A stretch of 43,159 bases of DNA from a virus. Below are positions 1 to 43,159 of the stretch, one piece after another (the first letter of the stretch is position 1; the number at the start of each line of letters is the position of its first letter). The position numbers were made by a program, and so were the translations under genes. The stretch lies in IMG/VR virus record IMGVR_UViG_3300034104_000606; one strand, written 5' to 3'. The notes below the pieces were generated by a model. That model saw only the letters and a list, made by a program, of their open reading frames with translations, was not told the origin of the DNA and did no database searches.

Positions 1-127
1 GGGAGATCACTAGATGCGCCGCACCTGAGGTACAGGTTGACGTAAAAAGGCAGTAGCCGCGCACTAGTACCGAGTAACCCTAAGCAATCGCAAACGCGAA
101 AAGGCTAGTACCCACAAACATAAGAAG
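1..127. repeat. Left copy of exact 127-bp terminal direct repeat (identical to 43033..43159)
   Basis: Base-by-base comparison of gggagatcactagatgcg...cacaaacataagaag at both ends of the window. Confidence 0.95.
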
Positions 128-207
128 AATTGTATACTTGCTCTTTATCAATCTCTAGGTAACAAGTAGGGATTGACGAAAAGCAAGTAACAGAAAGGAA
201 AGTAATC

Positions 208-660
208 ATGAAACTTATAACTGAGGTTAAGGCGATTGATCTGGCTATCAAGTCAATCCAGAGCCGTGGTGCGAAGCTGCAAAAGGATATTCATATCTGT
301 GCGGTGTCGTGCCTGAACCATATCGAAAAGCATGGTGATATCACTTTGCTCAATAGGCTTATGTCTGCCCTTCCGGGCGGATGGAGGTCTAATGCGCTCA
401 AGTCATGGGCGGAGGATTTTGGTAAAGTTAACTGGGATAATACTCAGAAGGCTTTTGTCTATGACAAGTCCAAGAAGTCCAACATCGAAGGTGCGATTGC
501 TACGTCACCGGAGGAATACAAGCCGGAAGCAGAGTACAAGCCTATGGATCTGGCAGAGGCTATCAAGGCGCTTGTCAAGAAAGCTGCGGATCGCGTAGGA
601 TCTGAGAACGACAACGTGCCTGAGGAACTGTTCAACGCTCTTAACAAGCTTGTGGCATAA
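208..660 (+). CDS. Hypothetical early protein (150 aa)
   Basis: First ORF of the rightward arm. ATG is preceded by purine-rich GAAAGGAAAG. No family recognised with certainty. Confidence 0.8.
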   Translation: MKLITEVKAIDLAIKSIQSRGAKLQKDIHICAVSCLNHIEKHGDITLLNRLMSALPGGWRSNALKSWAEDFGKVNWDNTQKAFVYDKSKKSNIEGAIATSPEEYKPEAEYKPMDLAEAIKALVKKAADRVGSENDNVPEELFNALNKLVA

Positions 661-675
661 GGGGAGGAATATCAA

Positions 676-864
676 ATGCCTAAGTCTCGCAAGGTTTATA
701 TCGTCATGGCTTTCAAGCTATCAACTAAATCTACTTATATCAGTGAGGTATGCTCTAGTCAGAAGAAGGCGGAGGAATACTGTAAATACATCAGTAATGT
801 CATGGCAAAGCATGATCCTGATGATCACTATAGCCATTGGGTTTATGATGCGAGGGTGGTGTGA
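676..864 (+). CDS. Hypothetical protein (62 aa)
   Basis: ATG is preceded by a strong SD (GGGGAGGA). Fits tightly between its neighbours. Confidence 0.7.
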   Translation: MPKSRKVYIVMAFKLSTKSTYISEVCSSQKKAEEYCKYISNVMAKHDPDDHYSHWVYDARVV

Positions 865-938
865 TGACGGTGGCGATGTATCTAATCATGGCTGGCACTA
901 TCTTGGTCTTCTATTTTGCAGCAACAGGAGAAATCTAA
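864..938 (+). CDS. Putative 24-aa hydrophobic mini-protein (MTVAMYLIMAGTILVFYFAATGEI)
   Basis: Below the ORF-track cutoff. Its ATG overlaps the upstream stop (TGATG) and its stop overlaps the next ATG (TAATG). GAGG lies upstream. One TM-like segment. Confidence 0.35.
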   Translation: MTVAMYLIMAGTILVFYFAATGEI

Positions 939-1114
939 TGCGCTGGTATACACCTCAGGAAATCCGGGAGATGTACGATACAAATCCCAACACGACACTG
1001 AAGCAATTAGCCAAGATAACAGGGCGGGATATCCGTAGCCTTAAGCACCTGCTTATGTCTGGCGATGAGTCCAAGGCAGTAGCTGCATATGTATCTGAAG
1101 GATTGGGAGAATAA
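938..1114 (+). CDS. Small putative HTH DNA-binding protein (58 aa)
   Basis: Internal ATG of ORF 650..1114 with an AGGAG SD. The segment TLKQLAKITGRDIRSLKHLL looks like a helix-turn-helix. Confidence 0.6.
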   Translation: MRWYTPQEIREMYDTNPNTTLKQLAKITGRDIRSLKHLLMSGDESKAVAAYVSEGLGE

Positions 1115-1115
1115 C

Positions 1116-1406
1116 ATGGAAGACTCATACATCGTCTATAGTAAGGGCCGTAAGGAAGCGACTTCTTATGTCGGTCGAGATGCTACTGAACTGTTCAGGG
1201 TTAACATGATCAAGACTAGCATCAAGCTGTATGTTAAATGCGGTCTTATCCCAACAAGGGGAGTCACTATTAGTAAGCTATTGAAGATGGCTACGGTGTA
1301 CACTGGCCGGAAGTACAAGAGATCCGAGGCTATGTATGCGGTGGAAGATCTGCACAACTGGGTTACTTGTATGGTATCTGCACTGCCAATACAGGAGGTG
1401 GAATAA
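1116..1406 (+). CDS. Hypothetical protein (96 aa)
   Basis: Internal ATG (MEDSYIVY...) 2 nt after the upstream stop, with GGGAGA SD. The longer 1089 start would overlap the upstream gene. Confidence 0.7.
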   Translation: MEDSYIVYSKGRKEATSYVGRDATELFRVNMIKTSIKLYVKCGLIPTRGVTISKLLKMATVYTGRKYKRSEAMYAVEDLHNWVTCMVSALPIQEVE

Positions 1407-1666
1407 TGTTCTATATCATGGGCTGGGATAGAAAGACGGATGATACTGTCTGCCTACACGAAACAGATTGGAGAACATCTGCCGTTAACTGGGCTAAGAA
1501 GTACTGTAGTGAGGAGGATATGGGTGGCTGGGATAAAGTCTATGTCATGTACCGTGATCAGGTGGATGTAGATTTCTGGGGTGATCCTGTTGTGCAGGAG
1601 GTTACTGTTTGGTCCTGTTACAGTGAACCTATGTTCTGGTCTGACAATGCAATGGAGGAGTTCTAA
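1406..1666 (+). CDS. Hypothetical Trp-rich acidic protein (86 aa)
   Basis: ATG overlaps the upstream stop (TAATG). SD is AGGAGG. Confidence 0.7.
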   Translation: MFYIMGWDRKTDDTVCLHETDWRTSAVNWAKKYCSEEDMGGWDKVYVMYRDQVDVDFWGDPVVQEVTVWSCYSEPMFWSDNAMEEF

Positions 1667-1667
1667 C

Positions 1668-2324
1668 ATGCCAGTTCTGTTGTCCAAGGCAAGCAAGATG
1701 CCCGGTAAATCATGGTCCCTCCAAGCAGGGGAGACTTGTCCGGGCAGTATCAATCCAGTAACTAAAGAAGTTATAGAGGTATGCCGTGACTGCTATGCCA
1801 AGTCTGGATTCTATCGGATGGATAATGTCATCAAGCCACGCCAGCATAACAGGCAAGACTGGAAGCGTATTTCTTGGGCGGATGATATGGTCCAAGCCTT
1901 GGACACAGAGCGATACTTCCGTTGGTTTGATTCGGGTGACGTTTACTCTGCTGCGCTTGCACAAAAGATCTATGAAGTCATCAGGCGTACACCATGGTGC
2001 CATCACTGGCTCCCGTCTAAGTCTTACACTATTCCCAAGATCAGGTACTGGCTGGATAGAATTAAGTCACTGCCGAATGCCAGTGTCAGATACTCTTCCC
2101 CGTCTACCAATGGAGTCTACACAGAAGAGCATGGCTCTGTCGTAGTCCAAGAGATCACCGATACCATCGATGGTGCTAAACTCTGCGATGCCTATACCAG
2201 AGGTGGTAAGTGTGGTCCTTGCCGTGCCTGTTGGGATAAGTCTATCAGTCTAGTCGTGTATCCTCTGCATACACCGAAGAAGAAGATCAACGTTCAGATC
2301 AATCGTGTCAGAAAGGTGGCGTAA
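1668..2324 (+). CDS. Cys-rich phage protein resembling the GP88 (gene product 88) domain family
   Basis: Start MPVLLSKASK at 1668, 2 nt after the upstream stop. Cys clusters ETCPGS...CRDCYA and CDAYTRGGKCGPCRACW. Family assignment is from memory of the motif layout. Confidence 0.6.
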   Translation: MPVLLSKASKMPGKSWSLQAGETCPGSINPVTKEVIEVCRDCYAKSGFYRMDNVIKPRQHNRQDWKRISWADDMVQALDTERYFRWFDSGDVYSAALAQKIYEVIRRTPWCHHWLPSKSYTIPKIRYWLDRIKSLPNASVRYSSPSTNGVYTEEHGSVVVQEITDTIDGAKLCDAYTRGGKCGPCRACWDKSISLVVYPLHTPKKKINVQINRVRKVA

Positions 2325-2326
2325 TT

Positions 2327-2614
2327 ATGGTGCATCCTAAGGCTGTAATAGATGAGGTGGTTGCTTTAAAGAAAGATGGTCTATCGTATAGGCTAGTCGG
2401 ACTTCAGATGGGGCTTACTACTAACCAAGTACTGGGCATCATCTATCGTGAACACCAGCGTATTAGCCTAGAAATGGGGGCTGGACGGGCAGTCTATGAG
2501 ACAGGCATGGATGTAGAGGGTAGGGATACAAGGCCTTCCCTGCCCTTTATACCGGGCCTTACGGATACAGTTAAGTACAAGATGGAGAAAGCAAATGTAC
2601 AAGATCAGTCTTAA
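2327..2614 (+). CDS. Putative HTH DNA-binding protein (95 aa)
   Basis: N-terminal LKKDGLSYRLVGLQMGLTTNQVLGIIYR looks like a helix-turn-helix. Confidence 0.65.
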   Translation: MVHPKAVIDEVVALKKDGLSYRLVGLQMGLTTNQVLGIIYREHQRISLEMGAGRAVYETGMDVEGRDTRPSLPFIPGLTDTVKYKMEKANVQDQS

Positions 2615-2765
2615 TAAGTTTGAGGTTGAGTTATTGGTGGAGGCTATGGATCGTAGGTTGTATGATATGGATCAGGAGTTCCACTATTACAATGAGGAAC
2701 CTACCCCGAAGTACTACCAGATCATTGAACTTAGGGATACACTGGTTAAACTCATTGACAGTTAG
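2595..2765 (+). CDS. Hypothetical protein (56 aa)
   Basis: Below the track cutoff. ATG has a GGAGAAAG SD and fills an otherwise empty 150 nt. Product MYKISLNKFEVELLVEAMDRRLYDMDQEF... Confidence 0.5.
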   Translation: MYKISLNKFEVELLVEAMDRRLYDMDQEFHYYNEEPTPKYYQIIELRDTLVKLIDS

Positions 2766-2782
2766 ACGAATACCAGTATAAT
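2755..2782 (+). promoter_or_regulatory. Consensus sigma70-type promoter, TTGACA-N16-TATAAT
   Basis: TTGACA at 2755..2760, a 16-nt spacer, and TATAAT at 2777..2782. It overlaps the 3' end of the 56-aa ORF (2595..2765) and lies upstream of the CDS at 2856. Confidence 0.7.
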
Positions 2783-2797
2783 CATTGAACCAATGTT

Positions 2798-2835
2798 GGC
2801 GGGGTGTTAACCCCTATCGTAGGTACAAATCAGTG
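2798..2835 (+). promoter_or_regulatory. Conserved 5' leader element with GGGGT/ACCCC hairpin (copy 1)
   Basis: GGCGGGGTGTTAACCCCTATCGTAGGTACAAATCAGTG lies 15 nt after the -10. A near-identical copy is on the minus strand at 28456..28494. Confidence 0.55.
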
Positions 2836-2855
2836 ATTAACACAGGAGATCTAAC

Positions 2856-3059
2856 ATGCTCACCAAATTTATCTTTGTCATGTCTGTCATTACCAATGAG
2901 GGTAACCTTAACATGAAGGTTTTTGATGTAGACAACTGCCCAGATGTACAGATGTTCAGTGAAGAGATGAACAAGCTTAAGAGTAATGGTGACTTCATCG
3001 GGTGGAATGCTATTTGTATTGAGAGAAACAAGAAGCAACAGGATGCTATGCATGAGTGA
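2856..3059 (+). CDS. Hypothetical protein (67 aa)
   Basis: ATG has an AGGAG SD and is the first gene after the consensus promoter. Confidence 0.75.
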   Translation: MLTKFIFVMSVITNEGNLNMKVFDVDNCPDVQMFSEEMNKLKSNGDFIGWNAICIERNKKQQDAMHE

Positions 3060-3225
3060 GATACACAGGGATAGGGAACTGGAACACCTTCAAAGTATGC
3101 TGTACACTTACAAGGTAGAGAACAAGAGTATGGATACTGAGAACGAAAGGTTGAAGCAGGAGATCCGTAGACTATTGGAAGAGAACGCCAAGCTGCGCAC
3201 TGCCCTTGGAGGTGAGAATGGCTGA
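3052..3225 (+). CDS. Hypothetical coiled-coil protein (57 aa)
   Basis: Internal ATG (MSEIHRDRELEHL...) overlaps the upstream stop by 8 nt. Heptad-like ERLKQEIRRLLEENAKLR. Confidence 0.6.
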   Translation: MSEIHRDRELEHLQSMLYTYKVENKSMDTENERLKQEIRRLLEENAKLRTALGGENG

Positions 3226-3493
3226 CACAGTGGAGAAGCTGCGCGGTTACGCAAGAGATGACCATGAGCGTGGTTGCCAAGGTCGTGAGTATGACTGTTC
3301 GTGTGGCTACGATGGAAAGCGCGATACTCTTCTTGTTGAAGCTGCTGATGAGATTGAGCGGCTGAGGGCGGCGCTGAAGGAAATCCGTGACGCTGGCCCG
3401 ATGACATTGGATGACCAGCGGTGGCGCATCGCGCTTGCCGCTCTAGAAGGTCCGCAGGACCGTATGGCGAAGCCCCTTGGAGGTGACACATGA
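3218..3493 (+). CDS. Hypothetical protein (91 aa) with CQGREYDCSC cysteine cluster
   Basis: ATG has a GGAGGTGA SD. Lies in the GC/CpG-rich patch. Confidence 0.65.
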   Translation: MADTVEKLRGYARDDHERGCQGREYDCSCGYDGKRDTLLVEAADEIERLRAALKEIRDAGPMTLDDQRWRIALAALEGPQDRMAKPLGGDT

Positions 3494-3678
3494 TCCGCGC
3501 TGACCAGATACCGGATGAGGTGGAATGTGCATTTCGCAAAGCTTGGATGGACGGAACCTTGACCGCTAAGGGAGCCATCGCCGCTGCCATCAATGCATGG
3601 CCTGATATGGAGATGCGCCCCACGTTCAACCCCAGCCGCATCATCCTCCCTCTTACACAGGATAACACTGATGACTAA
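3490..3678 (+). CDS. Hypothetical protein (62 aa)
   Basis: ATGA overlap with the upstream stop. Product MIRADQIPDEVECAFRKAW... Confidence 0.65.
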   Translation: MIRADQIPDEVECAFRKAWMDGTLTAKGAIAAAINAWPDMEMRPTFNPSRIILPLTQDNTDD

Positions 3679-3916
3679 AGGTAAACCACTCAAGCCACTA
3701 CCTACTGATGTTTACATCCACCCCATGATCAGGTGGATACATGAACAGGTAATGGAAAGAAAGATTACCTACGAGAAACTATCTGAGATGTCTGGCATTG
3801 GTGCCAACACTATCAGGAAGTGGAGGAACAACGATAGTTCCCCGAAGGTTTCAGATATCGAAGCAGTTATCAACACACTAGGAGGCAGCATTGTCATCGT
3901 CAGAGTTGAAGGCTGA
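3671..3916 (+). CDS. XRE/Cro-like HTH transcriptional regulator (81 aa)
   Basis: Internal ATG at 3671. ITYEKLSEMSGIGANTIRKWRNNDSSPKVSDIEAVINTLG matches the XRE-type HTH pattern. Confidence 0.7.
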   Translation: MTKGKPLKPLPTDVYIHPMIRWIHEQVMERKITYEKLSEMSGIGANTIRKWRNNDSSPKVSDIEAVINTLGGSIVIVRVEG

Positions 3917-3923
3917 ACGTCTC

Positions 3924-4082
3924 ATGGTAGATCCCCCTAACGGGTGGAAGTATGGGTTCCCGAAGGTTCTCCCAAAGGAACACCAGCACAGGACACTTGA
4001 CTGGCTTGTAGATAACGGGTACCCTCGCCATGAGATTGATTCTCTTGGTAAACATTTCTATTGTAGGTACTGGAATATCTGA
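3924..4082 (+). CDS. Hypothetical protein (52 aa; the alternative 3891 start gives 63 aa)
   Basis: MVDPPNGWKYGFPKVLP... begins 8 nt after the upstream stop. Start choice is uncertain. Confidence 0.55.
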   Translation: MVDPPNGWKYGFPKVLPKEHQHRTLDWLVDNGYPRHEIDSLGKHFYCRYWNI

Positions 4083-4261
4083 TGAGATGCTATGTCTGTA
4101 ACAAGGATGCACCTGATGGAGAGATAAGAATTGAGAGGCACAATGGCAGAGTTAAGTTCTCACCATGCTCTGAATGCCAGAATGTTATTCAACGAACGGT
4201 ACTACTGAAAGAACTAGAAGATGAAGAAGCACCTACCTTGCCCTTGTGGGACATCGAGTGA
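4082..4261 (+). CDS. Putative zinc-ribbon protein (59 aa)
   Basis: Below the track cutoff. ATG overlaps the upstream stop (TGATG). CYVC...CSEC pairs in MRCYVCNKDAPDGEIRIERHNGRVKFSPCSECQN... Overlaps the primase start by 41 nt. Confidence 0.4.
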   Translation: MRCYVCNKDAPDGEIRIERHNGRVKFSPCSECQNVIQRTVLLKELEDEEAPTLPLWDIE

Positions 4262-5798
4262 CGGGCTATACGATTACGGTGACCACCAGTACTGCTTCGT
4301 ATGCAACAAGTACTTCAAAGGTGAAGAAGAGATGACGAACATGAGCAATACTCCAGTGATGATGAAGGGTGACATCGCCCCTATCAATGACCGGAGGATC
4401 AACCAGAAGACTGTTGAGTTCTACAAAGTCCTACAGCATGACGGACGGCATATGTACCCGTACTATAAGGATGGTAAACTCATTGCTGTTAAGACCAGAC
4501 TACCTGATAAGGCTGGCTTCCCTTGGTCTGGATCTCCGGGTCAGGTTGAGTTGTTTGGTCAGGGGTTGTTCCCCCAAGGGGGTAACTCTTTGACTATTGT
4601 AGAGGGCGAGCTTGATGCACTCTCTGCATACCAGATGCTGAATGAACCTGTTGTCTCTGTCTGTTCAGCAAGCACTGCTGTCTCTGACCTGAAGCGTAAC
4701 TACGAATGGGTCAATTCCTTTAAGCGTATCACCTTCGCCTTTGACAATGATAAGGCAGGGCAGGAGGCTATGGCTAAGGCTGCTGGTCTCTTTGATCCTA
4801 AGAAAGTCAGGATCATGAAGCTGTCCCATCACAAGGATGCTTCTGATTATCTTGTTAATAATAATATCAAGGAGTTCTATGAGCAGCACAGAACAGCAGG
4901 ACCATTCACACCAGATGGTATTGTATCCGGGTCAAGCATCTATGATCTTCTCCTCCGAAAGCCTGAGTATCTCTCTGTCAACTACCCTTGGGATGGTGTC
5001 AACGACTATACCTATGGACTCAGAACTGGAGAACTTGTTACTGTCATTGCTGGAACAGGCGTTGGAAAAACACAATTCCTCAGAGAGCTTGTCTATGGAC
5101 TCTTGAATAACACTGAGGCTAACATCGGTGTCCTCTTCCTTGAAGAACCTATCAGGGATACTGGTCTTGGGTTGATGTCTGTCCATGCGAATAAGAGACT
5201 CTATCTCCCTGATGCAGAGTACACAAAGGATGAGTTCGATGATGCGTATAAAGCAACGGTTGGCTCAGGCCGTGTATTTCTTTATGATAGCTTTGGCAGT
5301 AACAGTATTGATAGGATTCTCAGTACTATACGTTACCTTGTCCGTGCTTTGGACTGTAAGTATGTTGTACTGGATCACATCTCTATTGTAGTCTCTGACC
5401 AGAGCAATGGTGATGAGCGCCGTGCATTAGATGAGATCTCTACCAAGCTTAAGACATTGACTGTTGAGCTTGGTATCTGTATCATCATGGCTGCACACTT
5501 GAAGAGGCAACCGAATGGTCAGTCGCATGAAGAAGGCGCTGCTGTTAGCCTGTCTGATATCCGTGGGACTGCCGGGATTGGGCAGTTGTCTAATATCATT
5601 CTGGGTCTTGAAAGGAATACACAGGCGGATGATCCTGCTGAGAGGCACATCGTCCGTGTCCGTGTAGTCAAGAACAGGTTCAGTGGTATGACAGGATTGG
5701 CTACGCATCTCCGTTACCATACTGAATCTGGCAGACTAATCGAAGAGCAACCTGATAAGCCCGTTGGGCAGGAGGAGCATGATGGAAATGACAACTAA
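4221..5798 (+). CDS. Bifunctional DNA primase/helicase (T7 gp4-like)
   Basis: N-terminal Zn finger CPCG...CFVC. TOPRIM motifs IVEGELDALS and FDNDKAGQEA. Walker A AGTGVGKT. Walker B VVLDHISIV. Confidence 0.93.
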   Translation: MKKHLPCPCGTSSDGLYDYGDHQYCFVCNKYFKGEEEMTNMSNTPVMMKGDIAPINDRRINQKTVEFYKVLQHDGRHMYPYYKDGKLIAVKTRLPDKAGFPWSGSPGQVELFGQGLFPQGGNSLTIVEGELDALSAYQMLNEPVVSVCSASTAVSDLKRNYEWVNSFKRITFAFDNDKAGQEAMAKAAGLFDPKKVRIMKLSHHKDASDYLVNNNIKEFYEQHRTAGPFTPDGIVSGSSIYDLLLRKPEYLSVNYPWDGVNDYTYGLRTGELVTVIAGTGVGKTQFLRELVYGLLNNTEANIGVLFLEEPIRDTGLGLMSVHANKRLYLPDAEYTKDEFDDAYKATVGSGRVFLYDSFGSNSIDRILSTIRYLVRALDCKYVVLDHISIVVSDQSNGDERRALDEISTKLKTLTVELGICIIMAAHLKRQPNGQSHEEGAAVSLSDIRGTAGIGQLSNIILGLERNTQADDPAERHIVRVRVVKNRFSGMTGLATHLRYHTESGRLIEEQPDKPVGQEEHDGNDN

Positions 5799-6069
5799 GT
5801 TTACCTTGTACATCGATGGGTGGTTGAGCGAGGAAGGTTTCCATATCTTTGTCGATGACAAGGAAGAGATCATTACCTTTTTCAAGATGGCTAATGATTT
5901 CATTGAGAGTCAGTGTGTACCAAGTATCCCACCAACGATCAGACAAGATGGTAGGGAAGCTATTGCCAAGCTGGCCTACGAACTAGAAGCAACTGCGGCA
6001 TACCTGAGAAAGCAAGCTGATGCAATCCGAGACTGGGAAATTGAAGATCGTATGGGACATCGAGACTGA
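5782..6069 (+). CDS. Hypothetical protein (95 aa)
   Basis: ATG lies 7 nt after AGGAGG. The track ORF begins at an upstream TTG. Start is uncertain among 5779, 5782 and 5788. Confidence 0.6.
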   Translation: MEMTTKFTLYIDGWLSEEGFHIFVDDKEEIITFFKMANDFIESQCVPSIPPTIRQDGREAIAKLAYELEATAAYLRKQADAIRDWEIEDRMGHRD

Positions 6070-7738
6070 TGCCCTTGATCCCAAGGTTATTCATATCTTG
6101 GTGGCAAAGATTGTTGGGCAGGATGGATACTACATCTTCAGAGACAAAGATAAGTTTGGAGAATTTTATGATAAGTTCTCCGGGGCAGAGTATATTGGAC
6201 ACAACTCAATACACTTTGACGGATGGGCTTTGTCCAAACTGTGGGGAATTACTATACCAGTACAACGGCAAACGGATACTCTTGTACTGTCCCGCATGTA
6301 CCAGCCTAGTCTGGACGGGCATTCCCTTGAGCGATGGGGTGAACGTCTTGGCGAAAGAAAACTAGAGTTCAAATCCTTCGACAGGTACTCAGAAGAGATG
6401 AAGGTGTACTGCAAACAGGATGTCAAGGTTACAGAGAAACTGTACCTGCATCTAACACACCAGATGAAAGGCTTCTCTGCTGAGTCTATCCGCCTTGAGC
6501 ATTCGATGCAGTATATTATCTCTGAGCAAATCAGGAATGGTTTTCTTCTGGATAAATCTGTAGCTATGGAGATCTATACTGGTGCTTTGCAAGAGGCTAA
6601 CCGTATTGAAAATGCCATCGTTCAGTACTTCCCTCCGATTGTAACAGAACGGTACTCTGAGAAGACAGGTAAAAGGTTAAAGGATCATGTCGAATACTTC
6701 AATCTTGGGTCACCTTCTCAGATCGTTAAGCGACTTGACGAACTTGGCTGGAAACCGACAGTCCCTACGAAGACAGGTAAGAGTTGGAAGATCTGTCAGG
6801 AAAACCTTGATACTATTCCTGATAGTATGCCTGACGGTAGGGATATGCCTGAGTGTGTTAAAGACTTGAAGAGGTGGAAGATCCTTGAGACAAGATGGAA
6901 GACAGCAAAAGACTGGTTGGATAGAATGGACGGAGATGGAAGAGTCCACGGACAAGTTATCGTACCCGGAGCCTCAACCCACAGAGCCACTCACCAGAAC
7001 CCCAACATGGCGAACATCCCCTCTATCACCACAGAGCGTGGCTTATCTGGGCTATTTGCATACGAATGCAGACAGGCTTGGACTGTCCCCGGAGGCTCTA
7101 AACTGGTTGGAACAGATGCTTCAGGAATACAACTTCGTGTACTTGCCCACTACATGAATGACCCTGAGTACACGAAGACATTGCTTGAGGGTGACATCCA
7201 TACCTTTAACAAGAATGCTTTGGGTGAGCATTGTAAGGACCGCCCAACAGCTAAGACCTTTATCTATGCTTGGCTGCTTGGTGCAGGACAGGCTAAGGTA
7301 GCACAGATACTGGGCTGTACTGTAAAAGAAGCAGGGGTTGCTATGGATAACTTCCTCCATAGTATTCCTGCCCTGAAAGAACTGAAGCGTAAGGCTTCTA
7401 TGGCAGCGCAGCGTGGTTATCTTGTTGGTCTTGACGGCAGGAGAATACAGATTGAGTCTGAGCATAAGTCTCTCTCTGTCTACCTCCAAGGCGGTGAGAC
7501 TGTCATCATGCGACTGGCTAATGTCTTCTGGTATAACAGAGCAAAGAAGGAGAAGATCAATTTCAAACAGGTTGTCTGGGTCCACGATGAATGGCAAACG
7601 GAGGTGGAAGAAACAAGAGCAGAAGATCTTGGTAAGCTGCAAGTACAGGCTATCAGAGATGCTGGTTCATACTTCAAGATGAACTGTCCTCTCGACGGCG
7701 AATACAAGGTTGGGAACAATTGGGCAGAAACCCATTGA
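6020..7738 (+). CDS. Family A DNA polymerase with 3'-5' exonuclease domain (T7 gp5-like, Tyr at the motif-B discriminator position)
   Basis: Exo motifs DIETDAL, HNSIHFD, YCKQDV. Pol motif A DASGIQLRVLAHY, motif B RPTAKTFIYAWLLGAG, motif C VHDEW. Start is uncertain: ATG 6020 overlaps the upstream gene by 50 nt, and TTG 6041 is an alternative. Confidence 0.93.
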   Translation: MQSETGKLKIVWDIETDALDPKVIHILVAKIVGQDGYYIFRDKDKFGEFYDKFSGAEYIGHNSIHFDGWALSKLWGITIPVQRQTDTLVLSRMYQPSLDGHSLERWGERLGERKLEFKSFDRYSEEMKVYCKQDVKVTEKLYLHLTHQMKGFSAESIRLEHSMQYIISEQIRNGFLLDKSVAMEIYTGALQEANRIENAIVQYFPPIVTERYSEKTGKRLKDHVEYFNLGSPSQIVKRLDELGWKPTVPTKTGKSWKICQENLDTIPDSMPDGRDMPECVKDLKRWKILETRWKTAKDWLDRMDGDGRVHGQVIVPGASTHRATHQNPNMANIPSITTERGLSGLFAYECRQAWTVPGGSKLVGTDASGIQLRVLAHYMNDPEYTKTLLEGDIHTFNKNALGEHCKDRPTAKTFIYAWLLGAGQAKVAQILGCTVKEAGVAMDNFLHSIPALKELKRKASMAAQRGYLVGLDGRRIQIESEHKSLSVYLQGGETVIMRLANVFWYNRAKKEKINFKQVVWVHDEWQTEVEETRAEDLGKLQVQAIRDAGSYFKMNCPLDGEYKVGNNWAETH

Positions 7739-7761
7739 CAATCTACTACGACATGATAATA
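7734..7761 (+). promoter_or_regulatory. Sigma70-type promoter candidate, TTGACA-N16-TAATAT with TG extension
   Basis: TTGACA at 7734..7739, a 16-nt spacer ending in TGA, and TAATAT at 7756..7761. It overlaps the polymerase stop and precedes the SSB gene. Confidence 0.55.
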
Positions 7762-7791
7762 TATGATTACGATCAACTGAGGAAAGACACA

Positions 7792-8340
7792 ATGGCTACT
7801 GCATCGAAGACTGTTACTGGTGAGTTCCGCACCAAGGTTTACTTCGCCCATGTTCAAGAACCCTCGCAGTTCGGGAACTATGAAGTTAACCTTGCGGTAA
7901 CTCCTGAGATTGAGAAGAAGCTTATCGAACTTCGCCTTGATAAGAAGATCAAGGATGGTAAGGAACGGATCAATGACGGTGGTAAGTATCTTACCCTGCG
8001 TAATCCTGTCGTTGACCTGAAGGGCTTTGAGTCTGAGATGGTTATCATTGATGAGAATGGTAAGCGTACAAAGGCTCTAATCGGTAACGGCTCTGAGTGC
8101 ATTGTTTACTGGCGTTCGTATGATACGCCGAAGTATGGCAAGGTCATCAAGCTTGGCAAGATGATTGACTGGGACGAAGAGAATAAGAAGAAGAAGTTTG
8201 GTACTCTGAAGGTTGTCGAGCTTGTCTCTTACGAGAAGCCTACTGATGAGTTCGCTGCTGCAATTGAAAGCGATCCGTTCCCTCCGTCTGAGAACCTTGA
8301 GGTTAAGCCCCGGTCAGTGGAGTTTGAAATCGAAGCATGA
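7792..8340 (+). CDS. Single-stranded DNA-binding protein, T7 gp2.5-like (DUF2815-type)
   Basis: Start MATASKTVTGEF has a GAGGAAAG SD. IGNGSECIVYW core and acidic C-terminal tail ...SVEFEIEA. Sits after the polymerase. Confidence 0.7.
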   Translation: MATASKTVTGEFRTKVYFAHVQEPSQFGNYEVNLAVTPEIEKKLIELRLDKKIKDGKERINDGGKYLTLRNPVVDLKGFESEMVIIDENGKRTKALIGNGSECIVYWRSYDTPKYGKVIKLGKMIDWDEENKKKKFGTLKVVELVSYEKPTDEFAAAIESDPFPPSENLEVKPRSVEFEIEA

Positions 8341-8603
8341 TCAACTACTACATCCCTGATGAAGTAGAGGTTAAAGATAAGGGGGATTCTGTGGAGTCCC
8401 CCTCCCATTACAACAATGGGACAATCGAGTGTATCGAATACCTCAAAGATAATATGCCCTTCGATAACTACGTTGGTTATCTTGAGGGTAACATGAAGAA
8501 GTATCTCCATCGTTGGAGGTACAAGAAGAAGCCTCTGGAAGATCTTAAGAAAGCACAGTGGTACCTGAACAGACTTTTAAAGGAACTAGAAGATGGACTT
8601 TGA
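8337..8603 (+). CDS. DUF3310-like phage protein (88 aa)
   Basis: SPSHYNNGTIECIEYL motif. ATGA overlap with the SSB stop. Confidence 0.7.
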   Translation: MINYYIPDEVEVKDKGDSVESPSHYNNGTIECIEYLKDNMPFDNYVGYLEGNMKKYLHRWRYKKKPLEDLKKAQWYLNRLLKELEDGL

Positions 8604-8943
8604 TGAGTATCAAGAAAAGGCTTTGACTACCCTGCTGGTTGATACACCAGAGCATCTTACCTATGGCCTTGCCGCTGAGATTGGTGAGGTAATGTCACTG
8701 ATGCAAAAGTATGAGCGTCAGGACAGCAGGTACTGGTCAGACCAGACTGATATGTTTTTCGGGAACTATACCCCGTTGTTTAAGGAGAAGCTCTTTGCTG
8801 AACTGGGAGATGTCCTCTGGTATCTCTCTTGTCTTTGCCAGCATCATGGTTTTCCTCTCTCCTCTGTTGCCCAACACAATCTAGAAAAGCTGGGCATCCG
8901 GGTTAAGAACGGTACTCTTCGTGGGAATGGAGACAATCGCTAA
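8593..8943 (+). CDS. mazG: MazG-like nucleoside triphosphate pyrophosphohydrolase
   Basis: FDEYQEKAL, GLAAEIGEV, ELGDVLWYL and NLEKL motifs typical of the MazG fold. Confidence 0.8.
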   Translation: MDFDEYQEKALTTLLVDTPEHLTYGLAAEIGEVMSLMQKYERQDSRYWSDQTDMFFGNYTPLFKEKLFAELGDVLWYLSCLCQHHGFPLSSVAQHNLEKLGIRVKNGTLRGNGDNR

Positions 8944-9773
8944 TGGCTTCTATCAATACCCTTGTTCAGGATATCTATACTCTCCTTGAAGAGGGTACCA
9001 AGGAAGACATCCACGAAGCTTGCATTGCTTTCGGTAACAGGCTCTCTGCTCTTGTAGAGGATAGGCTGAAGCCAAAGGAAGAAAAGCGTACACTCAGGAT
9101 GTCTAACATTGGTAAGCCTGACAGGATGCTCTGGTATGAGACTAGATCTGATGTACCGAAGGGAGAGTTCAATGGGCCTACCTATCTTAAGTTCCTTTAC
9201 GGAGATCTTATCGAAGAGATTGTACTCTTTCTTGCTGAACTGTCTGGACACAGTGTCAAGGATAGACAGCGTGAAGTGGCTGTTTCTGGAATTGTCGGTC
9301 ATATTGATGCTGTTATCGATGATGTCCTTATTGATGTGAAGAGTACTAATCCCCATTCCTTTAAGAAGTTCAAGGATGGTACCCTTCGTGAGGATGATCC
9401 CTTCGCTTACCTTCCTCAGTTGTCTGGCTACCTCGACGGTACTGGTATTGACAACGGTGCCTTCGTCGCTGTCGATAAACAGAACGGTAACATCACTGTT
9501 ATGACACTAGAAGATGGAGACAGGGTGGATGTTAAAGACAGGATCAGGCATGTTAAAGAAGTTGTCTCTTCTGAAGATATCCCTCCTCGCTGCTTCTCTC
9601 CTGAACCTATGGGTAAGACCGGAAACCTTAAGCTTCCTACTGGTTGTTCTTATTGTCCTTTTAATCTTGAGTGTTGGAAGGATGTTGGACTAAGGAAATT
9701 TATTTACTCGACTGGCCCTGTCTATCTAACTCATGTCGAGAAAGAACCGAATGTCCCTGAGGTTGAACTGTGA
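8943..9773 (+). CDS. PD-(D/E)XK (Cas4/RecB-like) exonuclease with C-terminal 4-Cys cluster
   Basis: GHIDAVIDDVLIDVKS is a D...D/ExK motif. C-terminal cysteines in RCFSP...GCSYCPFNLECW. Confidence 0.8.
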   Translation: MASINTLVQDIYTLLEEGTKEDIHEACIAFGNRLSALVEDRLKPKEEKRTLRMSNIGKPDRMLWYETRSDVPKGEFNGPTYLKFLYGDLIEEIVLFLAELSGHSVKDRQREVAVSGIVGHIDAVIDDVLIDVKSTNPHSFKKFKDGTLREDDPFAYLPQLSGYLDGTGIDNGAFVAVDKQNGNITVMTLEDGDRVDVKDRIRHVKEVVSSEDIPPRCFSPEPMGKTGNLKLPTGCSYCPFNLECWKDVGLRKFIYSTGPVYLTHVEKEPNVPEVEL

Positions 9774-10171
9774 CTTACAAGTATGGTCATTGGGTATCAA
9801 GGGTAAAGATAAACCCAGAAGAATACTTTGGGTTTGTCTACCAGATAACTAATCTGATCACACAAAGAAAGTACATTGGTAAGAAACAGTTCCATTCGTA
9901 TCGTAAGAAGAAGAAAGCAAAGGAGTCAGACTGGCTTACCTACACCTCCTCCTCTAAAGAACTGAACCAAGACATCAAAAACTTTAAGAAGAATAACTTT
10001 AAGTTTGAGATACTTCAGGTTTATAAGACAAGAGGTGGACTGGTATACGGTGAGGCAAACATACAACACAAGCTTGATGTCCTTACTGCCTGTGATCTTC
10101 ATGGAGACAGAGAGTTTTATAACGGACAGATAGGGGCAATCAAGTTTATACCTAAAGAGTTCTACCCTTAG
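9770..10171 (+). CDS. GIY-YIG family endonuclease, catalytic-domain-only (133 aa)
   Basis: GTG start overlaps the upstream TGA. FGFVYQITNLITQRKYIGKK matches the GIY-(10-11)-YIG pattern. AT-rich local composition. Confidence 0.7.
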   Translation: MTYKYGHWVSRVKINPEEYFGFVYQITNLITQRKYIGKKQFHSYRKKKKAKESDWLTYTSSSKELNQDIKNFKKNNFKFEILQVYKTRGGLVYGEANIQHKLDVLTACDLHGDREFYNGQIGAIKFIPKEFYP

Positions 10172-10508
10172 CTCTTTCATAGGTGACAATAGCATGGCAG
10201 TTAGCACAACGTACAACACACTTTCTAATTTCATTTTTGATTTTAGAAATAGACAAACCCCTACCTATCATGGAGGCAATATCCTTTTCTTTTAAACCTA
10301 CCACATGGTCAAATTGCAAAGCAATAGGGTTAGCTGAGTAGCCACAATCGACACAACCGCACATCTTTTTATATCTTCTTGTAAAAGCATGTGCTTTTTC
10401 TCTAGCAATCTTTCTATTTGCTTTTGCTTTTTGTTTGTAGTACTCTTTATTTGCTTGGTAATGCTTCTTGATGTACTCTTTTTGGTATTCAGGGTTATTA
10501 CTAGGCAT
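10152..10508 (-). CDS. HNH homing endonuclease (118 aa)
   Basis: CGCVDCGY...LQFDHV...CANCH motif. AGGAG SD 8 nt upstream. The only minus-strand gene inside the rightward arm. Confidence 0.85.
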   Translation of the reverse strand: MPSNNPEYQKEYIKKHYQANKEYYKQKAKANRKIAREKAHAFTRRYKKMCGCVDCGYSANPIALQFDHVVGLKEKDIASMIGRGLSISKIKNEIRKCVVRCANCHAIVTYERAKGRTL

Positions 10509-10528
10509 TGTTTAACTCCTATGTTAAA

Positions 10529-10606
10529 GGTTCCGTAGCTTAACTGGATAAAGCATCCGTCTTCTAAACGGAAGATCTGTAGGTTCAAGTCCTACCGGGA
10601 CCGCCA
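10529..10606 (+). tRNA. tRNA-Arg (anticodon UCU) with encoded CCA
   Basis: Hand-folded cloverleaf: acceptor GGTTCCG/CGGGACC, D stem GCTT/AAGC, anticodon stem TCCGT/ACGGA, loop CTTCTAA, T arm GTAGG-TTCAAGT-CCTAC, discriminator G, then CCA. The variable region is 6 nt, which is slightly atypical. Confidence 0.85.
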
Positions 10607-10613
10607 TAGGATT

Positions 10614-10642
10614 ATTATACCACACTAGGACTCTAATGTAAA
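10614..10642 (-). promoter_or_regulatory. Extended -10 promoter for the HNH gene, TTTACA-N17-(TGG)TATAAT
   Basis: Minus strand reads TTTACAttagagtcctagtgtggTATAAT. It lies between the two tRNAs and faces tRNA-Arg and the HNH gene. Confidence 0.55.
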
Positions 10643-10661
10643 GAAAGGTTTAGAAGTTAAA

Positions 10662-10736
10662 GCTCCTAAAGCATTGGCGGTGATGCACCGGATTTGTAAC
10701 CCGGATAATTCAGTTCGACTCTGGATAGGAGCACCA
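10662..10736 (+). tRNA. tRNA-Thr (anticodon UGU) with encoded CCA
   Basis: Hand-folded cloverleaf: acceptor GCTCCTA/TAGGAGC, D stem GCAT/ATGC, anticodon stem CCGGA/CCCGG (one A-C mismatch), loop TTTGTAA, T arm TTCAG-TTCGACT-CTGGA, discriminator A, then CCA. 75 nt. Confidence 0.85.
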
Positions 10737-10751
10737 TTCACAGGAGCATAT

Positions 10752-11072
10752 ATGAAGTATCTTCTTATAGTGCTTGCGGTAACAGTGTTTAGTACAAGTG
10801 TTAAAGCTGAAATAGCATCATGGTATGGACCGGGGTTTCATGGTAAGAGGACAGCGAGTGGAGAGATCTTTAATCGTTATGGGTATACTGCTGCTCACCG
10901 GAGTCTTCCTTTCGGGTCTAGGGTTAGGGTATGTAATAGGAGTAAATGCGTCATCGTCAGGATCAATGACCGTGGTCCCTTCATCAAAGGGAGATCTATT
11001 GATCTGTCCGAAGCAGCAGCCCGTAAGATCGGGTGCAAAGGTTTATGTCGTGTAACACTAAGGAGATTGTAA
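10752..11072 (+). CDS. Secreted RlpA-like double-psi beta-barrel (DPBB) protein
   Basis: Start [19 protein letters not shown] is a signal peptide, with an [24 protein letters not shown]...[14 protein letters not shown]...VRINDRGPF is the RlpA DPBB signature. The track's upstream extension overlaps tRNA-Thr. Confidence 0.85.
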
Positions 11073-11278
11073 TGACAGCAGACTACCAGAACGACTACAG
11101 AAATATGTATGAAGAACTCCGTGCAGTTGTCCGTCTGTACTTTGAGATCAAGCACGACGATGGTACAGTCTACGATGACTGGGACTGGGAGAAGGCACTA
11201 GAAGAAGTTGAAATTGATCTGATGCTTATGGTCGGTCTTATTGAGGAAGATGATGAAGACGCATTTGGTGATACCTGA
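11072..11278 (+). CDS. Highly acidic small protein (68 aa, 22 Asp/Glu)
   Basis: TAATG coupling with the RlpA-like gene and an AGGAG SD. Ends ...IEEDDEDAFGDT. Confidence 0.65.
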   Translation: MTADYQNDYRNMYEELRAVVRLYFEIKHDDGTVYDDWDWEKALEEVEIDLMLMVGLIEEDDEDAFGDT

Positions 11279-12002
11279 TCCGCATGCTGCACCTGATGAG
11301 GATCTGTCAAGGTTCAGTTACCTTGGTAAGCTCATCACTTCAGTGAAGCCTGATACTGTTATCTGTATCGGTGACTGGGCAGATATGCCTAGCCTCTGTT
11401 CATATGATAAGGGTACGAAGGGCTTTGAAGGTAGACGGTACAGGAAAGATATCGAAGCTTCATGCATGGCACAGGAACTTATGTTCAAGCCTATCAAGGA
11501 AGCGAAGAAGAAGATGCCCCGGTTCATTATGGTAACAGGAAACCATGACTATGCTCGTATTGAAAAGGCTATCCAGAAAGATGCAGTCCTTGACGGAACT
11601 ATCTCCGTACAGGATCTTCAATATGAAGAGTTTGGTTGGGAGACTTACCCTTTTCTGGAACCTGCTGAAGTGGATGGTGTATATTACGCGCACTATTTCC
11701 CAACGGGGGTCATGGGTAGAGCTACAAGTGGTGAACATCAGGCGTACACCCTCCTCACAAAGCAGTTCGTATCCTGTACGCAAGGTCACACTCACACTAG
11801 AGATTTCGCAGAGAGGACTGGACCTGACGGAAGACGGCTTATGGGACTTGTAACTGGCTGTTACATTGACAGGACTCATGAGTATGCTGGTCAGGCAAAT
11901 AAGATGTGGTGGCCGGGTGTTGTCATTAAGCGTGGAGTAAACAACGGACAGTATGACCATGAGTGGATCAGTCTGGATAGGATCAAAGATGAGTTTAAGT
12001 AG
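11250..12002 (+). CDS. Calcineurin-like metallophosphoesterase
   Basis: DPH, GDWAD, GNHD and GHTH motifs in canonical order. Start is ATG 11250 or 11253. Confidence 0.8.
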   Translation: MMKTHLVIPDPHAAPDEDLSRFSYLGKLITSVKPDTVICIGDWADMPSLCSYDKGTKGFEGRRYRKDIEASCMAQELMFKPIKEAKKKMPRFIMVTGNHDYARIEKAIQKDAVLDGTISVQDLQYEEFGWETYPFLEPAEVDGVYYAHYFPTGVMGRATSGEHQAYTLLTKQFVSCTQGHTHTRDFAERTGPDGRRLMGLVTGCYIDRTHEYAGQANKMWWPGVVIKRGVNNGQYDHEWISLDRIKDEFK

Positions 12003-12013
12003 ACGAGGTTACG

Positions 12014-12196
12014 ATGTCGTTCGATCTTAAGCAGCTTATCCTTGATAGGTTCTCTGTCCTTGAACTGGTAGAAATCCTTGACCTAGACCCAGAAGAGTTC
12101 TATGATAGAATGGAAGACATTATTCTGGACAAGCTAGACAAGATAAAAGAGATTGACAATGGGCTGGAGAAAGAAAAATTTTCAGAAGAAGATTAA
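12014..12196 (+). CDS. Highly acidic small protein (60 aa, 20 Asp/Glu)
   Basis: GAGG SD. Product MSFDLKQLILDRFSVLELVEILDLDPEEFYDRMEDIILDKLDK... Confidence 0.7.
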   Translation: MSFDLKQLILDRFSVLELVEILDLDPEEFYDRMEDIILDKLDKIKEIDNGLEKEKFSEED

Positions 12197-12332
12197 GAAC
12201 CGTAGCCCGTATGCAAAGGAACTTGAGGAAGGGCAGTACCGACAAAGAATAAAAGAGTCTGAGAAAACATATAAACGTACAAAGCTGAATGTAAGGAACA
12301 CCTATGAATACGATGAAGAATCTTCCAACTGA
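12159..12332 (+). CDS. Possible ArfA-like (alternative ribosome-rescue factor-like) small basic protein (57 aa)
   Basis: Below the track cutoff. Product MGWRKKNFQKKIKNRSPYAKELEEGQYRQRIKESEKTYKRTKLNVRNTYEYDEESSN. The YRQRI...KTYKRTK segment resembles E. coli ArfA [20 protein letters not shown]. It fills the 107-nt gap before the RNR gene but overlaps both neighbours, and its SD is weak. Confidence 0.35.
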   Translation: MGWRKKNFQKKIKNRSPYAKELEEGQYRQRIKESEKTYKRTKLNVRNTYEYDEESSN

Positions 12333-14232
12333 CTACCAGACTTTTATTGCCACCTCCCGGTACGCACGTTGGATTGAAGATGATAACCGCCGTGAGTCTT
12401 GGGAAGAGACTGTTGATAGGTTCATGGAGAATGTTGTCTATCCTAAAATGCCTGAGACTGAGGAGGCAGTAGCGACTAATACTGCTATCCGTGAGGCTAT
12501 CCTGAACCTTGAGATCATGCCCAGTATGCGGGCCATGATGACTGCTGGCAAGGCTCTGGAGCGTGATAATACTTGTGCCTATAACTGTTCCTACCTCCCT
12601 GTCGATGACATGAAGTCGTTCGATGAGGCTATGTTTATCCTGATGTGTGGTACTGGTGTTGGGTTCAGTGTTGAGCGTCAGTACATCAGCAAGCTTCCTG
12701 AAGTACCGGAGAAGCTCTTCGATTCTCAGACGATGATCGTTGTCTCTGACAGCAAGGAAGGCTGGGCCAAGGCTCTTCGTCAGCTTATCTCTTTGTTGTA
12801 CTCAGGTGAAGTACCGAAGTGGGATATGAGCAAGATCCGCCCTGCTGGTTCTAGGCTGAAGGTCTTTGGTGGCCGTGCTTCTGGTCCTGAACCTCTTGAC
12901 CAGTTGTTCCGCTTTGTTGTCTCCATCTTCCGTAATGCTTCTGGTCGTAAGCTTAGTTCCCTTGAGTGCCATGACATTATGTGCAAGATTGGTGAGGTTG
13001 TCGTAGTCGGCGGTGTTCGTCGCTCTGCCATGATCTCTCTGTCTAACCTGTCTGATGACCGTATGCGCCATGCCAAGACAGGCCAGTTCTGGGAGACAAA
13101 CCCCCAGCGTTCACTGGCTAACAACTCTGTTGCCTATACAGAAAAGCCTGATGCCAGCACCTTCCTCCATGAATGGGCCTCGTTGGTTGACTCTGGTACT
13201 GGTGAGCGTGGTATGTTCTCTCGCGTTGCAGCACAAAAGCATACGGCTAAGAACGGTAGGCGTGATCCTAATCATGAGTTTGGTACGAACCCTTGCTCTG
13301 AGATCATCCTTCGTCCGTACCAGTTCTGTAACCTGACTGAGGTTGTTGTTCGTGCAACAGATAGCATTGAAGATCTGAAGCGTAAGGTAGAACTTGCTAC
13401 GATCCTTGGTACTGTCCAAGCAACGTACACTCACTTCCCCTACCTCCGTAAGATCTGGGCTAAGAACACAGAAGAAGAGCGCCTCCTTGGTGTCAGCCTT
13501 ACTGGTATCATGGATCATGATGTCCTTAATGGTAGGAATCCTTTTGGTCAGCTTCCTGCTGCACTAACTGCCCTGAAGGAAGCAGCGATTAATACAAACA
13601 AGATCTGGGCTGAGAAGCTCGGTATTCCTGTCTCTGCTGCTATTACCTGTGTCAAGCCTTCTGGTACAGTGTCTCAGCTTGTTAACTCTGCTTCTGGTAT
13701 TCACCCCCGGCACAATGACTACTACATCCGCCGTGTCCGTGGTGATAACAAAGACCCGATTACCCAGTTCATGAAGGACATGGGTATTCCTAACGAGCCT
13801 GATATTATGAAGCCTGAGAATACTACGGTGTTCAGCTTCCCTGTAAAAGCTCCTGTCGATGCTGTTACTCGCCATGATCTGGATGCAGAGGAACACCTTG
13901 ACCTGTGGAAGATCTATGCTGAGTTCTGGTGTGAGCATAAGCCTTCGATTACTGTCTCAGTCAAGCCTGATGAGTGGGTATCGGTAGGCTCTTGGTTGTA
14001 CGAGAACTTCAACATCGCCTCTGGTCTTAGCTTCCTTCCTCACTCTGATCATATCTATAAGCAAGCACCGTATGAGGACTGCACTGTTGAAGAGTACGAA
14101 GCCCTCCTTGCTCAGATGCCAGAGACTATTGACTGGTCTAGGTTGTCTGAGTACGAGAAGGAAGATACGACTAAGGCATCTCAGTCCTTGGCCTGTACCG
14201 CTGGTGTTTGTGAAATTGTGGATATTACCTAA
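12304..14232 (+). CDS. nrdJ: Class II (adenosylcobalamin-dependent) ribonucleotide reductase
   Basis: Catalytic NPCSEIILRPYQFCNLTEV motif and C-terminal redox pair CTAGVCEI. 642 aa, consistent with phage class II enzymes. Confidence 0.9.
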   Translation: MNTMKNLPTDYQTFIATSRYARWIEDDNRRESWEETVDRFMENVVYPKMPETEEAVATNTAIREAILNLEIMPSMRAMMTAGKALERDNTCAYNCSYLPVDDMKSFDEAMFILMCGTGVGFSVERQYISKLPEVPEKLFDSQTMIVVSDSKEGWAKALRQLISLLYSGEVPKWDMSKIRPAGSRLKVFGGRASGPEPLDQLFRFVVSIFRNASGRKLSSLECHDIMCKIGEVVVVGGVRRSAMISLSNLSDDRMRHAKTGQFWETNPQRSLANNSVAYTEKPDASTFLHEWASLVDSGTGERGMFSRVAAQKHTAKNGRRDPNHEFGTNPCSEIILRPYQFCNLTEVVVRATDSIEDLKRKVELATILGTVQATYTHFPYLRKIWAKNTEEERLLGVSLTGIMDHDVLNGRNPFGQLPAALTALKEAAINTNKIWAEKLGIPVSAAITCVKPSGTVSQLVNSASGIHPRHNDYYIRRVRGDNKDPITQFMKDMGIPNEPDIMKPENTTVFSFPVKAPVDAVTRHDLDAEEHLDLWKIYAEFWCEHKPSITVSVKPDEWVSVGSWLYENFNIASGLSFLPHSDHIYKQAPYEDCTVEEYEALLAQMPETIDWSRLSEYEKEDTTKASQSLACTAGVCEIVDIT

Positions 14233-14483
14233 TGGATAATGAAGATAAGAAGGTACTGAAGCTGGTACAGAAGAGCAAAGAAAAACCCCCAGAGGAAACT
14301 CCGGGGGTTACTCCTGACGATCTACTGAAGGAAGGGATCGGTAACTATGAAAGTCTGATCCTTGTAGGCTGGTCCGGTGATCACTTTAAAGTGTCATGGA
14401 ACCTTGGTCTTACTCCAGATGAGGTTTATGTTTTGCTTGACCTTGCTAAGTCAAGGCTTCTGGCGAACATGTATGAGTTTTAG
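14232..14483 (+). CDS. Hypothetical protein (83 aa), last gene of the rightward arm
   Basis: TAATG coupling with the RNR stop. Its stop codon overlaps the stop of the convergent gene. Confidence 0.7.
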   Translation: MDNEDKKVLKLVQKSKEKPPEETPGVTPDDLLKEGIGNYESLILVGWSGDHFKVSWNLGLTPDEVYVLLDLAKSRLLANMYEF

Positions 14484-15211
14484 AGTGATCTACCAGAAGA
14501 AGAGATAGCAAATCTCTCTGCCTGTCTTCTTCTCATTCTCTCCAGATTAGTTCTACGCTTCGGCTTTGCCTTAGCAGCAGCATTCTTCTTAGCCATTCCC
14601 ATCTGGTTAACACCAGCAGCCTTCCTCTGGGGCATATAAGCACCCGGAGTCTCAGGTCTACCAGCAACTGTCGTACCAGCCCTCATAGAGGGAGCTTGAG
14701 AACCCTGTCTGGATCTGGGTCCACCACCCTTCGGTGACGGCTGGGTAGCCTTATTAAAAGCCATACCAGAAACTCTACCCTTCATCCGTCTCTGCTCAGT
14801 ATTACGTCTTTCCCAAGCTCTTTCTGCTGCACTACCAGCAGGTCTTGACTCTGTAACCATACCTACAACAGCACTACCTGCACCAAGAAGACCTCTAAGA
14901 CCAACCCTAGCAGTTGTCTTTGCAGTCTCCTTCGCAACAGTCAAAGCTTTACCTGTGCTAGGAGCCTCTACTCTGGCAGGAAGACCAGCCTTTACCGTGG
15001 CTACAGACCTGCCTGTACCTCCAGTACCTCCCATACGGATGGATTCCTGAGGTCTAGCAAGGTTAGGGTTGCCACGAACCTTCTGAACTCTGGCAGGAAC
15101 ACCGCCTCTTGTACCCTTATACGGGCGGTTCTTAGCCTCACCCATTCTCTCAAGAAGAGTACCCTTTGCAGTTCCCATTTTCTTTCTAATTGGTTTTCTA
15201 GGAGCAGCCAT
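14480..15211 (-). CDS. Highly basic, Gly/Ala/Arg/Lys/Pro-rich low-complexity protein (243 aa)
   Basis: Last gene of the leftward arm. MAAPRKPIRKKMGTAKG...AKKNAAAKAKPKRRTNLERMRRRQAERF. Start lies 1 nt after the upstream stop (TAAAATG). Confidence 0.75.
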   Translation of the reverse strand: MAAPRKPIRKKMGTAKGTLLERMGEAKNRPYKGTRGGVPARVQKVRGNPNLARPQESIRMGGTGGTGRSVATVKAGLPARVEAPSTGKALTVAKETAKTTARVGLRGLLGAGSAVVGMVTESRPAGSAAERAWERRNTEQRRMKGRVSGMAFNKATQPSPKGGGPRSRQGSQAPSMRAGTTVAGRPETPGAYMPQRKAAGVNQMGMAKKNAAAKAKPKRRTNLERMRRRQAERFAISSSGRSL

Positions 15212-15212
15212 T

Positions 15213-15407
15213 TTACTTACCTTTCTTCTTCATCTTGCCAAGGGTCATTGCAAGTCTTGCCCTCTGGCCCAGCTTACCCGGCTTCTTAGCAGCCTTCTCA
15301 AGGGCCTTCTTAGGGATCTTCTCACCCTCTTTAACACCCATCTGTTCTCTTAAGGCTCCCGGCTTTTTAATAGCCTTCTTGATCCACTTCTTATCCTTGG
15401 CCATCAC
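15213..15407 (-). CDS. Lys-rich small protein (64 aa; 20 Lys + 3 Arg)
   Basis: ATGA overlap with the upstream gene. Product MMAKDKKWIKKAIKKPGALREQMGVKEGEKIPKKALEKAAKKPGKLGQRARLAMTLGKMKKKGK. Confidence 0.7.
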   Translation of the reverse strand: MMAKDKKWIKKAIKKPGALREQMGVKEGEKIPKKALEKAAKKPGKLGQRARLAMTLGKMKKKGK

Positions 15408-15667
15408 TTCATCTTCTTCTTCATAGGCTTCTTCTTAACAGCCATCTTGTTGCCCTTGGCTACTGTGTTAGACACCTGCGGCTTTCTCTTGGGCTTAGGG
15501 ACTGTCTCGTTATAGGCACTGAGAGGAACACCTCTGCCAGCCGAAGGATCAATACCTTCAGCGTAGGGATCTCTCTTCATCTTCTTCATAGGCTTCTTAT
15601 AAATCTGACCTTTACCCGGCATAATAGAACTCCTTCTTAAATCACCAGTGTTAGATGTTTTCATCAT
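15404..15667 (-). CDS. Lys-rich small protein (87 aa) with repeated KKPMKK(K)MK motif
   Basis: ATGA overlap with the upstream 46-aa ORF. KKPMKKMK near the N-terminus and KKKPMKKKMK at the C-terminus. Confidence 0.7.
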   Translation of the reverse strand: MMKTSNTGDLRRSSIMPGKGQIYKKPMKKMKRDPYAEGIDPSAGRGVPLSAYNETVPKPKRKPQVSNTVAKGNKMAVKKKPMKKKMK

Positions 15668-15804
15668 TTCTTTTTCTTCCTTGCTGTCTTAGCAGCTTCC
15701 CTAAAGGCTTTATCAGTAGGTGCGCCTTTCTCACCCTTCTTCCTCATCTTCTTACCAGCCTTACGCTTGGCCCAGATGTTGGCGTACAGACCCTGCTTTG
15801 CCAT
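15664..15804 (-). CDS. Lys/Arg-rich mini-protein (46 aa; 14 Lys + 4 Arg)
   Basis: Below the track cutoff. Product MAKQGLYANIWAKRKAGKKMRKKGEKGAPTDKAFREAAKTARKKKK. TAATG overlap upstream and ATGA overlap downstream. The GL(Y/W)ANI.AKR motif seems familiar from other phage small ORFs (from memory). Confidence 0.55.
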   Translation of the reverse strand: MAKQGLYANIWAKRKAGKKMRKKGEKGAPTDKAFREAAKTARKKKK

Positions 15805-16076
15805 TACCATTTCACCTTATCGGCCCAGTAGGCAGCAGACATCTTACCTTTAGAAATGTTCTTAGCATGTCTAGCCTTAAACGATTCCCTTCTCTTACGG
15901 TAGGACTCAGACTCTCCTGCCTTCTTAGGGGAACCAGATACACCCTGCTGACCAAACCTGATCAGCTTAATCTTGCTACCTTCTTTGGCAAGGACAGCAT
16001 GAGACTTACTTGCATTAGGGGTTTTCTTGGGCTTGTTATACCCAGAGAACTTCTCACCTCTATATTCAACAGCCAT
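15804..16076 (-). CDS. Basic small protein (90 aa)
   Basis: Product MAVEYRGEKFSGYNKPKKTP...IRFGQQG...SYRKRRESFKARHAKNI...AAYWADKVKW. Starts immediately after the stop of the peptidoglycan hydrolase gene. Confidence 0.75.
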   Translation of the reverse strand: MAVEYRGEKFSGYNKPKKTPNASKSHAVLAKEGSKIKLIRFGQQGVSGSPKKAGESESYRKRRESFKARHAKNISKGKMSAAYWADKVKW

Positions 16077-17141
16077 TTAATAACTCCATGATAGGGACAT
16101 ACCGGGCAGGAGTTTATCCTGTGTCCAGATGTCAAAGTGGATACCATCACCCTTCATATAAGATCCGACTGAACCATAGTTATTATCCAGCCAAAACTTA
16201 CGAAGAGTATCAAGCTTGGTTCTATCTGTAACTTGCTTACCCTCAGGATCAAAGATCTTAACATCAGCAGCCATGCCTCTGCCTTCAGAGTCTACATTAT
16301 GCCTGATAGATCCTGTCCTTCTTTCACCTTCCTGCCCACCAGAAAAGATATCGACTGTATATCCCTGACCAAGGACAGAGCTAACAGCAACATCAAGCTT
16401 GTTTTCTAGTTCGGTGGATACTGGCTTATTTCTAATAGCACCGACATTGGAATATCTTATAGTAGAGAAACCAACAGGCTTGATCACAGTCTTTGTCCTA
16501 GCTTCAACACCTCTACTGAGTCTACCTTCAAAGTCCTTGTCAATGACGATACCTCTCCATGTATTCTGGAGGGCAGACCGAAGGTAAGAAGTGTTACCTG
16601 CAAGGAGATCAGCCTCTAGATCTCTACCCTTTGTACCAATCTTGTATCTTTCTCTGGCAAGGTAGATTGCAGCCTTGTCTTGATTAGCCGGAGAGAAGTC
16701 TGTAAGATCAGAGTACTTGCTCTGGAGATAATCCCATGTCTGCTTCGTAATCTGGTACTTACCAGCAGCAGTGCTTGGTCCTTCTTTTGTGACTAGACCA
16801 ATAACATCAGGGTGCTGGGCATAGTCATCAAATCTGCCACCACCAACGATGATGTTGTAGTCACCACCTGTACCCTCTGCACTGGCAATAGAGTCAAGGA
16901 AACTCTGGGCAGGGATAGACAGACCTGAGTCAGCCATAGCAGGAGTAGGTACAGGTTCCGATACTGGCTCCTTTGTATCAGGGGAGATCTCTACTTCAGG
17001 CTGTTGAGGTTGAACAGACTCAAGCAAAGTTCTAATAGAAGACCCCAGACTAACAATGCTTTCAGGATCTATTGCGACAGTCCTTTGGGTAGGTGTTACA
17101 TTAGTCTGAAGATCAGAAATCTCTGGTTTAAGAAGAGCCAT
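16077..17141 (-). CDS. Virion-associated bifunctional peptidoglycan hydrolase: lambda-R-like lytic transglycosylase (GH104-type) plus M15-like peptidase
   Basis: FLDSIASAEGT...IIVGGGRFDDYAQHP...STAAGKYQITKQTWDY...DFSPANQD aligns by eye with lambda R. The C-terminal half has GSIRHNVDSEGRGMAADV and GDGIHFD (H..D...H zinc-peptidase pattern). Confidence 0.85.
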   Translation of the reverse strand: MALLKPEISDLQTNVTPTQRTVAIDPESIVSLGSSIRTLLESVQPQQPEVEISPDTKEPVSEPVPTPAMADSGLSIPAQSFLDSIASAEGTGGDYNIIVGGGRFDDYAQHPDVIGLVTKEGPSTAAGKYQITKQTWDYLQSKYSDLTDFSPANQDKAAIYLARERYKIGTKGRDLEADLLAGNTSYLRSALQNTWRGIVIDKDFEGRLSRGVEARTKTVIKPVGFSTIRYSNVGAIRNKPVSTELENKLDVAVSSVLGQGYTVDIFSGGQEGERRTGSIRHNVDSEGRGMAADVKIFDPEGKQVTDRTKLDTLRKFWLDNNYGSVGSYMKGDGIHFDIWTQDKLLPGMSLSWSY

Positions 17142-19021
17142 TACTGGATACCCTGTCTGATAAGTTCAAGTGTATCAACGCCATTGGACCTGACATCAAC
17201 AGGAATCTTCTTCGACTGCATAGCCAGAATTTTAAGTGACTCTACAATGTCAAGGATTTCCTTCTGGTTAGATCCAGTACCAAGGGTAACGTAGTTAGCA
17301 AGGATCTTAACCGGGTCTGTCTCAGTAGCAGTCTGTTCAATAGCCATCCTCTGGGTACCTCGCCCAGCAGACTTTGTTTCATAGCGATACATACCCATCG
17401 CTCTCTTAAGTCTGGGGTCTGTCCTAGCAGCAACCTGATTAACATTCAAAGATACGTTACCGTTTGCATCCATACTAAGCTTGAAAGGAACTTCTTCAGT
17501 ATCCTTGATGATATCCATATTGGTATTGAAGTTATTAAGAAGGATATTAGCAGCATTAGCCGCATAATTGTTCATCTTATTATAAAGATCCTTACCCTTC
17601 AATGGGGTTGTCTTAGACATGCTATCAGCAATCGACAGCATCTTTTCACTCATCAGTGTTCTGACATTCTGAGGACGCATAGACTCAAAGGCTTTGTCAA
17701 TCTCAGGGAGAGACACAATATACATCGTAGACAACGCACGATGAGCGGCCTCAACCATCTCAGGAGATTCATTCTCAAACTTGTAACCGTTAGAGATATC
17801 CGTAGCAATCTTAATAGAGCTTCTCCATGCAGGAGGAGAACTAAAGATCTTGGTAAGTTCTGCCGCAGGAGCCAGACCCTTATACTGTTCAGCAAAAGCA
17901 GACGGAGAATCGCCAACAGTGTTATTAGAGATAACAGACATTGGTGTCTGAGCCGACATATCACCAGCAGCAATTGAGGTGCTTGTCTGAATAGCATTAA
18001 CAAGATCAGACTTAGCCTTTACATCCGCCTCAAGGGTATAAGCTGTAACCGCAGCATCACCAGAGATAATACCTCTTGCAATAATCGGGTTATCAATCTT
18101 GCTGGCAAGCTGTGCAATCTGCTCTGCATTCTTGTTCTTGAAAGATCTAGAGAAGATATCAAGGTTAGCTTTGAACGCCTCAATCTGAGCATCATACTCA
18201 GCAAGGAATGTTTCAGGATTCTCTGACTTAGGATCAAGACCATACTTATTAATATCAGTTGTAACCTCTGCAAGTCTTACGGCTCTTGCCTGTGAAAGAC
18301 TATCAAGAAGTACAACAGCAGGATCAAGACCTTGCTTAAGAGCCTGATCAGCAATAGTCCTTACCATTTCAGGTGAAGTATCCATCTTAAACTTATTAGA
18401 GATATCTGTCTGGATAATAGGTCTAGATCTAAGAGAGAACTCAGTCTTTCTTGTAGCTGCATCAGCAGAAATTCTATCTGAAGCAAGCTTTGCCTGATCA
18501 ATCTGCAACTGCTTTTGTGTGCTTATCATGTACTGCTGTGTCAGGATATTCTGTGCCTCAGCTTCGTCACCACCAGAAGTGATATAGGCATAGCTCAAGG
18601 CAGCTTTGCCTTCGGTAGTATCTGTAACCCACTTAGCAGTGTTAGCCTGTTGCAGATCCTGAACAGCCTGTCCAGTCCCCATATATACATCCCCGGTAAA
18701 AGACCCGAAGAGTTTATTTACTTCTTCCTGATAAGAGGGAAATTGAAGAAGAGCCTTCTGTTGTGTCTTTTTAAATTCAATTGCTTTTCTTGTAGGATCT
18801 TCAATTGCATTAACTCTTTCAATAGAAGCGGCAATAATGTTCAAGGCTTCCTGCTTCTTCTCAGCTTCAGTCGGACCCTTAACTTCCTTTTGCTCCATAG
18901 CACCTGCGAACATTGCAGTAATGCCAGTAATTGCACCAGAGTAGTCCATGCTTGGAGGAGTATACGCTGTAAGATTAGTGCCACCAACTTCTCTAATCTC
19001 GGGCTTAAACAATTCAGCCAT
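17141..19021 (-). CDS. Internal virion / ejection protein (626 aa)
   Basis: Sits between the large internal protein and the hydrolase. Ala/Gln-rich and helical-looking. TAATG coupling downstream. Confidence 0.6.
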   Translation of the reverse strand: MAELFKPEIREVGGTNLTAYTPPSMDYSGAITGITAMFAGAMEQKEVKGPTEAEKKQEALNIIAASIERVNAIEDPTRKAIEFKKTQQKALLQFPSYQEEVNKLFGSFTGDVYMGTGQAVQDLQQANTAKWVTDTTEGKAALSYAYITSGGDEAEAQNILTQQYMISTQKQLQIDQAKLASDRISADAATRKTEFSLRSRPIIQTDISNKFKMDTSPEMVRTIADQALKQGLDPAVVLLDSLSQARAVRLAEVTTDINKYGLDPKSENPETFLAEYDAQIEAFKANLDIFSRSFKNKNAEQIAQLASKIDNPIIARGIISGDAAVTAYTLEADVKAKSDLVNAIQTSTSIAAGDMSAQTPMSVISNNTVGDSPSAFAEQYKGLAPAAELTKIFSSPPAWRSSIKIATDISNGYKFENESPEMVEAAHRALSTMYIVSLPEIDKAFESMRPQNVRTLMSEKMLSIADSMSKTTPLKGKDLYNKMNNYAANAANILLNNFNTNMDIIKDTEEVPFKLSMDANGNVSLNVNQVAARTDPRLKRAMGMYRYETKSAGRGTQRMAIEQTATETDPVKILANYVTLGTGSNQKEILDIVESLKILAMQSKKIPVDVRSNGVDTLELIRQGIQ

Positions 19022-19023
19022 TC

Positions 19024-22000
19024 TTACTGTCCTTCTTTAGAAATAAGTTTTTGAAACTGTCTGCTAAGACCATCCTTAGCTGTCTTAGAGTCCTGAATAA
19101 TTGCTGACTCACCAAGGCCAATCCAACTTTCTCTTGATCTTCTGATAACCTGAGACTTCTGCTGCCAAGACAAGGGGGCAAGGAGAGACATAACTTCGTC
19201 TCTGATACCTTCAGCAGAAGCAAGATCACCTTCTTGGATGTACTTGGTCTGGACTCTGTTAAGTTCTTTTACTCTATCAGTAACTCCCTGTACCATCTTG
19301 TTCTCAGCGTACAAAGAGCTTTTAAGATCATAGTACATCTCTACTTCTTGGAAGGGAATACCAAGGGTACTCCACAGGGCATTCCAAGGACTCATACCTT
19401 CAGCAAGAGTCTGACCTTTCTTGTTGATAAACTCACCTGTTTGGATAAGATAGTAAGCTCTTGCAGCCTTATCTAAAGAAGACACGTTACGAAGAACCTT
19501 GGTCATGTCATACTGAGCAATAGACACATCAGAGGTAAACAAAGAAGCAACAAGACCAACAGCACCCATACCTGTATCGTAGGCGATAGATCCGGCAGGG
19601 CCACCAAGGACTTCAACAAAGTTCTTATTCATGATATCTTCATAGATCTGGGTTAAGCCCTCGCCAGTACCAAGTCTACCGGACAGTGCAGTATCTTCCC
19701 CTGTAATGTTAGACAGCACAGAGTCAACAAGACCATACCTAAGGAAAGTGTACATATCCTTATTGATACCCTCAGAGGTCTGATCAATAAACATATTCGT
19801 TACATTGCCAGCAAATGGAAGACCAGCAGCACCAAAGAAAGCTACCTGTGCAAGCCCAAGCCTTGCTCTCTCAGCACCAGAAAGATTCTTACCAAAGAAG
19901 ATGTTCTCCAGAAGTCTGGCCTGATACCCCAACCACTGGGTAGGAAGCGACATAAACCCTTGCTGCCAACCAGCAGCCGAAGCTCTTGTCATGTTGTTGG
20001 TCAGGACATCAGCCCTTCTGGTAATGAAGTCATCCATTACTCTGAAGCCAGCATCTGTAGCTACATCCAGTGTAGGATACGCCTTTCTAAACTCACGGTA
20101 GGCAACATTCGTAGCCATAAGTCTGGCAACTCTATCACCTTCATTGAAGAAGACTCTACCCTTTTCACGGATAGATCTAACAACACCCCTTGTAACATCG
20201 TAGGTAGAGTTAATCTCAGAGATGTTCTGGTTAACTTGGAATCTACCAGACCTGTACATATAGTCTACAGACTCAAGGAACTCTTTCTCGGACATCCCAA
20301 TGAAAGCCTTTGATCTCTTGTACAAAGCCTTAAGCACATCAGGGTTTGTATTTACCATAGCAATACGCAGCGGCATATACGAAGCTGCTGCCTTAAGACC
20401 ATAGACTGGAGAGATAGCCATGATATTAAGGGCAGAGGAAGACTGAACAATAAGCTGGTCAATGTTAAACAGACCAAGCTTAAGGTCAAAGGCAAAAGAT
20501 CTTAGGGCAACATCTGGTCTAAAGCTTGTCTTATCGATGACATCAAACCCTCTCTTGTCAAAGATAAACTCACCAAAGCCCTGCATCCTAGAGTTCCAGA
20601 CCTGAGCAAACTCATTAGTCTCACTGAGTCTGTTCATGATAACTCTACGCTCGGTCATAAACTTACGACCAGTCGGAGAGTCAAGAAACTCTGCCCTCTT
20701 GATCTGTTCTACCAGAGGAAGCTTCTCAATGTTATCAAGATTAGTAATGACCTTGTTAGCCTTGGCTCCCTTCATGAAACCATCAAGAGCCTTATAAGAG
20801 TACTCCCTCTCGGCCATGTAATTCACACCCTTGGCAAAGTCTCTTTCAATGGAGACAACAGGGTCAAGGTGTTTAAAGCTACCACCACCATAACCATACA
20901 GGATCTGGTTATCTTTAGCACCCTTAGAGTACAGGTCAGCATAGTTTGTAAACTTACCAAGACGATAGTTTTCAAACTGACCAACGCCCACATCAGGCAG
21001 GGCCATTTCTTTGGTCACGATCTCAAGGTCTACAGTCTCATCGATACCTGACTTAGCAATGAAGTCCTCAAGTCTATCAAGATCCTCAATGCTGGGGTTA
21101 AAGCCGTTGTTAGCCCGGATGATATCATCAGCAGCTTGTCTTGTAATAGTACCATCCTTGAAGCTACGAAAAGCCTTAAGAGAAGTATTGATATCTCTGG
21201 CAGCATCAGACAGTTCCTTTGCTGTTCTACCAACAAAAGAAATATTAGGCGTAAGCTGTAAGATATTACCTGACAGATCAGATGCTGTCTTCCTAGAGAC
21301 AAGGAAACCGTGTACATTGCTGATATCTCTGAAGCCTCCAGCAATCCTAGGGACAACATCCGAAGGCATCAGGGGTCTGGAACCCTTCAGAGTACCTGTA
21401 GCGTAAAGTACTTTCTTACCATCAATCTCAGGAGTATTCTCTACATCTACAATCTGGTATAGATTCTGCTTCTTTTTGTCTTTCATAAAGTCAGATCTAG
21501 AAATTACCTTACCTGTATTCAGATCGTAAATAAAATCTTGGCGATATTTGTCTGAAACAGGAAGATCTCTTTTATACAAAGACTTCATACGATAGAAGTT
21601 AGTACCATCACCAGTGCCAATAAACTGGTTGATCTTCTCACCAGTTGTTCTCTTCAGAATCTTATCAGCCTCAAGCCATCTTGCTGTCTCAGCTACCTTA
21701 TAAGTAGAGACATAAGCATCCTGAACTGCCTGACTTGCCTGTTTACCTGTCTGTCTAAAATAAGCATCCTTAAAAGCAGAGATATCATACCAGTCAGAGT
21801 CTTCAATATTGATCTTAGAGATTACATTTCTAAGGTTTCTAATTTCATCTCTGGACACAGCCTTGATAAGCTTGTTATGGTTGTTCATAATCTCAGCTTC
21901 GACATAGCCGATCTTATCCAGACCCCTCTTAAGGGCAGTGTTCAGCCTTTCAGGAGAAGTAACTTCAGGAGACACAAAGAAATCACCAAGGAAAGATCTA

Positions 22001-23391
22001 AGCTCACCAGTCTCCGTAGGTGTAGCCAAACCCTTCATATTCAAGTTACGCTGGAAAGAAACGACATAACCTTCAGGTCCATCGCCCTTGGCATTAATAC
22101 CATAAGGTTCTACTTCAGCACCAAAGTTCTTGGCAAACTTCTGAGCATTAGCCCAGTCTTTAAACGGAAGACCATCTTCTCTGCCCATCGTAACCTTAAC
22201 AGCAAAGTTATCCAGACCAAGATTAGTCTCGGAGATGTCAAGGATATGGGTCTTTGTTGTCTTCTCAAGGAAAGTCTTGTACCTATCCTTAGCAGCCTGA
22301 ATCATCTCAGGAGTATACATATCTCTGTAAGCAGACTCAACCTTTGCAAGGTAGTCGTTAACAACTTCATTCTGGAGTGTTGGCTTCAACGTAGGACCAA
22401 GGCCATTGCTAGCCACAGAAGACGTAGAAGGGGCTGCATGCTTCGGTGTACCAATAGAAGTCACACCAGTATTAAGTGCAGTATCCATGACATTGTTAGC
22501 TGCGGCTTTACCACCAACAGCTTCTGCAACCTCAAGGGCATCCGTAGACAAAGCAAGCTTGCTGGCAGTACCAGTTGTCTGGATTGTTTTACCGCCAATA
22601 CCAAGGGCTTTACCAACAGGGACAAGACCAGCAATGTCAACACCAAGCCAGATGTCTTCATTCTCATTCTTGCCCATCTCTGTAATGGAATTAAATCTCG
22701 ACCAATACAGTAGACTATTATCACCAAAGGCACCAAGATCCTTAGCCTGTTGGGCAAACTGCTGGGCCAGAATCTTCTTCTTGTTCAGGTCAGGCTCAAG
22801 GAAGATAGCCATGTACTGGTCACGACCAAGCTGAGACTTACCCTGCATACCACCGATAGAAGTACCAGTTACACCAAGGACATTCTCAACAGGACCAATA
22901 ACTGTTTCTCTGGCAATCATACCAAAGGCAGAGGCAGCATAACCCCACATACCTTCATCAGGTGCGACAGCCTGAAATGCATCTCTGAGAATGGAGAGAG
23001 TCAAAGCTCTTTGGTCTACATCCGTATTAAACCTATCAACAACAATCTTGTCTACAACGTCTTTGCTCTCTCTGGCCGTAGCCATAAGCGCAGAGTTCTT
23101 GTTATAGACATCAAGCATTGAGTTGAATGTCTTAGAATCATACCCTTCTGTAAAAGCTTTGTCCAAGACAGTTGTCTGATCTGCTTCTTCTTGATTAAAG
23201 AGATCGTAGTACTTCTCTTCCTGAACAGCAGTATAGGCTTCCTCTACAGAGACACCAGTTGCATTAGCATAGCGTTCTGCCAAAGAAAGCTTAAACTTTT
23301 CACTCTTCTGTACCTCTTGATTAATCTCCTCCTCTGAAGGAAAAAGAGACTCCTCTACGGTAACTTCCTGTTCTGTACCAAAAAGATCCAT
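19024..23391 (-). CDS. Large internal virion / DNA-ejection protein (1455 aa)
   Basis: Size and position are analogous to T7 gp15/gp16. Hydrophobic Gly/Ala-rich segments lie in the C-terminal third. No polymerase motifs seen. Confidence 0.65.
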   Translation of the reverse strand: MDLFGTEQEVTVEESLFPSEEEINQEVQKSEKFKLSLAERYANATGVSVEEAYTAVQEEKYYDLFNQEEADQTTVLDKAFTEGYDSKTFNSMLDVYNKNSALMATARESKDVVDKIVVDRFNTDVDQRALTLSILRDAFQAVAPDEGMWGYAASAFGMIARETVIGPVENVLGVTGTSIGGMQGKSQLGRDQYMAIFLEPDLNKKKILAQQFAQQAKDLGAFGDNSLLYWSRFNSITEMGKNENEDIWLGVDIAGLVPVGKALGIGGKTIQTTGTASKLALSTDALEVAEAVGGKAAANNVMDTALNTGVTSIGTPKHAAPSTSSVASNGLGPTLKPTLQNEVVNDYLAKVESAYRDMYTPEMIQAAKDRYKTFLEKTTKTHILDISETNLGLDNFAVKVTMGREDGLPFKDWANAQKFAKNFGAEVEPYGINAKGDGPEGYVVSFQRNLNMKGLATPTETGELRSFLGDFFVSPEVTSPERLNTALKRGLDKIGYVEAEIMNNHNKLIKAVSRDEIRNLRNVISKINIEDSDWYDISAFKDAYFRQTGKQASQAVQDAYVSTYKVAETARWLEADKILKRTTGEKINQFIGTGDGTNFYRMKSLYKRDLPVSDKYRQDFIYDLNTGKVISRSDFMKDKKKQNLYQIVDVENTPEIDGKKVLYATGTLKGSRPLMPSDVVPRIAGGFRDISNVHGFLVSRKTASDLSGNILQLTPNISFVGRTAKELSDAARDINTSLKAFRSFKDGTITRQAADDIIRANNGFNPSIEDLDRLEDFIAKSGIDETVDLEIVTKEMALPDVGVGQFENYRLGKFTNYADLYSKGAKDNQILYGYGGGSFKHLDPVVSIERDFAKGVNYMAEREYSYKALDGFMKGAKANKVITNLDNIEKLPLVEQIKRAEFLDSPTGRKFMTERRVIMNRLSETNEFAQVWNSRMQGFGEFIFDKRGFDVIDKTSFRPDVALRSFAFDLKLGLFNIDQLIVQSSSALNIMAISPVYGLKAAASYMPLRIAMVNTNPDVLKALYKRSKAFIGMSEKEFLESVDYMYRSGRFQVNQNISEINSTYDVTRGVVRSIREKGRVFFNEGDRVARLMATNVAYREFRKAYPTLDVATDAGFRVMDDFITRRADVLTNNMTRASAAGWQQGFMSLPTQWLGYQARLLENIFFGKNLSGAERARLGLAQVAFFGAAGLPFAGNVTNMFIDQTSEGINKDMYTFLRYGLVDSVLSNITGEDTALSGRLGTGEGLTQIYEDIMNKNFVEVLGGPAGSIAYDTGMGAVGLVASLFTSDVSIAQYDMTKVLRNVSSLDKAARAYYLIQTGEFINKKGQTLAEGMSPWNALWSTLGIPFQEVEMYYDLKSSLYAENKMVQGVTDRVKELNRVQTKYIQEGDLASAEGIRDEVMSLLAPLSWQQKSQVIRRSRESWIGLGESAIIQDSKTAKDGLSRQFQKLISKEGQ

Positions 23392-23393
23392 TA

Positions 23394-23873
23394 TTAAACC
23401 TGTGTTAGACTAGGGGGACGGATTGCCCTAAGGGTAGTATTAAACAAACCAGACCCCATAGACACCAGATCCGGGGCAGCACCTGCGATACCCTGTGCGA
23501 TACTAGCTGTCTGCTGGTATCTTGATGCCTGATTCAGGAACTTTTGCTGTCTATTAACAGAGTACTGGCTAAAACCTTGGAAAGCCATGGCAGAAAGTCC
23601 CTGACTCTCAAGACCAGAAAGACCACCAGTCAATGCTGTACCTGCTGTCGGACCCTGCCCAGCACCAACCTGAGCCGCTACGTTGACTGTCTGACCTCTG
23701 GCAATGGCCTGTTCTCTCAGCATCTTCCTACGCTCTCTGGCATCAGCAGCCATCTGAAGGTTTCTCTGTTCCTTTGCAGCCTTCTCCTGAGCTTGCATAG
23801 CCTTGTTCTGCTGGACCATACCAAAGATACTAGAACCAGCACTAACCAATGCACCAATTGCAGCAACAGCCAT
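23394..23873 (-). CDS. Small internal virion protein (159 aa, gp14-like position)
   Basis: N-terminal hydrophobic MAVAAIGALVSAGSSIFGMV followed by Gln/Ala-rich sequence. Placed by synteny. Confidence 0.55.
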   Translation of the reverse strand: MAVAAIGALVSAGSSIFGMVQQNKAMQAQEKAAKEQRNLQMAADARERRKMLREQAIARGQTVNVAAQVGAGQGPTAGTALTGGLSGLESQGLSAMAFQGFSQYSVNRQQKFLNQASRYQQTASIAQGIAGAAPDLVSMGSGLFNTTLRAIRPPSLTQV

Positions 23874-23874
23874 A

Positions 23875-24360
23875 TTATATTTCCTTCTGATAGATTACTT
23901 CTTTTACTGAATAACCAAGTTTCTGGTAAAGTTTACCCAGACTCTTTGGACTTAAATTTGTATACGTTGCTATGTGAAGAGACTCTGCTTTCTTGTACCT
24001 AGCCCAAGCTTCAAAGGCTCTTACCATCTCCAGACCATACTTCCTGCTGTCTTTGCTTACAAAGATTGCCATACAGTAGGCCATCTTAGACGAATGGAAG
24101 TAGTGTTCTGTCAGGATACCAAGGATAAAACCTTTAACTCTACCTGCTACTACCAGCACAATCCCTGTAATATCTTCATTTAGCAGGGCAGCATCACAGA
24201 GTTTCAGGATCTTTTCTTCCTCATATTCTTTATCAGGAAGGACACTCTGTACTGGTTCTTTGGCAAGGTTTAATATCTCAGGGTAGTCTTCTTTAATCAG
24301 GTATCTGATACTAACCTTAGTAACTCTTCCTACGTCAGTATCTTGGGTTTGTTGCACCAA
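23875..24360 (-). CDS. GNAT-family N-acetyltransferase (about 160 aa) with non-ATG start
   Basis: GIVLVVAGRVKGFILG...FVSKDSRKYGLEMVRAFEAWAR...KLYQKLGY is a GNAT core. There is no in-frame ATG before residue 93, so the start must be TTG 24360 or GTG 24357, overlapping the upstream gene by 23-26 nt. Confidence 0.8.
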   Translation of the reverse strand: MVQQTQDTDVGRVTKVSIRYLIKEDYPEILNLAKEPVQSVLPDKEYEEEKILKLCDAALLNEDITGIVLVVAGRVKGFILGILTEHYFHSSKMAYCMAIFVSKDSRKYGLEMVRAFEAWARYKKAESLHIATYTNLSPKSLGKLYQKLGYSVKEVIYQKEI

Positions 24361-26776
24361 TCATTTCCCAGCCAATGAGGTAGAAATCTTTACCCTGTTC
24401 GGATTCAAACCGCATTCTAAGAACTCTGCCTTTACCTCTAACCTTTGTTCTACATACAATTGTATCATAAGGATAAGAGAAAGTCAAATTACTTGGATTA
24501 ACAATTACTGAATGGGCTAGTCTGTACAACTGATTAGGGCTACTCCACCGGGAGTTATCCCCTGAGAGATCCCATTTAACCGTAAGGATACACCCAGAGG
24601 GGTAGTCAGTTTCGTAACCAGACCCAGAGGCAACAAAGTTCTCCTCTGTCCTCTTCATATATGTCGTGATATATGGTGTATTCTTTTTCAGTGTAGCAGA
24701 ACCGAAGAAGTCATAGCCTGTCTCTGCATACGAAGAGTAGTCCTCAGTATCCCAATCAAGGAAGTCTCTGTTACTGAACGTGGCAAACGTAAGCTTTCTG
24801 TTACCACCAACAACAGTTGAGACAAGGAACTTAACTTCTGTAGCAGCAGAAGAGGACTCTGTAAGATTAGCCACAACCTGATTTGTAAACGAAGCTTCTT
24901 GGAAGACAAGGTTTTCAGCATTGTCGATGACGTTGCCTACAACTTCTTCAGAACCAAGACCAGAAAGGTACACAGCGTCTACGATATAAGGGGTATTGCT
25001 GTCTTTATCCGAGACTTCCCACGGGAAGAAAGCCTTCAGGGTCATATCCAAGACAAGAACCTTGTTCTTCTTATTATCAATAGACTCATCAGCATCAGGA
25101 TAGATCCAATAGATCCTGTCATTCAGTCTATCAAAGACAGAGGTAGCTGCTTTCTTAGCATCGTTAGCGATATTGTCATAGAATGTCTTGATGTTCTCTG
25201 AGATAGAAGTAACAGACGGGGTATTACCCTCGACACCAATGGCATAAATACCAGATGTACCCCAGTACACCGGAGTTCCAGACACGTTAGAGAGTGTTCT
25301 TGAATTGACAATACCAAAGTTAGAGATCTTGCTGACGTAATACTCAGTAGCCTTAAAGACCTGATCAACACCACCGATAGCCCAGATACCATTACTGGCA
25401 AGGACAAACAGGATAGGACCAGCAGGGAACAGAGCCTGAATATCAGAGACATCGGGAATGATGATGCACCCACCATCAGAGTCTACAACACCAGCAGTGT
25501 CTTCAGCAGTAGGGCTAGCCATCTGGTAGCACTTACCAAAGTCATCCTTGCTTTCAATGACCTTGGAGTAAAAGATTTTACCACCGTTCTTAGCTGAGTT
25601 CAGACCAGCATACCAGACTCTACCAGCAAAAGCTGTTGTGCAAGTAAACCTTGCAGGTTCTATAACCGTCTTAAGACCAGAGATCGGAGAAGGGGTTTCA
25701 TTCGTAGCAGCAGATCTATCTTGGACAAAAAAGTCAAGGATAAAGAAACCATTCGGAGCCAGAGTATTACCAGTAGCTGACGAATAAAAAAGGCTAGACT
25801 TAAACTTGATATCAGTTTGATCAAGAACTTTACCTACATACCAAGGTTTATTTCTTGGGGGGTATCCAAAGAATCCAGAAATAGTCCGGTAGCTGGCATA
25901 TGGAGTAGACTGAGCAGCTTTATTTTCAAGCTCAACTCTTTCACCCCAACCTTGGTTATACAGATCATACTGGTAATTTTTTGTGATGCTTGACGGGATA
26001 GCATCATTACCAAGAAGCCTTGTAGCCGTACCCTCCACAGAAGTAGAAGATACATTTGTACCAGCCTGTGTATATGTAAATGAAGTAGTCGAGGGAACAG
26101 TTGCTACTGTAAAATCACCATTGAACTGGGAAAGTTTACAATCAATTCTTACTGTATTACCAATACTCAAAGCATGGTCAGAACTAGTATTAACTGTTAC
26201 AGTATTGCTTGACCTCTGGATAGTAGAAATATCAGAGGACATATTAAGGTATTCAAAGTCTCTAACTTCAATCTTAATCTTAGAGACAGAAATAGTATCA
26301 CCGTCTTTATTATAGATAACCCGGATAGGATCAATTGCAGCAGAGACAATGACAAGATAACCAATAGATGAAGATACACCAATAGCTGATGTATTAACGT
26401 CTACACCATTACCAGCAGAGTAATTATTCAGGTCAATGCTAAAAGATTTAAGACCAGCGGAAAGAGTAGCAAAAGACTTATCGTAAAAGTAAACTTTATT
26501 GTCTACCTGAACAACAAGGTACTCAGCACCACCAAGACCAGAGACATTCTGCCATGTCTGGGTATGGATAAAGGAACCAACAGGGGCATTAAAAGTACTT
26601 GTCTGGTAACCAGATTCAAACTCAATGCCTCTTCTTCTCTGCCTTGCACCATTTCTAAGGAGGTCACAGTTCAGTTCATCAGAAGAAGCACCATCAGGAA
26701 ACGTCATCACAGAGGCTTCGGTGATAAGCCCCTTGATGAAGTTGTTTACTGGTTTGGTGCTATACTGTTGGGGCAA
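24335..26776 (-). CDS. Tail tubular protein B / nozzle (T7 gp12-like, 813 aa)
   Basis: Size, position after the tubular A gene, and the N-terminal pattern NNFIKGLITEAS...FPDGASSDELNCDL..NGARQRRRG typical of this family (from memory). Confidence 0.7.
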   Translation of the reverse strand: MPQQYSTKPVNNFIKGLITEASVMTFPDGASSDELNCDLLRNGARQRRRGIEFESGYQTSTFNAPVGSFIHTQTWQNVSGLGGAEYLVVQVDNKVYFYDKSFATLSAGLKSFSIDLNNYSAGNGVDVNTSAIGVSSSIGYLVIVSAAIDPIRVIYNKDGDTISVSKIKIEVRDFEYLNMSSDISTIQRSSNTVTVNTSSDHALSIGNTVRIDCKLSQFNGDFTVATVPSTTSFTYTQAGTNVSSTSVEGTATRLLGNDAIPSSITKNYQYDLYNQGWGERVELENKAAQSTPYASYRTISGFFGYPPRNKPWYVGKVLDQTDIKFKSSLFYSSATGNTLAPNGFFILDFFVQDRSAATNETPSPISGLKTVIEPARFTCTTAFAGRVWYAGLNSAKNGGKIFYSKVIESKDDFGKCYQMASPTAEDTAGVVDSDGGCIIIPDVSDIQALFPAGPILFVLASNGIWAIGGVDQVFKATEYYVSKISNFGIVNSRTLSNVSGTPVYWGTSGIYAIGVEGNTPSVTSISENIKTFYDNIANDAKKAATSVFDRLNDRIYWIYPDADESIDNKKNKVLVLDMTLKAFFPWEVSDKDSNTPYIVDAVYLSGLGSEEVVGNVIDNAENLVFQEASFTNQVVANLTESSSAATEVKFLVSTVVGGNRKLTFATFSNRDFLDWDTEDYSSYAETGYDFFGSATLKKNTPYITTYMKRTEENFVASGSGYETDYPSGCILTVKWDLSGDNSRWSSPNQLYRLAHSVIVNPSNLTFSYPYDTIVCRTKVRGKGRVLRMRFESEQGKDFYLIGWEMIGATNPRY
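24459..24487 (-). promoter_or_regulatory. Candidate internal promoter, TTGACT-N17-(TGA)TACAAT, overlapping the 12-bp palindrome ATACAATTGTAT
   Basis: Minus strand reads TTGACTttctcttatccttatgaTACAAT, about 100 nt upstream of the GNAT start and inside the tubular B coding sequence. Confidence 0.3.
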
Positions 26777-27080
26777 TCTTCTTTTCCTTTGTCTTTAGTG
26801 GAGGAGCTTTCTCCTCACCAAACATCCTATCCCACTTAACATTCTTACTCTCAGGTACATGATCAAGCCAGTAGGTCAGATCCTTCAGGGCAGACTTCCG
26901 GCTTGTATAATACCCGGACAATTGCTCAGGTACATTACCAGACTCAGACTTAATCTTGAACATGCTAAAGCCATCTTCAGGCTTATAAATCGTGTACTTA
27001 GACTTTCTCTTCTCTGAGGATACTGTCATGATAGTACCCTCAGGGTTCTCTTCTACAATGAGTAGATCATCTACGGCCAT
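26760..27080 (-). CDS. Hypothetical protein (106 aa) inserted between the tubular A and B genes
   Basis: Internal ATG (MAVDDLLIVEENPEG...). Overlaps the tubular A stop by 14 nt and the tubular B start by 17 nt. Confidence 0.55.
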   Translation of the reverse strand: MAVDDLLIVEENPEGTIMTVSSEKRKSKYTIYKPEDGFSMFKIKSESGNVPEQLSGYYTSRKSALKDLTYWLDHVPESKNVKWDRMFGEEKAPPLKTKEKKIAPTV

Positions 27081-27819
27081 AGTTGTTAAGTATCCTTTGT
27101 TCTCCGGTCTTCCAACGATTGTTCTTCTGGAAGTACCTGTGCTTTCTGGCAAACTCTGTAACAGATGGGTCTGCCCCTCCCTTAAGGAGAGACAGAGCCC
27201 GAGTCTTTACCTCTGCGAGGTAGTAAGGAAAGATCGTATCATCCATATCCGGTACTGCGCTATCTGTCATGGTAAAGGTAGGAATCTTGATACCAAGGCA
27301 GAGAGTCTTGCTTGTCTGGAGTGTATTATCGATAGAGGAGTCATAACTATCAAAGCAAAAATACCTGTCATCGAATGATGTGAAATAGTCAGGCATCTTA
27401 TTATTTACAATCGGAAGACCAATACCGGATACGGGATCATTTACTACAATTACTTCGGTCGCAGTGGTATCCCTTGTAGAAATTCTCTGAACAAATTCAT
27501 CCGGTGGAATATAATCGATTGTTTTGTACTCAAGTTCCCCGGGGGTGTCAGATACATTGTACCTCAACTCCTTAATCTCTGTAACAGAATTGGCATCCAT
27601 CCAGTTAGGGTAGAGGGAATTAGACAACCCGGTTACAGTAACCAACTCAGAATGTTCAGGAAGATCTATCGTTGTAATTACATCATAATACACACTCCTA
27701 CAGATGTTGGCAATCTGGGTAGCTTCTACAGTATCTGCGATACCGTTAACTTCATCAGAGTCCATATCGTTCATTACGTCCTGAACGATCTCCAGCAATG
27801 TCATCTTAATTGTAGCCAT
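27067..27819 (-). CDS. Tail tubular protein A / adaptor (gp11-like, 250 aa)
   Basis: N-terminal LLEIVQDVMNDMDSDEVNGIADTVEATQIANI pattern typical of podovirus adaptor proteins (from memory), plus synteny. Confidence 0.65.
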   Translation of the reverse strand: MATIKMTLLEIVQDVMNDMDSDEVNGIADTVEATQIANICRSVYYDVITTIDLPEHSELVTVTGLSNSLYPNWMDANSVTEIKELRYNVSDTPGELEYKTIDYIPPDEFVQRISTRDTTATEVIVVNDPVSGIGLPIVNNKMPDYFTSFDDRYFCFDSYDSSIDNTLQTSKTLCLGIKIPTFTMTDSAVPDMDDTIFPYYLAEVKTRALSLLKGGADPSVTEFARKHRYFQKNNRWKTGEQRILNNYGRR

Positions 27820-27822
27820 GCT

Positions 27823-28458
27823 TTATCTAGCCTTATGAACTCTGGTTGTAATCAGATTAATATCTTTGATATTGATAGCATCACCTGTTGCTGTCTTAAG
27901 CTGGATCTTAGCCCCGTATGTAGCCATATTAGATGAGACAGGGAACAAGGAAGAAGCATTAACATACTGGTTAACAGTACCACCAGTAGACTTCAGGATA
28001 GGGTATGTACTTTCACCAACAAGAGTAGCGTATGTTGAACCATCAGTAGAAGTATACAAAGAGAGATCTACATACGCAGCAGATCCTGTTTCAGTAGCAA
28101 TAAAGAACCCAATGGTAATCGAGTGCATATCGTTAGCAGAGACAAAAAGAAGTCTTTCCGTAGTCAGATCCATCAAAGGACTTGTACTGCCAGTCAGAGT
28201 AATCGGAAGCTGGGTAACATTAACATTTGTATCAAAGGGAAGGACAACACCTGCATCAGTAATATTAAGGTAAGTCGTAGCTGTATACACACTGTTAGAG
28301 TACTGACCCCAGCCAGTACCCGGTAGTCTGTTTACATCTCTCCAGTTACCAGAGGCACTACCATTAGAGAGATACACCTGATCAGCAGTAGCCGTAGAGA
28401 TACCCTTAGGCTCATGAAGGTTAGGATCTGTTAGGTTACTGTGTTGCACATTTGCCAC
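27823..28458 (-). CDS. Virion structural protein (211 aa), GTG start
   Basis: MANVQHSNLTDPNLHEPKG... The GTG start lies inside the conserved leader motif AAATCAGTG, with AGGGA 9 nt upstream. Confidence 0.7.
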   Translation of the reverse strand: MANVQHSNLTDPNLHEPKGISTATADQVYLSNGSASGNWRDVNRLPGTGWGQYSNSVYTATTYLNITDAGVVLPFDTNVNVTQLPITLTGSTSPLMDLTTERLLFVSANDMHSITIGFFIATETGSAAYVDLSLYTSTDGSTYATLVGESTYPILKSTGGTVNQYVNASSLFPVSSNMATYGAKIQLKTATGDAINIKDINLITTRVHKAR

Positions 28459-28536
28459 TGATTTTATCCCTATGTATGGGGTTTACACCCCGCCTGACCA
28501 GTAATGGTATTATACTATTATTTTCAAAATTGTCAA
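28456..28536 (-). promoter_or_regulatory. Consensus promoter TTGACA-N16-TATAAT plus conserved leader hairpin (copy 2)
   Basis: Minus strand reads TTGACAattttgaaaataatagTATAAT, then after 14 nt GGCGGGGTGTAAACCCCATACATAGGGATAAAATCAGTG. This parallels 2755..2835. Confidence 0.7.
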
Positions 28537-28543
28537 GAGTATT

Positions 28544-28565
28544 GGGGAGACCCGAAGATCTCCCC
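28544..28565 (-). terminator. Strong GC hairpin with UUCG tetraloop after the capsid/decoration genes
   Basis: Minus strand reads GGGGAGATC-TTCG-GGTCTCCCC: a 9-bp stem including one G-U pair. No U tract follows, so this could be partial termination or a stability element. Confidence 0.6.
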
Positions 28566-28573
28566 TAAGTTCG

Positions 28574-29053
28574 TTAGACTTCGATGTACTCAATCACAAG
28601 TCTACCCTTACCAGCCGTAAAGGCATTAGAAGAAGTAGTCGGAGTCGTGTACACATAGGCATTATCTGCACCAACAGAGGTTACACCACCAGACAGCGCA
28701 CCATCACACTTCACCACCTTAGCAGCGGCAAGGTCAGCCAGAGCAATAGTAGCATCAATGCCATCAGCATCAATTACCGTACCATCCTTTTTAGCCAGAC
28801 CAATCGTCAGGGTAGCTGTACCACCAGAGGTAGCCGCTTCCGTAACAACCAGCGTAGCTGCCTTAATGTACGAGCCAGCCGGGATAAAAGCCTCATGGGA
28901 CCAAGCAGCAGCCGTAATAGCTTCTGAGAAGGTAAAGTCCACAATAAGGTTCTTTACGGCACCCAGCGTGGAAACACCAGCACCACTCTGGTTAGCTTCC
29001 GGGCCAGTGAAACGGATCTCTAGACCATCCGAATTTGTCCAATCAACACTCAT
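28574..29053 (-). CDS. Putative head decoration / minor capsid protein (159 aa)
   Basis: Immediately downstream of the major capsid gene with an AGGAGG SD. Shares the capsid gene's CpG-rich codon usage. Ala/Thr/Gly-rich, beta-looking sequence. Confidence 0.55.
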   Translation of the reverse strand: MSVDWTNSDGLEIRFTGPEANQSGAGVSTLGAVKNLIVDFTFSEAITAAAWSHEAFIPAGSYIKAATLVVTEAATSGGTATLTIGLAKKDGTVIDADGIDATIALADLAAAKVVKCDGALSGGVTSVGADNAYVYTTPTTSSNAFTAGKGRLVIEYIEV

Positions 29054-29067
29054 ATTCTATCCTCCTA

Positions 29068-30009
29068 TTACACAGACGGGTTCGACAGAACAGTAACGAG
29101 GTTCTCAGGACGATAGAGCTTGACACCATATCTGGCGGTAGTCACAAACTCTGTACGCTGGAAGTCCTTGTTATACTCTGTATCAACTTCCGGCATCTGT
29201 CTCCAAGCGCCAATGAACGGCGTCACCGAAGCATCAGCAGAGAAGAACAGGTTGGCCTTGAAGCCAGCGCAGTTAATCGTCTCCAGTGTTTCGGCAGAGA
29301 TCGTAGCCAGACGCTGCGAAGTATAGACATCGAAGCCGTAGACATTACGGACGAAGCGCATACCCGTAGCAATACCCGTCGAAACAATACCCTCAAACAT
29401 CGGGTTGTTGTTAATACCAACAAGCTGAGTAGCCGTCTCAATCGTGTAGGCCACAGACGGGTCCACGATAGCGACACGGTTGTTAGCCGAGACATTGGCA
29501 AGGTTCAGCGAAAGGTTAGCACGGGCAAAGTCAGCCACGTTGATAACATTCGAGGAACCCGTAGCAACGTAGCGATGCTTACCGCCGTTGATCGTGTTCG
29601 TGTTAGCCGCTGTCTGCTGCGACTGAAGACCAAGGATAGCCTCCTCGACATGCTCCATAATCGCACGCTCCTGCTCCGGCACAAAGCGCGAAACAAGCTC
29701 GTTCATGTAGAACATATCCTGCTCAGCCTTCTTTGTCACATAGGTACCCGAAGACAGGTACTCAGTGATCTGGAAGGTGAACTGACCCGTATCCAGAGGA
29801 CGGTACTTAACCGCCTCATCTTCAGCGTAGTCATCGACATACGCCTGACCGATAGACGGGATCTTGAACGTATCGCCATCAGGGAACTCCTGAAGCCAAC
29901 GAACGTAGGTCTGAGCCATAAGCTCATCACGCAGAATTTCCTTAAGCTCACGCGACCAAACCTCTGCGCGAGTAAGGAGTGTAGTATTAGCAGTTGTCAT
30001 ACCCGACAT
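29068..30009 (-). CDS. Major capsid protein (313 aa)
   Basis: Strong SD (AAAGGAGAA). Lies between the scaffold and decoration genes. Length and sequence style resemble T7-like/HK97-fold capsid proteins. Codon usage looks like a highly expressed gene. Confidence 0.85.
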   Translation of the reverse strand: MSGMTTANTTLLTRAEVWSRELKEILRDELMAQTYVRWLQEFPDGDTFKIPSIGQAYVDDYAEDEAVKYRPLDTGQFTFQITEYLSSGTYVTKKAEQDMFYMNELVSRFVPEQERAIMEHVEEAILGLQSQQTAANTNTINGGKHRYVATGSSNVINVADFARANLSLNLANVSANNRVAIVDPSVAYTIETATQLVGINNNPMFEGIVSTGIATGMRFVRNVYGFDVYTSQRLATISAETLETINCAGFKANLFFSADASVTPFIGAWRQMPEVDTEYNKDFQRTEFVTTARYGVKLYRPENLVTVLSNPSV

Positions 30010-30029
30010 AACTGTTCTCCTTTATAATG

Positions 30030-30779
30030 TTAAGATTTGTAGAACCTATCCCCCAGACGTTGACGATCCTGAATAAGCATATTCTGAATCTTCGGGGAAT
30101 AATAGAGACTCCTGTTCTCCTTACGAAGCTTCTGATAATAATCAAAATCTCTGTCAGCAGAATTAGGATTAAAGCCCTCACTACGAACTGAAGACTGGGG
30201 TGCTGCGGCCATTGAAGGCTTCTGTGCAGATACACCAATCAACTGGAAAAATGCGGTAGGAGACTCAGCAGCAATTTCTTTTAGCCTATCCAAGGACATT
30301 CCAAGTTCCTGACTCTTCGTCTTAAGAACTTGACCAGCCTTGTCTCCAAACTTCTTCTCCATTTCCTCAGAGACAACTCCAAGGTTCTGGTTAAGAGTCC
30401 GATTCTTTTCCTTCTCAGTGATAACTCTTTCTACAAGGGATTCGATGTCACTCGCGCTCTGAGTGGTATTCTCAGTATTAGAGGGACTGGTAGTATTCAG
30501 AGTCGGCTGTTCTGCACCAGCATCAGAACCCTTGCTCATCTGTTCAAGGAGTGTCTTGGCATAGTCCTGCTTTGCAAGCTCTGCCCGGAGTTCATCCAGA
30601 GTTTTGGTGATTTCACCAATGTGTCTATCTGCCTCAAGTTTCCCCTTTGCAAGGGATTCCACATCCTTAAACTTCTTGCCTTCTCCTACCAACTGTGCCA
30701 CAAATGAATCGTTTGTCTGAGTCACCTGATCCGCAGTTGCCGTCTCAGCCGTGGTCGCGGCATTAAAAATATCTGTCAT
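30030..30779 (-). CDS. Scaffolding protein (249 aa)
   Basis: Acidic, helical and low in complexity. Sits between the portal and capsid genes. Confidence 0.7.
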   Translation of the reverse strand: MTDIFNAATTAETATADQVTQTNDSFVAQLVGEGKKFKDVESLAKGKLEADRHIGEITKTLDELRAELAKQDYAKTLLEQMSKGSDAGAEQPTLNTTSPSNTENTTQSASDIESLVERVITEKEKNRTLNQNLGVVSEEMEKKFGDKAGQVLKTKSQELGMSLDRLKEIAAESPTAFFQLIGVSAQKPSMAAAPQSSVRSEGFNPNSADRDFDYYQKLRKENRSLYYSPKIQNMLIQDRQRLGDRFYKS

Positions 30780-30793
30780 ACGTTCTCCTTGGT

Positions 30794-31024
30794 CTAGAAC
30801 TTTAAAATGTTAAGGACTTCTGTCAAAGCCCTGTTATAACCGTTCCTATCTGCTTGCTTATAAGCCCAGCTAGGATTCTCATAATCTTCGGTAAGAACAA
30901 CTTCCTTGATCTTATCCTTGATTATCTTCTCAAGTTTCTCCAAGACATCCTTGGAAGAACTAATCTGTTTCTTGAAACCTTCCTGTTGGTCCTTCGGAAG
31001 ATCCATAAACCAAATTGTTTTCAA
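30794..31024 (-). CDS. Hypothetical protein (76 aa)
   Basis: ORF between the portal and scaffold genes, 2 nt after the portal stop. Confidence 0.7.
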   Translation of the reverse strand: MKTIWFMDLPKDQQEGFKKQISSSKDVLEKLEKIIKDKIKEVVLTEDYENPSWAYKQADRNGYNRALTEVLNILKF

Positions 31025-31026
31025 TT

Positions 31027-32781
31027 TTAGATTCCCTGTTCAGCAGCAATCATGTTCTCTTCTTCAGCCATAAGCTGGACTTCCTGTGCTGTCTTCTGTG
31101 TCTCATAGTTTTCATAGACAGCAATGTTCTCAGAGAACAGGTTCTTCTCACCAAGCTCCTCAGAGAGGATACGGGCAAACTCTTTACCACTCATATGTGC
31201 AGCAACCGTAGGATCAGCAGACTTAATCTGCCAAAGCTGCTGGAGGTTCTGAAGTCTCTGCGCTCTCTCAGCAAAGTGTCTGGCACCCATTGGGATAATC
31301 TTACCCTTTGCTGTAATATCTTCCTTTGTAATCGTTTGGAAGATAGAGATACCAAGTTCATCATCAAAGACCCGGATGATATCCGTAGCATCCATGTTCC
31401 TTCTTGCAGCCTCAAGCATTGAGTTCAGGATAGGCTCAACGAAGATCTTTTCAAAGTGCTGGGTCTTGTTCTGGAAGATTCTGGATGCAGCATTCTGGAG
31501 AGAACTTACCTCAAATGCTGTCTTTTCACCGGGTGTTCTAATACCCATAGCTTCTCTGGGCGCACCAGCAAGCTGTTCCATCCTGTTCTCAAGGACAGCA
31601 ATCTGGTTGTCAGCGGTAAGGGCTGTACCAGCAGCATCAGACTGGAGGTAGGTTACATCACCTTCATCACCACAGTAGATTCTGGAACCGGGCTGGAAGT
31701 CAAAGTCCTCAACATCACCCTTGATCTTGATGACAGGAAACGCTACCTGATCGAATACGTCAGCACGAAGGTTTTCAAGGTGATCAATACGGTACTGCAT
31801 ACCAACAAGATTATCCAGAGGCCCCATAGCGTACAGGTTATCAGGTCTTTCTCTCCAACCTACATGGAAGATAGGGGAAGTACCAAGCCAACTAGGATTA
31901 GGAATATCGTTAAGGATGTAAGATCTATCAACAACTTTAATGATTCTGTTCTTGAGCAGAGTATTCGTTGCCTTGTCATAGATATCCCCATAAAATGTCA
32001 GGATCTCAACATAATCAGATTCATAGTATTCTCTGATAGACCCGAAGCCATCTACAACAAAGCCATCGTTCTTATGAAGATCCGAGTCAGAGTAACCCTG
32101 AATAGCACTTCTGGTCCCGATCATTCTATCAAAGACCTTGGACATGAACTCCTTGTTCGGATCATCCTCAATCATCTTCTTAGCCTCACCAAAGGTAACA
32201 AGAGATCTGATGATCTTCGGAGTCTTCTTAAAGTCAGCAGCAACGGGGTTAAAGACAATATCGTAGGGAGAGATTCTGACAATCTTCGGGCCGATATACC
32301 CGGCGATAAACTCGCCATCTTCAAGTTCTGTATAATTAGTCTCGTAATCTACCGTGGCAAAGCAATTACCATAGTCAATATAATCAAGGACAAGCTTAGA
32401 CATCGTAATCTCAAAGTCAGAAAGCTGTACCTTGTTCTCCATATAAGCTTGGATAACATCTCTCTTGACCTTGGTATTAGAATCCTTGTCCTGACCAGTC
32501 CATCTCATCCACTTGTTCTGTGGAAACAGAGCAGCCATGTAATTGGCATGGAGGTTATCTCTGATCTGTGTCAGCTTAGGGACAGTCGTAGAGTTCTTCC
32601 AAGGAAGATCACTGTTGCTTGTGGATCTGGTATCGGTAGCGAAGAGGTAGTTACGAAGTTCCTTCCACTCCTCAAGCTTACCAACTCTTTGCTGATTCCA
32701 GAGACGCCATCTATCGGAGATTTCCGTAGCGATATTGTCCGGGCTGATAATCAGCGACATGTCAATTGTAGTACCAGCCAT
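31027..32781 (-). CDS. Portal (head-tail connector) protein (584 aa)
   Basis: Size and position directly after the large terminase (stop/start overlap) and before the scaffold gene. Confidence 0.8.
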   Translation of the reverse strand: MAGTTIDMSLIISPDNIATEISDRWRLWNQQRVGKLEEWKELRNYLFATDTRSTSNSDLPWKNSTTVPKLTQIRDNLHANYMAALFPQNKWMRWTGQDKDSNTKVKRDVIQAYMENKVQLSDFEITMSKLVLDYIDYGNCFATVDYETNYTELEDGEFIAGYIGPKIVRISPYDIVFNPVAADFKKTPKIIRSLVTFGEAKKMIEDDPNKEFMSKVFDRMIGTRSAIQGYSDSDLHKNDGFVVDGFGSIREYYESDYVEILTFYGDIYDKATNTLLKNRIIKVVDRSYILNDIPNPSWLGTSPIFHVGWRERPDNLYAMGPLDNLVGMQYRIDHLENLRADVFDQVAFPVIKIKGDVEDFDFQPGSRIYCGDEGDVTYLQSDAAGTALTADNQIAVLENRMEQLAGAPREAMGIRTPGEKTAFEVSSLQNAASRIFQNKTQHFEKIFVEPILNSMLEAARRNMDATDIIRVFDDELGISIFQTITKEDITAKGKIIPMGARHFAERAQRLQNLQQLWQIKSADPTVAAHMSGKEFARILSEELGEKNLFSENIAVYENYETQKTAQEVQLMAEEENMIAAEQGI

Positions 32782-34325
32782 TAGTGAGCAATGCCTCCGA
32801 ATCTAGAAGAAAAAATAATGTTCTCGGTATTAAATCTTCTACCAGCAGCATTGCTTGACGGTTTAACAGCAATACCGATAGCAGAGGCAAGAGCATCCTT
32901 GATGTCATCATGAGGAGGATTATTCGTTACAAGCTCTTCCTCAAGAAGCTGACAGTTACCACCCTTGTAATGGTAGATGGAAAGGTTATCGTACCTTGGT
33001 TCTAGGACAGCAGACATTCGCTCTTCCTTTGAACCATCATGCCTTGTCGGTCTATGCTCTTCGATCTTGAGCATCAGGCCATGAGGCTTGATATAACTGT
33101 CCTTTAACTCTTGCACAATCGCGGCCTGTGCAGCCGTTACTTCAGCCCTAAGCTTCTTGAAATCCCATTTATTAAGCAGATCAAGAATGTGTCTGAAGTA
33201 TTCTGAAATCTTGTCCGTTCTGAATCGGTCAATGTCAAGAACATAAACATTATTTTCGTAATCAACACCTATAACTACAATCGCGGTATAGTCTGCTTTA
33301 CGTCTAAGACTGTAAGCAAAGTCTACAGCAGCAAAGACATTAAGCTTTCGTTCTCTATAATACCACGAACCTGCCGTATTTGTCAAGTATTCTTTTTCAA
33401 AATACTGGAACTTATCATAGTCAATGGGTCTGTTATCCGGGTCATTCGGATCATTATAATACTGCGCCCTGAACTGGGTCTTGTCCAAGTACTGCGCTCT
33501 CTTCTTAGCAAGGATCTGAATGTCAAACCCAAAGGACTTACCATCGTGTCTTACCTGCTTCGGCCACAGAAACTCACCAGTTCCATCCCCTACGTCCTCT
33601 ACAGCCCTCTCGAAGGTTTCATAGATAGGCTCAGACCCGATTATCTCACCATCCTTGTTATAGATATCCTCCTCCATACTGAGGAGTTCTGAGTACAAGT
33701 CCTTGGGATGGTACCGTGTACCCACCACCCATTCTCTGGCGTTAGCGCCCTCAATAGAAGACAGAAGAGAATACTGAGACTTAACTTTGTCCCTACCTTC
33801 CTGAGTATACGCATTCTCATAGACGACGACATCATCGAGTACAGCAATATCACAGTGCAATCCTGTCAGTGAAGTGGTCAGACCACCAGTAAAGACTGAA
33901 GGATCACGGATGTGTTCCTCTTTTCTTCTGGGGTGATCCAGTGAGATTTCACTCATTGTCCACTTTTCTCTCTTGCCTTCGTCATCATGGATATGGTCAG
34001 GCCAATATCTCCTATGGATATCCGAAGTAAAAATAGACTTAATAAACGAAAGCTGCTTCTGGGCCAGATTAGAAGTTGCAGAGATGTACAGGATTCTCAG
34101 GGTAGGGTCTCTGGTCAACTTCCAAGCAACCCGATAAGCAATCATGGCAGACTTACCATGATCTCTGGGCAGCAGGGTAAGCTGATGAGACTTAGCATCT
34201 TCCCTGTTCCACCAACGGCAGAGTTCTTCATGGACTGAGCCAAGAACTCTCTGCGGTGCAACAAGCCTAATAAAGGTCAGAAGATCCTGTTCAGCAGCTT
34301 CTCTGATGTCTTCAATGCTTGCCAT
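32781..34325 (-). CDS. Terminase large subunit (514 aa)
   Basis: Walker A-like LLPRDHGKS and Walker B CDIAVLDDVV. C-terminal nuclease-type acidic motifs (FAAVDFAYS, DDIKDA). Confidence 0.9.
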   Translation of the reverse strand: MASIEDIREAAEQDLLTFIRLVAPQRVLGSVHEELCRWWNREDAKSHQLTLLPRDHGKSAMIAYRVAWKLTRDPTLRILYISATSNLAQKQLSFIKSIFTSDIHRRYWPDHIHDDEGKREKWTMSEISLDHPRRKEEHIRDPSVFTGGLTTSLTGLHCDIAVLDDVVVYENAYTQEGRDKVKSQYSLLSSIEGANAREWVVGTRYHPKDLYSELLSMEEDIYNKDGEIIGSEPIYETFERAVEDVGDGTGEFLWPKQVRHDGKSFGFDIQILAKKRAQYLDKTQFRAQYYNDPNDPDNRPIDYDKFQYFEKEYLTNTAGSWYYRERKLNVFAAVDFAYSLRRKADYTAIVVIGVDYENNVYVLDIDRFRTDKISEYFRHILDLLNKWDFKKLRAEVTAAQAAIVQELKDSYIKPHGLMLKIEEHRPTRHDGSKEERMSAVLEPRYDNLSIYHYKGGNCQLLEEELVTNNPPHDDIKDALASAIGIAVKPSSNAAGRRFNTENIIFSSRFGGIAH

Positions 34326-34825
34326 TACTTAACCAGCTTAAGACCAATTCTGGCTGCATCATCAAGCAAGGTCTTATTCGTCTGGACTTCCTTACGGAGT
34401 TCAGCCTGTACTTCTTCCTTGCTGGGTCTTCCTCTCTTACCCTTCTTATCAAGGTAATCGTTATCAGCAAGATACTTCATAGCCTGGAACGAAAGCTTCT
34501 CATCTTCGGTAGCAGCCTTAATGATAGACTTCATAGCTCTGGCCTTCAGCTTCAGGTTCAGTTCTTTTCTCCACTGGTCAATGTGAGGACGAATGATAGG
34601 AGATTCAAGAAGTCGCTCCCAATGCTTATAAGAGCCAAGGGCAGCATGAGCAAAATCGTACTCAGTTACATCCTCCATTTCAATATACATCTTCTTCATG
34701 GACTTGTAGACCCGGCCATCAGCCTGATGATCATTCTCTTTCAGAGTCCATGCAGTACCCATTTCTTCCCTATTCTCAGGGAGGGTAGTCTCATAGAACA
34801 AACCCTTTGTATGCGTCATACCCAT
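34325..34825 (-). CDS. Putative terminase small subunit / DNA-binding protein (166 aa)
   Basis: Directly upstream of, and overlapping, the large terminase start. Basic KKGKRGRPSKEEV segment. Assigned by position only. Confidence 0.4.
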   Translation of the reverse strand: MGMTHTKGLFYETTLPENREEMGTAWTLKENDHQADGRVYKSMKKMYIEMEDVTEYDFAHAALGSYKHWERLLESPIIRPHIDQWRKELNLKLKARAMKSIIKAATEDEKLSFQAMKYLADNDYLDKKGKRGRPSKEEVQAELRKEVQTNKTLLDDAARIGLKLVK

Positions 34826-34947
34826 TATCTTGCACCTCTCATATCAGACTTGGGTCCAAGCTTCTTCCGTACTCTGAGGTGCTTAGGCTTTGTCCTACGC
34901 TTCCTAACAATCTTGACAAGCTGGTCTCCGTCAAACTTCTTTTTCAT
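34825..34947 (-). CDS. Very basic mini-protein (40 aa)
   Basis: Below the track cutoff. Product MKKKFDGDQLVKIVRKRRTKPKHLRVRKKLGPKSDMRGAR. ATGA overlap upstream and TAATG overlap downstream. Confidence 0.45.
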   Translation of the reverse strand: MKKKFDGDQLVKIVRKRRTKPKHLRVRKKLGPKSDMRGAR

Positions 34948-35171
34948 TTACATCTCTTCTTTTTGTAATCCCATTCGCCACCCTTAAGAATACACTTTCT
35001 CCAAGCTTCTTCTTCCTCTGGTGTCATTCTCTTTGTAATAATTGGAATCATCTTCTTAAAGATTTCTTCACCCATACCTAGCCAGAATGCAGGACTTCTA
35101 GCAACCATAAAAGCCCCAGCAGTAAGACCGAGTAAAGCGCAGAGGAAAAGGATGACTCCAATCCAATCCAT
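34944..35171 (-). CDS. Small membrane protein (75 aa), lysis-cassette member
   Basis: N-terminal TM segment MDWIGVILFLCALLGLTAGAFMVA and a charged C-terminus. Confidence 0.65.
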   Translation of the reverse strand: MDWIGVILFLCALLGLTAGAFMVARSPAFWLGMGEEIFKKMIPIITKRMTPEEEEAWRKCILKGGEWDYKKKRCK

Positions 35172-35344
35172 TACTTAATTAGAGCCTTCTTGTCATAGAC
35201 AGACCAAGCAATACCAATCAATGTCATAAGCGCACCAACGGCATCGCTAACCATGCTCTGGTCAACAAAACCCTGTGCTACGACAAAGCCACCACCAAAG
35301 GTCAGGATGTGACGAATAACACCAAGAATTGATTCTTTATTCAT
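35171..35344 (-). CDS. Putative holin-like two-TM protein (57 aa)
   Basis: Below the track cutoff. Product MNKESILGVIRHILTFGGGFVVAQGFVDQSMVSDAVGALMTLIGIAWSVYDKKALIK. TAATG coupling downstream. Confidence 0.6.
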   Translation of the reverse strand: MNKESILGVIRHILTFGGGFVVAQGFVDQSMVSDAVGALMTLIGIAWSVYDKKALIK

Positions 35345-35354
35345 TTATTTTTTC

Positions 35355-35549
35355 CTATTTATTACAAGTCTTAGCTAATGCTATTACTTCAGTTTGCAGA
35401 TCTTTAACAAATTCTCTGGCATTGTTCTGGACCTGCACAATGTACCAGCCCATCCCAATGAATAGCCCAATGTTTAACAGAAGCAATCCGGTAAGAAGAG
35501 GTGAAGTTTTATAAGCTTCAAGAACTTTTCCTGCAAGTTCGTCGGTCAT
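35355..35549 (-). CDS. Small membrane protein (64 aa), possible spanin or holin component
   Basis: Central TM segment LLTGLLLLNIGLFIGMGWYIV. ATGA-type overlap with the endolysin stop. Confidence 0.65.
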   Translation of the reverse strand: MTDELAGKVLEAYKTSPLLTGLLLLNIGLFIGMGWYIVQVQNNAREFVKDLQTEVIALAKTCNK

Positions 35550-36190
35550 CCTCTGATTTCCTTTGCTAATGCTTCCAGCTTTTGGGCTACTTCTTCTCTT
35601 TTAATCCAAATAGATTCGTCTACTGTATTCGTATTTTCTTCTGAGGTATGCGCTTCATTAAAAGCAGAAAGGAACTTATCGTGGTATCCAGCAATTGTCT
35701 GAGCCTTGTCAGTACCGTTGATAATTCTTCTGGCATTCACTGGATCATTAACCGAAGAAGAAAAGTAAGTTGACAGTTTTTTACCAGTAAAGTCACCATC
35801 TCTCATGCCAACATACATAACTTCAGCAGCAATAGATGGCTCAAGGGCTTTATCTTTATTAGCCCCAAGCATGTTAACACCAAGCTTATCACCCATTTTA
35901 CGGTAATTTTCTTCCCAAGTCAACTGGACATAACCACGACCATAGTAGGGATAATACGGCTTACTCTGAAGATACGACTCGCCACCATACTCTTTAATTG
36001 GCTGCATCGTAAAAGCAGTCTCATGATATGCCGTAGCAAACGCATAAGATATCCAACGAAGATCAGACCAGTTATAATCATTCTCAAAGACATCAAGCAT
36101 ATAGTTCATGCCATCAACCTGAGACTGGCTTAACGACCCTTTGAAAAGGCTCTGTCTAATCTTGTCAAAAAAGATTTTACGGTTAATCAT
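35546..36190 (-). CDS. Endolysin, glycoside hydrolase family 19 (chitinase-like lysozyme)
   Basis: ATAYHETAFTMQPIKE and YYGRGYVQLTWEENY motifs. The ATG at 36190 overlaps the upstream stop (ATGA). The track start at 36211 is probably too long. Confidence 0.85.
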   Translation of the reverse strand: MINRKIFFDKIRQSLFKGSLSQSQVDGMNYMLDVFENDYNWSDLRWISYAFATAYHETAFTMQPIKEYGGESYLQSKPYYPYYGRGYVQLTWEENYRKMGDKLGVNMLGANKDKALEPSIAAEVMYVGMRDGDFTGKKLSTYFSSSVNDPVNARRIINGTDKAQTIAGYHDKFLSAFNEAHTSEENTNTVDESIWIKREEVAQKLEALAKEIRG

Positions 36191-36426
36191 TTTGTCTCCA
36201 TATACTGCCAAGTACCCAAAGCCAGCATAGCAAGGATACCTGTTGTTATAATCTTAGCTACTGTCTGAGCAATAGTCTTCTTTGTCTCGCGCCAATTGTA
36301 AAGAAGATCTCGCACTTCCTGAATATCCTTACCAGCGTGTTTATCGTGCAATCCTATTTTCTTAAGGGCTGCTTCTGCACCACGCTCTGCGGCTTCATCA
36401 AGAAGTGCTTTGAGATCATCAGACAT
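36187..36426 (-). CDS. Small protein with C-terminal TM anchor (79 aa), lysis-associated
   Basis: AERGAEAALKKIGLHD...VRDLLYNWRETKK followed by a TM segment IITTGILAMLALGTW. Resembles small proteins next to endolysins in alphaproteobacterial phages (from memory). Confidence 0.65.
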   Translation of the reverse strand: MSDDLKALLDEAAERGAEAALKKIGLHDKHAGKDIQEVRDLLYNWRETKKTIAQTVAKIITTGILAMLALGTWQYMETK

Positions 36427-36428
36427 TC

Positions 36429-36854
36429 TTAGACACCAAGATTACCAGCAGCAACAAAAGTATTAGCAACAGGACAGACAAGGGAGATCACCGCGTACTG
36501 GCCCATTGTACTGAACAAGCTTGAGTAACTCACCAGCGTCTGACCACCAGCAGCAACAGTGACTTTACCTGCACCACCTTGGATAATCGTGCAATTGAAA
36601 CCAACACCAAGACCAGATGCACAGGTAATTGTTACAGCAGACCCACTGGTGCAGTAGATAACCTTCTGATTATCCGAGGCAGACAGAGTTCTGCTTGTCC
36701 CTGATTCTGTGAGGATATTAGCAGTAAGCTGTGCTGCAATCATCTGGTCAACAGTAACCTTCTTTGTTGTGCTGCTCTGCACAATCGGAAGAACTTCTAT
36801 TCCTGCCAACGGTGTTGATACCGCAGTCAACTGAGAGATTTTTGTATCAGCCAT
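36429..36854 (-). CDS. Small tail-fiber-like protein (141 aa)
   Basis: N-terminal MADTKISQLTAVSTPLAGIEVLPIVQSSTTKKVTVDQM pattern is common at the N-termini of phage fiber proteins (from memory). Confidence 0.6.
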   Translation of the reverse strand: MADTKISQLTAVSTPLAGIEVLPIVQSSTTKKVTVDQMIAAQLTANILTESGTSRTLSASDNQKVIYCTSGSAVTITCASGLGVGFNCTIIQGGAGKVTVAAGGQTLVSYSSLFSTMGQYAVISLVCPVANTFVAAGNLGV

Positions 36855-36876
36855 TTATTTATCCTTACTATAGTGT

Positions 36877-38451
36877 TTAAACGCCAACTACTTCTGCCCA
36901 CGTTTCCCATGTATCGGTAGCATTTGCCGCTTTACGCAGATAAAAACTTTTTACATTGGTCGTGTTGTTTGCGGGCCAGTACACTTGGTACTTCCATTTG
37001 CGCCCGTTTTGTCCCGCTTCGCAATGTGTTTCAAGAAGCCCCTGACGCCCACTAGTATTAGGAACAGCCGTATCACCGTTTATTGTTGATCTAAAAATAC
37101 CTTGGCGAGCAAACTCACTAGGAAGATTGTCAGCATTAAACGTAGTAGGCGAGGTATCACCATTGGTGATGTTACCTGTGTCATCAGTTCTCCAAGCCGG
37201 AAACTGATGTGTGACTGCGCTGGTATTGTTCATATAAGTACAAGTTGAACCATCAGTGCCACCAGCTGAACCAACAGCATAGGTGCTTACGTTCACAAAC
37301 GTATTACCTGTGATTGACACGTTTGAAAGAGTGCCGCCAGAAATACCACACAAAAATCCGTAGGTAGTGTAATTTGAAAAAGTGTTACCGGAAATTGTAA
37401 TACCGCTACCGTCACGCAAGTTAAACGCTCTATCGGTTACGCTAGCGCCATCAAAAGTATTTCCAATAATGGATAGGTCTTTAATACTATCTCCGGCAGA
37501 AAAGCCAAACAACGTTCCACCACGTATTATATTGTTAGAAAAACATCCGCCATGTAGTTTTGGGTAAAATTGACCTCCGCCTCCAGTACCAACTGACGTA
37601 TTCCCAATAACATTAAGATTGTGGTTTGACGTATAAGTTCCATCAACAAGAAACGTTACCATGCGTTGAGTAGCATTTACAATGTTGTTACTAAAAGTAA
37701 AATTAGTAGGGTCAACTGTTAAAGTCTTGCCAACAACAGCAACGCTGAACACACCTACAGCCGCGTCCGTATCCTCAAAACTGTTTCCAATGACTGAAAT
37801 GTTTCTGACTGTATTTGCGTTGACGTTTGGTTCAATATCAATTGGCCCCGGCATGTTTGACCGAGTAAGGCGTTTAAAGGAGCAGCCGCTTACTTTTAGA
37901 CCATCACAATCAATAGCACTAATACCATTGCGATTATCTTTGTTAACACCGTCAAACAAACAGTTTGTAACAGATACATTAATATTATGGCGCGTGTTGT
38001 CGGAGTGCGCTCCAAGATACAGGCCATCACCTTGGAAGCCTACAAATTGCACTCCATCAATTAAAAGATTGCGGACGCCATTGACGTTAATCAGATGAAC
38101 AAATTCACTAAACCCGGATGCTGCAACCGCGCCTAGCAGCTTAAAGTTTGAAAGTGTAATGTCTTCTAGATAGCTTCCAGCGCCAGAAGAAAGACCGTAT
38201 AGTCCAGATTGTCCAGCCGGAAATGACAGGATAGATGAAGGACCAGCACCATAAATTGATACACCAGAACGCAATGTAATAAAATTTGTTGTAAATACAC
38301 CAGATGGTATATAAATACTGTTAGCTGCTTGAATAGCCGCATTGATCGCTGTAGTATTATCTGCAGCAGAATTTGACGGAGAGGCACCAAAATCCAAAAT
38401 GTTGGCGGTTGCGCCTTCAATCATGGAGTATGTTACTTTAGTCAAAGCCAT
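36877..38451 (-). CDS. Right-handed beta-helix (pectate-lyase-like) tailspike/depolymerase (524 aa)
   Basis: ILDFGASPSNSAADNTTAINAAIQAANSIYIPSGVF opening motif, followed by repeated Asn/Gly-rich beta-helix rungs (ISVIGNSF, ITISGNTF, VSITGNTF). Confidence 0.75.
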   Translation of the reverse strand: MALTKVTYSMIEGATANILDFGASPSNSAADNTTAINAAIQAANSIYIPSGVFTTNFITLRSGVSIYGAGPSSILSFPAGQSGLYGLSSGAGSYLEDITLSNFKLLGAVAASGFSEFVHLINVNGVRNLLIDGVQFVGFQGDGLYLGAHSDNTRHNINVSVTNCLFDGVNKDNRNGISAIDCDGLKVSGCSFKRLTRSNMPGPIDIEPNVNANTVRNISVIGNSFEDTDAAVGVFSVAVVGKTLTVDPTNFTFSNNIVNATQRMVTFLVDGTYTSNHNLNVIGNTSVGTGGGGQFYPKLHGGCFSNNIIRGGTLFGFSAGDSIKDLSIIGNTFDGASVTDRAFNLRDGSGITISGNTFSNYTTYGFLCGISGGTLSNVSITGNTFVNVSTYAVGSAGGTDGSTCTYMNNTSAVTHQFPAWRTDDTGNITNGDTSPTTFNADNLPSEFARQGIFRSTINGDTAVPNTSGRQGLLETHCEAGQNGRKWKYQVYWPANNTTNVKSFYLRKAANATDTWETWAEVVGV

Positions 38452-38460
38452 GATAAATCC

Positions 38461-39648
38461 TTATTTTGAAAAGGCTTGAAGTTCAGCATTGGTTAGACGT
38501 TGCGGCCAATAGCGAATTGATTGCAGCCAACCATTCAATGTTACGGTAGATGCTGGGCTATTGCGGCCGATATCCATTGACGAAATGCCCGTTGGCAATG
38601 CCCCAGCGCCCGAAACCGCAACAGTCCCTCCATTACATGAAATGCCGACACCATTAGAAGAATATGCGGAGGCAACTCCGTATGTTGAACCGCCATTTCC
38701 GGTCGTCGTGCTGCCCAGCACAGGAGTATTAATTGTCATGCGGTTATTGGTTTCTTGGTACAGACGGATGCGGTTGGTCGTTGTGCCATCCGAAACACCA
38801 AGAATGTTCGTCACTAAACCAGTAGCAAAACGAGTGCCCCGAGCAGCAAACGTACCTTCGCTGGCGTTATACCAATCGCTGAAATTGGTTCCTGTCATGC
38901 TGACGACATCGGCATTTCGCGTCAGGCTTGTCGTCGTCGTAGGAATATAGCTCGTAGCGAAGGCACCGACTTCAATTTGCGCCCCGTAGAACGCCATCTT
39001 TCCAGTGTTGCTGCCAATGCTATAGATGTTAAGCGACAAAGTAGACGCCGTAGTTACAGTCACCTTGAAGCGATAGTACCCGTTAGGCCCAGCTTCTACA
39101 GTACCAACGCTGTTAGCGCCGTTTACGATAGCCAAGGTGTTCATGTTTATGGTTGAGTTAGTCGTGCTAAACCCTAAACGAAACACTAGGTTGCCGGAAA
39201 TAGGTTTGAAATAAAGCGATGCTGTGTATGTGCCTGCGGCAAAAGTCGCGGCAGAATAGACACCAAATCCGTTGCTGGCCCCCGATACTTCCATGGTGCA
39301 GGCATTTGTAGTGCCGTCTGGCGAAGAAACCTGATCGGCTAAAACTGTCGGTGATCCGTTGACTACCCAGTATGTTGCGTTAGTAAAATCATTGCTGCTG
39401 GGCAGCGCATTTGCCCGCGTCTCTTCGATAAGCAAACCTTTGCATGTTCCAATGGTGACGGGGTCGTAATCAAAACGCGGTAGATTTGCGTTTACCGTCT
39501 CAATAAACCCACTGCTGTTTATGCGCGTGGCTGTGTCAAGCGCGCGGGAAACAGTTACGCGGCTATCCAAAGATGCCGTCGTAAAATCCAAAGCCAAACG
39601 CGGGAGGACACGTTCAGTGGCAGTCAAGTTGTATCCTGGCGTAAGCAT
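38461..39648 (-). CDS. Tail fiber / receptor-binding protein with lectin-like C-terminal domain (395 aa)
   Basis: PRFDYDPVT...GLLIEETRAN, QIEVGAFATSYIPTT and C-terminal IRYWPQRLTNAELQAFSK motifs recur in phage fiber proteins (from memory). Confidence 0.7.
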   Translation of the reverse strand: MLTPGYNLTATERVLPRLALDFTTASLDSRVTVSRALDTATRINSSGFIETVNANLPRFDYDPVTIGTCKGLLIEETRANALPSSNDFTNATYWVVNGSPTVLADQVSSPDGTTNACTMEVSGASNGFGVYSAATFAAGTYTASLYFKPISGNLVFRLGFSTTNSTINMNTLAIVNGANSVGTVEAGPNGYYRFKVTVTTASTLSLNIYSIGSNTGKMAFYGAQIEVGAFATSYIPTTTTSLTRNADVVSMTGTNFSDWYNASEGTFAARGTRFATGLVTNILGVSDGTTTNRIRLYQETNNRMTINTPVLGSTTTGNGGSTYGVASAYSSNGVGISCNGGTVAVSGAGALPTGISSMDIGRNSPASTVTLNGWLQSIRYWPQRLTNAELQAFSK

Positions 39649-39651
39649 TAT

Positions 39652-41718
39652 CTACACCGCAAATATGTCAAGTTTTGCGTTGCCAAACAGCGTAGCAGAG
39701 GCAACAGTGGCTTGAACCTCAATAAGTAGCTGCTGGCTTGCGTTGACAGTGACTAGATCAGATGCAGTAAACGCCCAGCGGTCTGCGCCGACACCAGAAG
39801 GCCAATCCCAATACCAAGTACGAATTACAGACCCCGCACGCACCAAGTTAACAACAATGCGTTCGCCAGCAGGGACACTCGTAAGATTGAAGTTTATGTT
39901 GAAGAAATAAAACCCGTTGTGCGGAGCGGTCAAAACGCCCGTAGTGGTATTATAGTCGGTCCAGCCTGTAGCCGAAACATTCTGGTCAAAAATCCACGTC
40001 GAGAGTGTGTTAGTGATCGCTTGGTTGCTTTGACTAGACCAAGCAAATTTGGTTGGGGATGCTGTTTTCTCGGCACCAAAACGATCCGAAACGTAGTTCT
40101 TGTACCTGCGATCAAGAAGAGCCGCAGACTGTTCTGTAACAGTAACTCCCGCTGAATTAAGCAGCGAGTAACCTTTAATGGTGTTGCCCTGTACATTTGA
40201 AGAAGCAGAACCAAAACTGTATAGCGTCACAGGAGACGTAATTCCTGTTTCAACTCTATGGTAGAAATTGGCCATTTCCATCCCCAGAATAACGTTGGCG
40301 CCGTCGCCCAATACATGTGTTAGTTGCGTCTCAACCGTGTTTAATACGCGGCTTATCAAACGCATGTTTTGAAATACGCCGCTGTTGACGCGGCTTATAC
40401 GAATGCCAGCAGTTGCGTTACCATCTATTTCGCACTGGCTAAAAAAACCGTTCGTAAGCGTAATGCTGGCCGAACCAGTGTAGTTGATACCGTAACGGCC
40501 GTTTGCGGCGATTGCCGCATTAGTAACGCGCCACCCATTAGTGTTGACATACAAACCGTCCAAGCCGTTGCGTTCAAAACGCCCGCCATTGATAATCCAG
40601 TTTGCATATCCGGTGTTGTTAGCGCCATAGACGCCATACTCACCCATAAAATCTATCTGAACGCTGTTTAACGCCCAATTAACAGAGGCGTAAGCATCCG
40701 GGTTTGCGTCGATGTCTGTCCGTAACGGAATGTAAAGGCCATTTTTTGTGAACGAAGCAGAGCCAAAATTACCAATCAGCAAGTTGCTATGCGTTGCAAA
40801 CCACCACCCATTACATGTGATGGCGTTTTCAACCGCCGCGCCGAGTGCAGTTGTAATCTGAAAATCGCGGAACCCGCCACCGTATTGAAATCTATTTTTC
40901 TGGAGAGATGATCCATCAATATCAAAGGCGGTTGTACCTGTAAAATCGGCAATGATCGAACTGTCGTAAATGCCGGTTCCAACAATCTGCAAGCCGCTAG
41001 AGCTACCCTGCGTTTGATAGACAAGCGGCGCGGTTATCCGAAAATTTCCGTTCAGTAGAATAGGTATGCCATTTGTCTTAAAAGAGTTAATCGCGGCTTG
41101 AATAGCGGCCGTATCGTCCGCAACGCCATCGCCTACGGCACCAAAGTCCTTGACTGAAACAGTCTCCTTAAGCTTATTAGCAACTGAAGTTGTAACTGCT
41201 CCAGATCCGGCAGGAGTATAAGTTACAGAGGTAGCGTCTGTTGTACCTGAGATAGCATTAATAGTAAGGGCTACGAAGTCAACGATAGCTCCTACGTGGA
41301 GACCAACAGAGAATGTTACCCTTGTAGCATTAGTCTCAGAGTATGTAGTCGGATTCTGGTATACACCATCGACGTAGACCGAAAGATTGTTAATCCCCGG
41401 TGTGTATGTAATATTAGAAAGATTAAAGACTGTCTGACCTGAGGTAGCTACCTGTGTCTCTTTCGTAACACCATTGTACTGGATAGTACCCGGTGAGACT
41501 GGCTGGCCATTAATGTAGAGACCCTCAACGCTGAGGGTGTTGACATTAAGGATGTCATTAGAATCCATGTCAAGGTCAGCATCCATAAAGTTAGGAGTAC
41601 TGCCATCTCTGGACAAGACATTATCAAAAGCATCACGCAGGTTCTGGAAGTTTGTATTCAAAACATCCGTAGACTGGTACCCAGAAGTAACTGTTGTGAT
41701 ATTCGGTTTCTTAGCCAT
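39652..41718 (-). CDS. Tailspike: conserved N-terminal anchor plus pectate-lyase-like beta-helix depolymerase (688 aa)
   Basis: Real start MAKKPNITTVTSGYQ at 41718 with an AGGA SD. LSRDGSTPNFMDADLDMDSNDILNV is an anchor motif. VKDFGAVGDGVADDTAAIQAAINSF opens the beta-helix. Confidence 0.8.
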   Translation of the reverse strand: MAKKPNITTVTSGYQSTDVLNTNFQNLRDAFDNVLSRDGSTPNFMDADLDMDSNDILNVNTLSVEGLYINGQPVSPGTIQYNGVTKETQVATSGQTVFNLSNITYTPGINNLSVYVDGVYQNPTTYSETNATRVTFSVGLHVGAIVDFVALTINAISGTTDATSVTYTPAGSGAVTTSVANKLKETVSVKDFGAVGDGVADDTAAIQAAINSFKTNGIPILLNGNFRITAPLVYQTQGSSSGLQIVGTGIYDSSIIADFTGTTAFDIDGSSLQKNRFQYGGGFRDFQITTALGAAVENAITCNGWWFATHSNLLIGNFGSASFTKNGLYIPLRTDIDANPDAYASVNWALNSVQIDFMGEYGVYGANNTGYANWIINGGRFERNGLDGLYVNTNGWRVTNAAIAANGRYGINYTGSASITLTNGFFSQCEIDGNATAGIRISRVNSGVFQNMRLISRVLNTVETQLTHVLGDGANVILGMEMANFYHRVETGITSPVTLYSFGSASSNVQGNTIKGYSLLNSAGVTVTEQSAALLDRRYKNYVSDRFGAEKTASPTKFAWSSQSNQAITNTLSTWIFDQNVSATGWTDYNTTTGVLTAPHNGFYFFNINFNLTSVPAGERIVVNLVRAGSVIRTWYWDWPSGVGADRWAFTASDLVTVNASQQLLIEVQATVASATLFGNAKLDIFAV

Positions 41719-41725
41719 ACTGATC

Positions 41726-42070
41726 CTATTCCAGAAGAATGAAGCTAGAGTTTTCCTGAAGGAGGTTAAACCCATCCTCAGTCTCAAGATTAAAGAAGGA
41801 CTGGTCAAGACCATCCATATAGAAAGCCCCAGAAGGAGCATGAAGACTACGACCACCATAGGGGATAATACCTCGGACAGCACCGCAGGGATGATAGAGA
41901 GGTCCATCCTCCTTGACCACATTCATGGACCCATCAGGGGCATACAGACCAGTATAGGTACTACCAGAGACAAGAGTAATCCTGACAGAACCATCAGCAG
42001 CATACCTTCCAGTACCTGTCGTGTCATTGACAGTTACATAAAGATTCCCTGCTGGTGAGTAGACACCCAT
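41726..42070 (-). CDS. First late-arm protein (114 aa), probable fiber-associated/adaptor protein
   Basis: Internal repeats G.Y..DGS (GRYAADGSVRI, GLYAPDGSMNV). C-terminal FNLETEDGFNLLQE...ILLE motif. AGGGG SD. Confidence 0.65.
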   Translation of the reverse strand: MGVYSPAGNLYVTVNDTTGTGRYAADGSVRITLVSGSTYTGLYAPDGSMNVVKEDGPLYHPCGAVRGIIPYGGRSLHAPSGAFYMDGLDQSFFNLETEDGFNLLQENSSFILLE

Positions 42071-42258
42071 AAATTCGAGCCCCTGTCAAAGAATGGTTAG
42101 ACAAAAGAAAGACAAAAGATAAGAATGGTTTAACTATAGGTTATACTATTAGTTGTTCCTTAGGTAAGATACTTTAACTTTAGTACCTTAGAGATTTTAT
42201 TACCTCTATCTAGGACTAGTCTAACTTAAGTTTAATCCCCCCGGTTTAACATATGGTT

Positions 42259-42287
42259 ATTATAACATATAGCTAACCGGGAATCAA
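42259..42287 (-). promoter_or_regulatory. Candidate late-arm promoter, TTGATT-N17-TATAAT
   Basis: Minus strand reads TTGATTcccggttagctatatgtTATAAT, about 190 nt upstream of the first leftward gene. Confidence 0.5.
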
Positions 42288-42442
42288 GAACTATTATGTC
42301 TCACCCCCGGTCTAGATCAACATAATAATATATCTGCGCTGATATGTCACAGGTAAATGCTACGGATGACTAGGGGTAAAACCCATTTGTCTAGAATTTT
42401 TCTGAGAAAATCTTTAGTTGTGATTAGGGGGATGGAAGGTAG

Positions 42443-42462
42443 CCCTAACCCCCCTCCCACCC
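42443..42462 (-). other. G-quadruplex-type motif, GGGTGGGAGGGGGGTTAGGG
   Basis: Four G3+ tracts with 1-3 nt loops on the minus strand, in an otherwise AT-rich noncoding region. Confidence 0.5.
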
Positions 42463-42614
42463 GTTAACCCTAGGAGTAAACCTAAAGAGATTTTATCTAT
42501 ATATTGTATAAACTTATTGTATATACTTAGGGGAGGCCCTAGGAATATATTCCTAACAGATTGTTTTATATAATTGTTTTACCAAAGGGATACATCAATT
42601 GGATTTACATATTG

Positions 42615-42626
42615 ATTGTATACAAT
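42615..42626. promoter_or_regulatory. Perfect 12-bp palindrome ATTGTATACAAT (operator-like), flanked by back-to-back promoter-like hexamers
   Basis: The sequence is self-complementary. The half-site ATTGTATA recurs at 129..136, 42503..42510 and 42516..42523. Plus strand reads TTGGAT-N16-TACAAT and minus strand reads TTGGTT-N17-TACAAT. Confidence 0.5.
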
Positions 42627-42730
42627 TTATGTGGGTTAACCAACAACCAATGTCTCAAAGATTTATCCATATGATTTATATAAAGAATCTTACATACCTC
42701 CGGGTATTTGTAACACATCCAGTTACATAT

Positions 42731-42765
42731 CTGGTACTACCATTTTCGAGCAACTGGTACTACCA
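42731..42765. repeat. Two copies of the 12-bp direct repeat CTGGTACTACCA, 23 bp apart
   Basis: Exact copies at 42731..42742 and 42754..42765 in the noncoding region. Confidence 0.9.
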
Positions 42766-43032
42766 CGCCTATTCGGTTGTGTTATGTTGGGTTCATAGAG
42801 AGAGACATGGAGAACAAACGAAACAGACGGACACATCACACTTAGCGGTTTACTTAGGATGCTGCGATATACTTGCGGTTGAGAGGTTGGCTGCGCTGCT
42901 GATTTACATACTTGATGGTCTAGAATGCTGCCAGCGTGAGGCGGTAGCGGGAGAGGCTTGACGGGATAAATATGAGGGGCTTTAGGCTACCGGGCGCTCG
43001 TGTCGCGCTGACTTATCTAAAAGACACGCTAG

Positions 43033-43159
43033 GGGAGATCACTAGATGCGCCGCACCTGAGGTACAGGTTGACGTAAAAAGGCAGTAGCCGCGCACTAGT
43101 ACCGAGTAACCCTAAGCAATCGCAAACGCGAAAAGGCTAGTACCCACAAACATAAGAAG
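43033..43159. repeat. Right copy of exact 127-bp terminal direct repeat
   Basis: Identical to 1..127. Confidence 0.95.

What the first reader, a model, noticed from the sequence alone, without database searches (positions are those of the whole stretch)
14480..16076. Five-gene, translationally coupled operon of polycationic proteins at the distal end of the late arm (top candidate for a new system)
Directly after the virion hydrolase gene come five consecutive leftward ORFs of 90, 46, 87, 64 and 243 aa. They are linked by TAATG (15804), ATGA (15664..15667 and 15404..15407) and TAAAATG (15209..15215).

All five are extremely basic:
- The 64-aa product has 20 Lys + 3 Arg.
- The 46-aa product, missing from the ORF track, has 14 Lys + 4 Arg and ends RKKKK.
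- The 87-aa product repeats KKPMKKMK / KKKPMKKKMK.
- The 243-aa product is Gly/Ala/Arg/Lys/Pro-rich and low in complexity, so probably disordered.

Nothing comparable exists in the canonical T7 gene order. Their co-transcription with the internal/ejection proteins suggests they are packaged polycations that condense or neutralise the genome. They might alternatively be co-ejected nucleic-acid binders, by functional analogy to protamines or adenovirus protein VII.

A GNAT acetyltransferase lies in the same operon (23875..24360). This raises the speculative idea of a Lys-rich substrate plus acetyltransferase pair.
Basis: partly seen in the sequence, partly recalled or inferred. Interest (0 to 1): 0.7.

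Follow-up and report, generated by a model that had tools for sequence, protein, structure and literature searches.

The report
Polycationic small-protein cassette in marine podophage
Five real, back-to-back genes at the end of this marine phage's virion operon encode its five most positively charged proteins; three belong to large uncharacterised families that sit in, or are fused to, phage head and ejection proteins, so they are probably DNA-associated proteins carried inside the capsid, though no experiment shows this yet.

Summary
Five consecutive leftward ORFs (90, 46, 87, 63/64 and 243 aa; 14480-16076) carry net charges of +16, +15, +19, +18 and +41. They are the five most basic proteins of a roughly 49-gene SIO1-like (Zobellviridae) podophage genome.

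All five are real genes.
- p90, p46 and p64 belong to very large metagenomic families under strong purifying selection (dN/dS 0.03-0.22).
- p87 and p243 are fast-evolving, low-complexity and lineage-specific, but the ORFs are retained.

- In unrelated phages these families, with DUF5872 and DUF6321, form variable clusters of tiny basic genes between portal or scaffold and capsid genes, or after giant polyvalent proteins.
- The p90 domain is fused to the ICP1 XkdF-type prohead protease, to a tail lysozyme, to ART-PolyVal proteins and to the p46 module.
- This fits capsid-internal, DNA-bound, co-ejected proteins, functionally like T4 internal proteins.
- There is no homology to any known family, no PDB fold match and no virion proteomics.

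The GNAT idea is not supported: that gene is the standard T7 gp13-type gene of the internal-virion-protein operon.

Verdict: a new variant of a known kind, of moderate to high interest.

The parts
15804..16076 (-). p90: a 90-aa folded basic domain protein (net +16). It belongs to phrog_7595, the most conserved member of the cassette.
   Evidence: - phrog_7595, E 8e-38.
- More than 8000 metagenomic homologues and 1124 clusters at 50% identity.
- Invariant residues: H26, I39, R40, F41, G42, G45, S80.
- AF2 model with pLDDT 85: two beta-hairpins plus three helices. No PDB fold match.
- dN/dS 0.03-0.05, and 91-94% amino-acid identity where the neighbouring IVP is 27-44% identical.
15664..15804 (-). 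p46: a 46-aa basic protein (net +15) of phrog_16028, with the GLYANIxAKRK...GAPTDxxF motif.
   Evidence: - phrog_16028, E 2.6e-14.
- 1407 homologues.
- Invariant residues: Y7, A8, N9, I10, G17, M20, R21, G24, G27, A28, P29, D31, F34, T40.
- dN/dS 0.11-0.22.
- Fused with p90 in the 1053-aa protein P0304.
15404..15667 (-). p87: a low-complexity Lys/Pro/Met-rich protein (net +19). A 72-aa form is possible from the internal ATG at 15622, which follows AAGGAG.
   Evidence: - Sequence read directly.
- Shorter, variable homologues of 37-68 aa in relatives L007-L009 and L032-L036.
- 46-51% identity, dN/dS 0.2-0.3.
- The leader stays in frame in all relatives examined.
15213..15407 (-). p64: a 63/64-aa basic helical protein (net +18), with weak matches to phrog_20603/15706 and the KKPGALR...KIP...KKPGKLGQRARLA motif.
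   Evidence: - phrog_20603, E 2.5e-5.
- 2592 homologues.
- 18 invariant positions.
- dN/dS 0.05 against L032.
- AF2 model of four helices, pLDDT 69. No PDB match.
14480..15211 (-). p243: an Arg/Lys/Gly/Ala/Pro-rich, probably disordered protein (net +41, pI 12). It has a short Gly/Ala-rich hydrophobic centre (VGLRGLLGAGSAVVGMV).
   Evidence: - Composition.
- Positional homologues of 240-344 aa sharing the MAAPR N-terminus in L007-L009 and L032-L036.
- 32-38% identity, dN/dS 0.4-0.67 with saturated dS.
- No family hit.
- Analogous large basic low-complexity proteins in HMO-2011 (gp68, net +61) and in L041 (259 aa, net +40).
16077..17141 (-). Upstream context: a 354-aa virion-type muralytic protein. 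p90 starts right after its stop codon.
   Evidence: - phrog_90 endolysin domain over residues 67-166, E 1.7e-21.
- The same lysozyme-then-p90 adjacency occurs in L009 and L032-L036.
- p90 is fused to Phage_lysozyme2 in P0290.
14284..14309 (-). Terminator-like hairpin for the leftward late operon, about 170 nt past the p243 stop and inside the convergent 83-aa ORF.
   Evidence: - 11-bp stem with 7 G-C pairs, followed by a T-run. It is the only such site in 14000-17300, and is a consensus match only.
- Cobaviruses are described as having a bidirectional terminator between the two arms (PMC6775973).

Best explanation
**What it is.** The five genes form a variable cassette of late-expressed polycationic proteins. 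They most likely end up inside the capsid, associated with the packaged DNA and the ejection proteins, and leave with the DNA at infection.

**How it most likely works (inferred).**
- The genes are translated from the 3' end of the virion operon, right after the internal virion proteins and the virion muralytic protein. Short or overlapping junctions and Shine-Dalgarno-like sequences link them.
- The products are incorporated into the capsid interior, where they shield part of the DNA phosphate charge.
- p90, p46 and p64 are small modules with sharply conserved residues. They bind a generic ligand, most plausibly nucleic acid.
- p87 and p243 are disordered counter-ions whose composition, not sequence, is under selection.
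- On ejection the proteins would enter the cell with the DNA and could coat or protect it.

**Shown here:** gene reality, extreme charge, conservation, genomic association with head and ejection modules, and domain fusions to encapsidated proteins.

**Inferred:** presence in the virion, DNA binding, and ejection.
For: **In the window**
- These are the five most basic proteins of the genome, and they are contiguous.
- They occupy the end of the late arm, after IVP-type genes: phrog_12003 'internal virion protein' on the 1455-aa gene, then the lysozyme-like 354-aa gene.
- They are far from the lysis cassette at 34944-36426.

**Purifying selection**
- p90, p46 and p64 are much more conserved than the flanking structural genes.

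**Recurrent head-module context in unrelated phages**
- KBS-S-2A: MuF-like minor head protein, then tiny basic ORFs, then p90, then scaffold and coat.
- L028-L031: portal, DUF6321, p46, further genes including two more basic ORFs, then acidic scaffold and major capsid protein (MCP).
- L037-L040: portal, acidic scaffold, p90, DUF5872 N-terminal half, p64, DUF5872 C-terminal half, a 42-aa basic ORF, then MCP.
- L019-L027: a giant LPD38 polyvalent protein, then basic mini-ORFs, p46 and DUF6321.

**Fusions of the p90 domain**
- ICP1 Gp125 combines Peptidase_S78_2 (XkdF prohead protease) with a C-terminal p90 domain (BFVD hit F1D1E8).
- P0290 carries p90 plus Phage_lysozyme2. P0354 carries ART-PolyVal, LysM and p90.
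- P0304 carries the p46 module and p90 in one protein.
- P0251 and P0344 carry DUF5872 plus p90.
- p90 matches phrog_220 'minor head protein and DNA pilot'.

**Clustering statistics over 80 IMG/VR p90 loci**
- 45 of 80 loci have at least one partner family. Partners are on the same strand and mostly within 1 kb.
- Small basic ORFs make up 16% of genes within 1 kb of p90, against 3-6% farther away.

**Generic ligand**
- p90 keeps 60-74% identity across phages with unrelated capsids and tails.
- Its conserved residues are K, R, H, S, N, W, F and G, with no conserved acidic residue. This fits a generic ligand such as nucleic acid.

**Precedent**
- T4 heads hold about 1370 internal protein subunits mixed with the DNA (PMC7697877).
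- Iyer et al. predict that polyvalent proteins and their solo domains are packaged and injected (PMC5512222, sections 6 and 29).
Against: - No virion proteomics or structure exists for any member, and none was found in the literature searches.
- The S-CBS2 record labels gp050 'unknown structural protein' but its p90 homologue gp046 only 'hypothetical'.
- In close relatives L007-L009, a PhoH gene (not a virion protein) sits between p90 and p46 on the same strand. Membership of this stretch therefore does not by itself imply a structural role.
- This phage type has no detected prohead protease, and its scaffold candidate is only weakly acidic (net -4). The T4 route of encapsidation cannot be assumed.
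- Gene content varies between close relatives, so no single member looks essential.
- No fold or sequence match ties any of the five to a known DNA-binding domain.
Confidence: 0.45

Rival explanations
1. Late-expressed nucleic-acid-binding proteins that act in the infected cell and are not packaged. Possible roles: compacting or protecting replicated phage DNA before packaging, assisting the terminase, binding RNA or ribosomes, or collapsing the host nucleoid.
For: - Extreme basic charge, and conserved K/R/H/S/N residues in p90.
- PhoH, a cytoplasmic ATPase, is embedded in the same gene string in L007-L009.
- In CRP-207 and MW202701 the cluster lies just upstream of the small and large terminase genes.
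- p90's very high cross-lineage conservation fits a universal target.
- There are no proteomic data placing them in virions.
Against: - The repeated fusions to proteins that must be inside the particle are hard to explain for purely cytoplasmic factors: prohead protease, tail lysozyme, ART-PolyVal and giant polyvalent proteins.
- So is the repeated position between portal or scaffold and capsid genes.
Confidence: 0.27
2. Lysis accessory factors: cationic peptides that disrupt the outer membrane at the last step of lysis, like the phiKT gp28 'disruptin' that replaces spanins (recalled from the literature, not checked here).
For: - They are small, very cationic and late-expressed.
- In cobaviruses the distal end of this arm carries the lysis genes, and p90 is the last gene after them (PMC6775973).
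- p90 directly follows a muralytic protein in the window.
Against: - The window has a separate lysis cassette about 19 kb away. It comprises an endolysin at 35546-36211 plus four small ORFs with transmembrane segments at 34944-36426.
- None of the five has an amphipathic or hydrophobic helix typical of membrane-active peptides. Only p243 has a weak Gly/Ala-rich stretch.
- The families occur in head modules far from lysis genes in other phages.
Confidence: 0.06
3. A Lys-rich substrate plus acetyltransferase pair: the operon's GNAT acetylates the polycations to tune their DNA affinity.
For: - A GNAT (Pfam Acetyltransf_1) lies in the same late arm at 23875-24360.
- Lys makes up 20-30% of four of the five products (8% of p243).
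Against: - The GNAT lies 7.8 kb away, in the position of T7 gp13/IVP-A. That gene is an acetyltransferase-family morphogenesis factor common to SIO1-like, epsilon15 and P22 groups (PMC4819975 section 9; PMC6775973).
- p90, p46 and p64 clusters occur in many phages with no GNAT called within 4 kb.
Confidence: 0.03
4. Some of the ORFs, especially the low-complexity p87 and p243, are not functional genes but chance ORFs in a purine-rich stretch.
For: - p87 and p243 have no family hits.
- Their identity to relatives is low and dN/dS relatively high.
- The strand composition is strongly skewed.
Against: - ORFs of 240-344 codons with a shared MAAPR start, matching composition and matching position are kept in all relatives examined.
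- About 0.04 ORFs of this length are expected by chance (my arithmetic).
- Independent public pipelines call all five genes.
- Each has a Shine-Dalgarno-like sequence.
Confidence: 0.02

Closest known systems
Bacteriophage T4 internal proteins IPI, IPII and IPIII
   Same: - Small proteins encoded with head genes.
- Present in the capsid mixed with the DNA, in hundreds of copies, and ejected with it (PMC7697877).
- Dispensable and variable between relatives, as recalled from the T4 literature and not checked here. The cassette in this lineage is also variable.
   Different: - No sequence or profile similarity.
- T4 IPs enter the prohead through an N-terminal capsid-targeting sequence that the gp21 protease removes. 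No protease gene was detected in this window.
- p90, p46 and p64 are far more conserved and more widely distributed than the T4 IPs.
Polyvalent proteins and their solo 'LPD' domains (Iyer et al. 2017, PMC5512222)
   Same: - p90 and p46 occur inside giant multidomain phage proteins and next to an LPD38-containing giant.
- p90 is combined with ART-PolyVal.
- The paper notes that such domains also occur solo beside phage structural genes and predicts that they are injected with the DNA.
   Different: - None of the five matches any Pfam LPD model.
- They are non-enzymatic-looking basic modules rather than effector enzymes.
- Here they occur as separate genes.
DUF5872 and DUF6321 (Pfam families of unknown function)
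   Same: - Small, very basic phage and giant-virus proteins.
- They co-cluster with p90, p46 and p64 on the same strand within about 1 kb, and are fused to p90.
   Different: - The window's five proteins do not match either family.
- Neither DUF has a known function, so the resemblance adds context but no mechanism.
Virion DNA-condensing basic proteins of eukaryotic dsDNA viruses (adenovirus protein VII/mu; basic virion proteins of chloroviruses, PMC3281028)
   Same: - Polycationic proteins packaged with the genome that neutralise its charge.
- Distant structural relatives of p90 occur in giant viruses (Tunisvirus V9SE36, probability 0.98).
   Different: - No homology.
- Tailed-phage capsids are filled by a motor to near-crystalline density, usually without condensing proteins. 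A role of this kind would be unusual for a T7-like particle.
T7 gp13 / IVP-A acetyltransferase-family morphogenesis protein (relevant to the GNAT part of the finding)
   Same: [quoted passage not shown]
   Different: It is not part of the basic cassette, and nothing links the two functionally.

Membership tests
PHROG families 7595 (p90), 16028 (p46) and 20603 (p64) | Significant full-length profile match | tested here: met
   E-values are 8.3e-38, 2.6e-14 and 2.5e-5 respectively, each covering nearly the whole profile. All three families are annotated 'unknown function'.
T4-type internal proteins | Sequence homology to IPI, IPII or IPIII | tested here: not met
   No Pfam, PHROG or NCBIfam match to any internal-protein family.
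T4-type internal proteins | N-terminal capsid-targeting sequence removed by a prohead protease | tested here: inconclusive
   - None of the 20 larger window genes scanned against PHROGs matched a protease family.
- A conserved 15-aa leader, M(M)xTxNTGxLRRxx(I/V)M, precedes p87 and some p64 homologues. Whether it is cleaved is unknown.
T4-type internal proteins | Physical presence in the head and ejection with the DNA | not testable with these tools
   This needs virion mass spectrometry and ejection assays. Only contextual evidence is available.
Polyvalent-protein associated domains (LPD1-40) | Match to a defined LPD family | tested here: not met
   The Pfam scan of all five proteins at E <= 1 returned no LPD family.
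Polyvalent-protein associated domains (LPD1-40) | Occurrence within, or beside, multidomain virion-delivered proteins | tested here: met
   - p90 lies internally in proteins of 1691-2276 aa and is found with ART-PolyVal.
- p46 lies directly downstream of LPD38 giants of 3648-4418 aa.
DUF5872 / DUF6321 | Pfam profile match | tested here: not met
   None of the five matches either family. Neighbouring genes in other phages do match.
Disruptin-type lysis peptides | Location in the lysis cassette, in place of spanins | tested here: not met
   The lysis cassette, an endolysin plus ORFs with transmembrane segments, lies at 34944-36426.
Disruptin-type lysis peptides | Amphipathic membrane-active helix | tested here: inconclusive
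   - A hydropathy scan finds no segment with a score of 1.6 or more in any of the five.
- The p64 model is helical but very polar.
- No dedicated amphipathicity analysis was run.
Known DNA-binding folds | Structural similarity of the p90 or p64 model to a solved DNA-binding domain | tested here: not met
   - Foldseek against the PDB gives no hit with E <= 0.001 for p90. The best is E 0.36, and Sac7d scores E 2.5.
- Foldseek gives no hits at all for p64.
- Profile searches of PDB sequences are empty.
GNAT-substrate pair | Conserved co-occurrence of the GNAT with the basic genes | tested here: not met
   - The GNAT sits at the IVP-A position, as in all SIO1-like phages (PMC4819975; PMC6775973).
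- No acetyltransferase Pfam hit appears among the called genes around p90, p46 or p64 in the other phage types.
- This was not a full statistical test.

The most novel reading that the evidence does not exclude
Many aquatic tailed phages, and distantly some giant viruses, may share an unrecognised, modular set of 'phage protamines': p90, p46, p64, DUF5872, DUF6321 and lineage-specific disordered polycations. These would be loaded into the capsid, neutralise a meaningful share of the genome's charge, and enter the cell bound to the DNA. That would alter packaging energetics, ejection, and the first contact with host defences. p90 would be a new nucleic-acid-binding fold that also tethers cargo such as protease, lysozyme and ART effectors.
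Probability: 0.3. Interest if true: 0.8.

Novelty: new variant of a known kind. Interest (0 to 1): 0.58.

Why it matters
Tailed-phage genomes are generally thought to be packed by motor force with small counter-ions, T4-type internal proteins being a special case. If these families are virion polycations, a large share of marine and freshwater phages would carry protein counter-ions or DNA-coating proteins. The families have thousands of metagenomic members. Relatives occur in SIO1-like roseophages, HMO-2011-type phages, cyanosiphoviruses, ICP1-like vibriophages and uncultured phage contigs carrying giant polyvalent proteins.

That would bear on packaging density and pressure, ejection, protection of incoming DNA from restriction or CRISPR, and virion proteomics. 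Lys/Arg-rich mini-proteins are easily lost in tryptic workflows.

It would also give a function to several abundant 'dark-matter' families. It would explain why the p90 domain is bolted onto a prohead protease and onto ejected enzymes. If they are not packaged, they are still an abundant, strongly conserved set of late nucleic-acid binders of unknown role.

Tried and rejected
**Searches that found nothing**
- Pfam, NCBIfam and PDB sequence searches for all five proteins gave nothing usable.
- Foldseek of the p90 model (pLDDT 85) and the p64 model (pLDDT 69) against the PDB gave no significant match. BFVD returned only homologues.
- tblastn of p46 against the phage collection returned nothing, probably because of the low-complexity filter. 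The metagenomic search worked instead.
- Rfam and tRNA scans found no RNA gene in the region. Tandem repeats there are only weak codon-level AAG/AAGAAG repeats.

**Literature searches for virion proteomics of carriers**
- I searched on Zobellviridae, SIO1, cobaviruses, S-EIV1 and basic internal proteins. No data on these proteins turned up.
- The cobavirus paper has no virion mass spectrometry.

**Ideas considered and rejected**
- Ribosomal-protein mimicry. No family hit supports it. The 'ribosomal L37ae' label in MW202701 belongs to a neighbouring gene, not to p90.
- An enzymatic role for p90, suggested by its two invariant or near-invariant His and Ser residues. It has no conserved acidic residue and is only about 75 aa. 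I could not exclude this.
- Recruitment by an acidic scaffold. Scaffolds in L028 and L037 are strongly acidic (net -21 and -24), but the window's candidate scaffold is only -4.
- The lysis-cassette reading, rejected on location.


Full report
**1. What the window is**

The window is a near-complete genome of an uncultured SIO1-like (Zobellviridae-type) marine podophage. The region around the five genes (about 7 kb compared) is identical to an NCBI metagenomic contig of 43,224 bp (GCA_043532125.1 JBFDPB010001293.1).
- The rightward arm (1-14483) carries replication and nucleotide-metabolism genes: primase-helicase, DNA polymerase, a Cas4-like nuclease and class II RNR.
- The leftward arm carries, in transcription order: tail fibres, a lysis cassette, terminase, portal, scaffold candidate, major capsid protein, tail tube proteins, a GNAT, internal virion proteins, a 354-aa lysozyme-like protein, and then the five ORFs of the finding.
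- The nearest cultured relatives by DNA are roseophages CRP-4 and CRP-5, Celeribacter phage P12053L and Lentibacter phage ICBM2.

**2.

All five ORFs, their lengths, residue counts and motifs check out.
- Net charges are +16 (p90), +15 (p46), +19 (p87), +18 (p64) and +41 (p243), with pI 10.4-12.0.
- The junctions TAATG, ATGA and TAAAATG are as stated. The p87/p64 junction is GTGA or TGATG, not ATGA. Public gene calls use the ATG, giving 63 aa.
- The five are the five most basic proteins in the genome. Their charge density is 0.17-0.33, against a genome mean of 0.006 (sd 0.083) and a maximum of 0.12 among all others.
- Contiguity of the top five among about 49 genes has a chance probability of about 2e-5 (my arithmetic).
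- The strong purine skew of the coding strand at 15-16 kb follows from AAG, AAA and AGA codons.

**3. They are genes, of two kinds**

p90, p46 and p64 are members of very large families.
- p90 has more than 8000 hits, reaching the search's candidate limit, and 1124 clusters at 50% identity. p46 has 1407 hits and p64 has 2592.
- Each has many invariant non-charged positions.
- Against genus-level relatives, dN/dS is 0.03-0.05 for p90, 0.11-0.22 for p46 and 0.05 for p64.
- p90 stays 91-94% identical where the adjacent 626-aa internal protein is only 27-44% identical.
- p90 gives a confident AlphaFold model (pLDDT 85, pTM 0.74) of two beta-hairpins followed by three helices.
- p64 gives a four-helix model of moderate confidence, pLDDT 69.

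p87 and p243 are low-complexity and lineage-specific, and they evolve fast (46-51% and 32-38% identity). Even so, an ORF of the same kind, position and composition is kept in every relative examined: 37-68 aa for p87 and 240-344 aa for p243, the latter with a shared MAAPR start.

**4. The cassette is variable**

Relatives with 89-94% identical p90 show different gene sets.
- L032-L036 add a 63-67-aa basic gene (MPLNAKGKK...) upstream of p90 and a 169-183-aa basic gene downstream of the p243 homologue. Only L032 keeps p64.
- L007-L009 have a PhoH gene inserted between p90 and p46, and they lack p64.
- CRP-4 has p90 (gp31), an acidic 67-aa gene, p46 (gp29) and a 33-aa KKP-rich gene (gp28). P12053L has p90 only.

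This is therefore a flexible pool of basic mini-genes, not a fixed five-component machine.

**5. Where the families occur elsewhere**

This is the main evidence on function.

(a) Head modules of unrelated phages.
- Cyanosiphovirus KBS-S-2A: MuF-like 'minor head protein', two tiny basic ORFs, p90, then scaffold-like and coat genes. P-HS2 is organised similarly.
- L028-L031: portal, DUF6321 (+23), p46, further genes including two more basic ORFs (+17, +18), acidic scaffold (-21), MCP.
- L037-L040: P22-type portal, acidic scaffold (-24), p90, a 59-aa and an 83-aa protein that correspond to the two halves of DUF5872 with p64 between them, a 42-aa basic ORF, MCP.
- L010-L015: p90 sits among six mini-ORFs, five of them strongly basic, downstream of the capsid gene.

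(b) After giant virion proteins. In L019-L027, a 3648-4418-aa LPD38 polyvalent protein is followed by basic ORFs of 38-48 aa, then p46 and DUF6321, at the end of that arm.

(c) Fusions.
- The C-terminal third of ICP1 Gp125 is a p90 domain (PMC9040626). Gp125 is the putative capsid maturation protease, with Peptidase_S78_2/XkdF over residues 36-160.
- BFVD structural hits include other XkdF- and ChaB-labelled fusion proteins.
- p90 is C-terminal in many proteins of 250-1050 aa and internal in giants of 1691-2276 aa.
- It is joined to Phage_lysozyme2 (P0290), to ART-PolyVal plus LysM (P0354), to DUF5872 (P0251, P0344), to DUF5661 (P0301) and to the p46 module (P0304).

(d) Statistics. In 80 IMG/VR loci chosen only for p90:
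- 13 have p46, and 12 of these lie within 1 kb.
- 31 have the DUF5872 N-terminal half and 27 the C-terminal half.
- 3 have p64.
- All partners are on the same strand as p90.
- Small basic ORFs are 16% of genes within 1 kb of p90, against 3-6% farther away.

(e) Large disordered polycations recur too: HMO-2011 gp68 (345 aa, +61) overlapping or following p90, and a 259-aa +40 protein in L041.

**6. Best explanation**

Proteins whose domains are repeatedly attached to a prohead protease, a virion lysin, injected effector domains and giant polyvalent proteins are most simply capsid-internal proteins. Their genes also repeatedly sit between portal or scaffold and capsid genes.
- Their charge, the K/R/H/S/N/W-rich conserved surface of p90 with no conserved acidic residue, and p90's 60-74% identity across phages with unrelated capsids point to a generic ligand. 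That ligand is most plausibly the packaged nucleic acid, not a lineage-specific structural partner.
- I therefore favour DNA-associated, co-ejected internal proteins, functionally like the T4 internal proteins. Those make up about 18 MDa and about 1370 subunits mixed with the DNA (PMC7697877).
- They are also like the solo domains of polyvalent proteins that Iyer et al. predict to be injected (PMC5512222).
- The folded modules (p90, p46, p64) would bind specifically. p87 and p243 would act as disordered counter-ions.
- This is inference. My confidence is about 0.45.

**7. Rivals**

(i) Non-packaged late nucleic-acid binders, about 0.27.
- Supported by PhoH being embedded in the string, by proximity to terminase genes in some phages, and by the lack of proteomic data.

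(ii) Cationic lysis peptides, about 0.06.
- In cobaviruses the distal end of this arm holds the lysis genes (PMC6775973).
- Here, however, the lysis cassette is at 34944-36426, and none of the five has a hydrophobic or amphipathic segment.

(iii) A GNAT-substrate pair, about 0.03.
- The GNAT is the T7 gp13/IVP-A-type gene standard in this phage group (PMC4819975 section 9; PMC6775973).
- It does not travel with the basic families.

(iv) Spurious ORFs, about 0.02. Conservation and gene calls rule this out.

**8. Comparison with the known, and novelty**

- No Pfam, NCBIfam or PDB match exists for any of the five. The matching PHROGs are all 'unknown function'.
- The p90 model has no PDB fold match.
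- Partner families DUF5872 and DUF6321 are also uncharacterised. Only one paper in the library mentions any of these DUFs (DUF5872), in a giant-virus genome paper.
- I found no paper describing this guild.
- It works like a known kind of thing, namely phage internal or ejected proteins and viral DNA-condensing polycations. It is not a member of any defined family. I therefore class it as a new variant of a known kind.
- Interest is moderate to high because of its breadth and the open question of protein counter-ions in tailed-phage heads. It is tempered by the complete lack of direct evidence for packaging.

Noticed in passing
window 15622-15667 (minus strand); also L007, L009, L032-L036 and proteins P0397, P0400, P0410: - The first 15 codons of p87 (MMKTSNTGDLRRSSIM) form a conserved leader that ends at an internal ATG (15622). 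That ATG is preceded by a perfect AAGGAG.
- The leader stays in frame, with synonymous changes, in all relatives.
- The same leader is found on the N-terminus of some p64 homologues.
- It could be a translated targeting or cleaved peptide, loosely like a T4 capsid-targeting sequence, or simply a conserved ribosome-binding region.
   Followed up: partly
window 10529-10606 and 10662-10736 (plus strand): - The phage encodes tRNA-Arg(TCT) and tRNA-Thr(TGT).
- AGA makes up 63% of Arg codons (60 per 1000 codons) in the five basic genes. In 16 other large genes it makes up 41% (20 per 1000).
- The phage tRNA-Arg may therefore help express the polycation genes.
   Followed up: partly
window 14284-14309 (minus strand) and 14480-14483: - The p243 gene and the convergent 83-aa ORF (14232-14483) overlap by 4 nt at their 3' ends.
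- The only terminator-like hairpin for the leftward operon lies about 170 nt further on, inside the coding sequence of the 83-aa ORF.
   Followed up: no
L007-L009 positions 4277-4981 (relatives with 92% identical p90): - A PhoH-family ATPase gene is inserted on the late strand between p90 and p46.
- In CRP-4 and P12053L, PhoH sits at the end of the opposite (replication) arm.
- The junction of the two arms therefore looks like a recombination hot spot.
   Followed up: partly
L004 4452-5288 (Vibrio phage ICP1 Gp125): The putative ICP1 capsid maturation protease is a two-domain protein: an XkdF-type Peptidase_S78_2 domain (residues 36-160) plus a C-terminal p90-like basic domain (about residues 184-261). 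The ICP1 papers I read mention only the protease and not this second domain.
   Followed up: partly
window 34944-36426 (minus strand): A likely lysis cassette lies between the terminase region and the tail-fibre genes. It comprises an endolysin (35546-36211; phrog_181, with a weak sub-threshold Glyco_hydro_19 match) flanked by four small ORFs with transmembrane segments: 34944-35171, 35171-35344, 35355-35549 and 36187-36426.
   Followed up: partly
window 14860-14910 (p243 residues about 104-120) and homologues in L007, L009, L032-L036; also the 169-183-aa genes in L032-L036: - The otherwise polar, basic p243 family keeps a short Gly/Ala-rich hydrophobic stretch, for example VGLRGLLGAGSAVVGMV.
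- The extra 170-183-aa basic protein of relatives has a similar glycine-zipper-like segment (FGAQMAGGMGAMAGFLGMPF).
- This could be a membrane-inserting or self-associating element.
   Followed up: no
window 15720-16091 and 15235-15426 (plus strand): Long antisense ORFs (123 and 63 aa) lie opposite p90/p46 and p64. They are by-products of the purine-rich coding strand and can displace the true small genes in naive longest-ORF gene calling. This happened in my own crude call.
   Followed up: yes
BFVD hits V9SE36 (Tunisvirus) and A0A0N9R3E1 (CeV-01B); DUF5872 in a Chrysochromulina parva virus paper (PMC12085832): Distant structural relatives of p90, and members of the partner family DUF5872, occur in giant viruses of eukaryotes. 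These small basic modules therefore cross the phage/NCLDV boundary.
   Followed up: no
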